A stretch of DNA of 63,150 bases, counting the filler, from Atractiella rhizophila (lineage: Eukaryota): assembly GCA_021432655.1 (NCBI GenBank). It is 4 parts of 4 records of this genome, joined end to end, with 100 filler letters (N's around TTAATTAATTAA, not from the genome) between each part and the next. Parts side by side here need not be neighbours in the genome. Positions count along the whole stretch, not along the records: positions 1 to 27,853 come from MU271570.1; 3 more parts are not named here. The stretch is one strand, 5' to 3'. Both the position numbers and the translations under genes were made by a program. The notes beneath the pieces were generated by a model. It was not told the DNA's origin. It saw only the letters and a list, made by a program, of their open reading frames with translations, and made no database searches. Below, in pieces: positions 1 through 63,150 of the stretch. Positions within the stretch are counted from its first letter, which is position 1, and every line of letters starts with the position of its first letter.

Positions 1-76
1 TCGATAGTATAGTGGTGAGTATACCCGCTTGTCAAACAACTCGCGGGTGACCGGGGTTCAATTCCCCGTCGGAGAG
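1..76 (+). tRNA. tRNA-Asp(GTC) with 7-nt intron, first 3 nt cut by window edge
   Basis: D arm TAGTATAGTGGTGAGTATA; anticodon stem CCCGC-TT-GTC-A-[AACAACT]-C-GCGGG; T arm GGTTCAATTCC; ends TCGGAGAG followed by T-run. Confidence 0.9.
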
Positions 77-498
77 TCTTTTGCATGTTTTTATTTTTTG
101 CACTTTGACGCAGATGGATAGCCTGTCAGTGTCCCCAATATGTCACTTCATCGAAAAGCAAAATTAGCATATACTGCAGACGCGGTTTCACTGAATATGT
201 TGGATGTGCTAGCTGTGGACGGGGATGAGGATAGGTTTTAAAGTACGGCAGATGCACATTCGATGTAGTGGACAAGTGTGTCAGTGCCCTCGTCCCTCGG
301 GCATCCCCCCTCGCCAGGGGCTTCGCCCCTTGGACCCCAGCCTCCGGCGGCCACTGCATGGAGCTCTTGCCTCTGGCAGCCACTGCGTGGGGCCTCGCCT
401 TTGGCGAGCACAGACTCACCATATGTACTCTACTGTCTTCAAAAAACAATGAAAAGCTGTTTTGACTATACTGTTAGGAACATGCTGAGAGATGATCA

Positions 499-3142
499 GT
501 GATTGAGTACTCGTAACACTTCTTTGTAAACTACACTATCTGTTTGCTTGTTTTTCCTCTCCTTGCTTTGTTTTGACCAATACTCGTAAATTGTTCGCAT
601 TTGAAACCCGTGAAAGACCAACGTAAAGCTGCCCATGAGAGAAAGGAGAAGACTCTAAGTACAAACCCACATGTCCAACAGATTGTCCTTGCGCTTTATT
701 CAGAGTTAAGGCAAACGCTAAGCGCACAGGGAATTGAAAGCGCCGGAATTGAAAAGGAAGCTGGTTTGATACTACACTGTCAATGTTGATTCGAGGAATG
801 AGAACTGATTCGCCACTGTGTGCACCTGTAATGATGGTTGCTTCGATGACTTGCCGGAGAAGCTGAGTGACTATGAGGCGTGTGCCATTACACAGGCCAG
901 CAGATGGATTGAGATTTCGCAGAAGAATGATGGGTGCACCGGTCTTGAGGTGTAAACGATGCGAAGGGAATCCAGAGATCTCCAGGGTATTCAGGTACTC
1001 AACAGAGAAGTGATTTCTGAGATCTCCCTCGTCATCTATAATTTGATCTGCACTATAATATACCCGATCTCCTGTGGATTCGAGCCACCGAATCAAGTGA
1101 TCGTTGATGCCATCCTCATCCACATTCTTTGCTGCTAGAATCATATGAACCCGGAAGTATTCTTGAAGGAAGCTCAGAGCAGGGATATTTGGCAGAGAAC
1201 CTAGTTGTCCGTAAATTGAGCGGAACAGACCATCTAGTCCTTCATGGGATGGAATAATAGACCCATCTGGTATCGTTAAGGCTCCACATCCATTGTCCGA
1301 TGGATTATCAGTGAGACCATTTCCAACATCAAGGAGCCACTGGGCAAATCTGGTCGCATGCTGAAATTTGGCTGGTGTCATTTCCTGTTGGCCACGAAGA
1401 AGGCGCATATTAGTTTTCAAAGGCAGGACTTGAACATTCGGCCAGAAGTAAGAATTAATGATGCAGGCATCCACAATCTGAGCTTGGCTTCCATTTGGCA
1501 CTACCGGAAGACACTGTCTGCCATCGCCTGTGAAGAGTATGTTAATAAAGAACTACTTAAAGGGAAGTATCATACCACAGAAAACCATAAGTGTTCCTCC
1601 AAAATGGTCTTGAATCCTTTTTTAAGGTCCTGCCCCAACCGATCCACACAGCTGACAGACAGGCGATCACTCATAATGGCTTCATCCCACAGGATAATTT
1701 CTGCCTCGACATATAGCCTTGCATGATCACTTTGAGCGGAAATACCACAAACTGATTGCGCATCTGCATTTAGGGGAATCTTGAATCGCGTATGAGCAGT
1801 ACGACCACCTTCAAGCAGAATAGCAGCAATTCCAGAAGAGGCTACTGCTAGTGCAATCTTCTTGGATGATCTTACTCTTGCCAGTATAAGATTCTGAACA
1901 AAAGTCTTTCCAGTTCCTTCAGGCCCATCAAGAAAGAAGAGTACTCCGATGCCATTCTGCCAGGCTTCGATGATTGTATCGTATGCATGTAAGAGGAAGA
2001 TCCCTATCAAGACATTGCTCTAACTCCGTAATGTTGTATGCCAGCTCTTCTCCAATTGTTCTTGTCTCTCCACCCCATCGCACAAACCTGTGAGCAGGTA
2101 ACGGCAACCTATACTCCTCTAGTGTCTTGCCTAGACCACATAGCAGGTCCTCTAGCTCAATAAGGCATAAGTCTCGGATCTGGTCTTCAGAAGGTGCAGC
2201 AATTCCATAAACTGTTTGCAGAAGATGTGCACAATCGTCATTGAGCTTGTCATAGTGTCTTCGAAACAGTTGTAATGGTTCGCTTGGAACTCCAAAGACC
2301 AAAATGTAGACAAAAAGAGAACGAATTGCTGATCCTCATTTGATTGCGTTTGCATCTTCCAGACAAAAATCCCATTCTTCATCACTTTCCAGTAGACCTG
2401 ATCCAACACAGGCTGCTTTGAATGTTTCGTAAACTTGACTGTCAATTGTACGAATGTCCTCAAAAGATTTAGGACTTGGGATCTTGTGAAGAAGTAGTCG
2501 AAGATAAAAGAGCTCCCCTTGTGACGGCGCAATGTAAAATATCCAACCAATAGCATCATCGCCTTTCTCACATATCTTCCAGCACTTTGGATTACTCTGC
2601 CAGACCAAATGTCGAGGGGCTTGAGGATAGGTCCACGATCGGGAGACCTAGGGAGAATCACGGCAGAATTGGAAAAATTCGCTAAGCATTGTTCTTCCGG
2701 CATTTCTTCGTGAAAGTATATCTTCAGGTTGACCATCATCTGCATTAAAAATGACCATCTGTTGATTTGGAAGATGAATGCGCAGTCAAATGACAGTTGG
2801 AGAGTGATCATGAAGCTTGAAGTGGAAAATCCGCCAGCATGCTATAATCATACTTAATCCTTAACCTTTGAGGAATGGACTGAACAAACCTTCTGAAGCA
2901 CCCACACATCGTGCATCTAAATACTCTTTAATCTCATCCACTGGCTCTCTTGCTCCACTGAAATCTGATTCTATGACTAATTGTGCTCTATCCGGCCCTT
3001 TGGATACGTATTTGAATATATACTTGACTGAACGAATTGAGACACAGATCTCAGTGTTGATATGAGCCAGAAACTTCCTCAGGATCCAAGCATTAAAAGG
3101 CACCCATTGATGATCATATATAAACTCTTGGCCCCATACCAT
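499..3142 (-). pseudogene. Fragmented Helitron Rep/Pif1 helicase coding region
   Basis: Rep tyrosine motif HINTEIC..VKYIFKYVSKGPD; GELFYLRLLL; altered Walker A DGPEGTGKTF; GGRTAHTRFKIP; IILWDEA; GLCNGTRL; QFPVRLAFALTLNKAQGQS; FSHGQLYVGLSR; broken by stops and frameshifts; no HUH motif found. Confidence 0.9.
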
Positions 3143-3789
3143 CTTGTCTCATGTTGAGGTGGAGTAGGTGGAGTAGGATTAAAACGTGCAGGGCGTCGCC
3201 TCTCTCTTACAGGTCGACTGTGGTGTAGGGGTGCCTCCTGCTGCAGAGATTGATGCCATTTGGATCGGCGCTCTCGATTTCTTGTTTGATTTCTCTGAAT
3301 TGCACATGGCATGAGAGTGTAGCTTGCCGCACATAACAAAATGATATGAGTGAAGAATACATAAGCCAGAGTCCACACACCTATGCTTTTTTTGCTTGAT
3401 TTGATTGGATGCTAACGGGCTGAGGGATACTATGGTAGACTGTTAGGAAGCATATTTGTGGTGAAAGAAACTGTTTCACTTGCATGAATGCTTGCTCACT
3501 TTCCCTCATAGTTGGCAAACAACAGTTTTTGGCGCACGACCTGAGAAATCACAGAAAGCCCTGAAGAAATCGCATGCACGCAGTTTGCGTACAACAGGAT
3601 TTGGCAGTGAAAAAATGTGATATGACTGAGACTTGAACCCACACCAGCACCAATCAGTCAAGACTCAACTACTCACCATAGCCAACCCCACCATCACCCA
3701 AACTCTTTACTTTATGGGCTTATTGAGTAGGTAAGGAAATTTTTGTCAAAGTGCCGAAGTCAGTCACTTGACTCAGTCATGGAAGACAA

Positions 3790-4025
3790 CTATTTTTTAT
3801 CCTTTAAATAAGCTTTATTGTATACGATTGGAAAGGCGCTGACACGCGTATTCTGGTGGTATGCTCAGAATTTTGATGGGGTTGTTGTGGACCAAGAAGT
3901 CAATTGAGTCAGTAAGGAAAACAATTTTTTTTCGTCTTTCAAATAGGTTTTGTTGTATACGGTTCGAAAGGCGCCGACACGCGTATTCTGATGGTATGCT
4001 CAGATTACTGGCAGGGTTGTTGTGG
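3790..4025. repeat. Subterminal direct repeat (2 copies, ~75-100 bp) near the Helitron 5' end
   Basis: TTGTATACG..GAAAGGCGC.GACACGCGTATTCTG.TGGTATGCTCAGA..GGGTTGTTGTGG at ~3818 and ~3953; also present in the mini element at ~13995. Confidence 0.8.
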
Positions 4026-4096
4026 GTGGTGAGAGAAGTGCTCAAAAGTACAGGCGTGAGTCATGCTAAAAACCCGTCGTGCTTTATATATAAGGA

Positions 4097-4938
4097 TGAC
4101 GATAGGGCTGTACATACAAGCAAGCAGATAGGAGAAAGTACCCCTCTGAGGAGAATGATAGAATTTATATACATGAGCAAAAAGGCAAGAAGCAGCATAT
4201 TCGTAAAAGTAAGGCGAGCGAACCTAGACCCAAGGGTGTAGTAATACAATATCAGAAAGTAAAACAAGAGACCAGAAAGACAACAGAGAGATCTGTGGGA
4301 AAAGTGCTGTTCGACGTCAACGACGACGTTGGTGGTTGCGAGCAGCTGGACGGAAGGAGGGATCTTTTCGTGACCTCATCGATAGTATAGTGGTGAGTAT
4401 ACCCGCTTGTCAAACAACTCGCGGGTGACCGGGGTTCAATTCCCCGTCGGAGAGTCTTTTGCATGTTTTTATGTTTCCACTTTGACGCAGATGGATAGTC
4501 TGTCAGTGTCCCCAATATGTCACTTCATCGAAAAGCAAAATTAGCATATACTGCAGACGTGGTTTCACCGAATATGTTGGATGTGCTAGCTGTGGACGGG
4601 GATGAGGATAGGTTTTAGAGTACGGCAGTTGCACATTCGATGTAGTGGATGACGATAGGGCTGTATATACAAGCAAGCAGATAGGAGAAAGGACCCCTCT
4701 GAGGAGAATGATAGAATTTATATACATGAGCGAAAAGGCAAGAAGCAGCATATTCGTAAAAGTAAGGCGAGCGAACCTAGACACCTAGACCCAAGGGTGT
4801 AGTAATACAATATCAGAAAGTAAAACAAGAGACCAGAAAGACCACAGAGAGATCTGTGGGAAAAGTGCTGTTCGACGTCAACGACGACGTTGGTGGTTGC
4901 GAGCAGCTGGACGGAAGGAGGGATCTTTTCGTGACCTC
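4097..4938 (+). repeat. ~560-bp tandem duplication (tRNA + flank + first part of LTR-like repeat)
   Basis: 1-272 matches 4379-4649 and 4097-4377 matches 4650-4938, with few substitutions and small indels. Confidence 0.92.
4376..4454 (+). tRNA. tRNA-Asp(GTC) with 7-nt intron; A:A mismatch at acceptor pair 3 (possibly impaired)
   Basis: Identical to copy at 1-76 over the shared length; starts TCATCGA versus TCTTCGA in the 5219-5297 copy. Confidence 0.8.
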
Positions 4939-5177
4939 CTTTTGTAGTTGTGCAAGGGTCCCACGTCTTGTTAACAGTGCACCCAACACTTTCAACAAAA
5001 CGACACACGGTTTGTCAGAATGCTCACCGTCAAGCTCCTGATTGCATTTCCTACTCTGACCATCAGCTATGACTGGGGACTCTGGTTACCTAGCGGGGTA
5101 GGTAAGAGGGAGCGGCGACTCCATGGACGCGGAAGTGTCAGCTGTTGCGAGCAAACGTCCCGGATGCAGCACGGACA
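4641..5177. mobile_element. Solo-LTR-like repeat, copy 1 (TGT...ACA)
   Basis: Starts TGTAGTGGA, ends GCACGGACA; colinear with 18090-18752 (shared GAAAAGTGCTGTTCGAC, GCAAGGGTCCCACGTCTTGTTAACA, GGTAGGTAA, GCAAACGTCCCGGA); no TSD seen. Confidence 0.65.
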
Positions 5178-5218
5178 ATGATTTCCATGCATCGAACTTA
5201 GTGAAATTGTAAAAAAAA

Positions 5219-5297
5219 CTCTCCGACGGGGAATTGAACCCCGGTCACCCGCGAGTTGCTTGACAAGCGGGTATACTAACCACTATACTATCGAAGA
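5219..5297 (-). tRNA. tRNA-Asp(GTC) with 7-nt intron, intact
   Basis: Full cloverleaf; acceptor TCTTCGA/TCGGAGA; intron AGCAACT; followed by T8 Pol III terminator (5211-5218). Confidence 0.95.
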
Positions 5298-5737
5298 CGG
5301 TTGATACTATGTGCCTGTAATGTTACATCTTCACACTCCGGAGCTCTCGGCGCAATGTGCATTCTTTTAATCTGTCAGAACGTCATTTCGTGCAATCGTG
5401 CTAAGAGCAAGCGCGCTCCTATGGCATGTGATGGTGTGCCTTCAGATAATAACTCATTTTGTGCTAAAGAAACGCTCATGATAGTCTTTGAGAACTGCTC
5501 AAGCAGGTTATCTGTGTCTTTAACCTCCCAAAATAGAATGATAGAGACCTAGTTCTAATTGTATTCATGTGATACTTTATACGATATTTGCCTGAGATGG
5601 TGGCGCTTTGGTCCCACTGAGATGTAGCTTTGTCAGAAGTTTATTGTTCCAGAACCACACTGTAACTAGTAGTGTTTGTTGATTTTGAGCGTGCTAGTTG
5701 TTGTTGTTGTCGACGGCTGCAAAAGTCTTCCAAGCAA

Positions 5738-7243
5738 ATGTCTGCCGAAGCTTCTTCCTCCGTACGCGTAGCCAAAGATCTTACGGCCGGGACAGTGGGA
5801 GGAATCGCACAGGTATTGGTTGGGCAACCAGTTTGTGTTTTTTGGCTTCATCTCACTAGCAATGACTCTCGCAACTCTTAGTTCGATATCGTCAAAGTAT
5901 TTTCTCTCCAGCTCAAAAGATACGTTTTCAAGACAAGTAGGTTCGCCTGCAATCCTCTAATGCTTATAGCTCGGCGCTTCAATGCACAACATCGATTTTA
6001 AAGAATGAGGGCCCTTTAGCATTTTACAAAGGTCGGTCCTTTTGTTGCTCCTCAACAAAGATCCGCAATTTTTTGCTCTCCCGAGCTCATAGTAATGAGA
6101 ATGGGAGATTGCAGAGGCCAACCCAAACTGCTGCGCGATTAAACCGGCAGTTAACACACTTTTCAGGGTCATGAGCAGGGAATACCGCTTGAGAAATAAA
6201 TTCCCGTGCCCTAGGCTAACTTCATGCTTCTAGGAACGGCAATGCCTCTAGTCGGGATCGGAGCTTGCGTCTCCCTTCAATTTGGATGCCTAGAGGCACT
6301 CAAGAGGTTGTTTGGGTACGTTTCGCTCTGCTTTACTAGTATGCGCTTCTCATCACGGTATGTCAATAGTAACATCAATGCCCGCGAAGGAAGGGAGCAC
6401 ATGACTATTCCTCAATTGTACATTGCGGGTGCTGGTGCAGGAATCGGAAACTCCATTGTTTCAGGTCAATTCTTCTCTCTGTCTGAAGCCCTTCTTAACG
6501 AGTAAACAACTTAGGTCCTGTCGAACACATCCGTATACGGCTGCAAACTCAGCCCTCAGGTCCCAATCGTCTCTACCACGGTCCCGTGGATGCATTACGC
6601 AAAATTTACGCTACTGGCGGTGTGCGGTCTATCTTTGCTGGTCAAGGGATCACGATGCTCCGGTTCGTGTCCTCTCCATTCTCATTTTTAAACATGATGA
6701 AAGTTAATGAATGATACATTTAAAGAGAGGCAGTAGGCTACGGATCGTACTTTGCTGCTTACGAGTGGCTTGTCGAGCGCGAGTGCAAGAAATATAAGAT
6801 TTCACGCAAGGCATGCTTCACGTTTCTTAATTTCTTTTAAGTCCCCTGATGTACAGTCCCTGGTGACAGGAAATTCCGATGTCCCACTCTCTTCTCTTTG
6901 GTGCACTCGCGGGCTACGCACTCTGGTTTACTGCCGTATGCCTTCCCTCTAGCCCCTCCCTTGTCGCACCCCTCATGTTTTCCTCATTCATCTCTGCTCG
7001 CAGTACCCTCTCGACGTCCTCAAATCCCGACTGCAAACCGACGGCCTCTCCCGCTCCTCCACCGAAGTCACCCCCTTCGGCCAGCGCAAGTACAGGAATT
7101 TTGTAGACTGTGCTAGACAGTTATGGCGGGAACAAGGTGTGAAAGGTTTCTTGAGGGGCCTGGGACCCACCTTAGTAAGGAGCCCATTCGCAAATGGGGC
7201 TACATTTGCCGCATTTGAGGTCGCCATGAGAGCTTTGGGATGA
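5738..7243 (+). CDS. Mitochondrial carrier, Ymc1/Ymc2 (carnitine/amino-acid carrier-like) group; multi-exon
   Basis: KDLTAGTVGGIAQVLVGQPFDIVKVRLQ; FYKGTAMPLVGIGACVSLQFG; PVEHIRIRLQ; YPLDVLKSRLQ; RSPFANGATFAAFE - three PxD/ExxK/R repeats. Confidence 0.9.
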
Positions 7244-7491
7244 CGCATGATATTCTACATTAGAACACAATTCGTTACAGCAATCTGAGTTATGCATTCC
7301 CACGGTGTAACATAGGCAGGACAGAGTAATTCGATAAAATTTACAGGTACACAATAACGAAGGAGGTGGAAATGCTAGGATGATGTATGATGCACTTTTC
7401 TGGTTGGAGTGGCGACTTTCCAAATGCAAAAGAACATAAGAAAGAAGAAAACTAGGACAAAATTGAATGCTACATGGCCATCTTATATTCC

Positions 7492-7835
7492 TCACACTTC
7501 TGGCATCACTTCCGTGCCTATCCGACCACCTCAGCGCCGCACTATCGTCAACAAAACAACGTACGGTCGGTCTCTCTGTGCATCTCCCTGAGAATCTCGG
7601 CTGTTCTTTTCACGATGTCTCCATCGGGCAAAGAAGCCGTATTGGCAGGGTCCAGGAAGAAATCTCGAAGGTTTTCCCACGTTAGCAGTTGAACGCGACC
7701 GCCTGGGGTAGATGGATAGACGTATACGCCTTCGTGGGAGAACGAGAGGCGAGATGGCTCTGGTTCTGTATATGCAATAATGACTCAGCTTCTATGGGCA
7801 AGAAAGCGAAGGGACTGACGAGGCGACAAGCTCAT
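7492..7835 (-). CDS. Unannotated 80-aa microprotein, 3 exons (7835-7820, 7765-7565, 7517-7492); paralogue of 26463-26791
   Basis: MSLSPQPEPSRLSFSHEGVYVYPSTPGGRVQLLTWENLRDFFLDPANTASLPDGDIVKRTAEILREMHRETDRTEVMPEV; GT-AG introns of 54 and 47 nt; core conserved with the second copy. Confidence 0.85.
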
Positions 7836-9273
7836 AAACTATGAGAGCAAGCGGTGGCAATCTCTTCAGTGGTTAATCTTCTGACAGCTAGTCAGTCGGT
7901 TCTGTCCAAAGTCTCAAACGCGGCGTATTTATGTATTCTTTGCCAGGTGACTCAACCGGCACCGTGCAAGTCATCACGTATGTGATGGTTCGCCCTCGTA
8001 GGTCTGCTCGTAGATCCCGTACCGATCGGAAATTGACTGGAACCATACCATTCAAGAGCTTCAATACGGTGTAGCTTGCACCCCTGAGTAGCTTTGTTCC
8101 AAGTAAATGCAACAGATAGTCAAGTCAAGGAATGACGCGAAGGTTGTGAACGAGTCGGAATATCTGACGTCGCTCAGCCTCCAGAAACCTCGGAGGCACC
8201 TACGAAAGCCAAAGCCCTATTAATACGTTAATAACGTCCCGGCCAGTGGATGTCAACGCACTTTTACAAATGAGTGCAATCCTTTGACGTCTGATTCGTG
8301 CATATAGGTTGCCGCGTACGTGGACTGCCTTAGAATTGGAACGTAATTTGAACATTGCAACCCTGTGTGCAACAATGACGCATTCCTCTGAACTTTGTCC
8401 ACAGATCATGATGCACTGTTTGAAATAGCTGCTCAAACAGCTTCAAGCACCTTCACGACTTGCTCCAATGGCACCCTAGATTTCAGTCAGTCATCCCCTC
8501 TACCCCTAAATCTTCTTCCTTGTGTTCACTCTCCCCACCTTCGTTCGAACCCTGATGCAGGACGGCTGACCAGTACCGATCGGGAAATGAATGAGCACAT
8601 CTCGAAATCGAAGTCCCTCAAAGCCCTTAATGCAATCTATTTCGAAGCACTCCTTTCAAACCGGCACGCAACGAAATTATTTGATGCTATTTGTCACTTG
8701 GAGTCTGATTTGAGGATTGGGTTGACCAATTTGACATCACTCTAACTTCTAACAATGTTAGACAATATGCTCATCACGACGCGACGAAATGTGAGAGCTG
8801 TACGCTCTGAGCGAACTTCAAATTTCAACTTCTCAACATCCACATTCAATATTCAACGTCAACGTTCAACCACTCAAACGTAACTGAATATTGGTCAAAG
8901 TTTGAACCGTTGAGCCCTGGAGAGCATTGATCACAACAGGATGATGGCAGACTACTTGGAATGCTTGTCCTCTGTTTCAGCGAACTACTATGAGAGCTTC
9001 AAGTTAATGCTCCGACTGGGGTTTCCATGGCCTATATTATTGCTGAAGACGGTTAGAAGGTCACGCAATCCATTCAATTTGGTGCCAGCATGATAACACC
9101 ACCGCGCAATGCTCCTAGTTCCTCCACCGTTGAATCTTCTATCTCATAACAATAAGGAGGCTCTCCCAAGTCTGCCCATGACTCCTAAGAAAGCAGTTGC
9201 TACGCTGCAGATCAGGTCGCATTTCATTTCGGTTATTGCACCTGATGCTCTTGCTACAAAAGCCTTCAGCTAG

Positions 9274-10651
9274 CTAAATCGGTCGCAGCCCGGCCATATC
9301 TCGTAGTCTCTCGAAGGCTACAAGGCTTAAAACGGTATGAGGAAAGAGCCGGATCCAGCAACCGAAAAAACCTGCACCGGAACATTCGTCCATATGAATG
9401 GAGAAAAATCCATCCTCAATTTTCAACGCACCTTTATACAGGGCGAGAGGGCCTTCTCGAGTTACCAGAACGCTAGCAGCATGAAAGGAGGACTGGAATT
9501 GCCGTTCCTTATCTGCCATCAGCCGCACTTTAATTGTGTCGACTGGGAGAGAAAATCGGATTAGTTAATTGAGGAAGAAAGAACCTAGGGAAGAGAATTG
9601 ACCTGGAGCAGATGCGAGAGAACAAACAAACCCTGCGATGGCAGAGCAGAGGAGATGAGTTTTAAAGTCTTCCTTAAAGAACCCTGGAACAGTTTGGAGA
9701 AGTTCGTGCTTTGTAAAGTCGTACGTTCCGAGCTGTGAGGAGGTAAGCAGTCCGGCTCGTACTGTTGTTGGGAAGACCGCTCGGTACACTTCATTTTGAA
9801 TAGCACCCCATCAGCAATTGGGGTTTCAGGGTATGGAGAGAGATCTTTACTGGAGCGAATACCCCCTTCGGTGTACACCCGATGGATTTGTTGCCGAAGA
9901 TTGAGGACGGGTGCGCCATTGATTGCGGGAGCTTGCATCCGAACCTGAGAATAGGGCAGTTATATAACCGTTCCCTACAATAAAAGAGAATACCTTAAAA
10001 AGGTCGGCTGGGTTCGCGATGGCAGCCCCTAGCATACCTATCAAAGCAGTTTAACACAGCTTCAGGGGGACGGAGGTGGAGTTAGCTGACCAGAAGCCAT
10101 CCCTGCGCTCAACTTGAGAGCCAAACTGTTCGAGTCTTTGGACACTCCGATGGGTAGGAGAGAGGTGATGCCCATCTTGGCGAAGTCGTAGCACCCCATC
10201 CGGATTCCAGAATACGAAAACTCGCGCAGAAAAGATGCTTCGACGCGTTAAATTCAATATATAAGAGGAGGGAGGACGAACCTGAAACTCCTTTCCATAA
10301 CGCAAAAGGGCCTTCTTCACGTACCATCCGGAAGAGGAGGGAGAAGAATGGCGAGCTCTTATTCGACTTCGACTCTAGCTGTTGGCGAACTTTCACCTGC
10401 ATCACCACACAAAATCCCAAGGTCAATATACGCTGCTGGCCATGGCCGTAGATTAACCTACGATATCTGCCGGATTCGTGAACCCTGCCGCCTCCACAGC
10501 AAGCCATCAACAAAGGCAGCAAAGGGAAGAAGCAGATAGGACGAACAAAGCAGTTCGAAAGTCCTGCAAGGACCGTCTTGAGCCCTATGTCGCTGGACTT
10601 TGAGACAGAGGGGCTCGGCACACCAGTTGCTGGTAACGATACAGCTGACAT
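9274..10651 (-). CDS. Mitochondrial carrier, UCP/dicarboxylate-oxaloacetate carrier-like; multi-exon
   Basis: TNPADIVKVRQQL; REFSYSGIRMGCYD; ANPADLFKVRMQ; RAGLLTSSQLGTYDFTKH; WIRLFPHTVLSLVAFE. Confidence 0.88.
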
Positions 10652-10978
10652 GATTGCAATCCAAGGTGCAAAGATGGCTGCGTTGAACGTCGCGAGATCT
10701 GGGGTGAACGAGTGCAGACCACTAGCAGACCAACTGCAAGTGTCAATTTTTAACTCTCAGTCGCGTCGTATCGTCCGCCGAAGCCTTCGTCGAAGCCAGA
10801 GCTGGATGACCGATGATGCTGCTTCGGGTAAAGGCATGCCGCAGTGATTCTCATTCCGAGCGGCCATTTTGATTGCACAAAGGAGGCTGGCCTTGTGGGA
10901 TGACAGCTATATATACTATGGAAGGGACCTCGAAACCAATCAAACACTACTGCCACTTGCTCCGGCTGGACGTTAAAG

Positions 10979-12616
10979 TCACCATGACTTGCCCTGCCAA
11001 GTCCACTTCCTCCATCGTCCATTGTCTGCCCCTCTTTCAAACGGCACAAACTGCACCACCTCCACCTCATCCCATCCCTCCTCGACGGTAGGAGCCACCA
11101 AGTCCTTCTCCCAACTGGCATACGCAACATCTGGTGTCCACTGTTTCCCTTTATACACATATCCATAGACATTGTTGTGTTTCGCAAGGGGAAGAGGAAC
11201 CTTCAGGTAGAGGATGCGTTTGTGGAGGGAGGGCAGGGAGAGGTAAACGGATCGCGTAACCTGTGATCGGGAGGAGTATCAGAACAGCACGGTGCCTTGG
11301 GATGCAGAGCATACGCGGTCCTGGTTCACGTCGTCGATCACGACGCTCTTCCCTGCTTCCAGTGCATCTCTCGCTCTATCCACGCACCCCTTCACAGTCT
11401 TAAATACATCTTGACTCTGTCCACCGGAACCCAGCCCAAACTCAGTGCACTTCCTTTGAACATTAACTACGAGTGAGACCTACAACCCATTCGTACCCTC
11501 TCTCCTTAAACTCCCTGTAATACAAAGTCGTCTTTCCAGATCCTGGGGGTCCGACAAATAATACGATCTCAGGAGAAGATGGTGGTGGGGAGTAGACGAA
11601 AGGGTCTAACAAGCATAAAAATGTCAATCGCGGAGCGAGAGAAAGAAAGGAGGGAGATACGGACCGTTGTGAGCGTACTGGTGTGGATTGAACCCTTTCA
11701 AATCATATTTTGCACCCGGAGCGTTAAGAAAGAACTCTTCCGGCGTGAAAAAGGGGAGGTCTACATTCTGAGCCCACTCTATCACAAACAAACCAGGGCG
11801 AACCGAATCGTTCTGTCAGCATGTCTTGAGACGATGGATAGAAAACGGAAGGAAGACTGACTGCGATCGGAATCCGCCCAATCCGGAGGGTCCACCGTCC
11901 CGGCAGCGTCACCGACGTAGAAGCTGGCCTCCATGTCCACTTGAGAAGGGGAGATGGAGAGGATGGAGGCGAGGTAGACATCCCAGATACCTGTGCACGG
12001 CTTGCGGAAGATGTCGTCCGACGTAGCCCCGAGGAGGTGCAGGGGTACGTCAAGCTGTTCAGGTCTCATTCAGGATGTGAACGAAGGAAAGGGCGACAAA
12101 ATTCACCTCTTGCAGCACGGCTTTAGCTTTGATAATCCACTGCGCTGCGATTCTAGCTGGCAGGTTTTGGTTTGTGACAATGACGATATTCCATCTGTGA
12201 TCAATATTCAGTTATCGAACCCTCAAACACAGGAGGACGGACCCCTTTTCATGCAACTTGCGCAATCGCTCCACGACACAAGGATTCCAAAACATCCAAT
12301 CTGCCTCATCATTCGCAAACATATCTCCAGATCGAGTCTTGATGAGTGTCCCGTCCAGATCGAAGGCTCCTATCTTTACTTTCGTCCCAACTTCACCATC
12401 CTTCAAAACTTCCTCAACCACATCAGAGGATCGAGGGTTCATGTATGGAAAGCCATACGTCCACCACAAACAAGAAGGTTCGTCTGGGGCCACAGGATGC
12501 GAGAGGGACGGCCGTTGTATGATGGACGTGGGTGACGGCGCTTCAGGAGCATCGGTACGGGTTAGGAAGAAGGGATGACTGTCCTCGCTCCTGCTGGTGT
12601 TGGAGTTGTTGGTCAT
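10979..12616 (-). CDS. Polynucleotide kinase/3'-phosphatase (PNKP/Pnk1-like), short-N-terminus paralogue
   Basis: HAD motif [42 protein letters not shown]; kinase P-loop [10 protein letters not shown]; exons checked are in frame. Confidence 0.85.
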
Positions 12617-13608
12617 CTAAAAGGGTTTTGACGGCTTTGAGCAACTGCCGATCGACGGTTCTGACGTTCTGCTAAGGAGCTGACCGGCATATGAGATGCT
12701 GGCTGAAGTTCATAAGGAAAGTCATAGGGAACTGGGATCCCACTCGTTCGCAACCCAAGCCAGAAGTCGAATCATAGCCATTGTTCCGGCTCCGACGCCA
12801 CCCTCCATGCGATGTTAACCCACACCTAAGACTCGATGGGAGGTTGTACCTGTTGATGGGACGTTTGTACAACTCGATGCGCTATGTAGCTATGTCACCG
12901 CTGTTAAGATGAACGATTAAGTCTTGCTTACAGAATTGTTCCCCTTTGCCAACGGGCACAATCGCCCTCGAATTAATGCGGCTTCGATTAATGCTTGGGT
13001 GTTTGATGTACGCAGCTCGGACGCTCAAGTTCCCGCCATCTAGTGGTTGCGTTCCAATCCAGTGTGGCATAGGTCTTCGCTTTATTGAAATCTGGAAATA
13101 GGAACGCTGATGCCTTGGAATTGTCAGGGTGCTCTCTAAGTATCGAATCCGCGCAAGGTTGAGCGTTTGGTTGTGGCAGTCTATGCACAAGTACACATGG
13201 AGAGGAGAGAAAGGAAGGACCTACCTCACGAAGTACTAGTAGAGCTTGAATGAACGTGTCTTTTCCTGTGACACCACGTCCAAAAGGATCCACGAGCCTT
13301 GAATCTGACCAGCAACATTCCCGGACTCAATGACAGACTCGGGTGGAACAAATAACTCCTAGTGAGTGAGTGTAAATGAGAGACGAGAACTGCGGTGCAT
13401 TCTTCTGCTAAACTCTTTGCTACTGTATTGTCAATCTCTGCTCAATGTTGGAATTACCAACCACTGAATCTGAATCTTGTAAGGACAACTGAGACGAATA
13501 CAGTCAGGTACAGCGCCATGCGAACATATCCTGTGTAGTGGAGCGGGCGAGAGAAGGATGAGCCCCGAAGTAACTTGAAGTTTTTGGGAAGTAAATTAAT
13601 ATGTATTA

Positions 13609-13890
13609 CAAGTGTGTCAACGGCCTTCGTCCCTCAGGCCCCTCACCCACTTGCAAGGGGCATGGCCCCTTGAACCCTACTGTGACCGTTGTCAGGGTTC
13701 GAGTCCAGCACAAAACACATTTTTCAACCCTTTCAGATTAAAATTTCCTTGCAGGTTCAGAAAGGGGCAAGCATATGGGATATGATGGTATAATAAATTT
13801 CATTCTATTGTGTATGGTGAGGGAGGTGTGAGGGCTCAAAAGTGCGTCTTATGACTCATGCCAAGAACTGATGAATCTTAGAGTATAGGA
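13609..13890 (-). mobile_element. Non-autonomous mini-Helitron X
   Basis: Plus-strand A|CAAGTGTGTCA end with hairpins GGCCT-TCGTCCCTC-AGGCC and CAAGGGGC-ATG-GCCCCTTG; other end GCTCAAAAGT..TGACTCATG..TATAGGA|T resembles the Helitron 5' end. Confidence 0.7.
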
Positions 13891-13904
13891 TAGGATAGGA
13901 TAGA

Positions 13905-14137
13905 CAAGCTGAGCGGCCCCCTCGTCCCTCGGTGAGAAGTCACCTGACTTTGTCTTGAAAAAATATTTTTTTTCGTGTTTCAAATGATCTTTGCTGTATA
14001 CGCTTCGAAAGGCACCGACACGCGTATTCCGGTGGTATTCTCAGAACTCTGATATGGTTGTTGAGGGCGGTGATATAAACGCTCAAAAGTACATGCGTGA
14101 GTCATGGTAAAAAGCCGTCGTGCTTTTTATATAAGGA
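13905..14137 (-). mobile_element. Non-autonomous mini-Helitron Y
   Basis: A|CAAG..CCCTCGTCCCTCGG end; 13995-14137 colinear with Helitron 3953-4096, ending TATATAAGGA|T. Confidence 0.8.
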
Positions 14138-14297
14138 TACTCCTTATAACGTTCTAACGATTCGACAACCCTATCGAAACCTTCTTTGCCGCCTGTCTCC
14201 GGTTGTAACGCATGTCCATCAAACTCGAAAACAGCCCCGTAGCCGCCCATCGCCGACTCCAAGTCAACCAAAAACCATCAACACTGGAACAGGATTC

Positions 14298-17200
14298 ATG
14301 GCCTCTCCCATCACGCTTCTCTGTCTGGCAGTCGACGACGAGCGAAATGCCTTTGGTTCCGCGTTCATCCTTCGCACACTATCCAATGCCTTCATCAGCG
14401 ACCTTCAAAAAGCGATCAAGGCCGAGATGACTCCTCGGTTGGACCATGTTGCTGCTAACGAACTCTTGCTCTGGAAGTTATTGACACCACCACTTACTGG
14501 CCGCACCAGAGTTGAGAAAACTGCTTTCGACGCACGAATTCAGGGCTTGGTGTTTCCATCGCCGGAATCGGATGAAGCGCTCGAAGGAAACGGTGTTGTT
14601 CAGCTTCTCGACTCAGCTGAGGAGTTATCATATTATTGGATGGGAAGCCCCGAGCCAAAGCATCTTCATCTCATTGTGCAGGTACCGCGTACGTCTTTGA
14701 TCTTTATGTATGCCTTGCATATGTTGAGATAGAGCAGCCACCGAAAGACCAACGAAGAGGCTGAAGCTCGCATCAGAAGACGGCACTGCAACATTGCGCG
14801 CATCTGACACGGCGGTCACAAGTGAAACTGCAGCGCATGGTGGGTGCACGGACTGTGTAAGTGAAATGCTCAATAAATGTTGGCCCTAGGCGTTCGACAG
14901 GGTAGCCCACCCCCGAAAATCACGCTTGATGACGCGATCCAACAAGCAAAGGCCTTTCTAGAGCAGAATTCACATTTTCTGAAATTGGCAGCGACCACGG
15001 ATCCCCAAGTGGATGACTCGAACCCTTTTTTCGTGGACGGGCTTGGTGCTCTATGTGACGCAGATCCAGGTACTATGGATAGGGTTGTCAAACTGTTTCA
15101 ACCCGGAATCTCGAGGTGGACCATCTTTTCGGCTTTCGATACATGTTGATGTCCCCTGTAGGGTTCTATTTAATACGTCAGGATCGGGGAAGACTCGACT
15201 CCTTGTCGAGGGCCTTTGTCAGTACTGGGGGTTCTATTTTACCCCGGATCCGCATCCCCGCCTTGGCTCGGTCGATTTCTCTCGATCCGTTCACAATGTT
15301 GGCTCATATATAGACGCCGGCATCACTTTCGCCCCGAACCTTCCGAACTCACCGAATCGGCGCCGCGTACCCCTTGAGCAAAATCGGACCATCGCCCGAA
15401 CTGTTTTTCTGAGCGTCTTACTGGCACGCCTCCTTGTACTTGAAGCATTCCTACAGGCTGGGGCCGGTATCCCCGCCGTTGAGCTCCGCCGTCGATGGAC
15501 GTATCTCCAGCTTGTGCCATCGGTGCTTCAATCTCAATTTTCTAGCACAGAGGTAGATATATTCGACGGTGTGTACCAAACGATCGAACGACATGGAGAC
15601 AACGACCACCATCTCGTCAACTCTCTTATCAAAAGGATCCGTCAAGATTCCCGGGTTTCGTCCATCTCGCCGTTTTTTCTAGTCTTGGATGAGGCCCAGC
15701 TGTGTTCCAATCAGTACGAGGGAGCGTTCCACTCCGAGAGCGATAAAAGTCCTGCCGGAAATCGTTCAGTACTTCGAGAGATCTTCGCTGCATGGGGGCG
15801 TTCTACCCTGGTGAACACAGCAGTGCTCTTCTCTGGGACTGGTTTCTCTCTTACAAAGGTTTTAGGGCCCTTGGCGAGTTCGTTGGGAGCGGTCGATGAC
15901 ACTGTCTTTACCGACATGGGGGCATTTATTAGCAAAGAGCATCAGGCGGCGTACATCACGAGACACGTGGCGCTGGATGAAGACACAAAGGAGGAAGTGC
16001 TACGTCGTGCATGGCGATGGTTGCGTGGACGGTGGGCACTTTGCTCTTGGCTCGAACCTTGTTCTGACGCGCGCAATTAGGCATCGATTTACGGGAGGAT
16101 TTGTGTATGTCTTACGACGTTGCGGCACCAAGAACGCATCAGCTCTGTTAACCCACTACGTCCAAATTCTTACTGATTACGTCCCTACCGATGGCTCCAA
16201 CAACATGGCAATGACGCACCACGAAAGCGAGCTGTTCCCGGCATTCAACAGCATATCTCAGCATTTCCAAAAGCTTGACGCCGATGATCGTCTTCGCCAA
16301 CGGGTTGCTCTTGCCATGAACACCTTCATGTTACGGCACAGGCCGCACTTTGTCGCCCCCTCTGACGCCGATACAATCGAACTTGGCATTGCTCGACATA
16401 CGACATCTAGCGAAGGGCTTTACAAAAGCATCGTAATCGACGAGCCACTCATTATTGCAGGCGCACTGAGGCATTTTGAGAGTCGTACGGAGTCCATAGA
16501 GGAGACGTTGCGCGAAAGCATATGCCGTCTCCCCATCGGTCCTGTTCGAGGCTACGATCTCGAAGCCATCGGAATGTACATTCTCGCTCAACAGCTCGAC
16601 GGAACCAAGAGTCTCCGCGAAATTTTCAACTTTCAGACGGACTCGATCAATATCGGAAAGGGGAAAGCGCAGTTGATTGCTATCGACGAGATTAATCCGG
16701 ATGGCACACTGCGGTATACGATTGTTAACAAGCCTTGGCTATATCCATTTGGAATGGGCTTCGAAGCAGGCAATCCTTCCGAACACGAGCGCTGGTTCAA
16801 AGGTACAGGAGTTCCTTTTTGTTTCCCTGACACGAGATCGGGACACGATGTTGGGTTCTTTGTGCTGGTGGACGGCAATTCGGTTGTATTTGTCACGGAT
16901 CAGTTCAAGTCTTTCAACAAGGACCTCAGTGCAGCAACAACAAAACGAGCGCTAAAGTCTCTTTCTCCAGCCGAATGTTATAAGGACAAGGTTAGCAAAG
17001 CCACTCTTTTTGCTTGTACAAGGTTGACACAAACCCTCAGAATGGCAAAATTTACACACCTGGCAGGTCCGCTCGGCAAACGATTCTCAAAATCCTCAAA
17101 CGCTCCAACACCCCTTGCCTTGGCATCCTCACCTCGTTTCCGTCGAATCCACACCTTCAGACAATCAATGAACAGGCACCGGAGCACTTTGCGTTATTTG

Positions 17201-17313
17201 ATTTCTCGAAAGTCAAAACAGAGTTGGGACGGCTCCTTACTGAGTTTAGGAGTGACCAGTTTTCAAACCTCGGTGACATTATCCTCTCAGAATGGCCAGT
17301 TGAAGATTATTAA
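14298..17313 (+). CDS. Crinkler (CRN)-type protein: Ubl header + P-loop NTPase + PD-(D/E)xK-like nuclease; ~6 exons
   Basis: N-term ITLLCLAVDD..AF..ISDLQKAIK..ANELLLWKL..KHLHLIVQVP (LFLAK/HVLV-like); RPTKRLK NLS-like; VLFNTSGSGKT; FFLVLDEAQ; GRHRFT; C-term GYDLE..FPDTRSGHD..DQFK. Confidence 0.8.
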
Positions 17314-18089
17314 AGCCCCATGGAATTGTTTTGTATCCAGTGTACATATATGGTCTGCAAGGAAATGGTGACAAGGGCAATGCAGGCGTCACTGGTACTG
17401 CCTGTGTTGCTGGATTGCCTATCTTCAGAACCCCGCAGGTGGCGTACTGATCACTGTTGGGACTTCATGGAAGCATGAACGCTCATAACAGCGTGATTAT
17501 TCGATAAAAGGACGTTACAAGAGCTCTTTGCATCTGAGAAAGAGAGGAAAAAGAGATTGAGCAACTCACTGGGAAGTTGATGTGCTTGCGCACAGCTTTA
17601 CATACCCTTTGGGACAGTGACGGCTTATCTAATGAGCAGTGCCTCCATTTGTGGCGAATGAGCAGATGAAGGGTCGACAAAGGGACGGCAGTGTTGTTTG
17701 GATGCGCTGACCCAAGATACCCTAAAACGGATCGTGATTCAGCAGGGCATTGAAAATAGAGCTGCCCAGTCAGGGGGCAAGAAATAAAACGATCAGAGGA
17801 GTAAATGGATCACGATCGCGTGAATATTCACGGTCAAAGCATGACTCAAGCTCGGGCCCATTCTGGACATGTGGCAAAATTATGACGTGTGTCCGTCTGC
17901 TGCCAGAATCTGCCACGATTGAGGAGGACGCACATCGGGTGATGGACTGGCCAATCTGGACACCTGTCACCATGTCACTGGCGATTTTATTCGCGCACAT
18001 CAGGCGATCCTACTTTTATGGTTGTTGGACGTGCCAGCTGTGGACAGTGACGATCGAGATATAGCTGTTAGGATGGCTTGCATGCGCGT

Positions 18090-18752
18090 TGTAGCGGACG
18101 ACGACAGGGCTACATACAAGTGTTAGAGACAACACCAATATAATACAATGTAAACCGGGACAGAAACCTGAATTATAGACTGGTTTAAAGTAAGCAGTCA
18201 AAAACGTGAATTACTCATACAAGCTTGAAAGAACACCAATGTAATACAATGTAAACCTAAACAGAGACCTGAACAAATAAGCGAAGCCAAGAGCCAGAGA
18301 ACATGAGAACTTTCAGGGAGAGGAGGGCAGGGCAGTGAAAAGAGTGCCGTTAGCTTCAACAACGACGTTGGAAAGCTGCAAGTAGCTACGAACCTATCAG
18401 GGAAAAAGTGCTGTTCGACTTCAACAACGACGTTGGTTGTTGCGAGCAGCTGAGGGGAAAAGAGGGACCCGATCGCGACCTCTTTTTGAAGCTGCGCAAG
18501 GGTCCCACGTCTTGTTAACAATGCTCCCAGCACTTTTCAACAAAACGACTTACGCATTAGGAAGTGGGGTTTGCTCGAATGCTCGACGACGAGCTAGCAA
18601 TCCTGTTTCCTGAGCTGACCGTCAGCATGTGACCAGGACGACCTGGAGACTCCGCTTACCTATCCCGGTAGGTAAAGGAGAGGGAGACGACTCCGAGGCG
18701 CGTCGCGCCTGAGGTGGTGTTGGAGGCAAACGTCCCGGACGCCGCACGTACA
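18090..18752. mobile_element. Solo-LTR-like repeat, copy 2
   Basis: TGTAGCGGA...GCACGTACA; diverged homologue of 4641-5177; internal duplicated AACACCAAT.TAATACAATGTAAACC motif. Confidence 0.65.
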
Positions 18753-19502
18753 ACTTGTGTAATCCATCCATTAAACTCAAGTTATGGTGCAGGCAGCTTA
18801 GTCAATACCATGACTCATTGATGAAAGTTGATTCGTTGCCATTTGTCGTGCAACCATAACTGGAACCATATTTTCCACATATTTATTTTCCACCTTTGCC
18901 TTCTTTCTGTTCCTCACCGGCCGCACCTTGGGTTCAATGGCTCCCAGTCCCTCTATATAAAGGCTTAATCCAGCTGCTTCGCCCTCCTAAGTAGCGCCTT
19001 CTTGTGCTTCTGGACCATCTACCATGAGTCCCAACTTGACAATCAGTCGGAGTTCTTCAGAGAACTCTTCCCCAGCGTTACCCGTAAAGTCGGACCACCA
19101 AGTGAGAGCAGCTTTGCGAGGAGACACGACGTGTGTGTCAGAAAGCAATACTCCAGGGTCCGTGGTTCTACAGTAACTTTACAAGTATCAGTGTTTTGCA
19201 AAGTCGACTGATAACAGATGATGAATGATGATGACATTGGGTGAACAGCTTCCAACACGAGCAAGATGGTGCGGTTCTCGTTCTTCAGTCTACATCTACA
19301 TCTCCTGACTACCAATGTGAGCACTCCTCAATTTCCTCTTGAGCGACAGAAGGATACTTATTGCACGCAGGTACCGGAACCGTCTCTCCCTTGGTTTCGA
19401 GGCATGATCACTTGCCAAGCCGTACTTCTCCAGCCAGCCATGGTTCATCTCCTATCGGAATCAATGAAGTAAGCCCACATCGATCACGCTGATGTTTACA
19501 AA

Positions 19503-20092
19503 ATGTATTCATTTCTCCGACAGCATAGCCGCATGGGCGAGGGCGATCGCGCTGCCTTCTTTAAGGCATTCGAGAAGATGATGGCAGACGAGACGACAAA
19601 GATCAAAACCCCGGACTACCTTCCCGTCATCTCTTCCGCTGTTGCAATGTTCCTAGCTTCAGGGAAGAAGGAGGACCACGGACAATATCTGTGGCTCTGG
19701 ATCGCTTTTCTCCTCCTCATCATCGGTGTCGCATGGGTGGACATTAGTTCTCGTCACTCCTATGCCCGTAGAGGTGAGTCTTCCACCTCGTTGCCTTTTA
19801 CATCCGAACTCAAGTAAACATAGCTAGTGAGAAGCCTAGAGAGCCTACTGGGGAAATAGTTCCTCTGTTGTTGTTTTGGGGCTTTCACCTCATAATTGCG
19901 TACCGCTTCACCTCCAAGCACTTGGACGACGAAGAGAAGTGGGCGTTACACTTGTTACCGGCAATAATCCTCGCCTGGATAGCAACTGTATTGTTCCTTT
20001 GCAGAACCGGGCTCAAGAAATACTTGTGGAAAATTATGGGATTTTCCGGAGGTGGTCATGGAACAATGAAGGTGGAACCAGAGGCGGTTTAG
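19503..20092 (+). CDS. Hypothetical membrane protein (3' exons; 5' end unresolved, TATA at ~18955)
   Basis: Two ORFs joinable at a GTGAGT intron, with three hydrophobic segments (YLWLWIAFLLLIIGVAW; LLLFWGFHLIIAY; LLPAIILAWIATVLFL). Confidence 0.45.
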
Positions 20093-20397
20093 GACGGGTA
20101 ACTCAAAAAGGCATATCGCTCAATTGTTCAATGACGTTGTAGTGTAGTGGAAGAGGCGGAGTTCCCAAAGTTCATTCGGTATTCTCTCAAAGAGGTTAGG
20201 CATGAAGCCACGAAACGAATGCTTCTCAAAAATCGCTTACATTTCTCCTCGCACTGCAACAGAAATTCACTTGCTGGTTGGTCTAACCAAGTCGGTGTAA
20301 AGTCGACCTCAACCTTGCAAACCAAACCACGTCAATTGAAACTCTACTAGAATCTACCTCGTCTCCTTGTAACGATGTATAACCTCATGATGAGAAA

Positions 20398-22661
20398 TCA
20401 CATCGGCTTTCCCTCCCAAGTCCACCTCCTCCACCTTCCCGCAGCGTCCCCCTCCGCCTCCAACGGCGCAAACAACACCTTCTCGACGCTGTCCCAACCT
20501 TCCTCAACGGTAGGTACGACAAAGTCCCTCTCCCAAGTAGTATACGCGATATCCGGTATCCACTGTTTTCCCTCATGCACGTGTCTATGGGTATTATTAT
20601 GTTTGGCAAGGGGAAGGGGAACGTCTAGGTGGACGATTCGTTTGTAGAGGGAGGGAAGGGAAAGATAGACGGATCGGGTGGCCTATGCTCATGCGTTCAC
20701 ATGAACATTATAGGGCGTTCGAGGGAGCATCATTAGCACGTCAACTATGATTGTTTGGATTGTGAAGGACGTACAGGATCTCGGTTCGTGTTGTCGATGA
20801 CGACGCTCCTTCCCTCGTCTAGTGCTTCTCTAGCTCTATCCACACACTTCTTCCTTGTCTTCAACGTGTCTTGGTTCTATCCATCAATACCAGTGAAGAA
20901 AAACCTCTCAGCTTGCAAACGCTAAATAGAAACAAGAGGGGGACGCACAACCCATTCGTATCCTCTCTCCTTGAATACCGTGTTGTACAGAGTGGTCTTG
21001 CCAGATCCTGGAGGTCCCACAAACAACACGATCTCGGGCGTAGACGGTGGCGGAGAATAAACATAAACGTCTAAGCAACCCGACATCAGCTGGGCTGAAC
21101 TACATCACAAACAAACAAACAGCGAGACTAAAGACGGAAGCAAACAGAAGATAGATGGATTAAGAAGGGTAGGCACCGACCTTTGTTAGTGTAATTGTGA
21201 GGATTAAAGCCCTTTAACTCGTAGATAGCCCCCGGAGCATCGAGGAAAAACTGCTCGGGCGTAAAGAAGGGGAGATCCAAATTCTGTGCCCACTCTATCC
21301 CACACCAATCCAATCAGCACCAATCCATCTGTCAAGCTATAGTCCGATGAAAGGTACTGACTGCGATCGGTATCAGCCCAATCAGGAGGATCCACCGTTC
21401 CAGCAGCGTCGCCGACGTAGAAACTGGCGTCCATGTCGACGCTAGAAGGTGGAATGGAGAGGATGGAGGAGAGGTAGACGTCCCAGATGCCTGTGCATGG
21501 TTTGCGGAAGATGTCGTGCGTGACGGCAGCGAGCAGGTGGAGAGGTACGTCGAGCTGTTTGGTATCGTATAGGTGTTAATTGAGCTATCAGGATGGAAGA
21601 TAAGAGGGAAGATTTGACTTACGGCTCGGAGCACGGCTTTCGCTTTCGGGATCCACTTAGTTGCGTTCCTCGCGGACAGGTTCTGGTTGGTGACGATGAC
21701 GACGTTGAATCTAGCATAAGAATTCGCGAAAAAAGAGCGTGTCAGACTTCGTTCTTGCAAATTATAAACAGAAATGGGACGCACCCCTCTTCGTGGAGTT
21801 TCCGTAACCGGTCCTTTACACAAGGATCCCAAAACATCCAGTCCCCATCATATTGAGCGAAGCTTCCTCCAGATTGGGTCTTGATGAGTGTGCCATCGAG
21901 GTCGAACGCTGCAATCTTTACTTTCTCCGCACCTCCGCCTCCATTCCCCACACTCACATCTTCTATCTCCCGCCCATCCGTGGAAGTAGCAGGAGAAGAA
22001 GGAGGAGAAGAATCTCCCAAGTTCATGCGCGGAAAACCATATGTCCACCACAAACAAGTAGCATTCTGAGGTGCCAACGGATGACACAGAGAAGGACGTT
22101 GTATGACCGCCGTGGAGGAAGCCTTCTCTTGAGCATTAGGAGGGGGAAGGAAGAAAGGATGGGTGTCTTTCCCCCTCCCTCCGTTGTAGTTGTTAGCGAG
22201 TGAAGAGGGAAAGTGCGAGCCACATCCTCGTCCCCTCCCCGTTCCACGGGAGAGATGGGGAGAGAAACCACGGCCGCGGGAGGGTTGGAAAGTGGCGGCG
22301 GTCGGTGAGAGCTTGGAGGTGGCGGTCGTGGAGGCTACTGGTGATTCTAAAGCAGAGGCTTCGGCGGAACTAGAGGTACGGGAGAATTTGGAGAAATGTG
22401 TCCTTATGTCGCTCTATTCTCCAAATATCCATGAGTCCAGTTCTATTCCAATCGAGGCGCGAACTTCGGAATACTACGAAAATAAAAATATAGACGACAG
22501 ACCTGCATACCCGCTCCTCCTCCCCTCCTCTGACCCATCCCCCTGCATCGCCCTCTCCCCCTTCCCAAGGCAGACTCTTGAGCTCCCTCCTGCGCACTCC
22601 GCGAGGAACTGGCACTGGACTCAGACTCGATCTCCTTCTGCTGCCTCTTGCGCGGTGGCAT
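20398..22661 (-). CDS. Polynucleotide kinase/3'-phosphatase (PNKP/Pnk1-like), long paralogue with basic/RG-rich N-terminus
   Basis: [70 protein letters not shown]. Confidence 0.88.
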
Positions 22662-23345
22662 GCCTCCGAGCTCGGACACAGGGAGGGACGAGAAGCTAGA
22701 TGATCGGCGGAGGCGGAGAGGGAACACGCGGAGCAAAAACGTAGAAGGAGCCAGTGTGGCAGTATTGCAGGTGAGTTTGGACGACGCGAGTGGAGCACAC
22801 TATCCGATAGTCATGAGTCTAGTTCGAGTCGAAGAAGCGTCGGTTATATAACGCCGATTTCATTTATATCATTCCAAATACAAATGCTTGTCGAAATACT
22901 CATCTCTCTGTCCTTCAAAATTGCTTCTGTTGCACAACGATCTCTCTGGAACTTATCATCACCGTTACCTTAAGAGGATTGCGCGCATGTTGCCCCGAGC
23001 TCCCAGTGGGCAAAAGTGTGTTCGTGGCCTTTAAACTAATCATTTACTGTTCCTCAGTTATTAGTTTATGATTCATGTACTCTGGCGCCGCGCGTATACT
23101 GTTTGCTTATCTTGCTCTTTAGCAGAAATCCAGCATGATGTCAAGAGAAGAATGAAACATGCCTGACTGACTGAACACGAGAACAATTTTGAGCCTTATC
23201 TTGCTCGACTTTTCGAATTATTGTCACAAATGTTGAACACGGCAGCTGGCTTTGATCAAGGGAACGCAATTGTGGAGGATCATCAGGGTGGATCGATGGG
23301 CTTGCTCTGCACTTTGACAGTTTGACATTTTGACATTTTGAGACC

Positions 23346-24420
23346 CTACTCATCGATCAGCTCCTGCCAAATCTTTTGATCCCTCCCAAACTTCCTCAAA
23401 CCTTTCAAAAACCTCATCCGCCCCATCCCTTCCATCATCTCCGTCAATCGCACCGCGATCTCCTCCACGGCCGCGTCTTCATGCTCCGTTTGCACCTTGA
23501 CTAAAACCCTATCCACCCCTTCAGATTCCTCGCTGACTCTCCATTTTTTTGCCTCGGAGCTTCCTAATTTATTTCGTATATCCAGGTCCGCTGGGAAGGT
23601 GGAGTCCTCCACCGGATCACCCTCATCACCGCCAGCGCCGCTGTACCGTGCCCAGTAATCAACTTCCTGTTTCGTCGCCTCGACTTCCTTCCCCTTCAAC
23701 TTAGGAGCCTCAGTTTCATCATCATCGTACCCAGCCCAAAAATCACTTTCGTTTCCCGCACGGTGCATGTTGTCCACCTTGCTCTGCGCAGCTTTTACCG
23801 CCTCTTTGTACGATGGAAACCAAGTCTGTGCAGACTTCGTCTGTAGATATCCTTTTTCAGGTGATGAGACGGAAGGGAGGCGCAGGTCAAAGTATTTCCA
23901 TTCTTCCTCTTCCCAAGAAAGAATAATCGCTATCCCATCGTCTCTGCCGTTGGTGGATTGGGAGCCTTCAAGAGGCGCTGAAACAGCAGAAATAACGACC
24001 TGGCTCCATATCTCTCTCCCACTTCCATTCTCAACGCTGGTGCCAGTCTTTTCCAATTCTTCCAACTCAGGATGGATATCTACCATCCATTCAACCTGCC
24101 ACTTAGAAGGTGCCTCGACGCCATCCACGCCCTTCTCTTCGAATGCAATGCGACGTCGTTCGACCTCTTCGGAAGGGACCCATTGGAGGTATTCTAATGG
24201 ATTGTCGGGGGAGGAAGACAGGAGAGAGTGACGTTCTTGGAGGGAGCGGGATAGGAAGTGGATGGGGAGGTGTGGCGGAGTGAACAGAATGTAGGGAAGG
24301 ATGTTCTGTGAGGACAGATGGGGACTGGGAGCTGGAGCTGTAGATGTTGACTGAACGGCCTGATGTTCAAACCAAGCTGTGAGGAAGGCTCACGACTTGG
24401 TTGAAAAGCACGAGTACCAT
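23346..24420 (-). CDS. Hypothetical acidic fungal protein (start approximate)
   Basis: Long open frame (260-aa ORF extends upstream to LPIHFLSRSLQERH) with motifs ILSWEEEEWKYFDL, SDFWAGYDDD, DYWARYS. Confidence 0.65.
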
Positions 24421-26462
24421 TTCAGCTTAACAGGATACTAGTAATACTCCTAGAGGAATGTTGTTTGCTGAAAAGTTTGCTCACCTCTGGTTACCTGAAG
24501 CTTTCCTTTCCTGGATCACTATACATACTTCCGTCCATCTGCGCCATCGCGCGCTGATCAAAGTCACTCTGCCCACGATCCATGATCGATATATCGATGT
24601 CATGATGGGACGACCAGATAAGATATGCGAAGAGTCAAACCGATCCGGCATCACGCCAGGGGTTGGTCGCATCCGAGGTGTCGAGGGTTCGGATTCGCAA
24701 ATTCTAGTCCGAATGATAAACGTGGGCAAATGTAGGGGACGCTCGTAGTCGGATTAGAAACCTAGTTAGGGGATGGGGTAGATTGGAGTTGTGAGTGCGT
24801 GGGAACATAACTTAAAGCATAGTGCGTTCATCTCTCCAGGCAGGGTTGGCATGTTTGCGTTACAGTCGCCGCTGTATCTCTGTTCCTCTCGCCATTCGAC
24901 ATGCAGAACCCTTGACGTGTGGAAAGAGACTTGGTGGTGCCTGTTTCGCTGTCACTTTTGCGCGGCTTTGTTCTGTTATCTGGTTTTGCTCAAACAAGGG
25001 TTGTTTATCCTCGCTATGCCGATCCTGTCAAATGACATGACAGAAAATCCTTGTCATGCCATGATGGTGCAGATGCTTAGTAAGCGATGACTTACCCATA
25101 AAGACACTCCGTTGAGGGTGGTACTCAATGGGCGGTTGGGACGGTGCATTGCCCAGCGATTTCAGAATGATTTGATATCCGTGGTCCTGTGGAACTTAAC
25201 TCATTGAATCTATCAGACATGTGTCTTTGCCCTCAAGTTGTTGCAAGAACCTATGGTCCTTACACCTTACGCGTATCTCTCACTGCGTCATTATGTCTTT
25301 CACTCTGATTTCCCCAACTCGGGACAAAAACGTAAAACTCAATGACGTCGAAACAGCATGATGATCGAGGTAGCGCTGTGTCAAATTGGACAATGAGGTC
25401 ATGGCAAATAAAATTCAAAGTGTTGCCGATCAAAAACGGTAGCATTTCTCATGGATACTGTTTTGCTCCAGAATCAGTCAACTTGGAAGTCGCGTTCGTC
25501 TGTTATTTGACTGTTTGCCCAAAAGATAAGGCGCTTCCTTGTCCTGCTCCTCTGGCAGCACAGGCCGCTCATGTTGGCCTATTGTGTTGCGATCGCTCGT
25601 CCGATGTCACGATCGGAGATGATGAATAACATCTGGATTTATCTCGAGACACATTAGCAACCACCCATCAGGTTCTGAGCGCTAGAGAATAGTCCTAAGA
25701 CCGTGGAAGCTTCTGAGGCACTTGTGGAACGTTTTGCACGTCCGTATTTGTCGTGAGACACGAGTTTTGATGGAGACTTCATTCCATCCAACATCAGATC
25801 ATTCATTCCCTGAACACCTTCTGCCAGGTTGCAGTGAACGCGACGGATCAATGAACTAGCCAGGAAGCGAAATAGACTTCCTTGATCTTCTGTCCGCCTT
25901 CATTCGTTAGACAGCATACTTCCGCGGCACATTTAAGAATAGTTGCAACATTGCCTCACTTTCGTTGAGTATTGTAATGGACCAAGATCGGTAGTTGAGC
26001 CACAGCAACCACACAATGTTACTGTAGCTGGTTGTGCTGTGACCGGCCCAACCGGTTCTAAGGAAGGCTTCTGAAATGAATCACTGTGAAATGCTTTGTT
26101 GGTTGAACTGCCGAAATTGCCGAACCTTGGCTTTGCATGTCTTCACGTTCAGCTTGTGTGCTGCGCCAAACAAGGCGATCATGGCATCAATGTGCCAAAG
26201 GGCATCCAAACCTCAAACAAACTGATCGGTGAACGAGGGGAACGAACAGGGCACGAGAATGAAAGTCCGTGTTCCACCTTCAAGTGGAGCCAACAGCCTC
26301 AAAGGCTGTCGTGAATAAAAAGCAGAAAGCAGTCTGGGCAAAGCCACACATTGATACCATTGGTCGTAGGCATCTGGCCATAGTTCTCAAATTCAGTAGA
26401 ACCAGCCCTTGACCTCTCCAGGACTGTCTCAACTCGGCAGCTTTGCATAAGCGTAGAACAGA

Positions 26463-26791
26463 ATGGAATCAGGTTTGCCATCCCAGAATGAATGCTCAGT
26501 CCAACTGCTGACAGGCTTTAATAGTCACCTCGAGCATCTCCATTGCTCCTGAAGGGGTCTACGTGTATCCAAGGACGCCGGGTGGAAAAATTCAACTTTT
26601 GACTTGGGATAATCTGAAAACGTTTTTCCTTGATCCGTCAAGCACTGAAGCCCTGCCCGATGGAGACATTGTCAAAAGGACTGCAGAAATTCTGCGGGAG
26701 ATGGAAGCTCAGAACCAAGAAGGTGTGTTTCTATCGGGACCCCGCTTAAACAATCTAATATTCTCCTGAAGGAAACCCCTTCCCTCAATGA
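26463..26791 (+). CDS. Unannotated 75-aa microprotein, 3 exons (26463-26472, 26525-26722, 26772-26791); paralogue of 7492-7835
   Basis: MESVTSSISIAPEGVYVYPRTPGGKIQLLTWDNLKTFFLDPSSTEALPDGDIVKRTAEILREMEAQNQEGNPFPQ; two phase-1 GT-AG introns as in the paralogue. Confidence 0.82.
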
Positions 26792-27853
26792 CGCTTAGCT
26801 TTAGAACGTAACTTCCAAATAACGTCCTTCTGTGATCATTCCTTTTGCCTTTCGACTCGCATAGATGATCTTTCGTGCTTTCGTTGTGCTGTGCTTTACG
26901 TTATCACGATTGTCCGTTACTTTCACATCACTTATCCACAAATACCACTGGTGAATCCTGAAAGCGGATAGATCATTCACACATCTGGTTATCCCAATCC
27001 AAGGTCCAACCCCTTATTTGCCAAAGATCTCATCTCAAATGCTAAAGTTGGTGTTGAAGGGTGTGCCTAGACTTCGAAATCCGCCATCATCCTCATGAGT
27101 TCCGTTCGTATCTCAATCATGTATCCAACTTTCTCCTTAGTTCTACATCCACTGCATCAACAGTTCTCCAGTGTCTATTTGTTTTGACCTAGTACGTTGC
27201 TGTTTTTTCTCTTCTGCGAGGAAGTGACTCCTAGCCCTCGTCGAGTTTCGACACCCCGACTGAGCAGGTTTCCTGCGTTGACCCTCTGAAGGCGCTGCCC
27301 ACGCGACCACCCCAAAGAAGCTTGTTAGGTGGAGGTGCTCACAAGCTCAAAAGAATTGTTAGTGTGAGGGACATGTCGCCTCTTTCCAACTGCTGAATCA
27401 ATGTAGAATACATACTTCTGAAAGTGTAGCTCTTTTTCTGTATTGAAACAATGGCAGCTCCATGTCCAAATTTAAAAAAACCAATAGTGTGACCTTGAGC
27501 TTGATTGCATGACAAATGGGATGAACCCAACGGGCTGAACTGAAGCCCCTACGGTCGTGCACGGTCGTGTACACGGCAAAGTGAGTTTCGAGTCCAGGAA
27601 ATCCAAAATTTGAAAACTCACCGAAGTGAGCCCAACGTGAGTCCAAAACGAGCACCCAGGTGCTGGGTAAGTGACTTTAGGAAGTTGTGGCGCGAAATTG
27701 AATCCTGTGGGGACCAGGAATAGAGGCAAACAGTCGAAGCCGATTTCGAATCTCACACAAACTCGCTGAGCGACCGTCCTCTGATCCATATTTCGAGTCC
27801 CCATGCAGCTGAAACTGCGCAAGTTGGCCGCAAGCTTGGATTGTGTCCGAAGG

Positions 27854-27953
27854 NNNNNNNNNNNNNNNNNNNNNNNNNNNNNNNNNNNNNNNNNNNNTTA
27901 ATTAATTAANNNNNNNNNNNNNNNNNNNNNNNNNNNNNNNNNNNNNNNNNNNN
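27854..27953. other. Assembly gap with TTAATTAATTAA filler
   Basis: N44-TTAATTAATTAA-N44. Confidence 0.97.
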
Positions 27954-28269
27954 CTCTTTCAATAACAAAAGTTCATGATATTTAAGAACCTATCTTTCTA
28001 AGATTGCTTCTTGTATCCGTTTGCTTGTATATTATAAGCGAAGTACTTTTGTGTGTAAATGAATGGGTCTCATATAACCAGGTCTAGCAAATAAGTGAAC
28101 TTCCTCATTCAGCATTGATATAGGCATAAAGCTGTCCGTTTGGTAGAATAGTACACCGTCACGGTGAGGCTGACTGAGCTACTCACAAGCAAGGCAGATC
28201 ACCAAAGAAAGTTGATGGTTTCCTGCACAGATGCACTAGAACCATCGCCAACGGAGCGGCGTGAAATTT

Positions 28270-29103
28270 CTACCGCAAGAGTGAAGTGAAGAATTCAAAA
28301 GTCCCCAAGAACACGGTCCCTCCTCCAGCAAGCCAGAGTGCTCTCGTCCCCCCACCCTTCCAAAAAGTCCTCCATCCTTCTGTCCGCCAAATCCGACCCG
28401 CCATCTCCATCGGATTGGCTTTCTTCTTCTCCATGGATGGGACATCTAGCATCACTCGCGTTTTTATCACATCCAAAGGCGTGGTTAGGAGCCCTGCTAT
28501 TGAACCTGAAAGCGAGGCGGAAATGGCGATTTGAGCAAATGACGGCTCTTTCGACCCAGAGGGTGAGAACGAGGAGGAGAAGCGAAGTTTGAAATGCTCA
28601 TAGAGCGGAAACTGGATGCACGAGAATGGAATCTCTCGAAAGACCGTGATGCCGAACCCTCTATACAGTCCTCTGAATCCCTCATCGCCAAAGACCCTCC
28701 ACAGCGTCCTCCAACTCCCTTTTGTCTCCGTCCCATAAACCCCTGCCTGACTTCGTTGTTTCACCACCTCCGTAGGGACACGTATCAAGCACGCTGCGAC
28801 CTCTCCAATAGAAGAAGCAAGCATATGAGTGGCAGTACCTTCTCGCACACCGAGACGTGGGAGCGTTCGATTGAAAAAGGTGTAGACACTAAAGAATGCT
28901 GCAGCACCTGGCGCGCTACCTACTCCAATGCTTCCCACGCCACGGTATACGCCTTTGAACCCTCCGGAGGCTAGGAATCCGTTTGGTGACTGTATACGAG
29001 TCTTGAGAGTGTCTATGGGGAAGAAGAGCAGGTCGACTGTCAGGCCGGAGAATGAGCCTGCTAGGAGAGCATGAGAGAAGGGCGACGTTGATGAAGCAGT
29101 CAT
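28270..29103 (-). CDS. PET8: Mitochondrial S-adenosylmethionine carrier (Pet8/Sam5/SLC25A26), intronless
   Basis: VDLLFFPIDTLKTRIQS..GVYRGVGS..GSAPGAAAFF; GEVAACLIRVPTEVVKQR; REIPFSCIQFPLYE; TTPLDVIKTRVML. Confidence 0.9.
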   Translation of the reverse strand: MTASSTSPFSHALLAGSFSGLTVDLLFFPIDTLKTRIQSPNGFLASGGFKGVYRGVGSIGVGSAPGAAAFFSVYTFFNRTLPRLGVREGTATHMLASSIGEVAACLIRVPTEVVKQRSQAGVYGTETKGSWRTLWRVFGDEGFRGLYRGFGITVFREIPFSCIQFPLYEHFKLRFSSSFSPSGSKEPSFAQIAISASLSGSIAGLLTTPLDVIKTRVMLDVPSMEKKKANPMEMAGRIWRTEGWRTFWKGGGTRALWLAGGGTVFLGTFEFFTSLLR

Positions 29104-29463
29104 CCTAAAGCTTGACGACTACAAACATGTCATATTAAGGCTGAAGATGCATGTAATGGGAAAAGACTTGCTCTCCCACCGCTCCAAGCTTTACTAACAC
29201 TCTAGAGAAGAAAGTGGTGAGGAGAAATACTGGTATCAACAGGACTACGGCAATAGTCTATGCGGATAGTGTCACTTCGTCTCTTCCGGTACTCGGCTAC
29301 TACAGCTTCCGCGAAGTGGGGATGCTGTTTGTCAATAAATAAAGCATAGACATTGGGGTCAAGTCTCAAAGTGTTGCTGTCAGTGTTGCTGTAGGGGCCT
29401 GGAAAGTAAGACTGCTGCCGACTGGTTCCTCTTGAAGGCCACGGAACGAAAGGACTGATCAAT

Positions 29464-30642
29464 ATGTCGGATCTTCCCTCTTTCACAACGCTCGATGGAG
29501 CAAAGATATCCTACAAAGTGCTTGGAGGCCTGCAAGAATGCAGAAAGCGTCCTCTTTTGTTGGTTCGTTCGTCCATTTTGTTCATGTCCTACGTCCAATA
29601 ACCATAGAGACTCCAGATAATGGGCGAGTTCTTATGACACTCCAAAACACACCTATCTGAGTTTCACACTGCTAGGATTGTCTGGAGTCCTCGAAGACTG
29701 GGAACCTCTCGATAGAGAGCTTGCGAGGCGACGACCAGTTATTATTTTTGACCATCGGTGTGTGCTTGCGATCTGTCGTATCCCCTCGCTCAAAATACAC
29801 TAGAGGGATGGGCCACTCGACTTCTTCGTCTGACGAGCTCTCAGTGGACATAATGGCGGACGACGTTTTGCAACTCCTTCTCCATTTGGAGCTTAAGGAA
29901 GTGGACGCCCTCGGATTTTCCATGGGAGGTGTGTTCGTGCTCTGTTCTCAATTCTGCAACGTGAAACTTTATGTATATAGGTGTGATCCTTCAAAACCTT
30001 CTCGTCCGTGATTCGCTCCCCGTCAAAATCAAACACTCCATCCTTGCCGCCACGATGCCCCGTCGCCTTCGTCGCACTGAAAGTGTTTTGATATCGGCAA
30101 TGGAGCAGTCGAACAACGGCCAATATGAAGGTTTGCCCAAGGCGGAGAGGCAGAGAAAAGCCATTGAAGCGCTGATGCGACTGCAGTATGATGAAGAGTG
30201 GTTGAAGGATGAAGCGAACCAAAAGTGGATGGAGAAGAGAGTTCAGACGAGCCTGAACACCAGGTTCGTTGCGGTATTCCTCAATGCCTGCCTGCCCTTG
30301 AAATGATCCGTGCGTATTAGGAGGCCAGCGAAGCAGATTCTTCTCCAATCTCAGTCCCTCGCGGGCATCTCTTTCCTCGACAAGCTGCCTTCTATCCCTT
30401 CAACCACAAAAGTTCTCTGGCTTTGCGGCAAGAAAGATAGTGTCGTCTCCAGGAGCGTGTCCATCCTCATACCCCAAGCTATAAAGCACGCTGAGATCGT
30501 GGATGGAATTGACGGGATCGGCTTGGACTTTGCGCATTTCTTTTGGGATTATGGCAAGGTCGAAGATTGGGTGACGGTTTTTGAACGCTTTCTGGACGAT
30601 ACCAGCGTTGGGAATGGACATGTCGCGAAATCGAAGCTCTAA
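29464..30642 (+). CDS. Alpha/beta hydrolase with PTS1 (-SKL); multi-exon
   Basis: PLLLIMGLSG; IFDHRGMGHS; nucleophile elbow LGFSMGG; GKKDSVV; AHFFW; ends AKSKL. Confidence 0.88.
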
Positions 30643-30777
30643 AGTTTTCCTTTATCTGTTCTACATTTTGTCATGGAGTAGTCCATCACGACAGGAATAT
30701 TTGAGTGAGAAATTGCAAATGAACGCGTCTGAACAAATTTGAAATCACGTGATACATTGTAACGCGAAAGAACGACG

Positions 30778-31468
30778 ATGCCTCCCGAGAATTCGCTCGA
30801 TCTGCTCTTTGATGCCTCTCTCATCCCTTCTGCAGTACAAGAAAGGCTAGGAGAGCATTTCCAAGTCCGTAGCTCATTCTACGACCCTGAGATTCACTCA
30901 GCGTAAAGGCTAGATCCGTCCTCTCGCTTCCACTGACTACTCCCGCGGCCATTTCTCCATCCTCCGTCAGCTAACATCAGCTCCAGACCCATCCTCTCCG
31001 TCCCAGTATGTGGAGCAGTTCAACCTCATGAAGAATGCAACACCCAAAACGTACTACACTGTAGTGATTGTGGAACTCGCTACGGACCAAATTGTAGGAG
31101 TAGGAACAATATTTGTAGAGAGGAAGTTCTTGAGGAATTTTGGGAAAGTGGGGCACATTGAGGATATTGCAGTCAGCGACAAGATACGCGGAAAGGGCTT
31201 GGGGAAGAGAGTTATTGAAGCGCTGACGGGTATTGGGGAGAAGGTGGGAGTGTATAAGTGTATTTTGGATTGTAATAAAGACAATATTGGTGCGTCTCTC
31301 TCTCCTCAGTTATCGCGATGATGGGATCGATGCGTTTACAAAGGCTTTTATGAAAAATGCGGGTAAGTCGCTTATTTTGGTGCGGATAGCACTGAAATGG
31401 CGTTCAGCTATACTCATAAAGAATACGAAATGGTCCGGTACACAGGGTCTGATTCTTCTCGCCTCTAG
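30778..31468 (+). CDS. GNA1: Glucosamine-6-phosphate N-acetyltransferase
   Basis: GTIFVERKFLRNFGKVGHIEDIAV; RGKGLGK; YKCILDC..NIGFYEKCG..KEYEM; ends DSSRL. Confidence 0.92.
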
Positions 31469-31833
31469 AAGATGTGAGCTGAAAGGACAACAGGGAGTCT
31501 AGCAAGACGTCTTGATGCTATTTTGTCTGTTTGCAGATCTTCTCGCTCCATCCTGGTTCCGCAGCTCTGATGCTTGTGTCGTCATGTTAAGTAGTCAAAA
31601 TGTACCTTTTTACCATTCCTTTCCATCAGCAGCTCACTTAAATAGCGAATTACCTTGCATTTGCAAGAAGCCATTGTAACTAAGTAGCCCGGTGATCGAG
31701 GGTTGATCGTGTTGAGTGAAGTTCTACGCCGGCTCACCGGTTAGGCAGAAGAAGCGGGGAAGAGCTGTTCTTCCCCTTCATAAACCACGACCGCGCCTCG
31801 TCTCCTTTCAGTTTCCCTTCTCACCTTTGCAAT

Positions 31834-33041
31834 ATGTCCGGTGTCGACCTCCCCTCAGTAATTGGCAAGAAAATTAGCGAGCAGGCCGTTTCTTGTCAGT
31901 CCACCTTCAAATGCTGTTTAGTTTACGACTGACCAGGATTGGATTGAATAACAGGGACGAAGCGCGACCTTATCCTCTATGCTCTTTCCATTGGAGCAAC
32001 CGCAGAGGACTTGCAATATGTTTACGAGCTCTCGCCGAAGATGAAGGTCTTCCCTACCTTCCCTTTGGTCTTAGGCTTCAAGGGCACTAGTCACGAAGTC
32101 GTGAACTTTGAGACTGCAAGGATGGGGGAGAAGGTGAAGGGGCTGCCGAAGTTGGATTCGAAGAAGCTGGTGCACGCCGAGGTCTGTTCTCTCATCTCCT
32201 TTTTGCTGTGGAGAGCCCAGGAGTGATTTTGGCCATTCGCAGCAAAGCGTTATCGTCCTCAAGGAGCTTCCCCTCGTTGGAGAAGGCTTCAAGCTCATTT
32301 CGGAGTACTCTGGAGTGCACGATAAGGGCAAAAATCTTATTGTGGAGAGCATGTCTACTCTCATTGGACCAGATGGAAAGGAATACGTCAAAACCGTCAG
32401 CTCCTCATTCAACTTTGGAGCTGGAGGACATGGAGTAAGCCTCTCGCCCAATCGTATCTTGTATTTAAATGAGAGGACTTGCAGGGATTCTCGAAATCCG
32501 TGGCTCCCAAGTTCCCGGTTTCGGCGAAAGCCAAACCCCCAAGCCGAAACCCTGACGCTGTCGTCGCTCTCAAGACATCGCCTGACCAAGCTGCTCTCTA
32601 TCGTCTGAGTGGTGACTACAAGTGCGTTTCTCTTAATCTTCCTTTTGCTCCATCTGACCAGGCTACCTAGCCCGCTCCATATCGACCCTTCTATCGGTCC
32701 ACAGATGGGATTTAAAGGCGCAATCCTACATGGGCTTTGGTTCGCTTTCTTTTCCTCATCCTCATCCTAAGTTAACTTCCATTCCTCTGTAAAACAGTTC
32801 GTACGGCCATGCAGCGATGTCCATCTCCAAGTCTTTCCCCGGCTACAAACTGGTGGGCATGTCGTCGCGATTCACCTCTCCCGTCTACCCTGGGGAGACC
32901 CTCGAAACATTGATCTGGAAAGAGGAGAAGGGTGATAAGGTGGAAGTCGATTTCATCCAGAGGGTGAAGGAGACAGGGAAGGTTTGCTTGGGCGGAGGCG
33001 TGGCCTTGTTGGTAAAGGAGGACGGAAAGAGCAAGTTGTGA
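31834..33041 (+). CDS. Peroxisomal MaoC-type enoyl-CoA hydratase 2/dehydratase with PTS1
   Basis: RDLILYALSIG; FPTFPLVL; LYRLSGDYNPLHIDP..ILHGLCSYG; RFTSPVYPGETL; ends GKSKL. Confidence 0.92.
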
Positions 33042-33286
33042 TTATGTGTGTTGTCAGTTGTACTGTTGAGGATCGGCAAAATTGGTTCCCATTCGAATGG
33101 ATGCATTTTATCGTCTTGAAAGGACATCATATCGTCCGTGGTACCCGCTTGTCGATGAAGCTGGCAAGTCTTCTCTGAAGCTCTTTGATTTGAATCTTGA
33201 GGAGTACTTGCTAGATGCGGAGGTGTCAATGTATTCGCCTTCAAGAGCTGTACACACATACCTATGCAGCCACCGCACCAGTAGCA

Positions 33287-33841
33287 TTATTCCTCAACCT
33301 CGTCATCCCCAAAGCCCCTATCAATCCTCCACATCTTGATCCACTCCAGAATCCGTCCCACATTCTCATCCACCTGTTCCACGCTCTCGCTCTGCAAGAC
33401 AACCACAATTTCTTCCTTATAACACTCCCTTGCTTCATCCTCACAAACCCTCATGATCTCTGCCTCGTTATTTTCCTGAATCTTTTTCAATTCATATCCT
33501 CTTCTCTCTAATCTCTCCCATAAAGCGGTGTGATCGCAAGAAAGAACGACAACAAGGTCGATGAGGCGTTCAGGAAAAATGCCATTTGTATGCCAATCGA
33601 CGATATACCCACCCGTCTCTTCTTCCAGAATAGGACAAAGGTGATCTAACAACTTGTCCTCATCTATATCGTATGTGTCCCACTCTTCGTCGTATCCGGA
33701 ATGTAAAGATTCGGTCTTCACAATCTCACCAACGTTGAGATGCTTCATCTGAGAGTGCATCTCCGCCAGTTTCGTCGCGTGCGTCGATTTTCCGGTGCCT
33801 GGTGTACCTGTGATTATTATATTGGGGTATTGGCGGGACAT
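33287..33841 (-). CDS. FAP7: Adenylate kinase 6 / Fap7, intronless
   Basis: PNIIITGTPGTGKST; GGYIVDWH; FPERLIDLVVVL; KIQENNEAEIM. Confidence 0.95.
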   Translation of the reverse strand: MSRQYPNIIITGTPGTGKSTHATKLAEMHSQMKHLNVGEIVKTESLHSGYDEEWDTYDIDEDKLLDHLCPILEEETGGYIVDWHTNGIFPERLIDLVVVLSCDHTALWERLERRGYELKKIQENNEAEIMRVCEDEARECYKEEIVVVLQSESVEQVDENVGRILEWIKMWRIDRGFGDDEVEE

Positions 33842-34085
33842 CGGTGCGTTCTGTGGACTATTGAACGAATCTTTGAGGGTGACTTCGTTGTGCTGGTTAC
33901 AAAATTTTTGGATGCCTCCCAAGTTGTCACGTGCATCACGTCACCCCATCGCGACTCTTGGTGACTTTGCTCCAGCTATATATACGGTACGAAATCAGCG
34001 CAAGACATACGAAAACGCTTTCTGAGAGGGATCAGGTCAAGGTGCGATCATTTTTGGATGTCTATTTGTTTCTGCACGAAGAAAA

Positions 34086-37002
34086 ATGTCTTACTCCTAC
34101 ACATATCACGACCAGCAATCGATAAACGAGCTGTGCCACAAGCTTGAAAACTTTGGAATCTCGGGGGTTGAGCCTTTGAAGGAGGATAAGGACAGAGAAC
34201 ATCAGGAGGGGGAGAGAGAGGACGAGGAATTTGAGGACACTGGAGACGATCTTGCTGGGGAACCTGCAAAAGGAAGCTCGAACGCTCATAGTGGGCCACA
34301 GGCGAAAGGTCCGCCTAAGAAAGGGATGAACATCAATTCGGCAGTTCGAAAGCTCATGCGGTACACTGTGCATCGAGTTCCACATCGGCTTTCGACCTCG
34401 AAGGACGGAGAGGAGCTGTACATGCATGAGCTTACAAGCTGGAAGTTTCAAGAATGGGCGTACAAGAAGAATCCCAATCCTCTCCCTGTTCTCGCTAGGG
34501 GGTTCTTTACGGAGAAGTTGGCTAAAAGCCAGAATACCGATGTGCCTGGAAGCTTTGGAGAAAACTGGAGGGTACTAGCGAGGGGATACGACAAGTTCTT
34601 TAACGTCGGCGAGGTATCGTGGACCAAGGTACGACGTTATGCATTCTCAGAGCTACCGCTAATGGATGATCGATACCTGCAGTGGGAGCAGATCAGCCAA
34701 TACGCCAAACCTCCATTTTATGTAACTGGTAAAGAAAATGGTTGCATCATCCTGATCTCTGCACTTCCTCCTCCTCCCAATCAACCCAACACTCCTCCGG
34801 CTCTCCTCGTTACTTCGAAGCACGCCACCGGAGACCTGAAAGCAATGGCGAATCCCGACAAATCGCACGCCGCGGTCGGAGAGAGATGGCTGCAGAAATA
34901 CCTTCGCTCGTTGTCCCCTCCTCGAACAGCAGAAGAGCTAGCTCAGGAACTGTATGATCAGAAGATTACTGCAGTTGCTGAGCTCTGCGATGACAGCTTC
35001 GAAGAACACGTCCTTGCGTACAAGCCTGAACGAACAGGATTGCACCTCCACGGCTTGAATCGCAACCTGACGGAGTTCGAGACCCTCCCGATCCACGAAG
35101 TGGATGCATTCGCCAAGAAATGGGGATTCATCTCTCCCCGTTGGAAGACCTTCAATACAGTGGAGGAGGTGAAGGAGTTTACAGATGCCGTCGCGACCGA
35201 TCAGCAGTTCGAAGGCGATGCCATCGAGGGATTTGTTGTCAGGGGTACCAAGATCCCGCAGAAGGAGAACGATGGCAATGCTTTCTTTTGGAAAGTCAAA
35301 TTTGACGAGCCTTATTTGACTTACCGTGAGTGGAGGGAGTTGACAAAACAGTTGATCACAGAGAAAAAGGCAAAGAAGAAGACACCGGGAAAGGGAGTGA
35401 AGAACAAGAGGTATCGTTATCAACTTACAAATCTCTATGTCGACTGGGTGGACAAGGAGATCGACAAGCACCCCGAGAAGTTTGCCGAATATATGAGCAA
35501 TAAGGGCATCATCGCGGTAAGGGAGGAATTCCTGCAATGGGCAGAAACGCAAGCGGGAAAGGAGGCATGGGGAGAGTTTAAAGGGAATATCGAAGCGAAG
35601 AGAGAGATCAAGTTGGTGAAGAAGGAGAAGGATAAATTGATGAAGGATGAAACTCCAGCCACTGGAACAGAGCGGGGGAAGGGAAAAGAGAAAGAGAAAA
35701 GGAAGACAGACGCCCCTTTCGACAAGACGCTTATCTTCCCTATCTCGATCCCTGGATGCGGTAGGCACACCCATTCTTCTGTCCCTGATGGAGAACTAAC
35801 TTCTGAGAAAGGAAAAACTTTTCTTGCCGTCGCGTTGAAACATCTCTTTGGTTTCGCTCACACACAGTCCGACGACGTTCAAAGCAAGAAGAACGCTGCA
35901 AAGACTTTCCTCGGGAACGCAGAGAAATTGCTGAAGGAGAACAAGAACAAAGTGGTCATCGCAGACAAGTTTGTGTTTTTCGTCGCACCTGTTCCTTGGT
36001 GACTAGTGTATAAGGAACAATCATCTCCGCCAACACCGTGAACAACTCGGTACTCTAGCCAAAAGTCTCAAGAACCATCACGTCCGCACCATAGTTCTAC
36101 TCTTCGACGTCGCTGCTGTCCCTCAAGACGAACTCCACCGAATTTGCTCCGATCGTATCGTCTCTAGGGGAGACAATCACCAAAGCCTCCGGCCGACAGC
36201 AGCCGGAGACCATGATCAGATTCTCTGGCGGTTCTTCAAGGACTTCGAGAATTTCGATGACGAGGTGAACCCTGAAGATTCGGAGTTTGACGAGGTTATC
36301 AGAATCACGATTGACCAAGACATGGAGGTCATTGTGTCTGCGGTGGCAAATGAGCTCAGCGAAATTCTGGGGCTTGAAAAACCATCCGCGGAGCAGATTC
36401 ACGATGCTATCCTGAAGGCGAAAGACTACAAACCTGATGTCATGAAAGAGATGAAGCCTACTTCCTCTTCCTCCAAGAAGAAAGGTGGACCTCGATACTA
36501 CGGCATCTCGGTCAAGGTCAACCTCGCTCAAACAGTCCAAGAGATCTTCGGTAAGAACCCCCAGCTGGACCGTGCTCTCTTCGACCAGCTGGCTAGTAGC
36601 AATGCCTTCTCTTCCAATCCTCACGTCACGCTGATCCATCAGGGAGATCTGGAGAAGAAGACACATCCCCAGAACGAGGAGATTTGGAAGCATTACGAAG
36701 AGCTCGCGTTTAAAAAGCCTTTCGAAGTCCAAGTCACTCTGGGCCCACGCCTCCTCTGGGATGGTAGGGTCATGTCTATCGAAGTATCCAACGTCGAGCC
36801 AAAGGAGAAGATACGCGTAGGAGCCGCAAAAACCCTTCATGTCACCGTTGGAACTATCCCCGAGGCGAAGCCAATTGAAGGCAAGTTTATCTACGAGAGG
36901 CATACGATGGGGCAGAAGACGACGGAGAAAGGGGGGGATATTAAATCTTATGCTGTGGACCCTTTCACGATCGCTGGACAGATTCAGCCTATGTATAACT
37001 AA
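34086..37002 (+). CDS. TRL1: Fungal tRNA ligase (ligase-kinase-CPDase)
   Basis: ARGYDKFFN; motif I KENGCII; AELCDDSFEEHVL; EGFVVR; FFWKVKF; kinase IPGCGKT; 2H motifs PHVTL and LHVTVGT. Confidence 0.95.
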
Positions 37003-37208
37003 CTCCTCATCCAACTCAAAAAGCAAGTCAGTGCCTCCGATTCGAAAGATGACTATGTGGCATAAAACATTGTAGATAAAATACAACAACTTGACATACC
37101 ACTGCTACCTTTTGGCATATCATTAACACTAACTGCAGACGACTCGTACGACAGAACAAGTGAATTGGATGTGAAGCAAACACGCATAATGCTAAACCGA
37201 CGGGAACT

Positions 37209-39476
37209 TTAAGGATCCGCGACCCTGCCATCAAGTTGAGGAACTTTTCCAGACGTCTTGATGTCGTTCAAAAGGTACCTCAGCTTGTTGAGACCCTGAC
37301 TGCTAGCTGGAAACTCAGACTTGCCTCCCTCCAATCCCTCGACAAACAGAAGCTCGAGCAGTTTCTGAAATTGTCGTCCGTAGACCTCCATCAGTGTCGT
37401 TCCAGCAGTTTCGAGCATGCTATGAAGGAGAAGGGCCGTAGGGCTATAAGCAGACATCGGTTTGTCGATCGAGTTGACGATAAATTTCCACGCCGCTGAC
37501 GGACGGAAGTGAGGTGGGACGTTGGCAGCTGCGCTAGGAGGAAGATTGGGGATAGGAACGTGTGCTGGGAGAGTTTGACAGATGGCGGCATAGAAGGTGA
37601 CGAATGAAGCCATTCGGAGTTGATATTCTAGCTTGTCTTCGCCTTCGACCTGGCCAAGCATTTTGCTGTAAACAGCATCTTCCATAGCCTATCATTGCGT
37701 TCGTCAGCGGAGGTGAGACATTGAAGTTGAACATCAGACGTACAGAAGGTTTCTTGGGGAAGTAGCCACAGATCCAAAAGCACTTCTTGTTCAGACGGGC
37801 CATAAGAACATTTCCAAGTTCGACGTGGCCTAGAAGCAGAAGCCCTATAACCACTTTGGCTAGAGGGTATGCTACAAGTGCCTCAGTTTTGGCTTCGACA
37901 TTGACCTGATTGATCAGGAGTTTCGAGAGCGTGTTGAGGCAGAAGATGTAAACGTTCGAATTGAAGGTTTTGCTCGACTCAAGGAGATCATGAAGAAGTT
38001 TCGTCTGCAATCAATGTCAAAGCAAGTTCGATTAATGAGTGATGTAAGCGTACGATTCTTGCGATTTGCTGAGCGCTATTTGTCAACTGTCCGATCTTCG
38101 GTCGCATCTCTCTCTTCGCCTGTTGGCAAGCCTTCAACAGCGCCGGATCTTGCTTGACCGCTGCTAAGACATCTCTCTTCACCGCATCCATGGTTTTCCG
38201 CCATTTCAAGAATTCTGCTCGACACTCCTTATTCCCTGTCGCCATCGCTTCCTGCGCTGCCTTCTTCTTCCTCGCCTCCTCTTCGGCTGCTTGCTTAGCT
38301 TTCGTTTGCGCCTCTTGTGCCTTCTGAGCAGCTTCTCGGTCTTCTCGATCCTTCTTCTCTTTCGCGTCCTTCTCTGCTTTGATACGGGCTTCTTCCGCTT
38401 CCCGAGCTGCCTTCGCTTTCTCCTCCGCTAATCGACGTTCTGCTAAGTACCGCGCTTCAGCCGCCGCTTGCTCTGCTACCATCTTCTCATGCTCAGCAAT
38501 TGCAGCATCTATCTCCTGTTACGGGGAGATTCAACACACTGTGATACTAGGAGAAGACGAAATATGACGAACATCCCAAAGTTGCTTATTGCGTAACTCG
38601 TAGTCCTTATTCAGTACCTCCTCCTTCGACTTCCTCTCCAGCTCCAAATTGCGCATGAACTGACCAAGCTCTTCCATCTCTTTCCGCTCCTTCTCTAGTC
38701 GTTCGGTTTGATATTTCTCCTTAGCGACTTGAGCAGCTCGGCGCATGTTGGCCTGATGTGTCCGCGCTTTCGCCATAGCTCGTTCCTTTCCATGATTTTC
38801 TCAGTTTTGCATCGACAATACGAGACAATTTACAAAGCTTTCTTGTTTCCCACGCTTCTCTAATGTATCCCAGGGATCCTCCTCCACATGCAGAATGACG
38901 TTCGAAGGTGGTCGACTTTTCCGGTAATATTCATCGAGAAGGCTCCAGTCTTCTTCTTCTTTCTGTTGATTGCTGACTTCGACTTCCGCGCCTTCCTCGC
39001 TCGAGGTGGAATCGTCGTCTGAGTCTGACATTCCTGCTCTGCGTCCATTTGCCCTGTCATCGTCGGAAGAATCAAGCTCGAGCTCAGGATCATCGTCTGA
39101 ATCTGGCATACGGTAGATGCCGTGGTCAGAGAGGAGTTGTCGAAGAGTCGGACGTGGAGGAGCTGAAGGACGAGAGGCGGTCACTATTCTTCAAAGACCA
39201 ACCGTTTACCACCCTTTCCCTGTGACAACGGCAACGGAGAGCTCACCTGTAAGAAATATTTTCACCAGGAGCAAGTTTCCTCTTTCTCGAATGATCATTT
39301 CCTGCCCTTATAACCTGTTCTAACCTGGGATTCTTCCTCACTCCCGGTTTGCTTCGAGCTGCAAGCGGGCTGGCATGTCGATTTGCGAACGTGTCCTCGA
39401 GTACGGATTCGACCTCTGACACTTCGCGCTCAGATTCTTCAGAGTCGATCCCCTGGTTCTCATACCCAAAACGCAT
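37209..39476 (-). CDS. GLE1: mRNA export factor/nucleoporin Gle1; multi-exon
   Basis: Acidic N-term, long coiled coil, then YIFCLNTLSKLLINQV..AYPLAKV..LMARLNKKCFW; YQLRM..FYAAICQT; AAWKFI. Confidence 0.85.
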
Positions 39477-39601
39477 GGCTGAAGCTGATGTAAACAAGAA
39501 ATATCGCTTTCGTCCTTTGCTTCCAGGCGGCCAATCGTGACTTCGTGCCACACAGAGTAGAAGTTCACGCAAACTTTACTTCACAACCAACCAGACTCAA
39601 C

Positions 39602-40871
39602 ATGAGTCGCAAAAGAAACGACGATGAGGCTTTAGAATCTGGCATTGCGACTTCTAAGAGATTGTGGATCGCTGGGAGTAGATTCTACTCACTGCTGGGT
39701 TTAGGTGTCATCGGGCTCTTCGTGCTCTTAAATTGGTGGACTTCTTCCAGCTCACTTGAGGCTACCACGAATGTATGCCCTCTTCGTCATATCATTGTGT
39801 GTGTTGACAAGGGTTACAAGACTACGGTCCATGATTTCTCCAAAATTAAAGCCAGTCCCAAAGGCAAATACGTGCGTAACGCTGTCAATTCTACAGCGAG
39901 GTCAAAACTTAGAGTTTGGGCGAAGGAAAGGCTCAAGAGCGTCTTCTCATCCTCACTCCATTACAAGACTCTTCCCACCACCTCCCCAAATATTTTGAAT
40001 CTATTAATCGCCTGAACTATCCTAAACCTCTCATCTCCCTCGGTTTCCTTGTATCCGACTCGACAGACGCGACTCTCCAGACTCTCAAACGATATCAAAC
40101 CGCCTTCGCCTCGCGTACGGCTCCAGAAGAGCGCTATGCAAGTTTCGATATTATTAAGAAGGACTTTGGATTTCGCTTGGAAGGGGAAGATAGACACAAG
40201 TACGAATGGCAGCCTATGCGGAGAGCGTTCCTTGCGCGCGCCAGGAACTACCTTCTTTCTTCCTGCTTGGGGAAGGACCATTCTTGGGTTCTCTGGCTCG
40301 ATGTAGACGTGACAAGCTATGACCCCGACATCCTTGAAGACCTGATGAGCCTTGACAAGGACGTTGTTGTCAGTGTTCAATGCCGTGTTTCCGTGCTTTG
40401 ACTAACAGCGCCGCCGCGTCACAGGTACCTAATTGCCTTCTCGAACAGAACAACTGGGAATTCTGGGGGTATGACCGCAATTCATGGATGGAGACACCAG
40501 AATCTCTTGCTCTTCAAGCATCACTCGATCCTTCGTACATCCTAGTCGAGGGATATCGCGAGTTTCCTACTTTTCGTAGTCACATGGTTGACCTCCCAAC
40601 ACACCAAGGGCTGCACCACATCCCGCTTGATGGCATCGGCGCTGCCTTCACACTTGTCAAAGCAAAGGTGCATCGAGAGGGAGCGAACTTTCCAACCTAT
40701 CCTTTTCAGCATCAAATCGAAAGCGAAGGCTTTGCCAAGATGGCAAGGATGATGGGGTTTGAAGTTGTAGGTGTACCTGGAGTGTGAGTACTGCCTACCG
40801 TCAACAGCGGGAAGGTATTGACTGATTATCTTGCGGAAAGTATCGTCTTCCATGCCCGAAGGGATCAGTAA
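39602..40871 (+). CDS. Anp1/Van1/Mnn9-family (GT62) Golgi mannosyltransferase, type II membrane
   Basis: N-terminal TM; LILTPL; LISLGFLVSDSTD; RRAFLARARNYLL; WVLWLDVDV (DxD); IESEGFAKMA. Confidence 0.92.
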
Positions 40872-41497
40872 GCTACACTTTCCGAGGGACACCTGCGGAA
40901 ACCTAATGTCACTTCTATACCTCTATGGACCACACAGGCTCATTCATGTTCTGCTATTACTTACTCTTACTCAGTGGTTTTCACGATGTTGTGTTGTCCA
41001 CTTCCCCTTGCGAATGCCATCTCGTCATACCAAGGTGGAAGAAGGCTTACCGTTTACCCCATCCTCTTGGCCGTCGGAGACCAAATTTAGCGTCGCTGAA
41101 TATCTTCATAGTCAAGTTCCACCAGACATGTGCACCTGTTTTGGCACCTTCTACCTCCGTCTTATGCATCTTTCCTGCTGCTTGTTGTGGATGACATCTC
41201 TGCCAGTGTTCCCGACTGTTCCCTCTCGTGCTCGACTGGAAGTTATGGCAACTTATCAGTCAGTGCTGCGGTTCCGCCCATCACGCCAGCTAGCTCGGAT
41301 ATCGCGCACCGCAAGGTGATAAAAGATTGAACAGGATCGAAAGAACTTTGCATCAAGTCGCATGCCTCCAAAGCTTGGCGTTCCGATACTGAACCAGCCT
41401 TCAAAAGCCTTGTCCTCGCTTGAGCTGCTGTCTTCCTCCCTTCTCCTTTTTGCCTTCGCGCTAGTGTTGTGTCTGTGAGCAACTTAAAGCTTAAAGG

Positions 41498-43997
41498 ATG
41501 TCGCACATCGAAGCTGGGAAAAGTTCACCCAATAGGGACTCCTATGTCGATGAAAAGAAGGATGAGGAGTCTTACGACTACGATGCAAAGGCTCAGGTGA
41601 TACAGGTGTCTGAAGCGCCAGAGGGTCATCAGCTGTAAGTCGCACCTTGGTCAAGTATTAATGGCGCTGACTGTTCGTTGCAGCCATCGTGCCCTGACGG
41701 CAAGGCAGATCCAGGTACTTCAACATGGAGATTGGTGGGACGAGTGCTGACCATTTTACAGATGATTGCGCTAGGTGGGGCAATCGGTACTGGTCTGCTC
41801 ATCGGTATGCACTCTTCCCCCACAGCCTCCCGGTAAACTCGAACTGACGCTGTACCTCAGGAACTGGAGGAGCTATCGTATGTACCGATCATACCTCGAA
41901 ATCATACAGCCTAAAGGAGCTTGACAGTCGCGTGCCGGTCCTGCCTCCGTTTTCATCTCGTATGTTTGGATGGGAGGCGTCTGCTTCTCAGTTCTGTCGA
42001 GTTTGGCAGAAATTTGTTGTGCTATTCCCGTCCAAGATGGGTACGCATCCGTTGTTGCACATTATGCCAGGTGGTACTGACAGGGAAACGACAGCTTCAC
42101 CGGTTACGCTATGCGCTTGGTAGATCCAGCTTTTCTTTTGCACTTGGGGTGCGCATCGTATTTGTAAACTGTTGCATTCTAACCGGTCATTCAGTGGAAC
42201 TACCTAATCAAATACCTTATCGTCACACCCAACAACCTTACAGCTGCCTCCCTGGTCGTTAGATGGTGGACGGATGCTGTTCCCGTTGCCGCTTGGATCT
42301 CCATCTTCATCGTCATCATCGTGCTCATCAATCTTTGGGGAGTCAAATACTTCGGAATTCTCGAATTCTGGTTCTCGCTTTCAAAAGTTGTTGGAATTGT
42401 CGTCATTCTTATAACAGCCATTGTCGTTGATTTGGGAGGAAACCCCCATCATGACCGCCTTGGATTTAGAAACTGGGTAAGCAGTTGTTTTTATTTTCCA
42501 AGGGATTCTGAGTTGTGAACTCCTGAACAGCAAATCGAGGGTGCCCCATTCCACAATTATAAGTAAGACTCATTTATTTCTTGGAGCATGAGTGCTGAAT
42601 AGCTTTCTAGGCAACCTGGAGCCCTCGGTCGTTTCCTGGGATTCTGGAGTTCATTTTCGACTGCCCTTTTCGCCTACATTGGATCTGAACTGCTGGGTGT
42701 TTGTATTGGGGAGAGCCGAAATCCTCGAAAGACCATGTCGTCTGCCATCAAGAGGACTTTCTGGCGTATTGTGATATTCTACATTGGCAAGCGAATTTCA
42801 CTCTTTCATGTGCGACGGCAATGCTAAACTAAGTGCAGGCGGCAGCTTGCTCATCGGAATGCTTGTCCCTTATAACTCTACTGAGGTAAGTATTACCAGT
42901 GTCGCTTGATATTTTGAGACTGATGGCAGTCTTACCTAGCTCATCGGCGCAACTAAGCAATCTACCGGAGCTGCAGCGTCTCCTTTCACTGTCGCGTTCA
43001 CACTTGTCGGTCTTCGATCGGTCTCGCACTTCATCAACGTTGTTCTGAGTATGGCCCTCCATTACTCTTTTTCACATACTCAGGGTTTTTGCAGTGATCT
43101 GCACGCTCTCTGCGGCCAATTCAGATCTTTATATTGCGACCCGAACCCTCTACTCTCTGAGCGTGGACGGCAAGGCTCCTAGATTCTTCTCCAAGACCGA
43201 TAAGAGAGGTGTGCCACTTGCTTCCGTCGTTGCTGCCAGCTTGTTCTGTGCTCTCGCCTATCTCAACGTCTCGACGAATGGAAGCGAGGTATTTATTCAG
43301 TTCTCACTATTTTATTCTTGACTTACATATGCAACTCAGGTCTTCGGCTACTTCTCTTCAATGGTTACTTCGTTCGGAGGGTTGATGTGGGCTGCAATCA
43401 GTTTCATGCATCTTCGATTCGTAAAAGCGTAAGTCTGCGTCAGTACAAGAGAGAACCGCTACTAAATCGAAACGCCCCACTGTTAGCTGTAAATTGCAAG
43501 GCATCGATCGCAATTCCTTGCCTTACAAGGCTCCATTAGGCGTGACTGGTTCTTACATCTCCTTATTCTTTATCCTCCTCCTCCTCATTACTCGAGGATT
43601 CGACACCTTCATGCCTTTCAATCACAAAACTTTCATCACCACCTATTTGGGAATTGGTAAGTCTTGATCATTTCTCATTCTCAATCCTAACGATGGAACG
43701 TAGTAATCATGCCCATTTTCTACACTGGTTATAAGCTTTACTACAAGACAAAGGTCGTCGATCTTTCCGAGGTACGGTTTTGTGATCTTTCTCATTCAGT
43801 TACTGAGAGCGGCTGGCACTCATTAGCTCGATTTCCAATTCTCTGCCAATGCCGAAAAGGATAAATATTGGGCTGAGATTGAGGCCAGGGAGGAGGCTGA
43901 GAAAGGTCGGTTTCCTTCTCCTCATGCACTAACATGCTGACCCTCGGACCCAGGGCCACCAAATCTTCTCACGAAGATCTGGAGAACCCTTGCTTGA
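41498..43997 (+). CDS. APC-superfamily (YAT) amino-acid permease, many short introns
   Basis: HRALTARQIQMIALGGAIGTGLLIG; FGILEFWFS; GESRNPRK..AIKRTFWRI; SAANSDLYIATRTLYSL; LPYKAP. Confidence 0.92.
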
Positions 43998-44662
43998 GGC
44001 TGTAGGAGATGTTGCCCTTTGTCATGGATGTCTAGTCTGTGTTTAGGACCTGAATGTACGCCGCCTATGGTTAAGTTAATGAATATCCTGTTTACATGGC
44101 CGTTCCGCATTGAAGTCACCTTTTGCTGGGGGTCTACACTCAGGCTACCATCGTCCTGGTTTATGTCTTCTCTCACGTAGCTCATCACTGGGCTGTCGGT
44201 CGGAACCGGAGAAGCACTGTAAGTTTGAGGTTTTGGACTCAGGCACAAGTTCGACGCTGTCGACCAATACGTTACTTCTACTCTGAGAAGGACGCCATCG
44301 TACAGGAACTCATGATGAGTAGGGTAACAGATTCCTTACAGACGAAAGTGAGCAAGGATGCACTCCTCACTGTCGTCTCGGTCACACTCTCAGTCGGACT
44401 TCCACTAGGACAAGTTCTCTGGAATGCCCGACTCGACTATAATAATTACCATAGCATAACATCACTTTAGGCTTAGCTTGTGCACTCATGGAAGGCCTGT
44501 TCGTTCAGCGCGGCATATTCTTTCGCAGCACGATAGCCTGGCCGTCATACGCTGTCTATCCGGGACATTCATGAGGATTAGTCGCGGTATATAGCCTAGC
44601 CCGACACAAATCACCAGTCTTTCCTGCTCCCTACTTCAAGATTGAAGACTTGAATTAATCAT

Positions 44663-44762
44663 NNNNNNNNNNNNNNNNNNNNNNNNNNNNNNNNNNNNNN
44701 NNNNNNTTAATTAATTAANNNNNNNNNNNNNNNNNNNNNNNNNNNNNNNNNNNNNNNNNNNN
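44663..44762. other. Assembly gap with TTAATTAATTAA filler
   Basis: N44-TTAATTAATTAA-N44. Confidence 0.97.
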
Positions 44763-46367
44763 CACGGAGCATTCTCCTCCAAAGTGCATCAACTTCCTCC
44801 ATTTGTGCCTCGGAAAGATGAAGGTAATCTGCGAAGAAAGAGGTGGAGTTTAATACCTCCTCTGACGAAAGGACATCCTTGATTAAAAGCGGCCGAGACA
44901 TCTTTGGCTGTTGTCGAGTAAGAGCTTCAAGCCGCGAGAGGAAGGAATTCGTGCGAACAGCAGAGAGCGTGTTGAGGTCTAAAGGTTGAGGTGGACTTTT
45001 TGTTTGAACTCTAGCGAATAGGCGGTCAAGTAACGAGTGCCTTGGTTTATTCGATTCCTGTACAGAAGCTGCTGGATCGCGGACCGTAGAGGAGTTGAAC
45101 AAGCTGCTCGGTCTGGTGGCAAAAAGGCGAGCTGATGGGAATGTAGAGTGGTTTGGTAATTCAACTGTTGGCGTTGTATTGGGAATGCCATTCTGTTGAA
45201 CATTCCGTTTAGTAATGAAAGTTTCTAAAGATCTGAGGGACATAATAGCGCACGCTGAATGGGAGAAAAGTACAGCTTGGGAGAGAACCAAGCCATATAT
45301 GTGTCAATGTGATTGGCATCATTGCTTCTGGAACAGTGAGTGTTTCACTCATTCACCACAACAGCTCCAACTTAATTAAGCTGTGAAGCTCAATGTAGTC
45401 AAGTTCCACAATGTTCTCACAAGGTGGAAAATGTGCGCGAGCAAGAGGTAGGCTGATTGGAAGCGTAATGATCATTGCACAAAACAGTCAGTGAGCTACA
45501 TTGTGACATCAGGCTTGCTATTTATTTGAAATGAGGAGGACGAACGTTAGCGTATATTCAATCAGCAATCAGCTATCCCTTGCTGAGCATGCGCTCAATA
45601 AGTGCAACTGAAGCTAGGCGAAGAGGAAACGTACCAGCATGGTTGGATAGAGAAATTCATTTGGTAACATAGAACCTGAAGAGGTGGAGGCAGGTTTGGG
45701 GTCGGCCATCTTCTGAAGTTGAAACTCTAAGACTTCAGCCACGGTCACTGTAGCACAAATCTGATTAGTGGTGACTTCGCGAATGGTCTTACACCTCACG
45801 CACCGGATCTCTAGGACGTTGCCGCCTGTCGCCAACTGTTGGGACTAGAAATTCGATTCAATGTCAAAGCTTTAAAACTGTAAAGAAGGTCTTCAATATC
45901 GAATGCTGTATTCTGATGACCGTGCGACAATAAGATATACACTTGCCCTGTCACCGACATCTGAATCAGGAAGGAAATAAGGTCAGATAACAAGGTCAGG
46001 CACACAATATCAGCATTAGTGGAAAGGATGAGATATACCATTCGGTGTCCTCCTCTTTTGCTCTGCAGTGTACGAGTGCCGCGATGTTCAGTTCGGAGCT
46101 CGTGGAGTATGCCAGTTGGTTATGGAGAACATGGATCACTTTGCAAGCAGGACAAAGGATCAATCGATGTCCCAATCCGAACAGTTTCGGAGCAATTTGA
46201 GCCGGGGAGAAAGGAAAGAGAGTTGAACTGTGGCGCAAGAGAGGAGAGCCAAACCGGAACCATAACAGCAGGACAGGAATGTTGGAGGAGGACAGAAGGG
46301 CGAACAGAATGGCGAGCAAGCGGAGTGAGGAATCACAGAGTGGGTCGAAGGACGCGGACACTGGCAA
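44763..46367 (-). CDS. Hypothetical or degenerate multi-exon gene running into the gap
   Basis: Series of minus-strand ORFs (with CPAC and CVRC pairs) and a ~175-codon frame open to the gap; no recognisable family. Confidence 0.3.
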
Positions 46368-47179
46368 AAATGGAAGATGTTAGCTTGTACGAGAGTTGCT
46401 CCAGTCAGTGAGGACGGCGCTGTCTTTGGATCCTGGCAAAGACGAAGGTAATTATTATGGATTTCGATGGGTGTGCGCTACAACGAGAGGGAAGGGAAAG
46501 AAGTAATAGAAGACATACATTTGATGCCATATGTTGCGACGCATGTTCCTCCACTGCCAGATTCTCTTAGATGATTGATCTCAGCTCGATGGCTGACTAC
46601 AGCTGTGACTACAGCCGTCCCCGTAGTTACGGCTGAATTTTGGACCAAAATTCGGACGTAACAGCCGAAACATTCGACGTAGCGGGCGAAAATTTGGTCT
46701 AACTTCATCCATTTATTTATACCAGTTGTGAGGGATGGAGAACTGTTATACCACAGCAATAAATTTTCGCAGAATAAGCTGACTAAAGTCGCTTACCTCC
46801 AGAAAGAATGTCTGACAGTGCACGAAAGTGGTCCAGGGCACAGGAGTAACCTGAAAGAGTAGGGTCGCAAGCGACACAGAGCTGTTTACTCTCAGTTCAA
46901 AATAAGAATGTCTACCGAAGAATTCCTCAAGGCGCCGTTTCTCTGGAAGGGATCAATGGGTCGCTTCTTGTTGGTGAACATGATCTCTGGGAAAGACTTC
47001 AGTAGACCTTTTGCTTTTAGGAGCCTGACAAACTTGTGATGAGCGTGAATGCGAGTTTTGTAGGCATACATCTCCATACTCTCCAATTCCAAGACGCAAT
47101 GCGTCAGCAATCAGAACAGTAATCTGAAATGTTGACGATCGCCAGTTCTCTTTCAGCGGGCGGTTACAGTCTTGGGACT

Positions 47180-48360
47180 TTAGACATTTTTTGTACGCTC
47201 AGGACATGCTGAGTCACTGTCAATCATGTCAATACCTTTCTGGTCATAAAGAATCACTGACGTCGATATCATCCTGAGCGTGAGAGTACTTCTGCAACCC
47301 TTGTGTCTGACGCCGCGCATGAGGCTATCATCAAAGGAAAGAGGGAGTGTGAACATACGGAGTAAGGTTCGACCTACTAAACAGGATGATATCAGGGAAT
47401 CTGCCAAGCATGCGCTCATGGCACTGCTGCTCGAAGACTTCCCAGCAAGGAAGTGAGACGACCCGGACCTTGAGACCGTCCTTCTGAAGGATCTCCCTAG
47501 CCTCGCAGACGAGCAAGACCTCGGTACGGTAGAAAGGTATGTGGGGTCAGCGTTCTCGGCTTCATGAACGACGTATCCTCCGTTGAGAGCCTTCTACTGA
47601 TGATGCTTCAATCTGCGGGACGGATGGGAGAGACAAGGATGGACGACAGAGGAAATGGCGCTGATGTAGGCGGCAGAGGCTTCGTTTCCATCTGCGCATT
47701 ACAAGACGATCAGTGTCCAGATAAAAGAGGTAGGTAACGACGAACCAGCTGAACGCCAAACCTCACAGATGGGGAGAGCACGCTAATGGTCAACGACTTC
47801 GACGGGCTGATGAGTAAGCTGGTCTCCAAGACCAGTGGAATCGTGAGTAGCATTTGATTACACGGGATGAAAGAGCGCGGAGAGACGGCTGGCACGAGCA
47901 GCTGCAGACAAACGAAACGGTCAGTACGAGCTATAGAGGAAGGAACGATAGGCGTACCATAAGATGTGAAATTGAGCAAGGCACATCCCACAGGCTACAA
48001 GACCTTTCTACATATTCAGCGTCATCGTGGAAGTGAGCGTAAGGACGAACCATTCATGATGGCACACATTACGTGCTCCCTCACGCCGCCGTATACCTGA
48101 ATAACGACTAGTGCAGTCTCCAAGCCTGCTGTCCGGAGGAGGGAAGTCTTTCACATCGTTCCAGTGCGTCAAGTTAGGAGTCAACTAAGAAGGATATGAC
48201 GAAAGCGCTCATGGCGACATGAGAGAGTTGAGGATTTGCAACGCATTACATATCTATCCTTAGCTGTGTAGCCAACCTTCGGGCAAGGTGTCGGAGTAGA
48301 GAGCTCTAGGTACATCCCGCGGTACTTGCCGAAAGCTCCTTCCACGCCCTCTCTACGCCA
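47180..48360 (-). pseudogene. Partial transketolase pseudogene A (3' half, introns retained)
   Basis: Colinear with ~57710-58985 (e.g. [27 protein letters not shown]); many stops and indels. Confidence 0.9.
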
Positions 48361-49269
48361 CTCCTATCAAGCTTGATGGGATGCATACTAAGGTTTGAAC
48401 GCGAAGGCGACGTCGCATCGCATGGTGTTGACGACGCCACAAAGCTGCCGACTCACCTGAATTGTCACTCGCCAGCGTTTTGCACCACACGAGCAGGAAG
48501 TGGCGATCGGATTCAATCTTCCCTGCTCTGCACCATCTCCGTCCTACGCGTCCACACGCACGCTCCTCCTCCGTAACCAACGTTGCCTCCATCCCGTGTT
48601 ACACCCTCTCTCCCTTCCTCCCTCGCGCCGCACAGCAACAATGCACGACTTGCCTTCCAAACGAATATTTCAAGTCAAAGACGTGATTCTAGAGAATGAG
48701 GGAGTTTTAGCTGAATGTAGATGTCGTTGAGGAGGAGGATGGGGAAAGGAATGCACGAGGGCGATGAGGAGAAGAGTGCGCAATGTATGGATAGCATTAG
48801 GCTGATTGCCAAGAAGTCGAGGAGTTTAGGGGAGAAGGTCGGTTGTTGAGGATGTTGAAGAGCTAGTTAGTCAGGTCAGAGTGTCAGAGCTTCTGGATTC
48901 GAAGGCAGGAAGTTGTTGCCAGACGTTTTTAAGGGGAGGTGGGACAGGTGAAAGGCAGCTGTCTTCGATCCGTGCGATTTGATACGAAATCTCAAAGGAT
49001 GATGTAAAACAAAAACAAACCTTTCAAAGCATTGACTGTAGTGTATACATGGCTGGAAGGAAGAAAGTACCCTGCAACTAATTATTGTTGTCGACATCAC
49101 AACATGCCATGCGAGCTAACTTCCGCTGTGGTTCCGTTGTGACCTGAAACAAAAGGCTACCAAGTTACGAAAAGACATTCCAAAGTAATCTTCCCGTGTA
49201 TCGCTTCTTTGACTGCAATTTCGAGCCACCACTGTATCCAATCCAAACGGATGTGCACTGTAAGGATCA

Positions 49270-51045
49270 CTACCTCAGACGCTTCTTTGCGTCAAAATTC
49301 TTCCAAAAGAAGAGGGCGTCCTCGTTCCCATGCTCGTCGTCTTGGTCAATGAACCAAATATCTAGTCGGTTACCGTCTTGCCCGCAGAAAACGCTGAACA
49401 CTGTCCCTGACCTTGAGGAATCATACTGAAGCGGATATTCGGTGCGTTCGCGGCGTTTATACCTCTGATTGAACAATTTGACAGATGACACTGCCACTAA
49501 GTTGTGGAATGTCCCTAAGGCTTTGGAGAACCAGGAGGTGGAAAAGTCGCAATCACCAAAGAAAGGCTTCAACTGTACGACCAAACGAGGATAAGTCTGA
49601 GAGAGACTAATCCGTTTCTGTATCCGAACGACGTTAGATAGGAACTCGCACACTGCGCTAGCTGAAAAATGACAGTAAAGCAAAACGAGCGCTCTAAGGT
49701 TGTCCCATCGACCTTCGTCTAGAAATGTTTCGGAAATAAGATTCGATTCCTCCCTCCCGCCATCAAGGTACAGTGAGTGTGAGGACAAGGAAGGATCCCA
49801 ATTGGGGAGCCATTCACGTAGTTCATAGTCGACGGGTCTTCTCAGACTCAGACATGATACTGGGTTGCCATCGCTGCTATCCGAAACCTGCTGGAAAGCG
49901 CAACAAAGACGAGATGGTTGAAAAATTTTCAACATCCTGCGAAAGCCCTCTTCAGAAAACAGGTGATAGAATGAGCTGAACCTGAGCATGGACAAGTGGT
50001 ATGATGTTTCTTGTGTGTCAAGGATCCCATCGAAGTCTCCATCACAAAGGCAACACTTAAGGAGAGCAAGGAGAGCCAACTGAGTGGAAACATCGTTAAT
50101 CGAAGGGAATCGGAAACGACCCGACCTAGAAGATACTAGCCCAGATATGGTGACAGACCGCGTAGACCTAAAGCTGTCAGTCGAGGAGCTCAGTATTTCT
50201 GCAAAAGAAAGTTCAGCTTGCTGATTTTGAAAGAAAAGGCTCAAAGATGCTGGTCCGAGCGAAGAGATAGATCTCAACGTAAGTTGCAGATCGAAATCGT
50301 CCCATGGCAAATTGTAGACCCGCACCTTCGTATTACCTGAGTGCTTTGCTACAGAGTCCAGTACATGGGGCCAAGATTTGAGAGACGGTGGAAGGGGACG
50401 ACCTAAAGTCAGTGTTGCATCTTTCTCCCATTTCATTAATCCATGATTCACTGCCATATTCCGGAGATAACTGACGTTCAAAGCGTAAGAGGAAAAGTTG
50501 TCTGCAAAAAGAACACAGTAATGTTGTAGGGCAGAGAGAGCTATATTTCTGAACGCGGAGCAAATTCCTGCCAAGATGCAAAACTGTGAAACAAACTCTT
50601 GATCCAAGTCCTGGATGTGTGAGACTGCAGGTAACAAGAGGTAAAATACCCGATCCAGAAGTTCGATGGGTAGCTGAGCGATCGGAGACATTTGCGGATG
50701 CCGTTTGAGAATTGTGTTGCCATTTGCATCCTTCTGCCACTTTATCAAATGGTGTTCTGTCACCATGTTCCTGAGGTAATTTATGTTCGGAGCATAAGAG
50801 GTAAAGCCAACAACAGCACAATAGTCTCGTAGGCGGGATAATGCTATTTTTCTGAATGTGGAACAAACCGCTCCAAAGGCGCAAAAACGTGAAATGAAAT
50901 CTTGATTCAGATCCCAGGCACGAGTGACTGGAGGAAGGTCGAATATCCGGACCAAAAGTTTGATAGGCAGCTGTAAAATTGGACTGTCCTGACGTGGGGA
51001 GCACTTAAATCTCTCCTTCCGGCGTATGTGCTGCCCATTGATCAA
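49270..51045 (-). CDS. F-box-like protein (two tandem F-box-like units + leucine-rich region), intronless 591-aa ORF
   Basis: SPILQLPIKLLVRIF..GAVCSTFRKIAL and SPIAQLPIELLDRVF..AGICSAFRNIAL; paralogue of 54665-56212. Confidence 0.75.
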   Translation of the reverse strand: MINGQHIRRKERFKCSPRQDSPILQLPIKLLVRIFDLPPVTRAWDLNQDFISRFCAFGAVCSTFRKIALSRLRDYCAVVGFTSYAPNINYLRNMVTEHHLIKWQKDANGNTILKRHPQMSPIAQLPIELLDRVFYLLLPAVSHIQDLDQEFVSQFCILAGICSAFRNIALSALQHYCVLFADNFSSYALNVSYLRNMAVNHGLMKWEKDATLTLGRPLPPSLKSWPHVLDSVAKHSGNTKVRVYNLPWDDFDLQLTLRSISSLGPASLSLFFQNQQAELSFAEILSSSTDSFRSTRSVTISGLVSSRSGRFRFPSINDVSTQLALLALLKCCLCDGDFDGILDTQETSYHLSMLRFSSFYHLFSEEGFRRMLKIFQPSRLCCAFQQVSDSSDGNPVSCLSLRRPVDYELREWLPNWDPSLSSHSLYLDGGREESNLISETFLDEGRWDNLRALVLLYCHFSASAVCEFLSNVVRIQKRISLSQTYPRLVVQLKPFFGDCDFSTSWFSKALGTFHNLVAVSSVKLFNQRYKRRERTEYPLQYDSSRSGTVFSVFCGQDGNRLDIWFIDQDDEHGNEDALFFWKNFDAKKRLR

Positions 51046-53089
51046 ATTCAGAAAGTAACCTGTATGTTGCCTCAGCTCAGGAGTTTCAACAAATAACCGT
51101 CAAAAATCTTACGAAGCTTGCGCTTGAGCTTGAGCCTAGGCACCACAGAGCGCAGTGACAAGTGCTTCTTTCCGCGCCTCAGAACGTGAATAGTCATGGA
51201 AAACTGAGGTGTTGGACGTTGACTTCTAGGGGGAGTTCACAGTGAGCGCTGACTGGAAGTCGCTTGTTTCGCGGAGCGTCAGTCACCTGGCTCCAGTGAG
51301 TTATCATGAAGAGATCAACTAGTTCGCAGAGTTGGATGTGCACGACTTCAGGTCGGGTTCTGGTTGTCCTTTGATACAGTGCAACGTCCGTACCCTTACA
51401 ATTTCCAAGTAAGTCTTCAACACTTCAACCATACCGACAGCAGGTAAACTCCAACTGTGAACGGTAACGTACAACAACTTGAGGGAAAAAGTGTTAGAAA
51501 CCAGGGCTGGTAAATTCATGATACCTTTAAACTTTCGCACCTTTCATGTTTAAGCTTGAACGAGTAAACAAAGAAGTTCTGCCCTTGCAATGACAACCCA
51601 ATCATCCGCCAACTCACCAGCAATCCTCATGCTCTCCCTGCAGCATCTCTAATATCTTGCGTCTTCTACTCCTTTTTAGACTCCTCAGACTTCGAATTTC
51701 CCTGCTGTTATTCTTGAAATAGCGGTAAGTTGGGAGGAACCGTGAGTTTGGGGATCTCGCAAACGTGGTCATCATCAAGAAGTACGGAGGCATCTTGGGA
51801 GGACGAGGCGTGAGGGTTCTGAACGAGAAACTGGAATATTTGAATCTGATATGCTTCTAGCTGAAGACAGAATCGACTGCCTTCGATGACTGGTCTACGC
51901 CGCAGTGTTAATTTGATCCGTTGAAAAGTGTACAGAAATCCGGTTGTGTGTAGGAACGAAGCGGCGGCACTACCGCTCACAATTGGAGTCGAAGCACGCT
52001 GGCCTGCGAGGAAGTGAGGGAAGTGAGGGCCAGTTCGTGTAGCAGCAGGAGAGGTAGGGCTCCTTCTTCGTACTTGAGTCAGCTTCGTGGCATCAGAAAT
52101 AATGAAGGGATGAGAAAGACCAACCAAGATCGTTCCTCTCCCTTGATGTCCTCATTGATCAAGTGCCGAGAACGCACATCCCCCTTCTTCTCAATTTCTG
52201 ACCGTGACCTGGTGGAGATTCCCAAGGGATTTCATGCTTAAGAAAATGGAAACGAGTGAACTGGGGCTCGAGGAACTGGACCAACAACCTGGTTGGATTG
52301 TTAGCGAGCCTTTCAGAAATTATTGACAGAGCACGAACACGTGAAGGTCTTTTCCAATCCAAATTAACCAGCTGCCGAAAACTGGAGCAACATTTGCTAC
52401 ATATTAAGCCGTTCTTCTTTGCTCTTGCTACAGTCGTAACCTCTACGAGACCACCACCAGTACCTGGGTCGCTCGACGCTTGCACAACATCATCGACGCT
52501 CCTTGGCCTTGGCAGATCTTCTGTGCAATATTTCCCCTGATTTCAGATGTTGCATATCAAGTTATTCAAACGCACTGCCGACTATCACACCAGCAAGTAG
52601 GGAGGCAGTTGTGAGCGGATGGAGAACCGTTATACCACAGCAATAAATTTTCGCAGAATAAGCTAACTAAAGTCGCTTACCTCCAGAAGTAACGTCTGAT
52701 AGTGCGCGAAGGGGTCCAAGGCATAGGAGTAGCCTTGAAAAGCGCAATCGCAAGGGACAAAGAGTGTACTCTGCTCTTAGTTTAAAATAGGTGGGTCCAG
52801 CACGGGCACCAAAGTAATTCTTCTAGTCGCCATTTCTCTGCGGAGGATCAATGGGTCGCTTCCTGTTGGTGACCATGATCACTAGGAACAGCTGCGACGC
52901 AAGACTTACCTTCAGGAGAGCAATGCGCAACAGCCTGACTGAATTGTTATGAGCGTGATTGCGGACTGCCAGAGTTAGGCTTTCATCTCATGAGGCGGCG
53001 CGTCGGTAATGAGAACAATTTTGGATGCTGACGGTCACAGATCCATAAGAGGGGTCTCTTTCGGCGCGGGGGTTACAGCGTCAGGACTT

Positions 53090-53940
53090 TAGACATCCCT
53101 GTATGGTCTAGGTATGGCCAATCGCTGTCAATCATGTCAACATAATATCTTCTTGCAAGAGTAAAGGTTGCACGTCAATATCATCCCCAGCGCGCCAGTA
53201 CTTCTGCCATCCTTGAGTCTGTCGACACCCGCAACGGCAATGAGCGGAGGAAATGACTGATCTAGGCGACAGAGACTTCGTTTCCGCTACAGGGCACAAG
53301 GAGATGAGTTACCAAATAAGAGAGAAGAGGTACATGAGGACGCACCAGCTGGAGACCAAATGTTGCAGTTTGGGAGAACACCCAAATGCGCAACGAATTT
53401 GACGGGCTGACGAGTAGGTCCATCCAGTCCAAGACCAAAGGAATCGCGAGTAGCAACCAGATCACACGGTGGGGAAAGAGCACAGAGAGACAGGTGGCAC
53501 CAGCAGCTGCAGTTGGACCTCCTGAATAGGGAGCGAGAGGGGCACTATCGGAAGTGAAGTTGAGGAAAGTACCTCCCATATGGATGACAGACCGTTTCCA
53601 TAGACAGCGATACCTTTCCCCACAGCGTCAGCTTGATCCCGGAAGTGAGGTACAGGGCAAGGACGAGTCATTCATGACGGCGCACAGTCCATGCTCAATC
53701 ACACCATACCTGGTAAAACGACCAGTGAAGCCTCCAAGCTTTGGCATCTGCAGGCGGAAACTGGTCACACCTTCCGGTTAGTCAAGTTGGAAGGAGTGAA
53801 GGTGTGGCACGTCCTCAAATGAGAAAGTCGACGATTCGCCTACGCCTCAGCCTTAGCTGTGCAGGCGGGAAGCTTCTTCTCCCAATCTTGGGCAACTGCG
53901 CAAGATGTTGAAGTACTTCTCCTAGTACATGGCAAAGAGC
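53090..53940 (-). pseudogene. Partial transketolase pseudogene B with internal deletion
   Basis: [18 protein letters not shown]; colinear with TKL 58220-58970 and 57710-57850; introns retained; frameshifts. Confidence 0.9.
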
Positions 53941-54664
53941 TGCTACTAAGGTTCGATTGCGATGTTAATCAACAGTTCTCGCTTTAAATTTATCTTCAAC
54001 AACCTCGGGCAGGAATTTGAGCGAAGCTGTTTCTCCAAGCTGAATCGTCACTCACCAGCGTTCTCTCCATCTTCGAGCATACGGACACCTCATACCCTCC
54101 TTGGAACAGAACAGAAAACTCCCTTCGCTGGTTTCTCATCCCCTCCTGTGCGTCCGCCTCACGCTCTTCCTCCTAACCGGCGCCGCACCATCCCTGTTAC
54201 ACCAACGTCCCTTCCTCCTTCGCGTGTCACCGTCATATTGCAACCACATTACCTCCAAGGATGATGGGAAGAGGGCGACGAGAAAGACCAGCATGTAATG
54301 TGTGGGCAAGATTAGGATGGTGTAGAAGGGAGGAGCTTTGAGACAGAGGGTCACTGGCTAGCCGTTTGGGACTTGAATCTGGATGGGGATGTCGAGTTAG
54401 GTGTTCAGTGTAAGCACTGGATTCATGTGGAGTAAGTTGTTCCGACACGATTTGGCGGAGGAAGGTGGCGCAAGGTGTAAGGGCAGTTAGTTGACTTCAA
54501 TCTGCGCGATTTGATAGAAATCTTTGGGCAGATGTAAAACAAACTTTTCAGAGCATAATATAGTGCGTGCAGTACATCCCAGTACCCAGTCATGAACATT
54601 TATTCCATCGTGCTGTATCGCTGCTTTTTCAGACCCCCCACGTGTGGAAGTTGCACAGTGAAGA

Positions 54665-56212
54665 TCAGGATCTCAACGACTTGTTTGACTCGAAATTCTG
54701 CCAAAAGAAAAGAGAGTCCTCATTCCCGGGCTCATCGTCTTGGTCAATGAACCAAATATCGATTGGGAACTCGCCTTGCTCGCAGAAAAAACTGAACACT
54801 GTGCCAGACCTCGAGGAATCATACTGAAGTGGATGTTTGAAGGGGTGGGGCTGATCATACCTTTCATTGAACAGCTTGACGGATGACTCTGCGACCAAGC
54901 TGTGGAATGGCCCGAAAGCTCGGGAGAACCACGACGGTGAAAAGTCGCAGTCTCCAAAGAACGGCTTCAGTTGCACGACCAAATGTGGATAAGCCTGAGA
55001 GCGACTCCGCCGTTTCTGTAACTGAGCGACATTAGAGAGGAAGTTGCACACTGTGCCAGCTGAAAAATGGCAGTAAAGCAAAACGATCTCTCCCAGGTTG
55101 CCCAGTTCACCTTTGGTCTCTAGAAATGTGTCAGAAATAAGATTTGAGTCCTCCCTCCCCCCATCAAGGTACAACCGGTAACATGAATCGGAGACCCATG
55201 CATGCAGTTCATGGTCGACAGGTCTTCTAAGACATGATACGGGGTTGCCCTCAGCACTATCCGAAAGCTGCTGGAAAGCACAACAAAGGTCACTCGGTTG
55301 AAAGATTCTCAGCATCGTGCCAAAGCCCTCTGCAGAAAGGTGATAGAATGAGCTGAACGTGAGCGCGTACAATTGGCATAATTCTTTCCTGCCACTGAAG
55401 TCTATATCACAAAGGCCACACTGAAGGAGATGTAAATATTCGTAACGATTGGCGAAGAACGGCCCTCCTCGGGATTGACCCGGCCTAGCAGATACCAGCC
55501 CAGATATGGTGAGACCTAAGCTATTACTCGGGAAGCGAAGTATTTCTCCAAGAGAAAGTTCAGGTTGCTGATTTTGAAAGAAAAGACCTAGACCTGAAGT
55601 TGCTGGTCTGAGCGAAAAAATAGATCTCAACATATCAGGCAGATCGAAACCATCCCATGGCAAATTGTAGACGTCCAATTCCCTAATATGAGCTTGTTTT
55701 GCCATAGCGTTCAGTATGTGGGACCAAGATTTGTGAGACGGTGGAAAGGGACAACCTAAAGTCAATTTTGCGTATTTCCCCCTTTTCATTAATCCGTGAT
55801 TCACTGCCATATTCTCAAGATAAATGGTGTTCAAAGTATAAGAGGAAAAGTTGTCCTCAAAAAGAACACAGTAACGTTGTAGGGTGGAGAGTGCTATGAT
55901 TCTGAACGTGGCGCAAATCCCTGCAAAGACGCGAAAATGGGAAGTAAACTCTTGATTCAGATTTTGGATGTGAGAGACTGGAGGTAGTAAAATGTAAAAT
56001 ATCTGGAACAAAAGCTCAATGGGTAGGCTGGCAATTGGAGCTGTTTGCAGAGGTCGCCTCCCGGGTAAGAATACTTGAATCAACGTGCCGTCGAACAATT
56101 TCAGAATGTAGCCCGGTAATACTGCATGTTGCATCAGCACACGAGTAACCATCAAAATCTCACGAAGCCTAGCGGCCATAGATCGTAAGTGCTCCGTTTC
56201 CCGCCTTAGCAC
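54665..56212 (-). CDS. F-box-like protein (single F-box-like unit), intronless 515-aa ORF
   Basis: APIASLPIELLFQIF..AGICATFRIIAL; shares VVQLKPFFGDCDFS, PLQYDSSRSGTVFS, DIWFIDQDDE with the 591-aa copy. Confidence 0.75.
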   Translation of the reverse strand: MLRRETEHLRSMAARLREILMVTRVLMQHAVLPGYILKLFDGTLIQVFLPGRRPLQTAPIASLPIELLFQIFYILLPPVSHIQNLNQEFTSHFRVFAGICATFRIIALSTLQRYCVLFEDNFSSYTLNTIYLENMAVNHGLMKRGKYAKLTLGCPFPPSHKSWSHILNAMAKQAHIRELDVYNLPWDGFDLPDMLRSIFSLRPATSGLGLFFQNQQPELSLGEILRFPSNSLGLTISGLVSARPGQSRGGPFFANRYEYLHLLQCGLCDIDFSGRKELCQLYALTFSSFYHLSAEGFGTMLRIFQPSDLCCAFQQLSDSAEGNPVSCLRRPVDHELHAWVSDSCYRLYLDGGREDSNLISDTFLETKGELGNLGEIVLLYCHFSAGTVCNFLSNVAQLQKRRSRSQAYPHLVVQLKPFFGDCDFSPSWFSRAFGPFHSLVAESSVKLFNERYDQPHPFKHPLQYDSSRSGTVFSFFCEQGEFPIDIWFIDQDDEPGNEDSLFFWQNFESNKSLRS

Positions 56213-57554
56213 CTGGAAGTTATGGCAAGGCGTTGAGCAGAGGTGAGAGTGTTGACAAGTATTGGTTGGATGCGCTGGATGTTGCCTGTTTCCCAGATGG
56301 CCACTTTGTTGCAGAATCCAGGGCAGAATCCAGGGTTACCAAGAGCAGATCCACTAATTAGCGGAGCAAGAGCGGTCGTTGTGAATGGCGCAAAGTCCGT
56401 ACGTTTGACAGCATTCTGATATTCCTAGTAAGAACTATAGCTTCAACAGCCTTCAACATCGGCAACTTATAACCTGATCAGGTGACTGACTCACTACAAT
56501 TCGAGGGACGAGGGAAGAGGCGTTGGAAAAAATGGTTGGTGAGTTGATGATACACTTTAAACTTTCCAAAAGTAAAAAACATCAATTTTCTGTACTTGCA
56601 GTCAACCCATGACCCATCCCGGTGCACCATCTTGCCTCTTCCGCTCCGTCTTAGCTTCCTTTGGTTTCGCATTTTCCGGCTGCTGCTGTTGAGGTAGTGG
56701 TGCTTTTGGAGGGACAGCGAGTGTCGAGATGTCAAACATATATTTCACCAAAAGGCATGAAAGCATCTTGGGAGGACTTGGTATGAGAGTTTAATCCGCC
56801 ATGATACTGGAAAAGTATACTGAAATCACATTTCCGTCGTTACTGGTCACAATCAGAATCAAACTTTGCTGTGTGCGGGAAGACGCAAACCGGTTCTAGT
56901 CCTTCTTCGCACCTGAGTTGGCTTCATTCTGTCTGAAATAATGAAAAGCAACCTCCTTCGTCTCCCTCGATGTCTTTGTTGATCATGGATCAAGCTTGCC
57001 TCGATCGAACGTCCCCCGTCTTTATCTGGAGGTGGCGCGGTGGACGAGTTCCAGAGAATTTCATGCTTGAGACAGCGTAAGGACCCCGCGCATTGAGGAA
57101 CTGGACCAATGGCCTGGTTGCTTGCGAGAGAGGTTTCAGAGCGTTGAACAGTAAACACGTGAAGATCTTTTCCAAATTGGCCTGCAGCCGAAAGCGATAT
57201 TTGGGGCATGATCGAAGTCGCCTCTCGTTTCCTTTGGTTGCTCTTTCTCGACCGGATCCATTTGCTTCTGAGAGCGTGCTTGAGACCTTCGCTTCCTGCC
57301 TCCATTGTGAAGCGGCAAAAATCCAGTTTCGCAGCTCTCAACTTTTCCCTTTGGTTACGTGATTGTGCACTATTCATCGTAATTATGACAAGAATAAGGC
57401 CCTGCTGCTCTTTGAAGAGCCTTGGCCAGTCCGACCAGGGTTCATCTAAACAAAATTCCCATTACAGTCTAAGGAAAGGACACTGGCCTCCACAAAGTAC
57501 ACCGTTCATACGTATATTTCTTTCTTGACATATTTTGCTACAAGAATTGGCTCG

Positions 57555-60457
57555 TCAGACAATCTGCTTGTTCACGCTATGAGGTGCAGCGGTGACTGCG
57601 AGGTCGAACTGAGTGTTAATAGGAGAAAGGAGCTTGACGCCCTTGTAGTGAGCGATAGCCTTCTTTGCCTTCTCAGCGATATCGGGACCGGTCAACTTGA
57701 GCGCCTTGTAGACATCCTTGTATGGTCCAGACATGCCGAATCGCTATTAACAATGTCAATACCTTTCTTCTTATACGAAAAGGGAAACTCACGTTGATAC
57801 CATCCTGAGCATGGGAGTACTTCTGCCATCCTTGAGTCTGTCAACGCGCATGAGAATGCTGTCATAAAAGTGAAAGAAGATTGGGAACATACGGAGTACG
57901 GCTCAACGGAGTAAACAGGGTGACCATCAGGGAATACGCTCAGCTTATACTCATGGCTCTGCTGCTCGAAAACTTCCCAGCAAGGAAGCGAGACGACCCG
58001 GACCTTGAGACCCTCCTTCTGAAGGATCTCCCTAGCTTCGCAGACGAGCGAGACCTCGGTACCAGTAGAAACGAAGGTGAGGTCAGCGTTCTCGGCTTCG
58101 TGAACGACGTATCCTCCCTTGAGAGCCTTCTCGACTGACGATGCTTCGATCTGCGGGACAGCTTGACGAGAGAGACAAAGAATGGACGGGGTGTGGACGG
58201 AAGAGATGGCGCTGATGTAGGCGGCAGAGACTTCGTTTCCATCTGCACATTACAAGCCCATCAGTGTCCCGATAAAACAGATAGGTAACGAGACGAACCA
58301 GCTGGACGCCAAACGTTACAGTTGGGGAGTGCACGCCAATGCGCAACGACTTCAACGGGTTGATGAGTGGGCCCATCCTCTCCAAGACCAATGGAATCGT
58401 GAGTAGCCACCCAGATCACACGGAGATGAGAGAGGGCGGAGAGACGGATGGCACCAGCAGCTGGGCACGGACGAAAAGTTAGGTCGAGCTTTTGACGGCG
58501 GAGCTAAAGACGTACCGTAAGAAGTGAAGTTGAGGAAAGTTCCTCCCATGGGGATGATGAGACCATTTCCGTAGGCGGCAATACCTTTTTCCCATTTTCA
58601 GCTTGATTATGGATGTTGGGGAAGGACGAACCATTCATGACAGCACCCATTCCGTGCTCCCTCACACCGTACCTAAAATAACGACCAGTGAAGTCTCCAA
58701 GCTTAGTATCCGGGGGCTGGAAGTCCTTGACACCCTTCCAGTTCGTCAAGTTCGAAGGAGTCAAATCAGCACTCCCAGAAATAGTCTCTGGGAGGATATC
58801 GACGAATGAGCTGATGGCAGCTTGAGAAAGTTGACGAGTCGCCAACGCCTTATCCTTCGCCGTGTAGGTGGGGAGCTTCTTCTCCCAACCCTCTGGCAAG
58901 GTGTTAGAATACCGCCTGGAGAGCTCAGCCGCCTCATTGGGATACTTCTCCTGGTACTTGGCGAAAAGTTCCTTCCACGCCTTTTCAGCGGCCGCTCCTT
59001 TCTCAGCGACCTTGTGGTAGACGTCGTAGACCTTCTGGTCAACGGCAAAAGTAGCCTCAGGGTCGAAGCCAAAGAGACTCTTGACGTGTTTGGCGCTCAG
59101 CACCAAGGGCGGCGCCGTGAACATCGTGAGAACCTTGTTTCTTCGATCCGAAACCGATGGTAGTATGAAGGCGAATGAGAGTGGGTTTGTTCTCAGTCGA
59201 ATCAACTCCGTTTTTGATACTCTCGTAAATTTTCTCAAGATCGTGGTCTCCGTCTTGGACTCTGTTGGCGATCATCAGGCTCATGGGAGAAATTCACAAG
59301 CACAGTACGCACTCAAGGACCCTCCAGCCATAACCCTCAAAGCGCTTGGAGACATTTTCGGTGAAAGAAACATGGGTGTCCCCATCGATCGTGATTTGGT
59401 TGTCGTCATAGACAGCGATCAGGTTTCCAAGCCCAAGATGTCCAGCGAGAGAAGCTGCTTCGGAAGCGACACCTTCTTGCATGCAACCATCTCCAAGGAA
59501 GACAAAGGTCTTGTTGGTGATAAGAGGGAAATCGGGCTTGTTGTAGGTTGCTCCGAGATGGGCCTGAGCAATGGCCAATCCGACAGAGTTGGCGAATCCT
59601 ATTGAGACCCTTTAGTCTGGTGGATGCTGAAGGTAGATAGAGATCACCTTGTCCGAGCGGGCCAGTGGTCACTTCGATACCCTCCGTGACGCCCAATTCC
59701 GGATGACCTGCACAACGCCGTCTTTAGCAATCCCATCGTAGGGTCATGGGAGCCTGTACCTGGGGTGATAGAGTCTACTGAACGGAACTGTGGTTGGGTA
59801 AGTGGCGTGCTCAAGTTCGGTTTGATTAGAGCGTACCTTTTTAAGGTCGTCCATAGAGACCTTGTAGCCAAGAAGATGGAGCATAGTGTACTGAAGAGCG
59901 CAGGCATGACCGTTCGAAAGGACGAATCGATCGCGATTCAACCAGTGAGGGTTTTTGGGGTTGGCGGTGAAAAGACTTCGAAGAATCATCAGACATCGTT
60001 CAAATTGTAGGAAAGAGACAAACCGTGAGAAAAGGACGTGGGAGACTGGGGCCATGCCCATTGGGGCTCCCTAATCTATTTAAGCGGGAAGCGAAAAATG
60101 ACAAGAAAGAAGCGAANNNNNNNNNNNNNNNNNNNNNNNNNNNNNNNNNNNNNNNNNNNNNNNNNNNNNNNNNNNNNNNNNNNNNNNNNNNNNNNNNNNN
60201 NNNNNNNNNNNNNNNNNNNNNNNNNNNNNNNNNNNNNNNNNNNNNNNNNNNNNNNNNNNNNNNNNNNNNNNNNNNNNNNNNNNNNNNNNNNNNNNNNNNN
60301 NNNNNNNNNNNNNNNNNNNNNNNNNNNNNNNNNNNNNNNNNCAACAGCAAGCGTTCGCACCTGGTTTTTTCCTTCGATCAGTTCGATCGTGAGGCAGAGC
60401 GATGGGACTGACCGTGTTGATGCATAGCTTATCGTCAGCCTGAGCCGTAAAAGTCAT
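57555..60457 (-). CDS. TKL1: Transketolase; multi-exon, spans an N gap
   Basis: [31 protein letters not shown]; ThDP motif [50 protein letters not shown]. Confidence 0.96.
60117..60341. other. Assembly gap (225 N) inside the transketolase gene
   Basis: N run. Confidence 0.97.
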
Positions 60458-60741
60458 TTTTGTAAATCGAGAGAGGATCTTTAGAGATTTGATCGTTGTG
60501 TTGGGGAGCTCGTCGTCTTTAAAAACGTTGTGAACCAAACCGATCCCCTTCGATATCGACGTAAACGCCCGATGTCCGGGAAGCGGGACGGCCGTTGTCA
60601 GCTAACTCACCCATGGTTACACCCTGGTAATTAATCGCAGCACAGGCTGAGAGTAATTATCCAGGTCCACATCGCCGGACTGGTGGCTGCAACGTAATAC
60701 CATTATCACAAGTCAAGACTATCATCTCTAAAGAGATTATC

Positions 60742-61522
60742 ATGTTCAAAGCAGCTCCAAATCCTTACGATGAAGTTGTCGGTACGCTATCTTGTCTTGT
60801 TTTAGGCCGTCTGAAGCTGATTGAGCTAAACAGCGAAAGCGACGGACGAGAATCAGACTGGGGAGAATTGGGATCTTTACTTGTCGGTTTGGGAGAAGGT
60901 GAACGACGAAGGGGAACAAGGGTGCGTCGCGCTCTTTCGAATAATGTGAATAGACGGGTTATGTCTGCCAAAGGGCCAGGAACGTCGTTGCTGCGCTGCA
61001 GAAGAGATTGCAGCACCGGAACGCGAATGTCCAGATCCTTACTCTCAGCGTGAGCATACCTTGTCCTCGCACATCGCGCCATTTCCCTGAGTGCTCTCTA
61101 GTTGAGCGATAGCTTGGTGAACAACTGCACGCCAACTCTGCATCGAGAAATCGCAAGCAAAGCCTTCACCTCCATCCTGGTCAGGATCGTGAACGATCGA
61201 GTGAGTCACCACTCCGCCCCTTCCTTCCTTTACAGCCTTTCATAGAGCTTTTTCGTATAGAACACACATCCCACGGTCAAGACGAAGGTTCTGCAGCTCC
61301 TCAAAGCTTGGGTAAATGAATTCAGGTCTAACCCTGGTCTGGGACTTGTCGAGGAGGCTTTGGACTCGCTCAAGAGTCAAGGTACGTCCTCCCTCCTAGC
61401 TGCAATTCTTTCTCCAACCAGAGGCCATGCAGGCATCAACTTGGATGCAGTCGACGACACCAGCAACAACAACGCGGTCGGACGTACCGAAGAGGTGCCA
61501 GATGAGGTTCTCCGGCGAGAGG
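60742..61522 (+). CDS. HSE1: ESCRT-0 subunit Hse1/STAM, VHS domain, 3'-truncated by gap
   Basis: NPYDEVVAKATDENQTGENW..KRLQHRNANVQ..NC..HREIASKAFT; ends DEVLRRE just before the expected UIM. Confidence 0.85.
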
Positions 61523-61622
61523 NNNNNNNNNNNNNNNNNNNNNNNNNNNNNNNNNNNNNNNNNNNNTTAATTAATTAANNNNNNNNNNNNNNNNNNNNNN
61601 NNNNNNNNNNNNNNNNNNNNNN
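61523..61622. other. Assembly gap with TTAATTAATTAA filler
   Basis: N44-TTAATTAATTAA-N44. Confidence 0.97.
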
Positions 61623-63150
61623 CCAACTAGTGGGAGACGCAAGGACGTTTTCGCTTGAACCCACTGGTTATTTGGACCTGGCACCTGCGAAGGAGCAACG
61701 GGCTCAGGACTACGCTTTCGCTTTCCGAGGACCGATTGGTGTAGAGTCGCCGTCGTGACCTGTGACACCCTCACTGTATAAAGAGCGATTAGGGAACGAA
61801 CGAATGTTGAGAAAGAGGGACGGACCAAGAGGCGGCCACTCTCTGTCTTGCTCCATCTCTGAATCCAAATTTTCCGTATACCTGCCATGATAATCACTTC
61901 ACCAAGACGAACTTCTACTCCGATAAACGCCTACCCATCTGGAAAATCGCTCTCGCTGTCGGTTTCGCTGGACGATAGAATGTATGGAAGCCCGCGATTT
62001 TGCCCCGGGTGCAGCATTCTGTCTTTCGATGAGCACAATTCTCATATTGAGGAAAGCTTAAATACCCGATTCCCTGCAGGTTCATTATTCTGCGCTCTTC
62101 CAAGTGCGACGGGCAGGTGTACAGTCGGCCTCCCCACCAAGACGGCTTGCAGGTCCGCTGTGCTCAAGGATGAGTGCCCCACCTCTGGATTTACAACTAA
62201 AACCAACCTGATTCGCCACACATGACCCTTAATACAAGCTCAATCAGTTTATTATCAGAGATCGAAAGGCAACGAACCGCAGGATGATTGTTCCTGGAAG
62301 GTGCAACGGGTCTTTATAGTGGCGCAAGCCTTGCAGGACAATGAATGTCCGTCTGTAACCTCGCATTGAAGCTATGTCAAGGAATAAACGTCAGGTTAAG
62401 CTGTTCCTATCCTACTAGACCTTACCTGTCTGCTGATGCAGGAGTCTAGTGCGACATCAGGCATCAGGCTCCCATCCCTTGATTCAACAGGATGTCGACT
62501 TACCACATTTCAACTGGTTTGGAAGTGTGCAGTCTCGTCCAAGTTTACACTGAGCGCTCTCGTGAGCCTTTTCTTACAGCGTGGAGGAGCAGAAGCCCAC
62601 GCATTCTTCACAGCGGAAGCGATCATTTGCCAATGGCTTGCATATTAGCTAGAGATATGCCCATAAGCAAAGTACCAAGTGAATACACGTAGATGCACTA
62701 GCCTTGTTGGCAACGCAAACGCCTGCCAGGGGAGAACCCACATTACCCAAAGCCATTCTCAACAAAGAAACGGCTCACCGCAGGACTGGTTTGGCTCTCC
62801 ACGCTCCATCAAGTATCCCCTGAACCTCTAAGCTATAGCGAGACGTGCGTAATCATCAGCTGGATGAGGTGAAAGGAAGAGCAGATGAAACGAAAGACAA
62901 AAGGTCAAGGCAAGCAAACAATAACAAAGCAAAGTTCAGCAGGATCTAGATCCAGATCTCGATCAAAGTTCCGTCCGAAACTTTGAAAATAAACCTTACT
63001 GTAAACATCTTTCGACCAGACCATGCTTCATCACAAATTTGCTGGTTGCGCTCAGTTACCAAGAAGCGTCGTCAGCGGATGAAGGATACACAGATGGAGA
63101 TCGTGTATTGGCAGATCAAATGTGAGTTATCGAAGCTGAATAAGACTCGA

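Follow-up and report, generated by a model that had tools for sequence, protein, structure and literature searches.

The closest described counterparts of the genes analyzed here are proteins already annotated in Atractiella rhizophila. Two of them, P0001 (BT69DRAFT_1352515) and P0002 (BT69DRAFT_1346360), are 89% and 86% identical, respectively, to one of the two genes (copy B) across the full 65 residues of the query, and 11 further BT69DRAFT proteins contain the same domain, with invariant columns common to them and to both copies. These relatives are without name, Pfam domain or described function; they are annotated as longer proteins, some of them with N- or C-terminal extensions that may be disordered tails or artefacts of gene models. 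In the parts of the literature consulted, work on A. rhizophila concerns ecology and taxonomy, with nothing on the present family, and work on microproteins and orphan genes makes no mention of Atractiella.

We analyzed a window, i.e., the whole 63,150-nucleotide stretch of A. rhizophila DNA under study, for which the original prediction proposed a hidden, two-member family of microprotein genes. Two three-exon loci sharing a conserved core are confirmed, copy A on the minus strand and copy B on the plus strand, and they are the only two family copies within these 63 kb. However, the family has more than two members and is neither hidden in its entirety nor composed of microproteins alone: the same domain of ~55 residues is found in 13 A. 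rhizophila "hypothetical proteins" and in three unnamed environmental sequences, and several of these relatives are annotated and 130-260 aa long.

Results

In copy A, exon 1 (7820..7835, 16 nt, with the ATG at 7835), whose joining to exon 2 is seen in RNA contigs from X10 and X2, is followed by intron 1 (7766..7819, 54 nt, boundaries GTCAGT..ACAG), exon 2 (7565..7765, 201 nt), which codes for the entire conserved domain, intron 2 (7518..7564, 47 nt) and exon 3 (7492..7517), where the frame check places the stop codon. Copy B has the same organization, with exon 1 at 26463..26472 (10 nt, ATG at 26463), intron 1 at 26473..26524 (52 nt), the domain-coding exon 2 at 26525..26722 (198 nt), intron 2, which is predicted only, at 26723..26771 (49 nt, boundaries GTGTGT..GAAG), and exon 3, again including the stop codon by the frame check, at 26772..26791. 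The exon-2 open frames span 7548-7784 (minus strand) and 26512-26769 (plus strand), and each spliced model is one M..stop frame, of 80 aa for copy A and 75 aa for copy B. All four introns are GT..AG introns of 47-54 nt in phase 1, as was proposed; the proposed equivalence of their positions holds only if indels in the variable flanks are allowed, the offsets relative to the core being two codons for intron 1 and one codon for intron 2.

Each predicted protein is scarcely more than one domain of ~55 residues, and both are acidic (pI 4.8 for A and 4.4 for B). The ATG of copy A has T at position -3, which is a weak start context. Averaged over 9 residues, Kyte-Doolittle hydropathy peaks at 0.13 for A and 1.23 for B within the first 30 residues, and the longest hydrophobic run is three; thus, by a hydropathy profile rather than a dedicated signal-peptide predictor, neither protein has a hydrophobic leader, in line with the claim that signal peptides are lacking. 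Secreted small effectors carry a signal peptide and often cysteines; this possibility was rejected, there being no such leader and no Cys in either protein. A known non-coding RNA family was rejected as well, since Rfam covariance models gave no match at E<=1 at either locus (6800-8400 and 26000-27300).

RNA contigs were examined for both genes; it should be noted that X10 is taken as RNA because of its spliced contigs only. The joint across intron 1 of copy A (7765->7820) was found in X10 (one contig, depth 7290.6) and in X2 (one contig, side 72), and its CT..AC ends on the plus strand fix the reading direction. X2 record 14 covers 7566-7765 of exon 2 with no other letters. For intron 2 of copy A, the loose end behind 7517 in two X10 contigs is identical, letter for letter, to the plus strand of 7565-7584. 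For copy B, a 558-nt X1 record has the joint 26472->26526 (depth 7.76), a single letter intervening, and covers 26526-26718 with 7 other letters (7 of 193), so this copy B transcript derives from another strain or a relative. X3 record 29 covers 26768-27038, which includes exon 3 of copy B. The predicted junctions 7819/7766 and 7564/7518 were recovered exactly and 26473/26524 to within one base; 26723/26771 is not among the joints listed. An X10 contig end at 7378 carries sequencing-adapter letters; this is probably the end of the transcript, so that the 3' UTR of copy A would run to about 7378. In X10, the bin of copy A has a summed depth of 75074, the highest of 30 bins, 25 of the others lying between 12 and 360, and the depth of its joint contig compares with 244-593 at the joints of several neighboring genes. 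One of the two genes may thus be very highly expressed, as judged from contig depth, which is a poor measure of expression.

We compared the exon-2 frames of the two copies and found 44 identical residues out of 68 (BLASTP, E 5e-35), including 41 of the 51 columns of the core that runs from EGVYVYP to ILREM. The 64 aligned codons comprise 15 identical ones, 28 with synonymous and 21 with non-synonymous differences; for example, the quoted codons GGC GTA TAC GTC in one copy versus GGG GTC TAC GTG in the other are present in the sequence. Identity at codon positions 1, 2 and 3 is 45/64, 55/64 and 23/64, respectively (chi-square p 1.3e-8), i.e., third positions are almost randomized between the copies. 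As a neutral control, random mutations were placed in copy A until its DNA differed as much as observed, at 69 of 192 nt; none of 20000 simulations reached the observed 43 identical residues out of 64, the mean being 24.0 and the maximum 34. The codon-position pattern and the simulation show that selection acts on the protein. Both loci are coding genes under purifying selection, in agreement with the original prediction. By maximum likelihood, dN amounts to 0.115 in the core and to 0.207 over the full 64 codons; dS is saturated and, therefore, the suggested dN/dS comparison yields no numerical ratio.

DNA similarity between the copies (68.6%) is limited to 7581-7733 versus 26703-26551, within exon 2, and no alignment was found for introns and flanks of A and B, as had been claimed for the introns. 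Given the saturation of synonymous sites and the loss of any alignment in introns and flanks, copies A and B are old paralogues, the protein of which is kept by purifying selection. Both lie tail-to-tail with a mitochondrial-carrier gene; a segmental duplication was nevertheless rejected, because the two carrier genes are not closely paralogous and copies A and B share nothing outside exon 2.

An exhaustive search with the two-copy profile returned 16 proteins at E<=0.001, of which 10 share the domain (relatives' scores, E 4.3e-35 to 9.4e-4). The other six (P0003, P0007, P0010, P0013, P0014 and P0015) were rejected as repeat proteins that sum many weak matches: they are of bacterial surface-repeat, WD40, short peptide repeat, six-HMG-box (P0013), unexamined repeat and He_PIG types, and they score 25.9 to -4.9 bits against a 15-sequence domain HMM, with no single convincing stretch. 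A word-seeded profile search returned 13 proteins, of which 11 carry the name A. rhizophila; P0001 and P0002, found separately, add to these. P0001 (154 aa) is not among the matches listed by the profile search, despite fitting its length range. A word-seeded search limited to 35-114 aa gave no candidate, and a collection of 5.8 billion clusters contained no protein identical to copy A or B, which fits the claim that gene callers missed both genes. A metagenome locus (L001; 37% identity over 41 residues, seeded by an exact HEGVYVYP word) lies on an AT-rich 1077-bp contig with an unrelated ORF alongside and was judged to be a chance match. As far as seen, i.e., in the collections searched, the family is restricted to A. 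rhizophila and the three environmental sequences.

The 15-sequence HMM recognizes copies A and B with E 6.2e-31 and 3.5e-31, both copies being among its training rows. The alignment of 15 rows has 11 invariant columns (G, V, W, L, T, L, P, D, T, A, L), all of which are present in A and B, in register. In the family tree, the members fall into at least three clades. Some relatives are stand-alone domains, and others have disordered Ser/Thr/Pro-rich and basic extensions. Judging from their sequences, P0001, P0002 and P0005 may represent intron read-through; the longer relatives may partly be gene-model errors, and arguments from fused tails are weaker for this reason.

AlphaFold gave a pLDDT of 89.2 for copy A (66-aa model) and of 87-89 for the domain blocks of P0020 (96-aa model), the flanks of which are disordered. 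The predicted elements are E5-8, E12-16, E25-28, H29-37, H39-42 and H50-65 in copy A, and E26-28, E32-37, E40-45, H46-54, H56-59 and H67-83 in P0020, i.e., the same order in two modelled members that are only about 51% identical. The underlying alignments are shallow (12 and 15 rows), and the fold could be wrong in detail. According to the models, the domain would consist of three short beta strands and a helix starting from the invariant Trp, followed by a helix of one turn, a loop that is conserved and, at the C-terminus, a long helix. For a homodimer of two copy A peptides, the prediction, which did not use the alignment, scored 0.10 versus a mark of 0.32.

Pfam does not contain the domain, and no relative of solved structure could be detected, in accord with the original prediction that no known domain could be assigned. 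Specifically, neither window peptide matched Pfam at E<=10, and none of 10 relatives did so at E<=1; a PDB sequence profile search found only 2dfj_A (E 1.4); Foldseek against PDB, the proposed structural check, gave no match at E<=0.001 for either model; and the best E in a BFVD structure search was 0.077. The ESM Atlas offered no more than small clusters, either nameless or implausible, at 0.92-0.93, their recognition falling below the mark, and no usable match for P0012.

Discussion

The best overall explanation, which we consider probable, is that these are real, expressed, old and lineage-restricted three-exon small-protein genes that were missed by annotation. It is very improbable that the conserved exon belongs, as a domain, to a larger gene, the models of 75-80 aa being wrongly truncated. 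The annotated relatives of 83-263 aa would agree with a larger gene, as would the C-terminal location of the domain, behind about 90-130 residues, in six of them, and the X1 contig, which departs from the window upstream of 26427 with 149 loose letters that could be a 5' exon. However, the ATGs are preceded by in-frame stops (TAG two codons upstream in copy A; TAG and TAA three and five codons upstream in copy B), exon 3 closes the frame after eight codons in A and six in B, and the adapter-tagged contig end suggests a transcript of ~0.4 kb for copy A. Moreover, no further coding similarity is found within 2-4 kb of either copy, and P0009 (89 aa) and P0020 (96 aa) are likewise small. That the proteins are antidote, immunity or regulator partners of a lineage-specific conflict system, such as one involving the Crinkler-type protein encoded between the copies, is highly improbable. 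Small, abundant, fast-diversifying and expanded families are typical of such partners, and an ORF with a Crinkler N-terminal domain (PF20147, E 7.9e-13) is located between the copies at 14079-14732, followed by long unassigned ORFs (the run spans 14079-17371) and partly repeated at 3762-4097. Neither copy adjoins it, the distances to the run being about 6.2 kb and 9.1 kb, and the core is under strong purifying selection, which is not the pattern of an arms race. Scarcely credible is the view that the family is cargo of a selfish or mobile element, or one of its ORFs, rather than a set of host genes with a role in the cell; the family does occur in multiple copies and within a restricted taxonomic range, several members are on shared A. 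rhizophila contigs, of lengths 242761 and 27560, and a PIF1-helicase ORF with repeats of 95-97% is nearby in the window, but the copies have neither flanking nor intron similarity nor terminal repeats, the protein is conserved although synonymous sites are saturated, and the window has only two copies, both surrounded by housekeeping genes.

For these lineage-restricted small-protein genes, we tentatively propose, at somewhat less than an even chance, that the domain serves, without enzymatic activity, as a module that binds a protein or nucleic-acid partner, because the invariant columns contain no His/Cys/Ser or acidic set of the enzyme type and the domain occurs alone or attached to tails. 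From the alignment, the invariant residues look structural and not catalytic. Contact would be made by the stretch of highest conservation, comprising helix 1 and helix 3 with the loop (consensus FLLDP.NT..LP.DDVV[KR][RQ]TA..L), and the stand-alone forms would be free, abundant versions of the module. A more specific variant, in which the domain acts in the nucleus and binds nucleic acid in the manner of the small beta-sheet-plus-helix binders of the PC4/Sub1 type, is improbable. PC4 has four strands and one helix; its superposition scores are in the noise range, and there is no sequence match. The broadest version seems rather unlikely, namely that this is a new alpha/beta fold which arose in, or is confined to, Atractiellomycetes, with ~20 genes, and that unannotated stand-alone members among the most abundant culture transcripts are free regulatory subunits, A being used in culture and B in roots. 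If true, such use of paralogues by condition would link the family to the root-endophytic lifestyle.

These genes provide a clean, checkable example of short multi-exon genes missed by annotation, whose transcripts are correctly spliced and which are under strong constraint, and they define a domain seen, so far, in a single class of root-associated basidiomycetes that has received little study. Fungi commonly have orphan families of small proteins, and no long-standing question is opened by this one. Provided that both fold and restriction are borne out, the family would be a tractable model for the birth, expansion and recruitment of small domains, and it could serve as a marker of, or handle on, the biology of Atractiella in plant roots.

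We also compared the domain to other named systems. The PqqD-like RRE domains superpose without significance (rmsd 11.3 for both); compared to them, the present domain is ~25 residues shorter, eukaryotic and stand-alone, with no Pfam match at E<=10. There may be a motif resemblance to APSES/KilA-N (GV.VY ... W.N ... RT..LE.E), for which Pfam reports no match at E<=10. There is a sequence likeness to helix 2 of the HMG box: D[IV]VKRTAEILRE of helix 3 resembles DVIKRTGEIWR of the six-HMG-box protein, and it is through this resemblance that P0013 entered the profile search (E 3.1e-4). Assignment to the HMG box (PF00505) was rejected, since hhalign against the six P0013 boxes gave a probability of 21% over 18 columns only, with no Pfam HMG match. 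It should be noted that the Trp of the P0013 helix motif is Leu in the present family and that, whereas strands have no counterpart in the HMG box, the model has three of them before the helices.

Gene models and paralogy

Each copy forms a three-exon gene with one frame from methionine to stop. Copy A, on the minus strand (7492-7835), has exons at 7835-7820, 7765-7565 and 7517-7492 and encodes 80 aa (pI 4.83); copy B, on the plus strand (26463-26791), has exons at 26463-26472, 26525-26722 and 26772-26791 and encodes 75 aa (pI 4.41). The four introns, of 47-54 nt, all have GT..AG ends and are in phase 1. Relative to the core, i.e., the 51-aa segment of exon 2 common to both copies, intron position differs by two codons and one codon, within variable flanks. 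In-frame stops lie immediately upstream of both ATGs, neither protein contains Cys or a hydrophobic leader, and neither locus matches an Rfam family.

In a stop-to-stop listing, the core falls in a frame of 78 codons for copy A (7548-7784, minus) and of 85 codons for copy B (26512-26769, plus). The two frames share 44/68 identities (BLASTP, E 5e-35) and 41 of the 51 core columns, which bears out the shared core at two loci described in the original prediction. DNA similarity in the window self-comparison is limited to 7581-7733 versus 26703-26551 (68.6%, 153 nt). Translated comparison of 4-6 kb about each copy found no further shared coding similarity, and an HMM of the family domain (about 55 residues), applied to all 2067 six-frame ORFs, found no third member in the window.

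Selection

Among 64 codons aligned between the copies, 15 show no change, 28 carry synonymous differences and 21 carry non-synonymous ones; the first, second and third codon positions agree in 45/64, 55/64 and 23/64 cases (chi-square p 1.3e-8). Because dS is saturated (not computable by NG86, above 20 by ML), no dN/dS can be quoted and ML dN alone is given (core, 0.115; overall, 0.207). The proposed test of exon 2 thus yielded no ratio, and the predicted purifying selection is supported instead by the codon positions and by a neutral simulation, in which the 69 observed differences were placed randomly in copy A (n = 20000): 43 identical residues were observed versus a simulated mean of 24.0 and maximum of 34, with 0/20000 replicates reaching the observed value. 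The antisense frame aligns too; however, the codon-position pattern and splice orientation fix the sense strand. Copies A and B are old duplicates retained through selection on the protein.

Transcripts

Run X10, in which many contigs match the window at 99% identity or more, is taken as RNA-derived because its contigs are spliced. The joint of copy A intron 1 (7765 to 7820, CT..AC on the plus strand) occurs in X10 at depth 7290.6 and again in X2, which belongs to another study and whose record on 7566-7765 contains no other letters. For intron 2, two X10 contigs reach 7517 and then run on for 20 letters that equal 7565-7584, so that the gap exactly matches the intron. At copy B intron 1, the joint in an X1 contig runs from 26472 to 26526 and has one extra letter; as 7 other letters appear where this contig crosses exon 2, the contig is attributed to a relative or another strain. 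The predicted junctions were recovered for three introns, that of copy B intron 1 to within one base, and copy B intron 2 is absent among the joints listed.

Of 30 bins in X10, that of copy A ranks first in summed contig depth (75074), whereas the copy B bin is low in X10 (57.5), yet deepest in X1 and X3. As a measure of expression, contig depth is unreliable, and these values do no more than hint at high, perhaps condition-specific, expression. X10 also contains a second high-depth joint, from 7757 to 7820, that has two extra letters and keeps the frame at a net loss of 6 nt, and a high-depth variant of the exon 2/3 joint (7515-7567) with four other letters; an allele, an alternative acceptor or a close, perhaps near-identical, paralogue could account for them. 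The stretch of some 2 kb upstream of copy B (24400-26400) has no ORF of at least 120 codons, and an unspliced 1487-nt X10 contig lies on 24793-26279 (depth 11.9, 0 other letters); it may come from a long UTR, from a non-coding transcript or from carried-over DNA.

Family members

A word-seeded search found no proteins of 35-114 aa with enough words in common with copy B. Among longer proteins, two A. rhizophila hypothetical proteins match it, P0001 (BT69DRAFT_1352515, 89%) and P0002 (BT69DRAFT_1346360, 86%). When 1.84 billion representatives were searched exhaustively with a profile, 16 proteins scored E <= 0.001, 10 of which have the domain in common; the other six were rejected as repeat proteins summing weak matches. 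A profile built from the hits retrieved 13 proteins (11 from A. rhizophila and two without organism name). The family totals 13 A. rhizophila proteins, three unnamed sequences and the two window genes. The original prediction of real, old, selected coding genes stands, whereas its limit of two members does not, and "hidden" applies to copies A and B, missed by annotation, rather than to the members already annotated, as hypothetical proteins only. The P0001, P0002 and P0005 models look like intron read-through, which would fit a family badly handled by gene callers.

Maximum-likelihood analysis of 15 domain sequences (P0005, P0016 and P0022 were excluded as partial) resolves three groups: copy A with copy B, P0001 and P0002 (support for the last three, 98/92); six proteins whose domain is C-terminal (97/94); and a looser group of P0020, P0021, P0008, P0012 and P0009. 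In the 15-row alignment, 11 columns do not vary, and Pfam scans of 12 sequences gave nothing above noise.

Genomic neighbourhood and proposed function

The window is ordinary fungal chromosome, with genes for tRNA ligase, GLE1, transketolase, GNAT and three mitochondrial carriers, a PNK3P-domain ORF, a PIF1/repeat patch and a Crinkler-N gene. The carrier genes lie within 24 kb (5666-7243, plus; 9274-10756, minus; 27472-29118, minus), and each copy is tail-to-tail with one of them; we attach no meaning to this arrangement because the carriers are not close paralogues of one another. Elsewhere, an old paralogous pair (10988-12610 versus 20407-22194, 65.6% DNA identity, 1.8 kb) overlaps the PNK3P-domain ORF in its second copy, and X10 contig depth is very high for the gene at about 11.2-11.9 kb (joint depth 13004.5). 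Long minus-strand ORFs with no Pfam match (49270-51099 and 54665-56335) fall in a tandemly duplicated block (46723-50958 versus 52606-58888, 73-79% DNA identity).

Copies A and B are expressed, spliced and selected genes of a restricted family whose predicted fold is consistent. Residues at the invariant positions (G, V, W, L, T, P, D, A) are structural in character, the two proteins are acidic and soluble, and the domain is found alone or adjoining disordered, partly basic tails; on these grounds, we tentatively propose a non-enzymatic binding module, a possible reading in which the conserved stretch of helix 1, loop and helix 3 would serve as the contact surface. Of four rival readings, all judged unlikely, one is that the domain binds nucleic acids. 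Another is that the copies are partners, in a conflict system, of the nearby Crinkler-type gene, where long ORFs lacking a Pfam match come after an ORF that bears the Crinkler effector N-terminal domain (PF20147, E 7.9e-13), together at 14079-17371 (plus); the 5' part of the Crinkler-N ORF is repeated near 3.8-4.1 kb (3762-4241, plus; 77-82% DNA identity). The copies might also be mobile-element ORFs. The window does contain what looks like a transposon-like patch, perhaps Helitron-related, with minus-strand PIF1-like helicase ORFs (536-2019; PF05970, PF21530) beside 95-97% identical direct and inverted repeats (1-272/4379-4649, 4094-4377/4647-4938 and 4376-4460/5297-5213). Finally, each copy could be a truncated model of a larger gene.

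No published description of the domain family was found in the part of the literature that was accessible. The domain family is itself new and belongs to a familiar type, that of taxonomically restricted small-protein genes missed by annotation.
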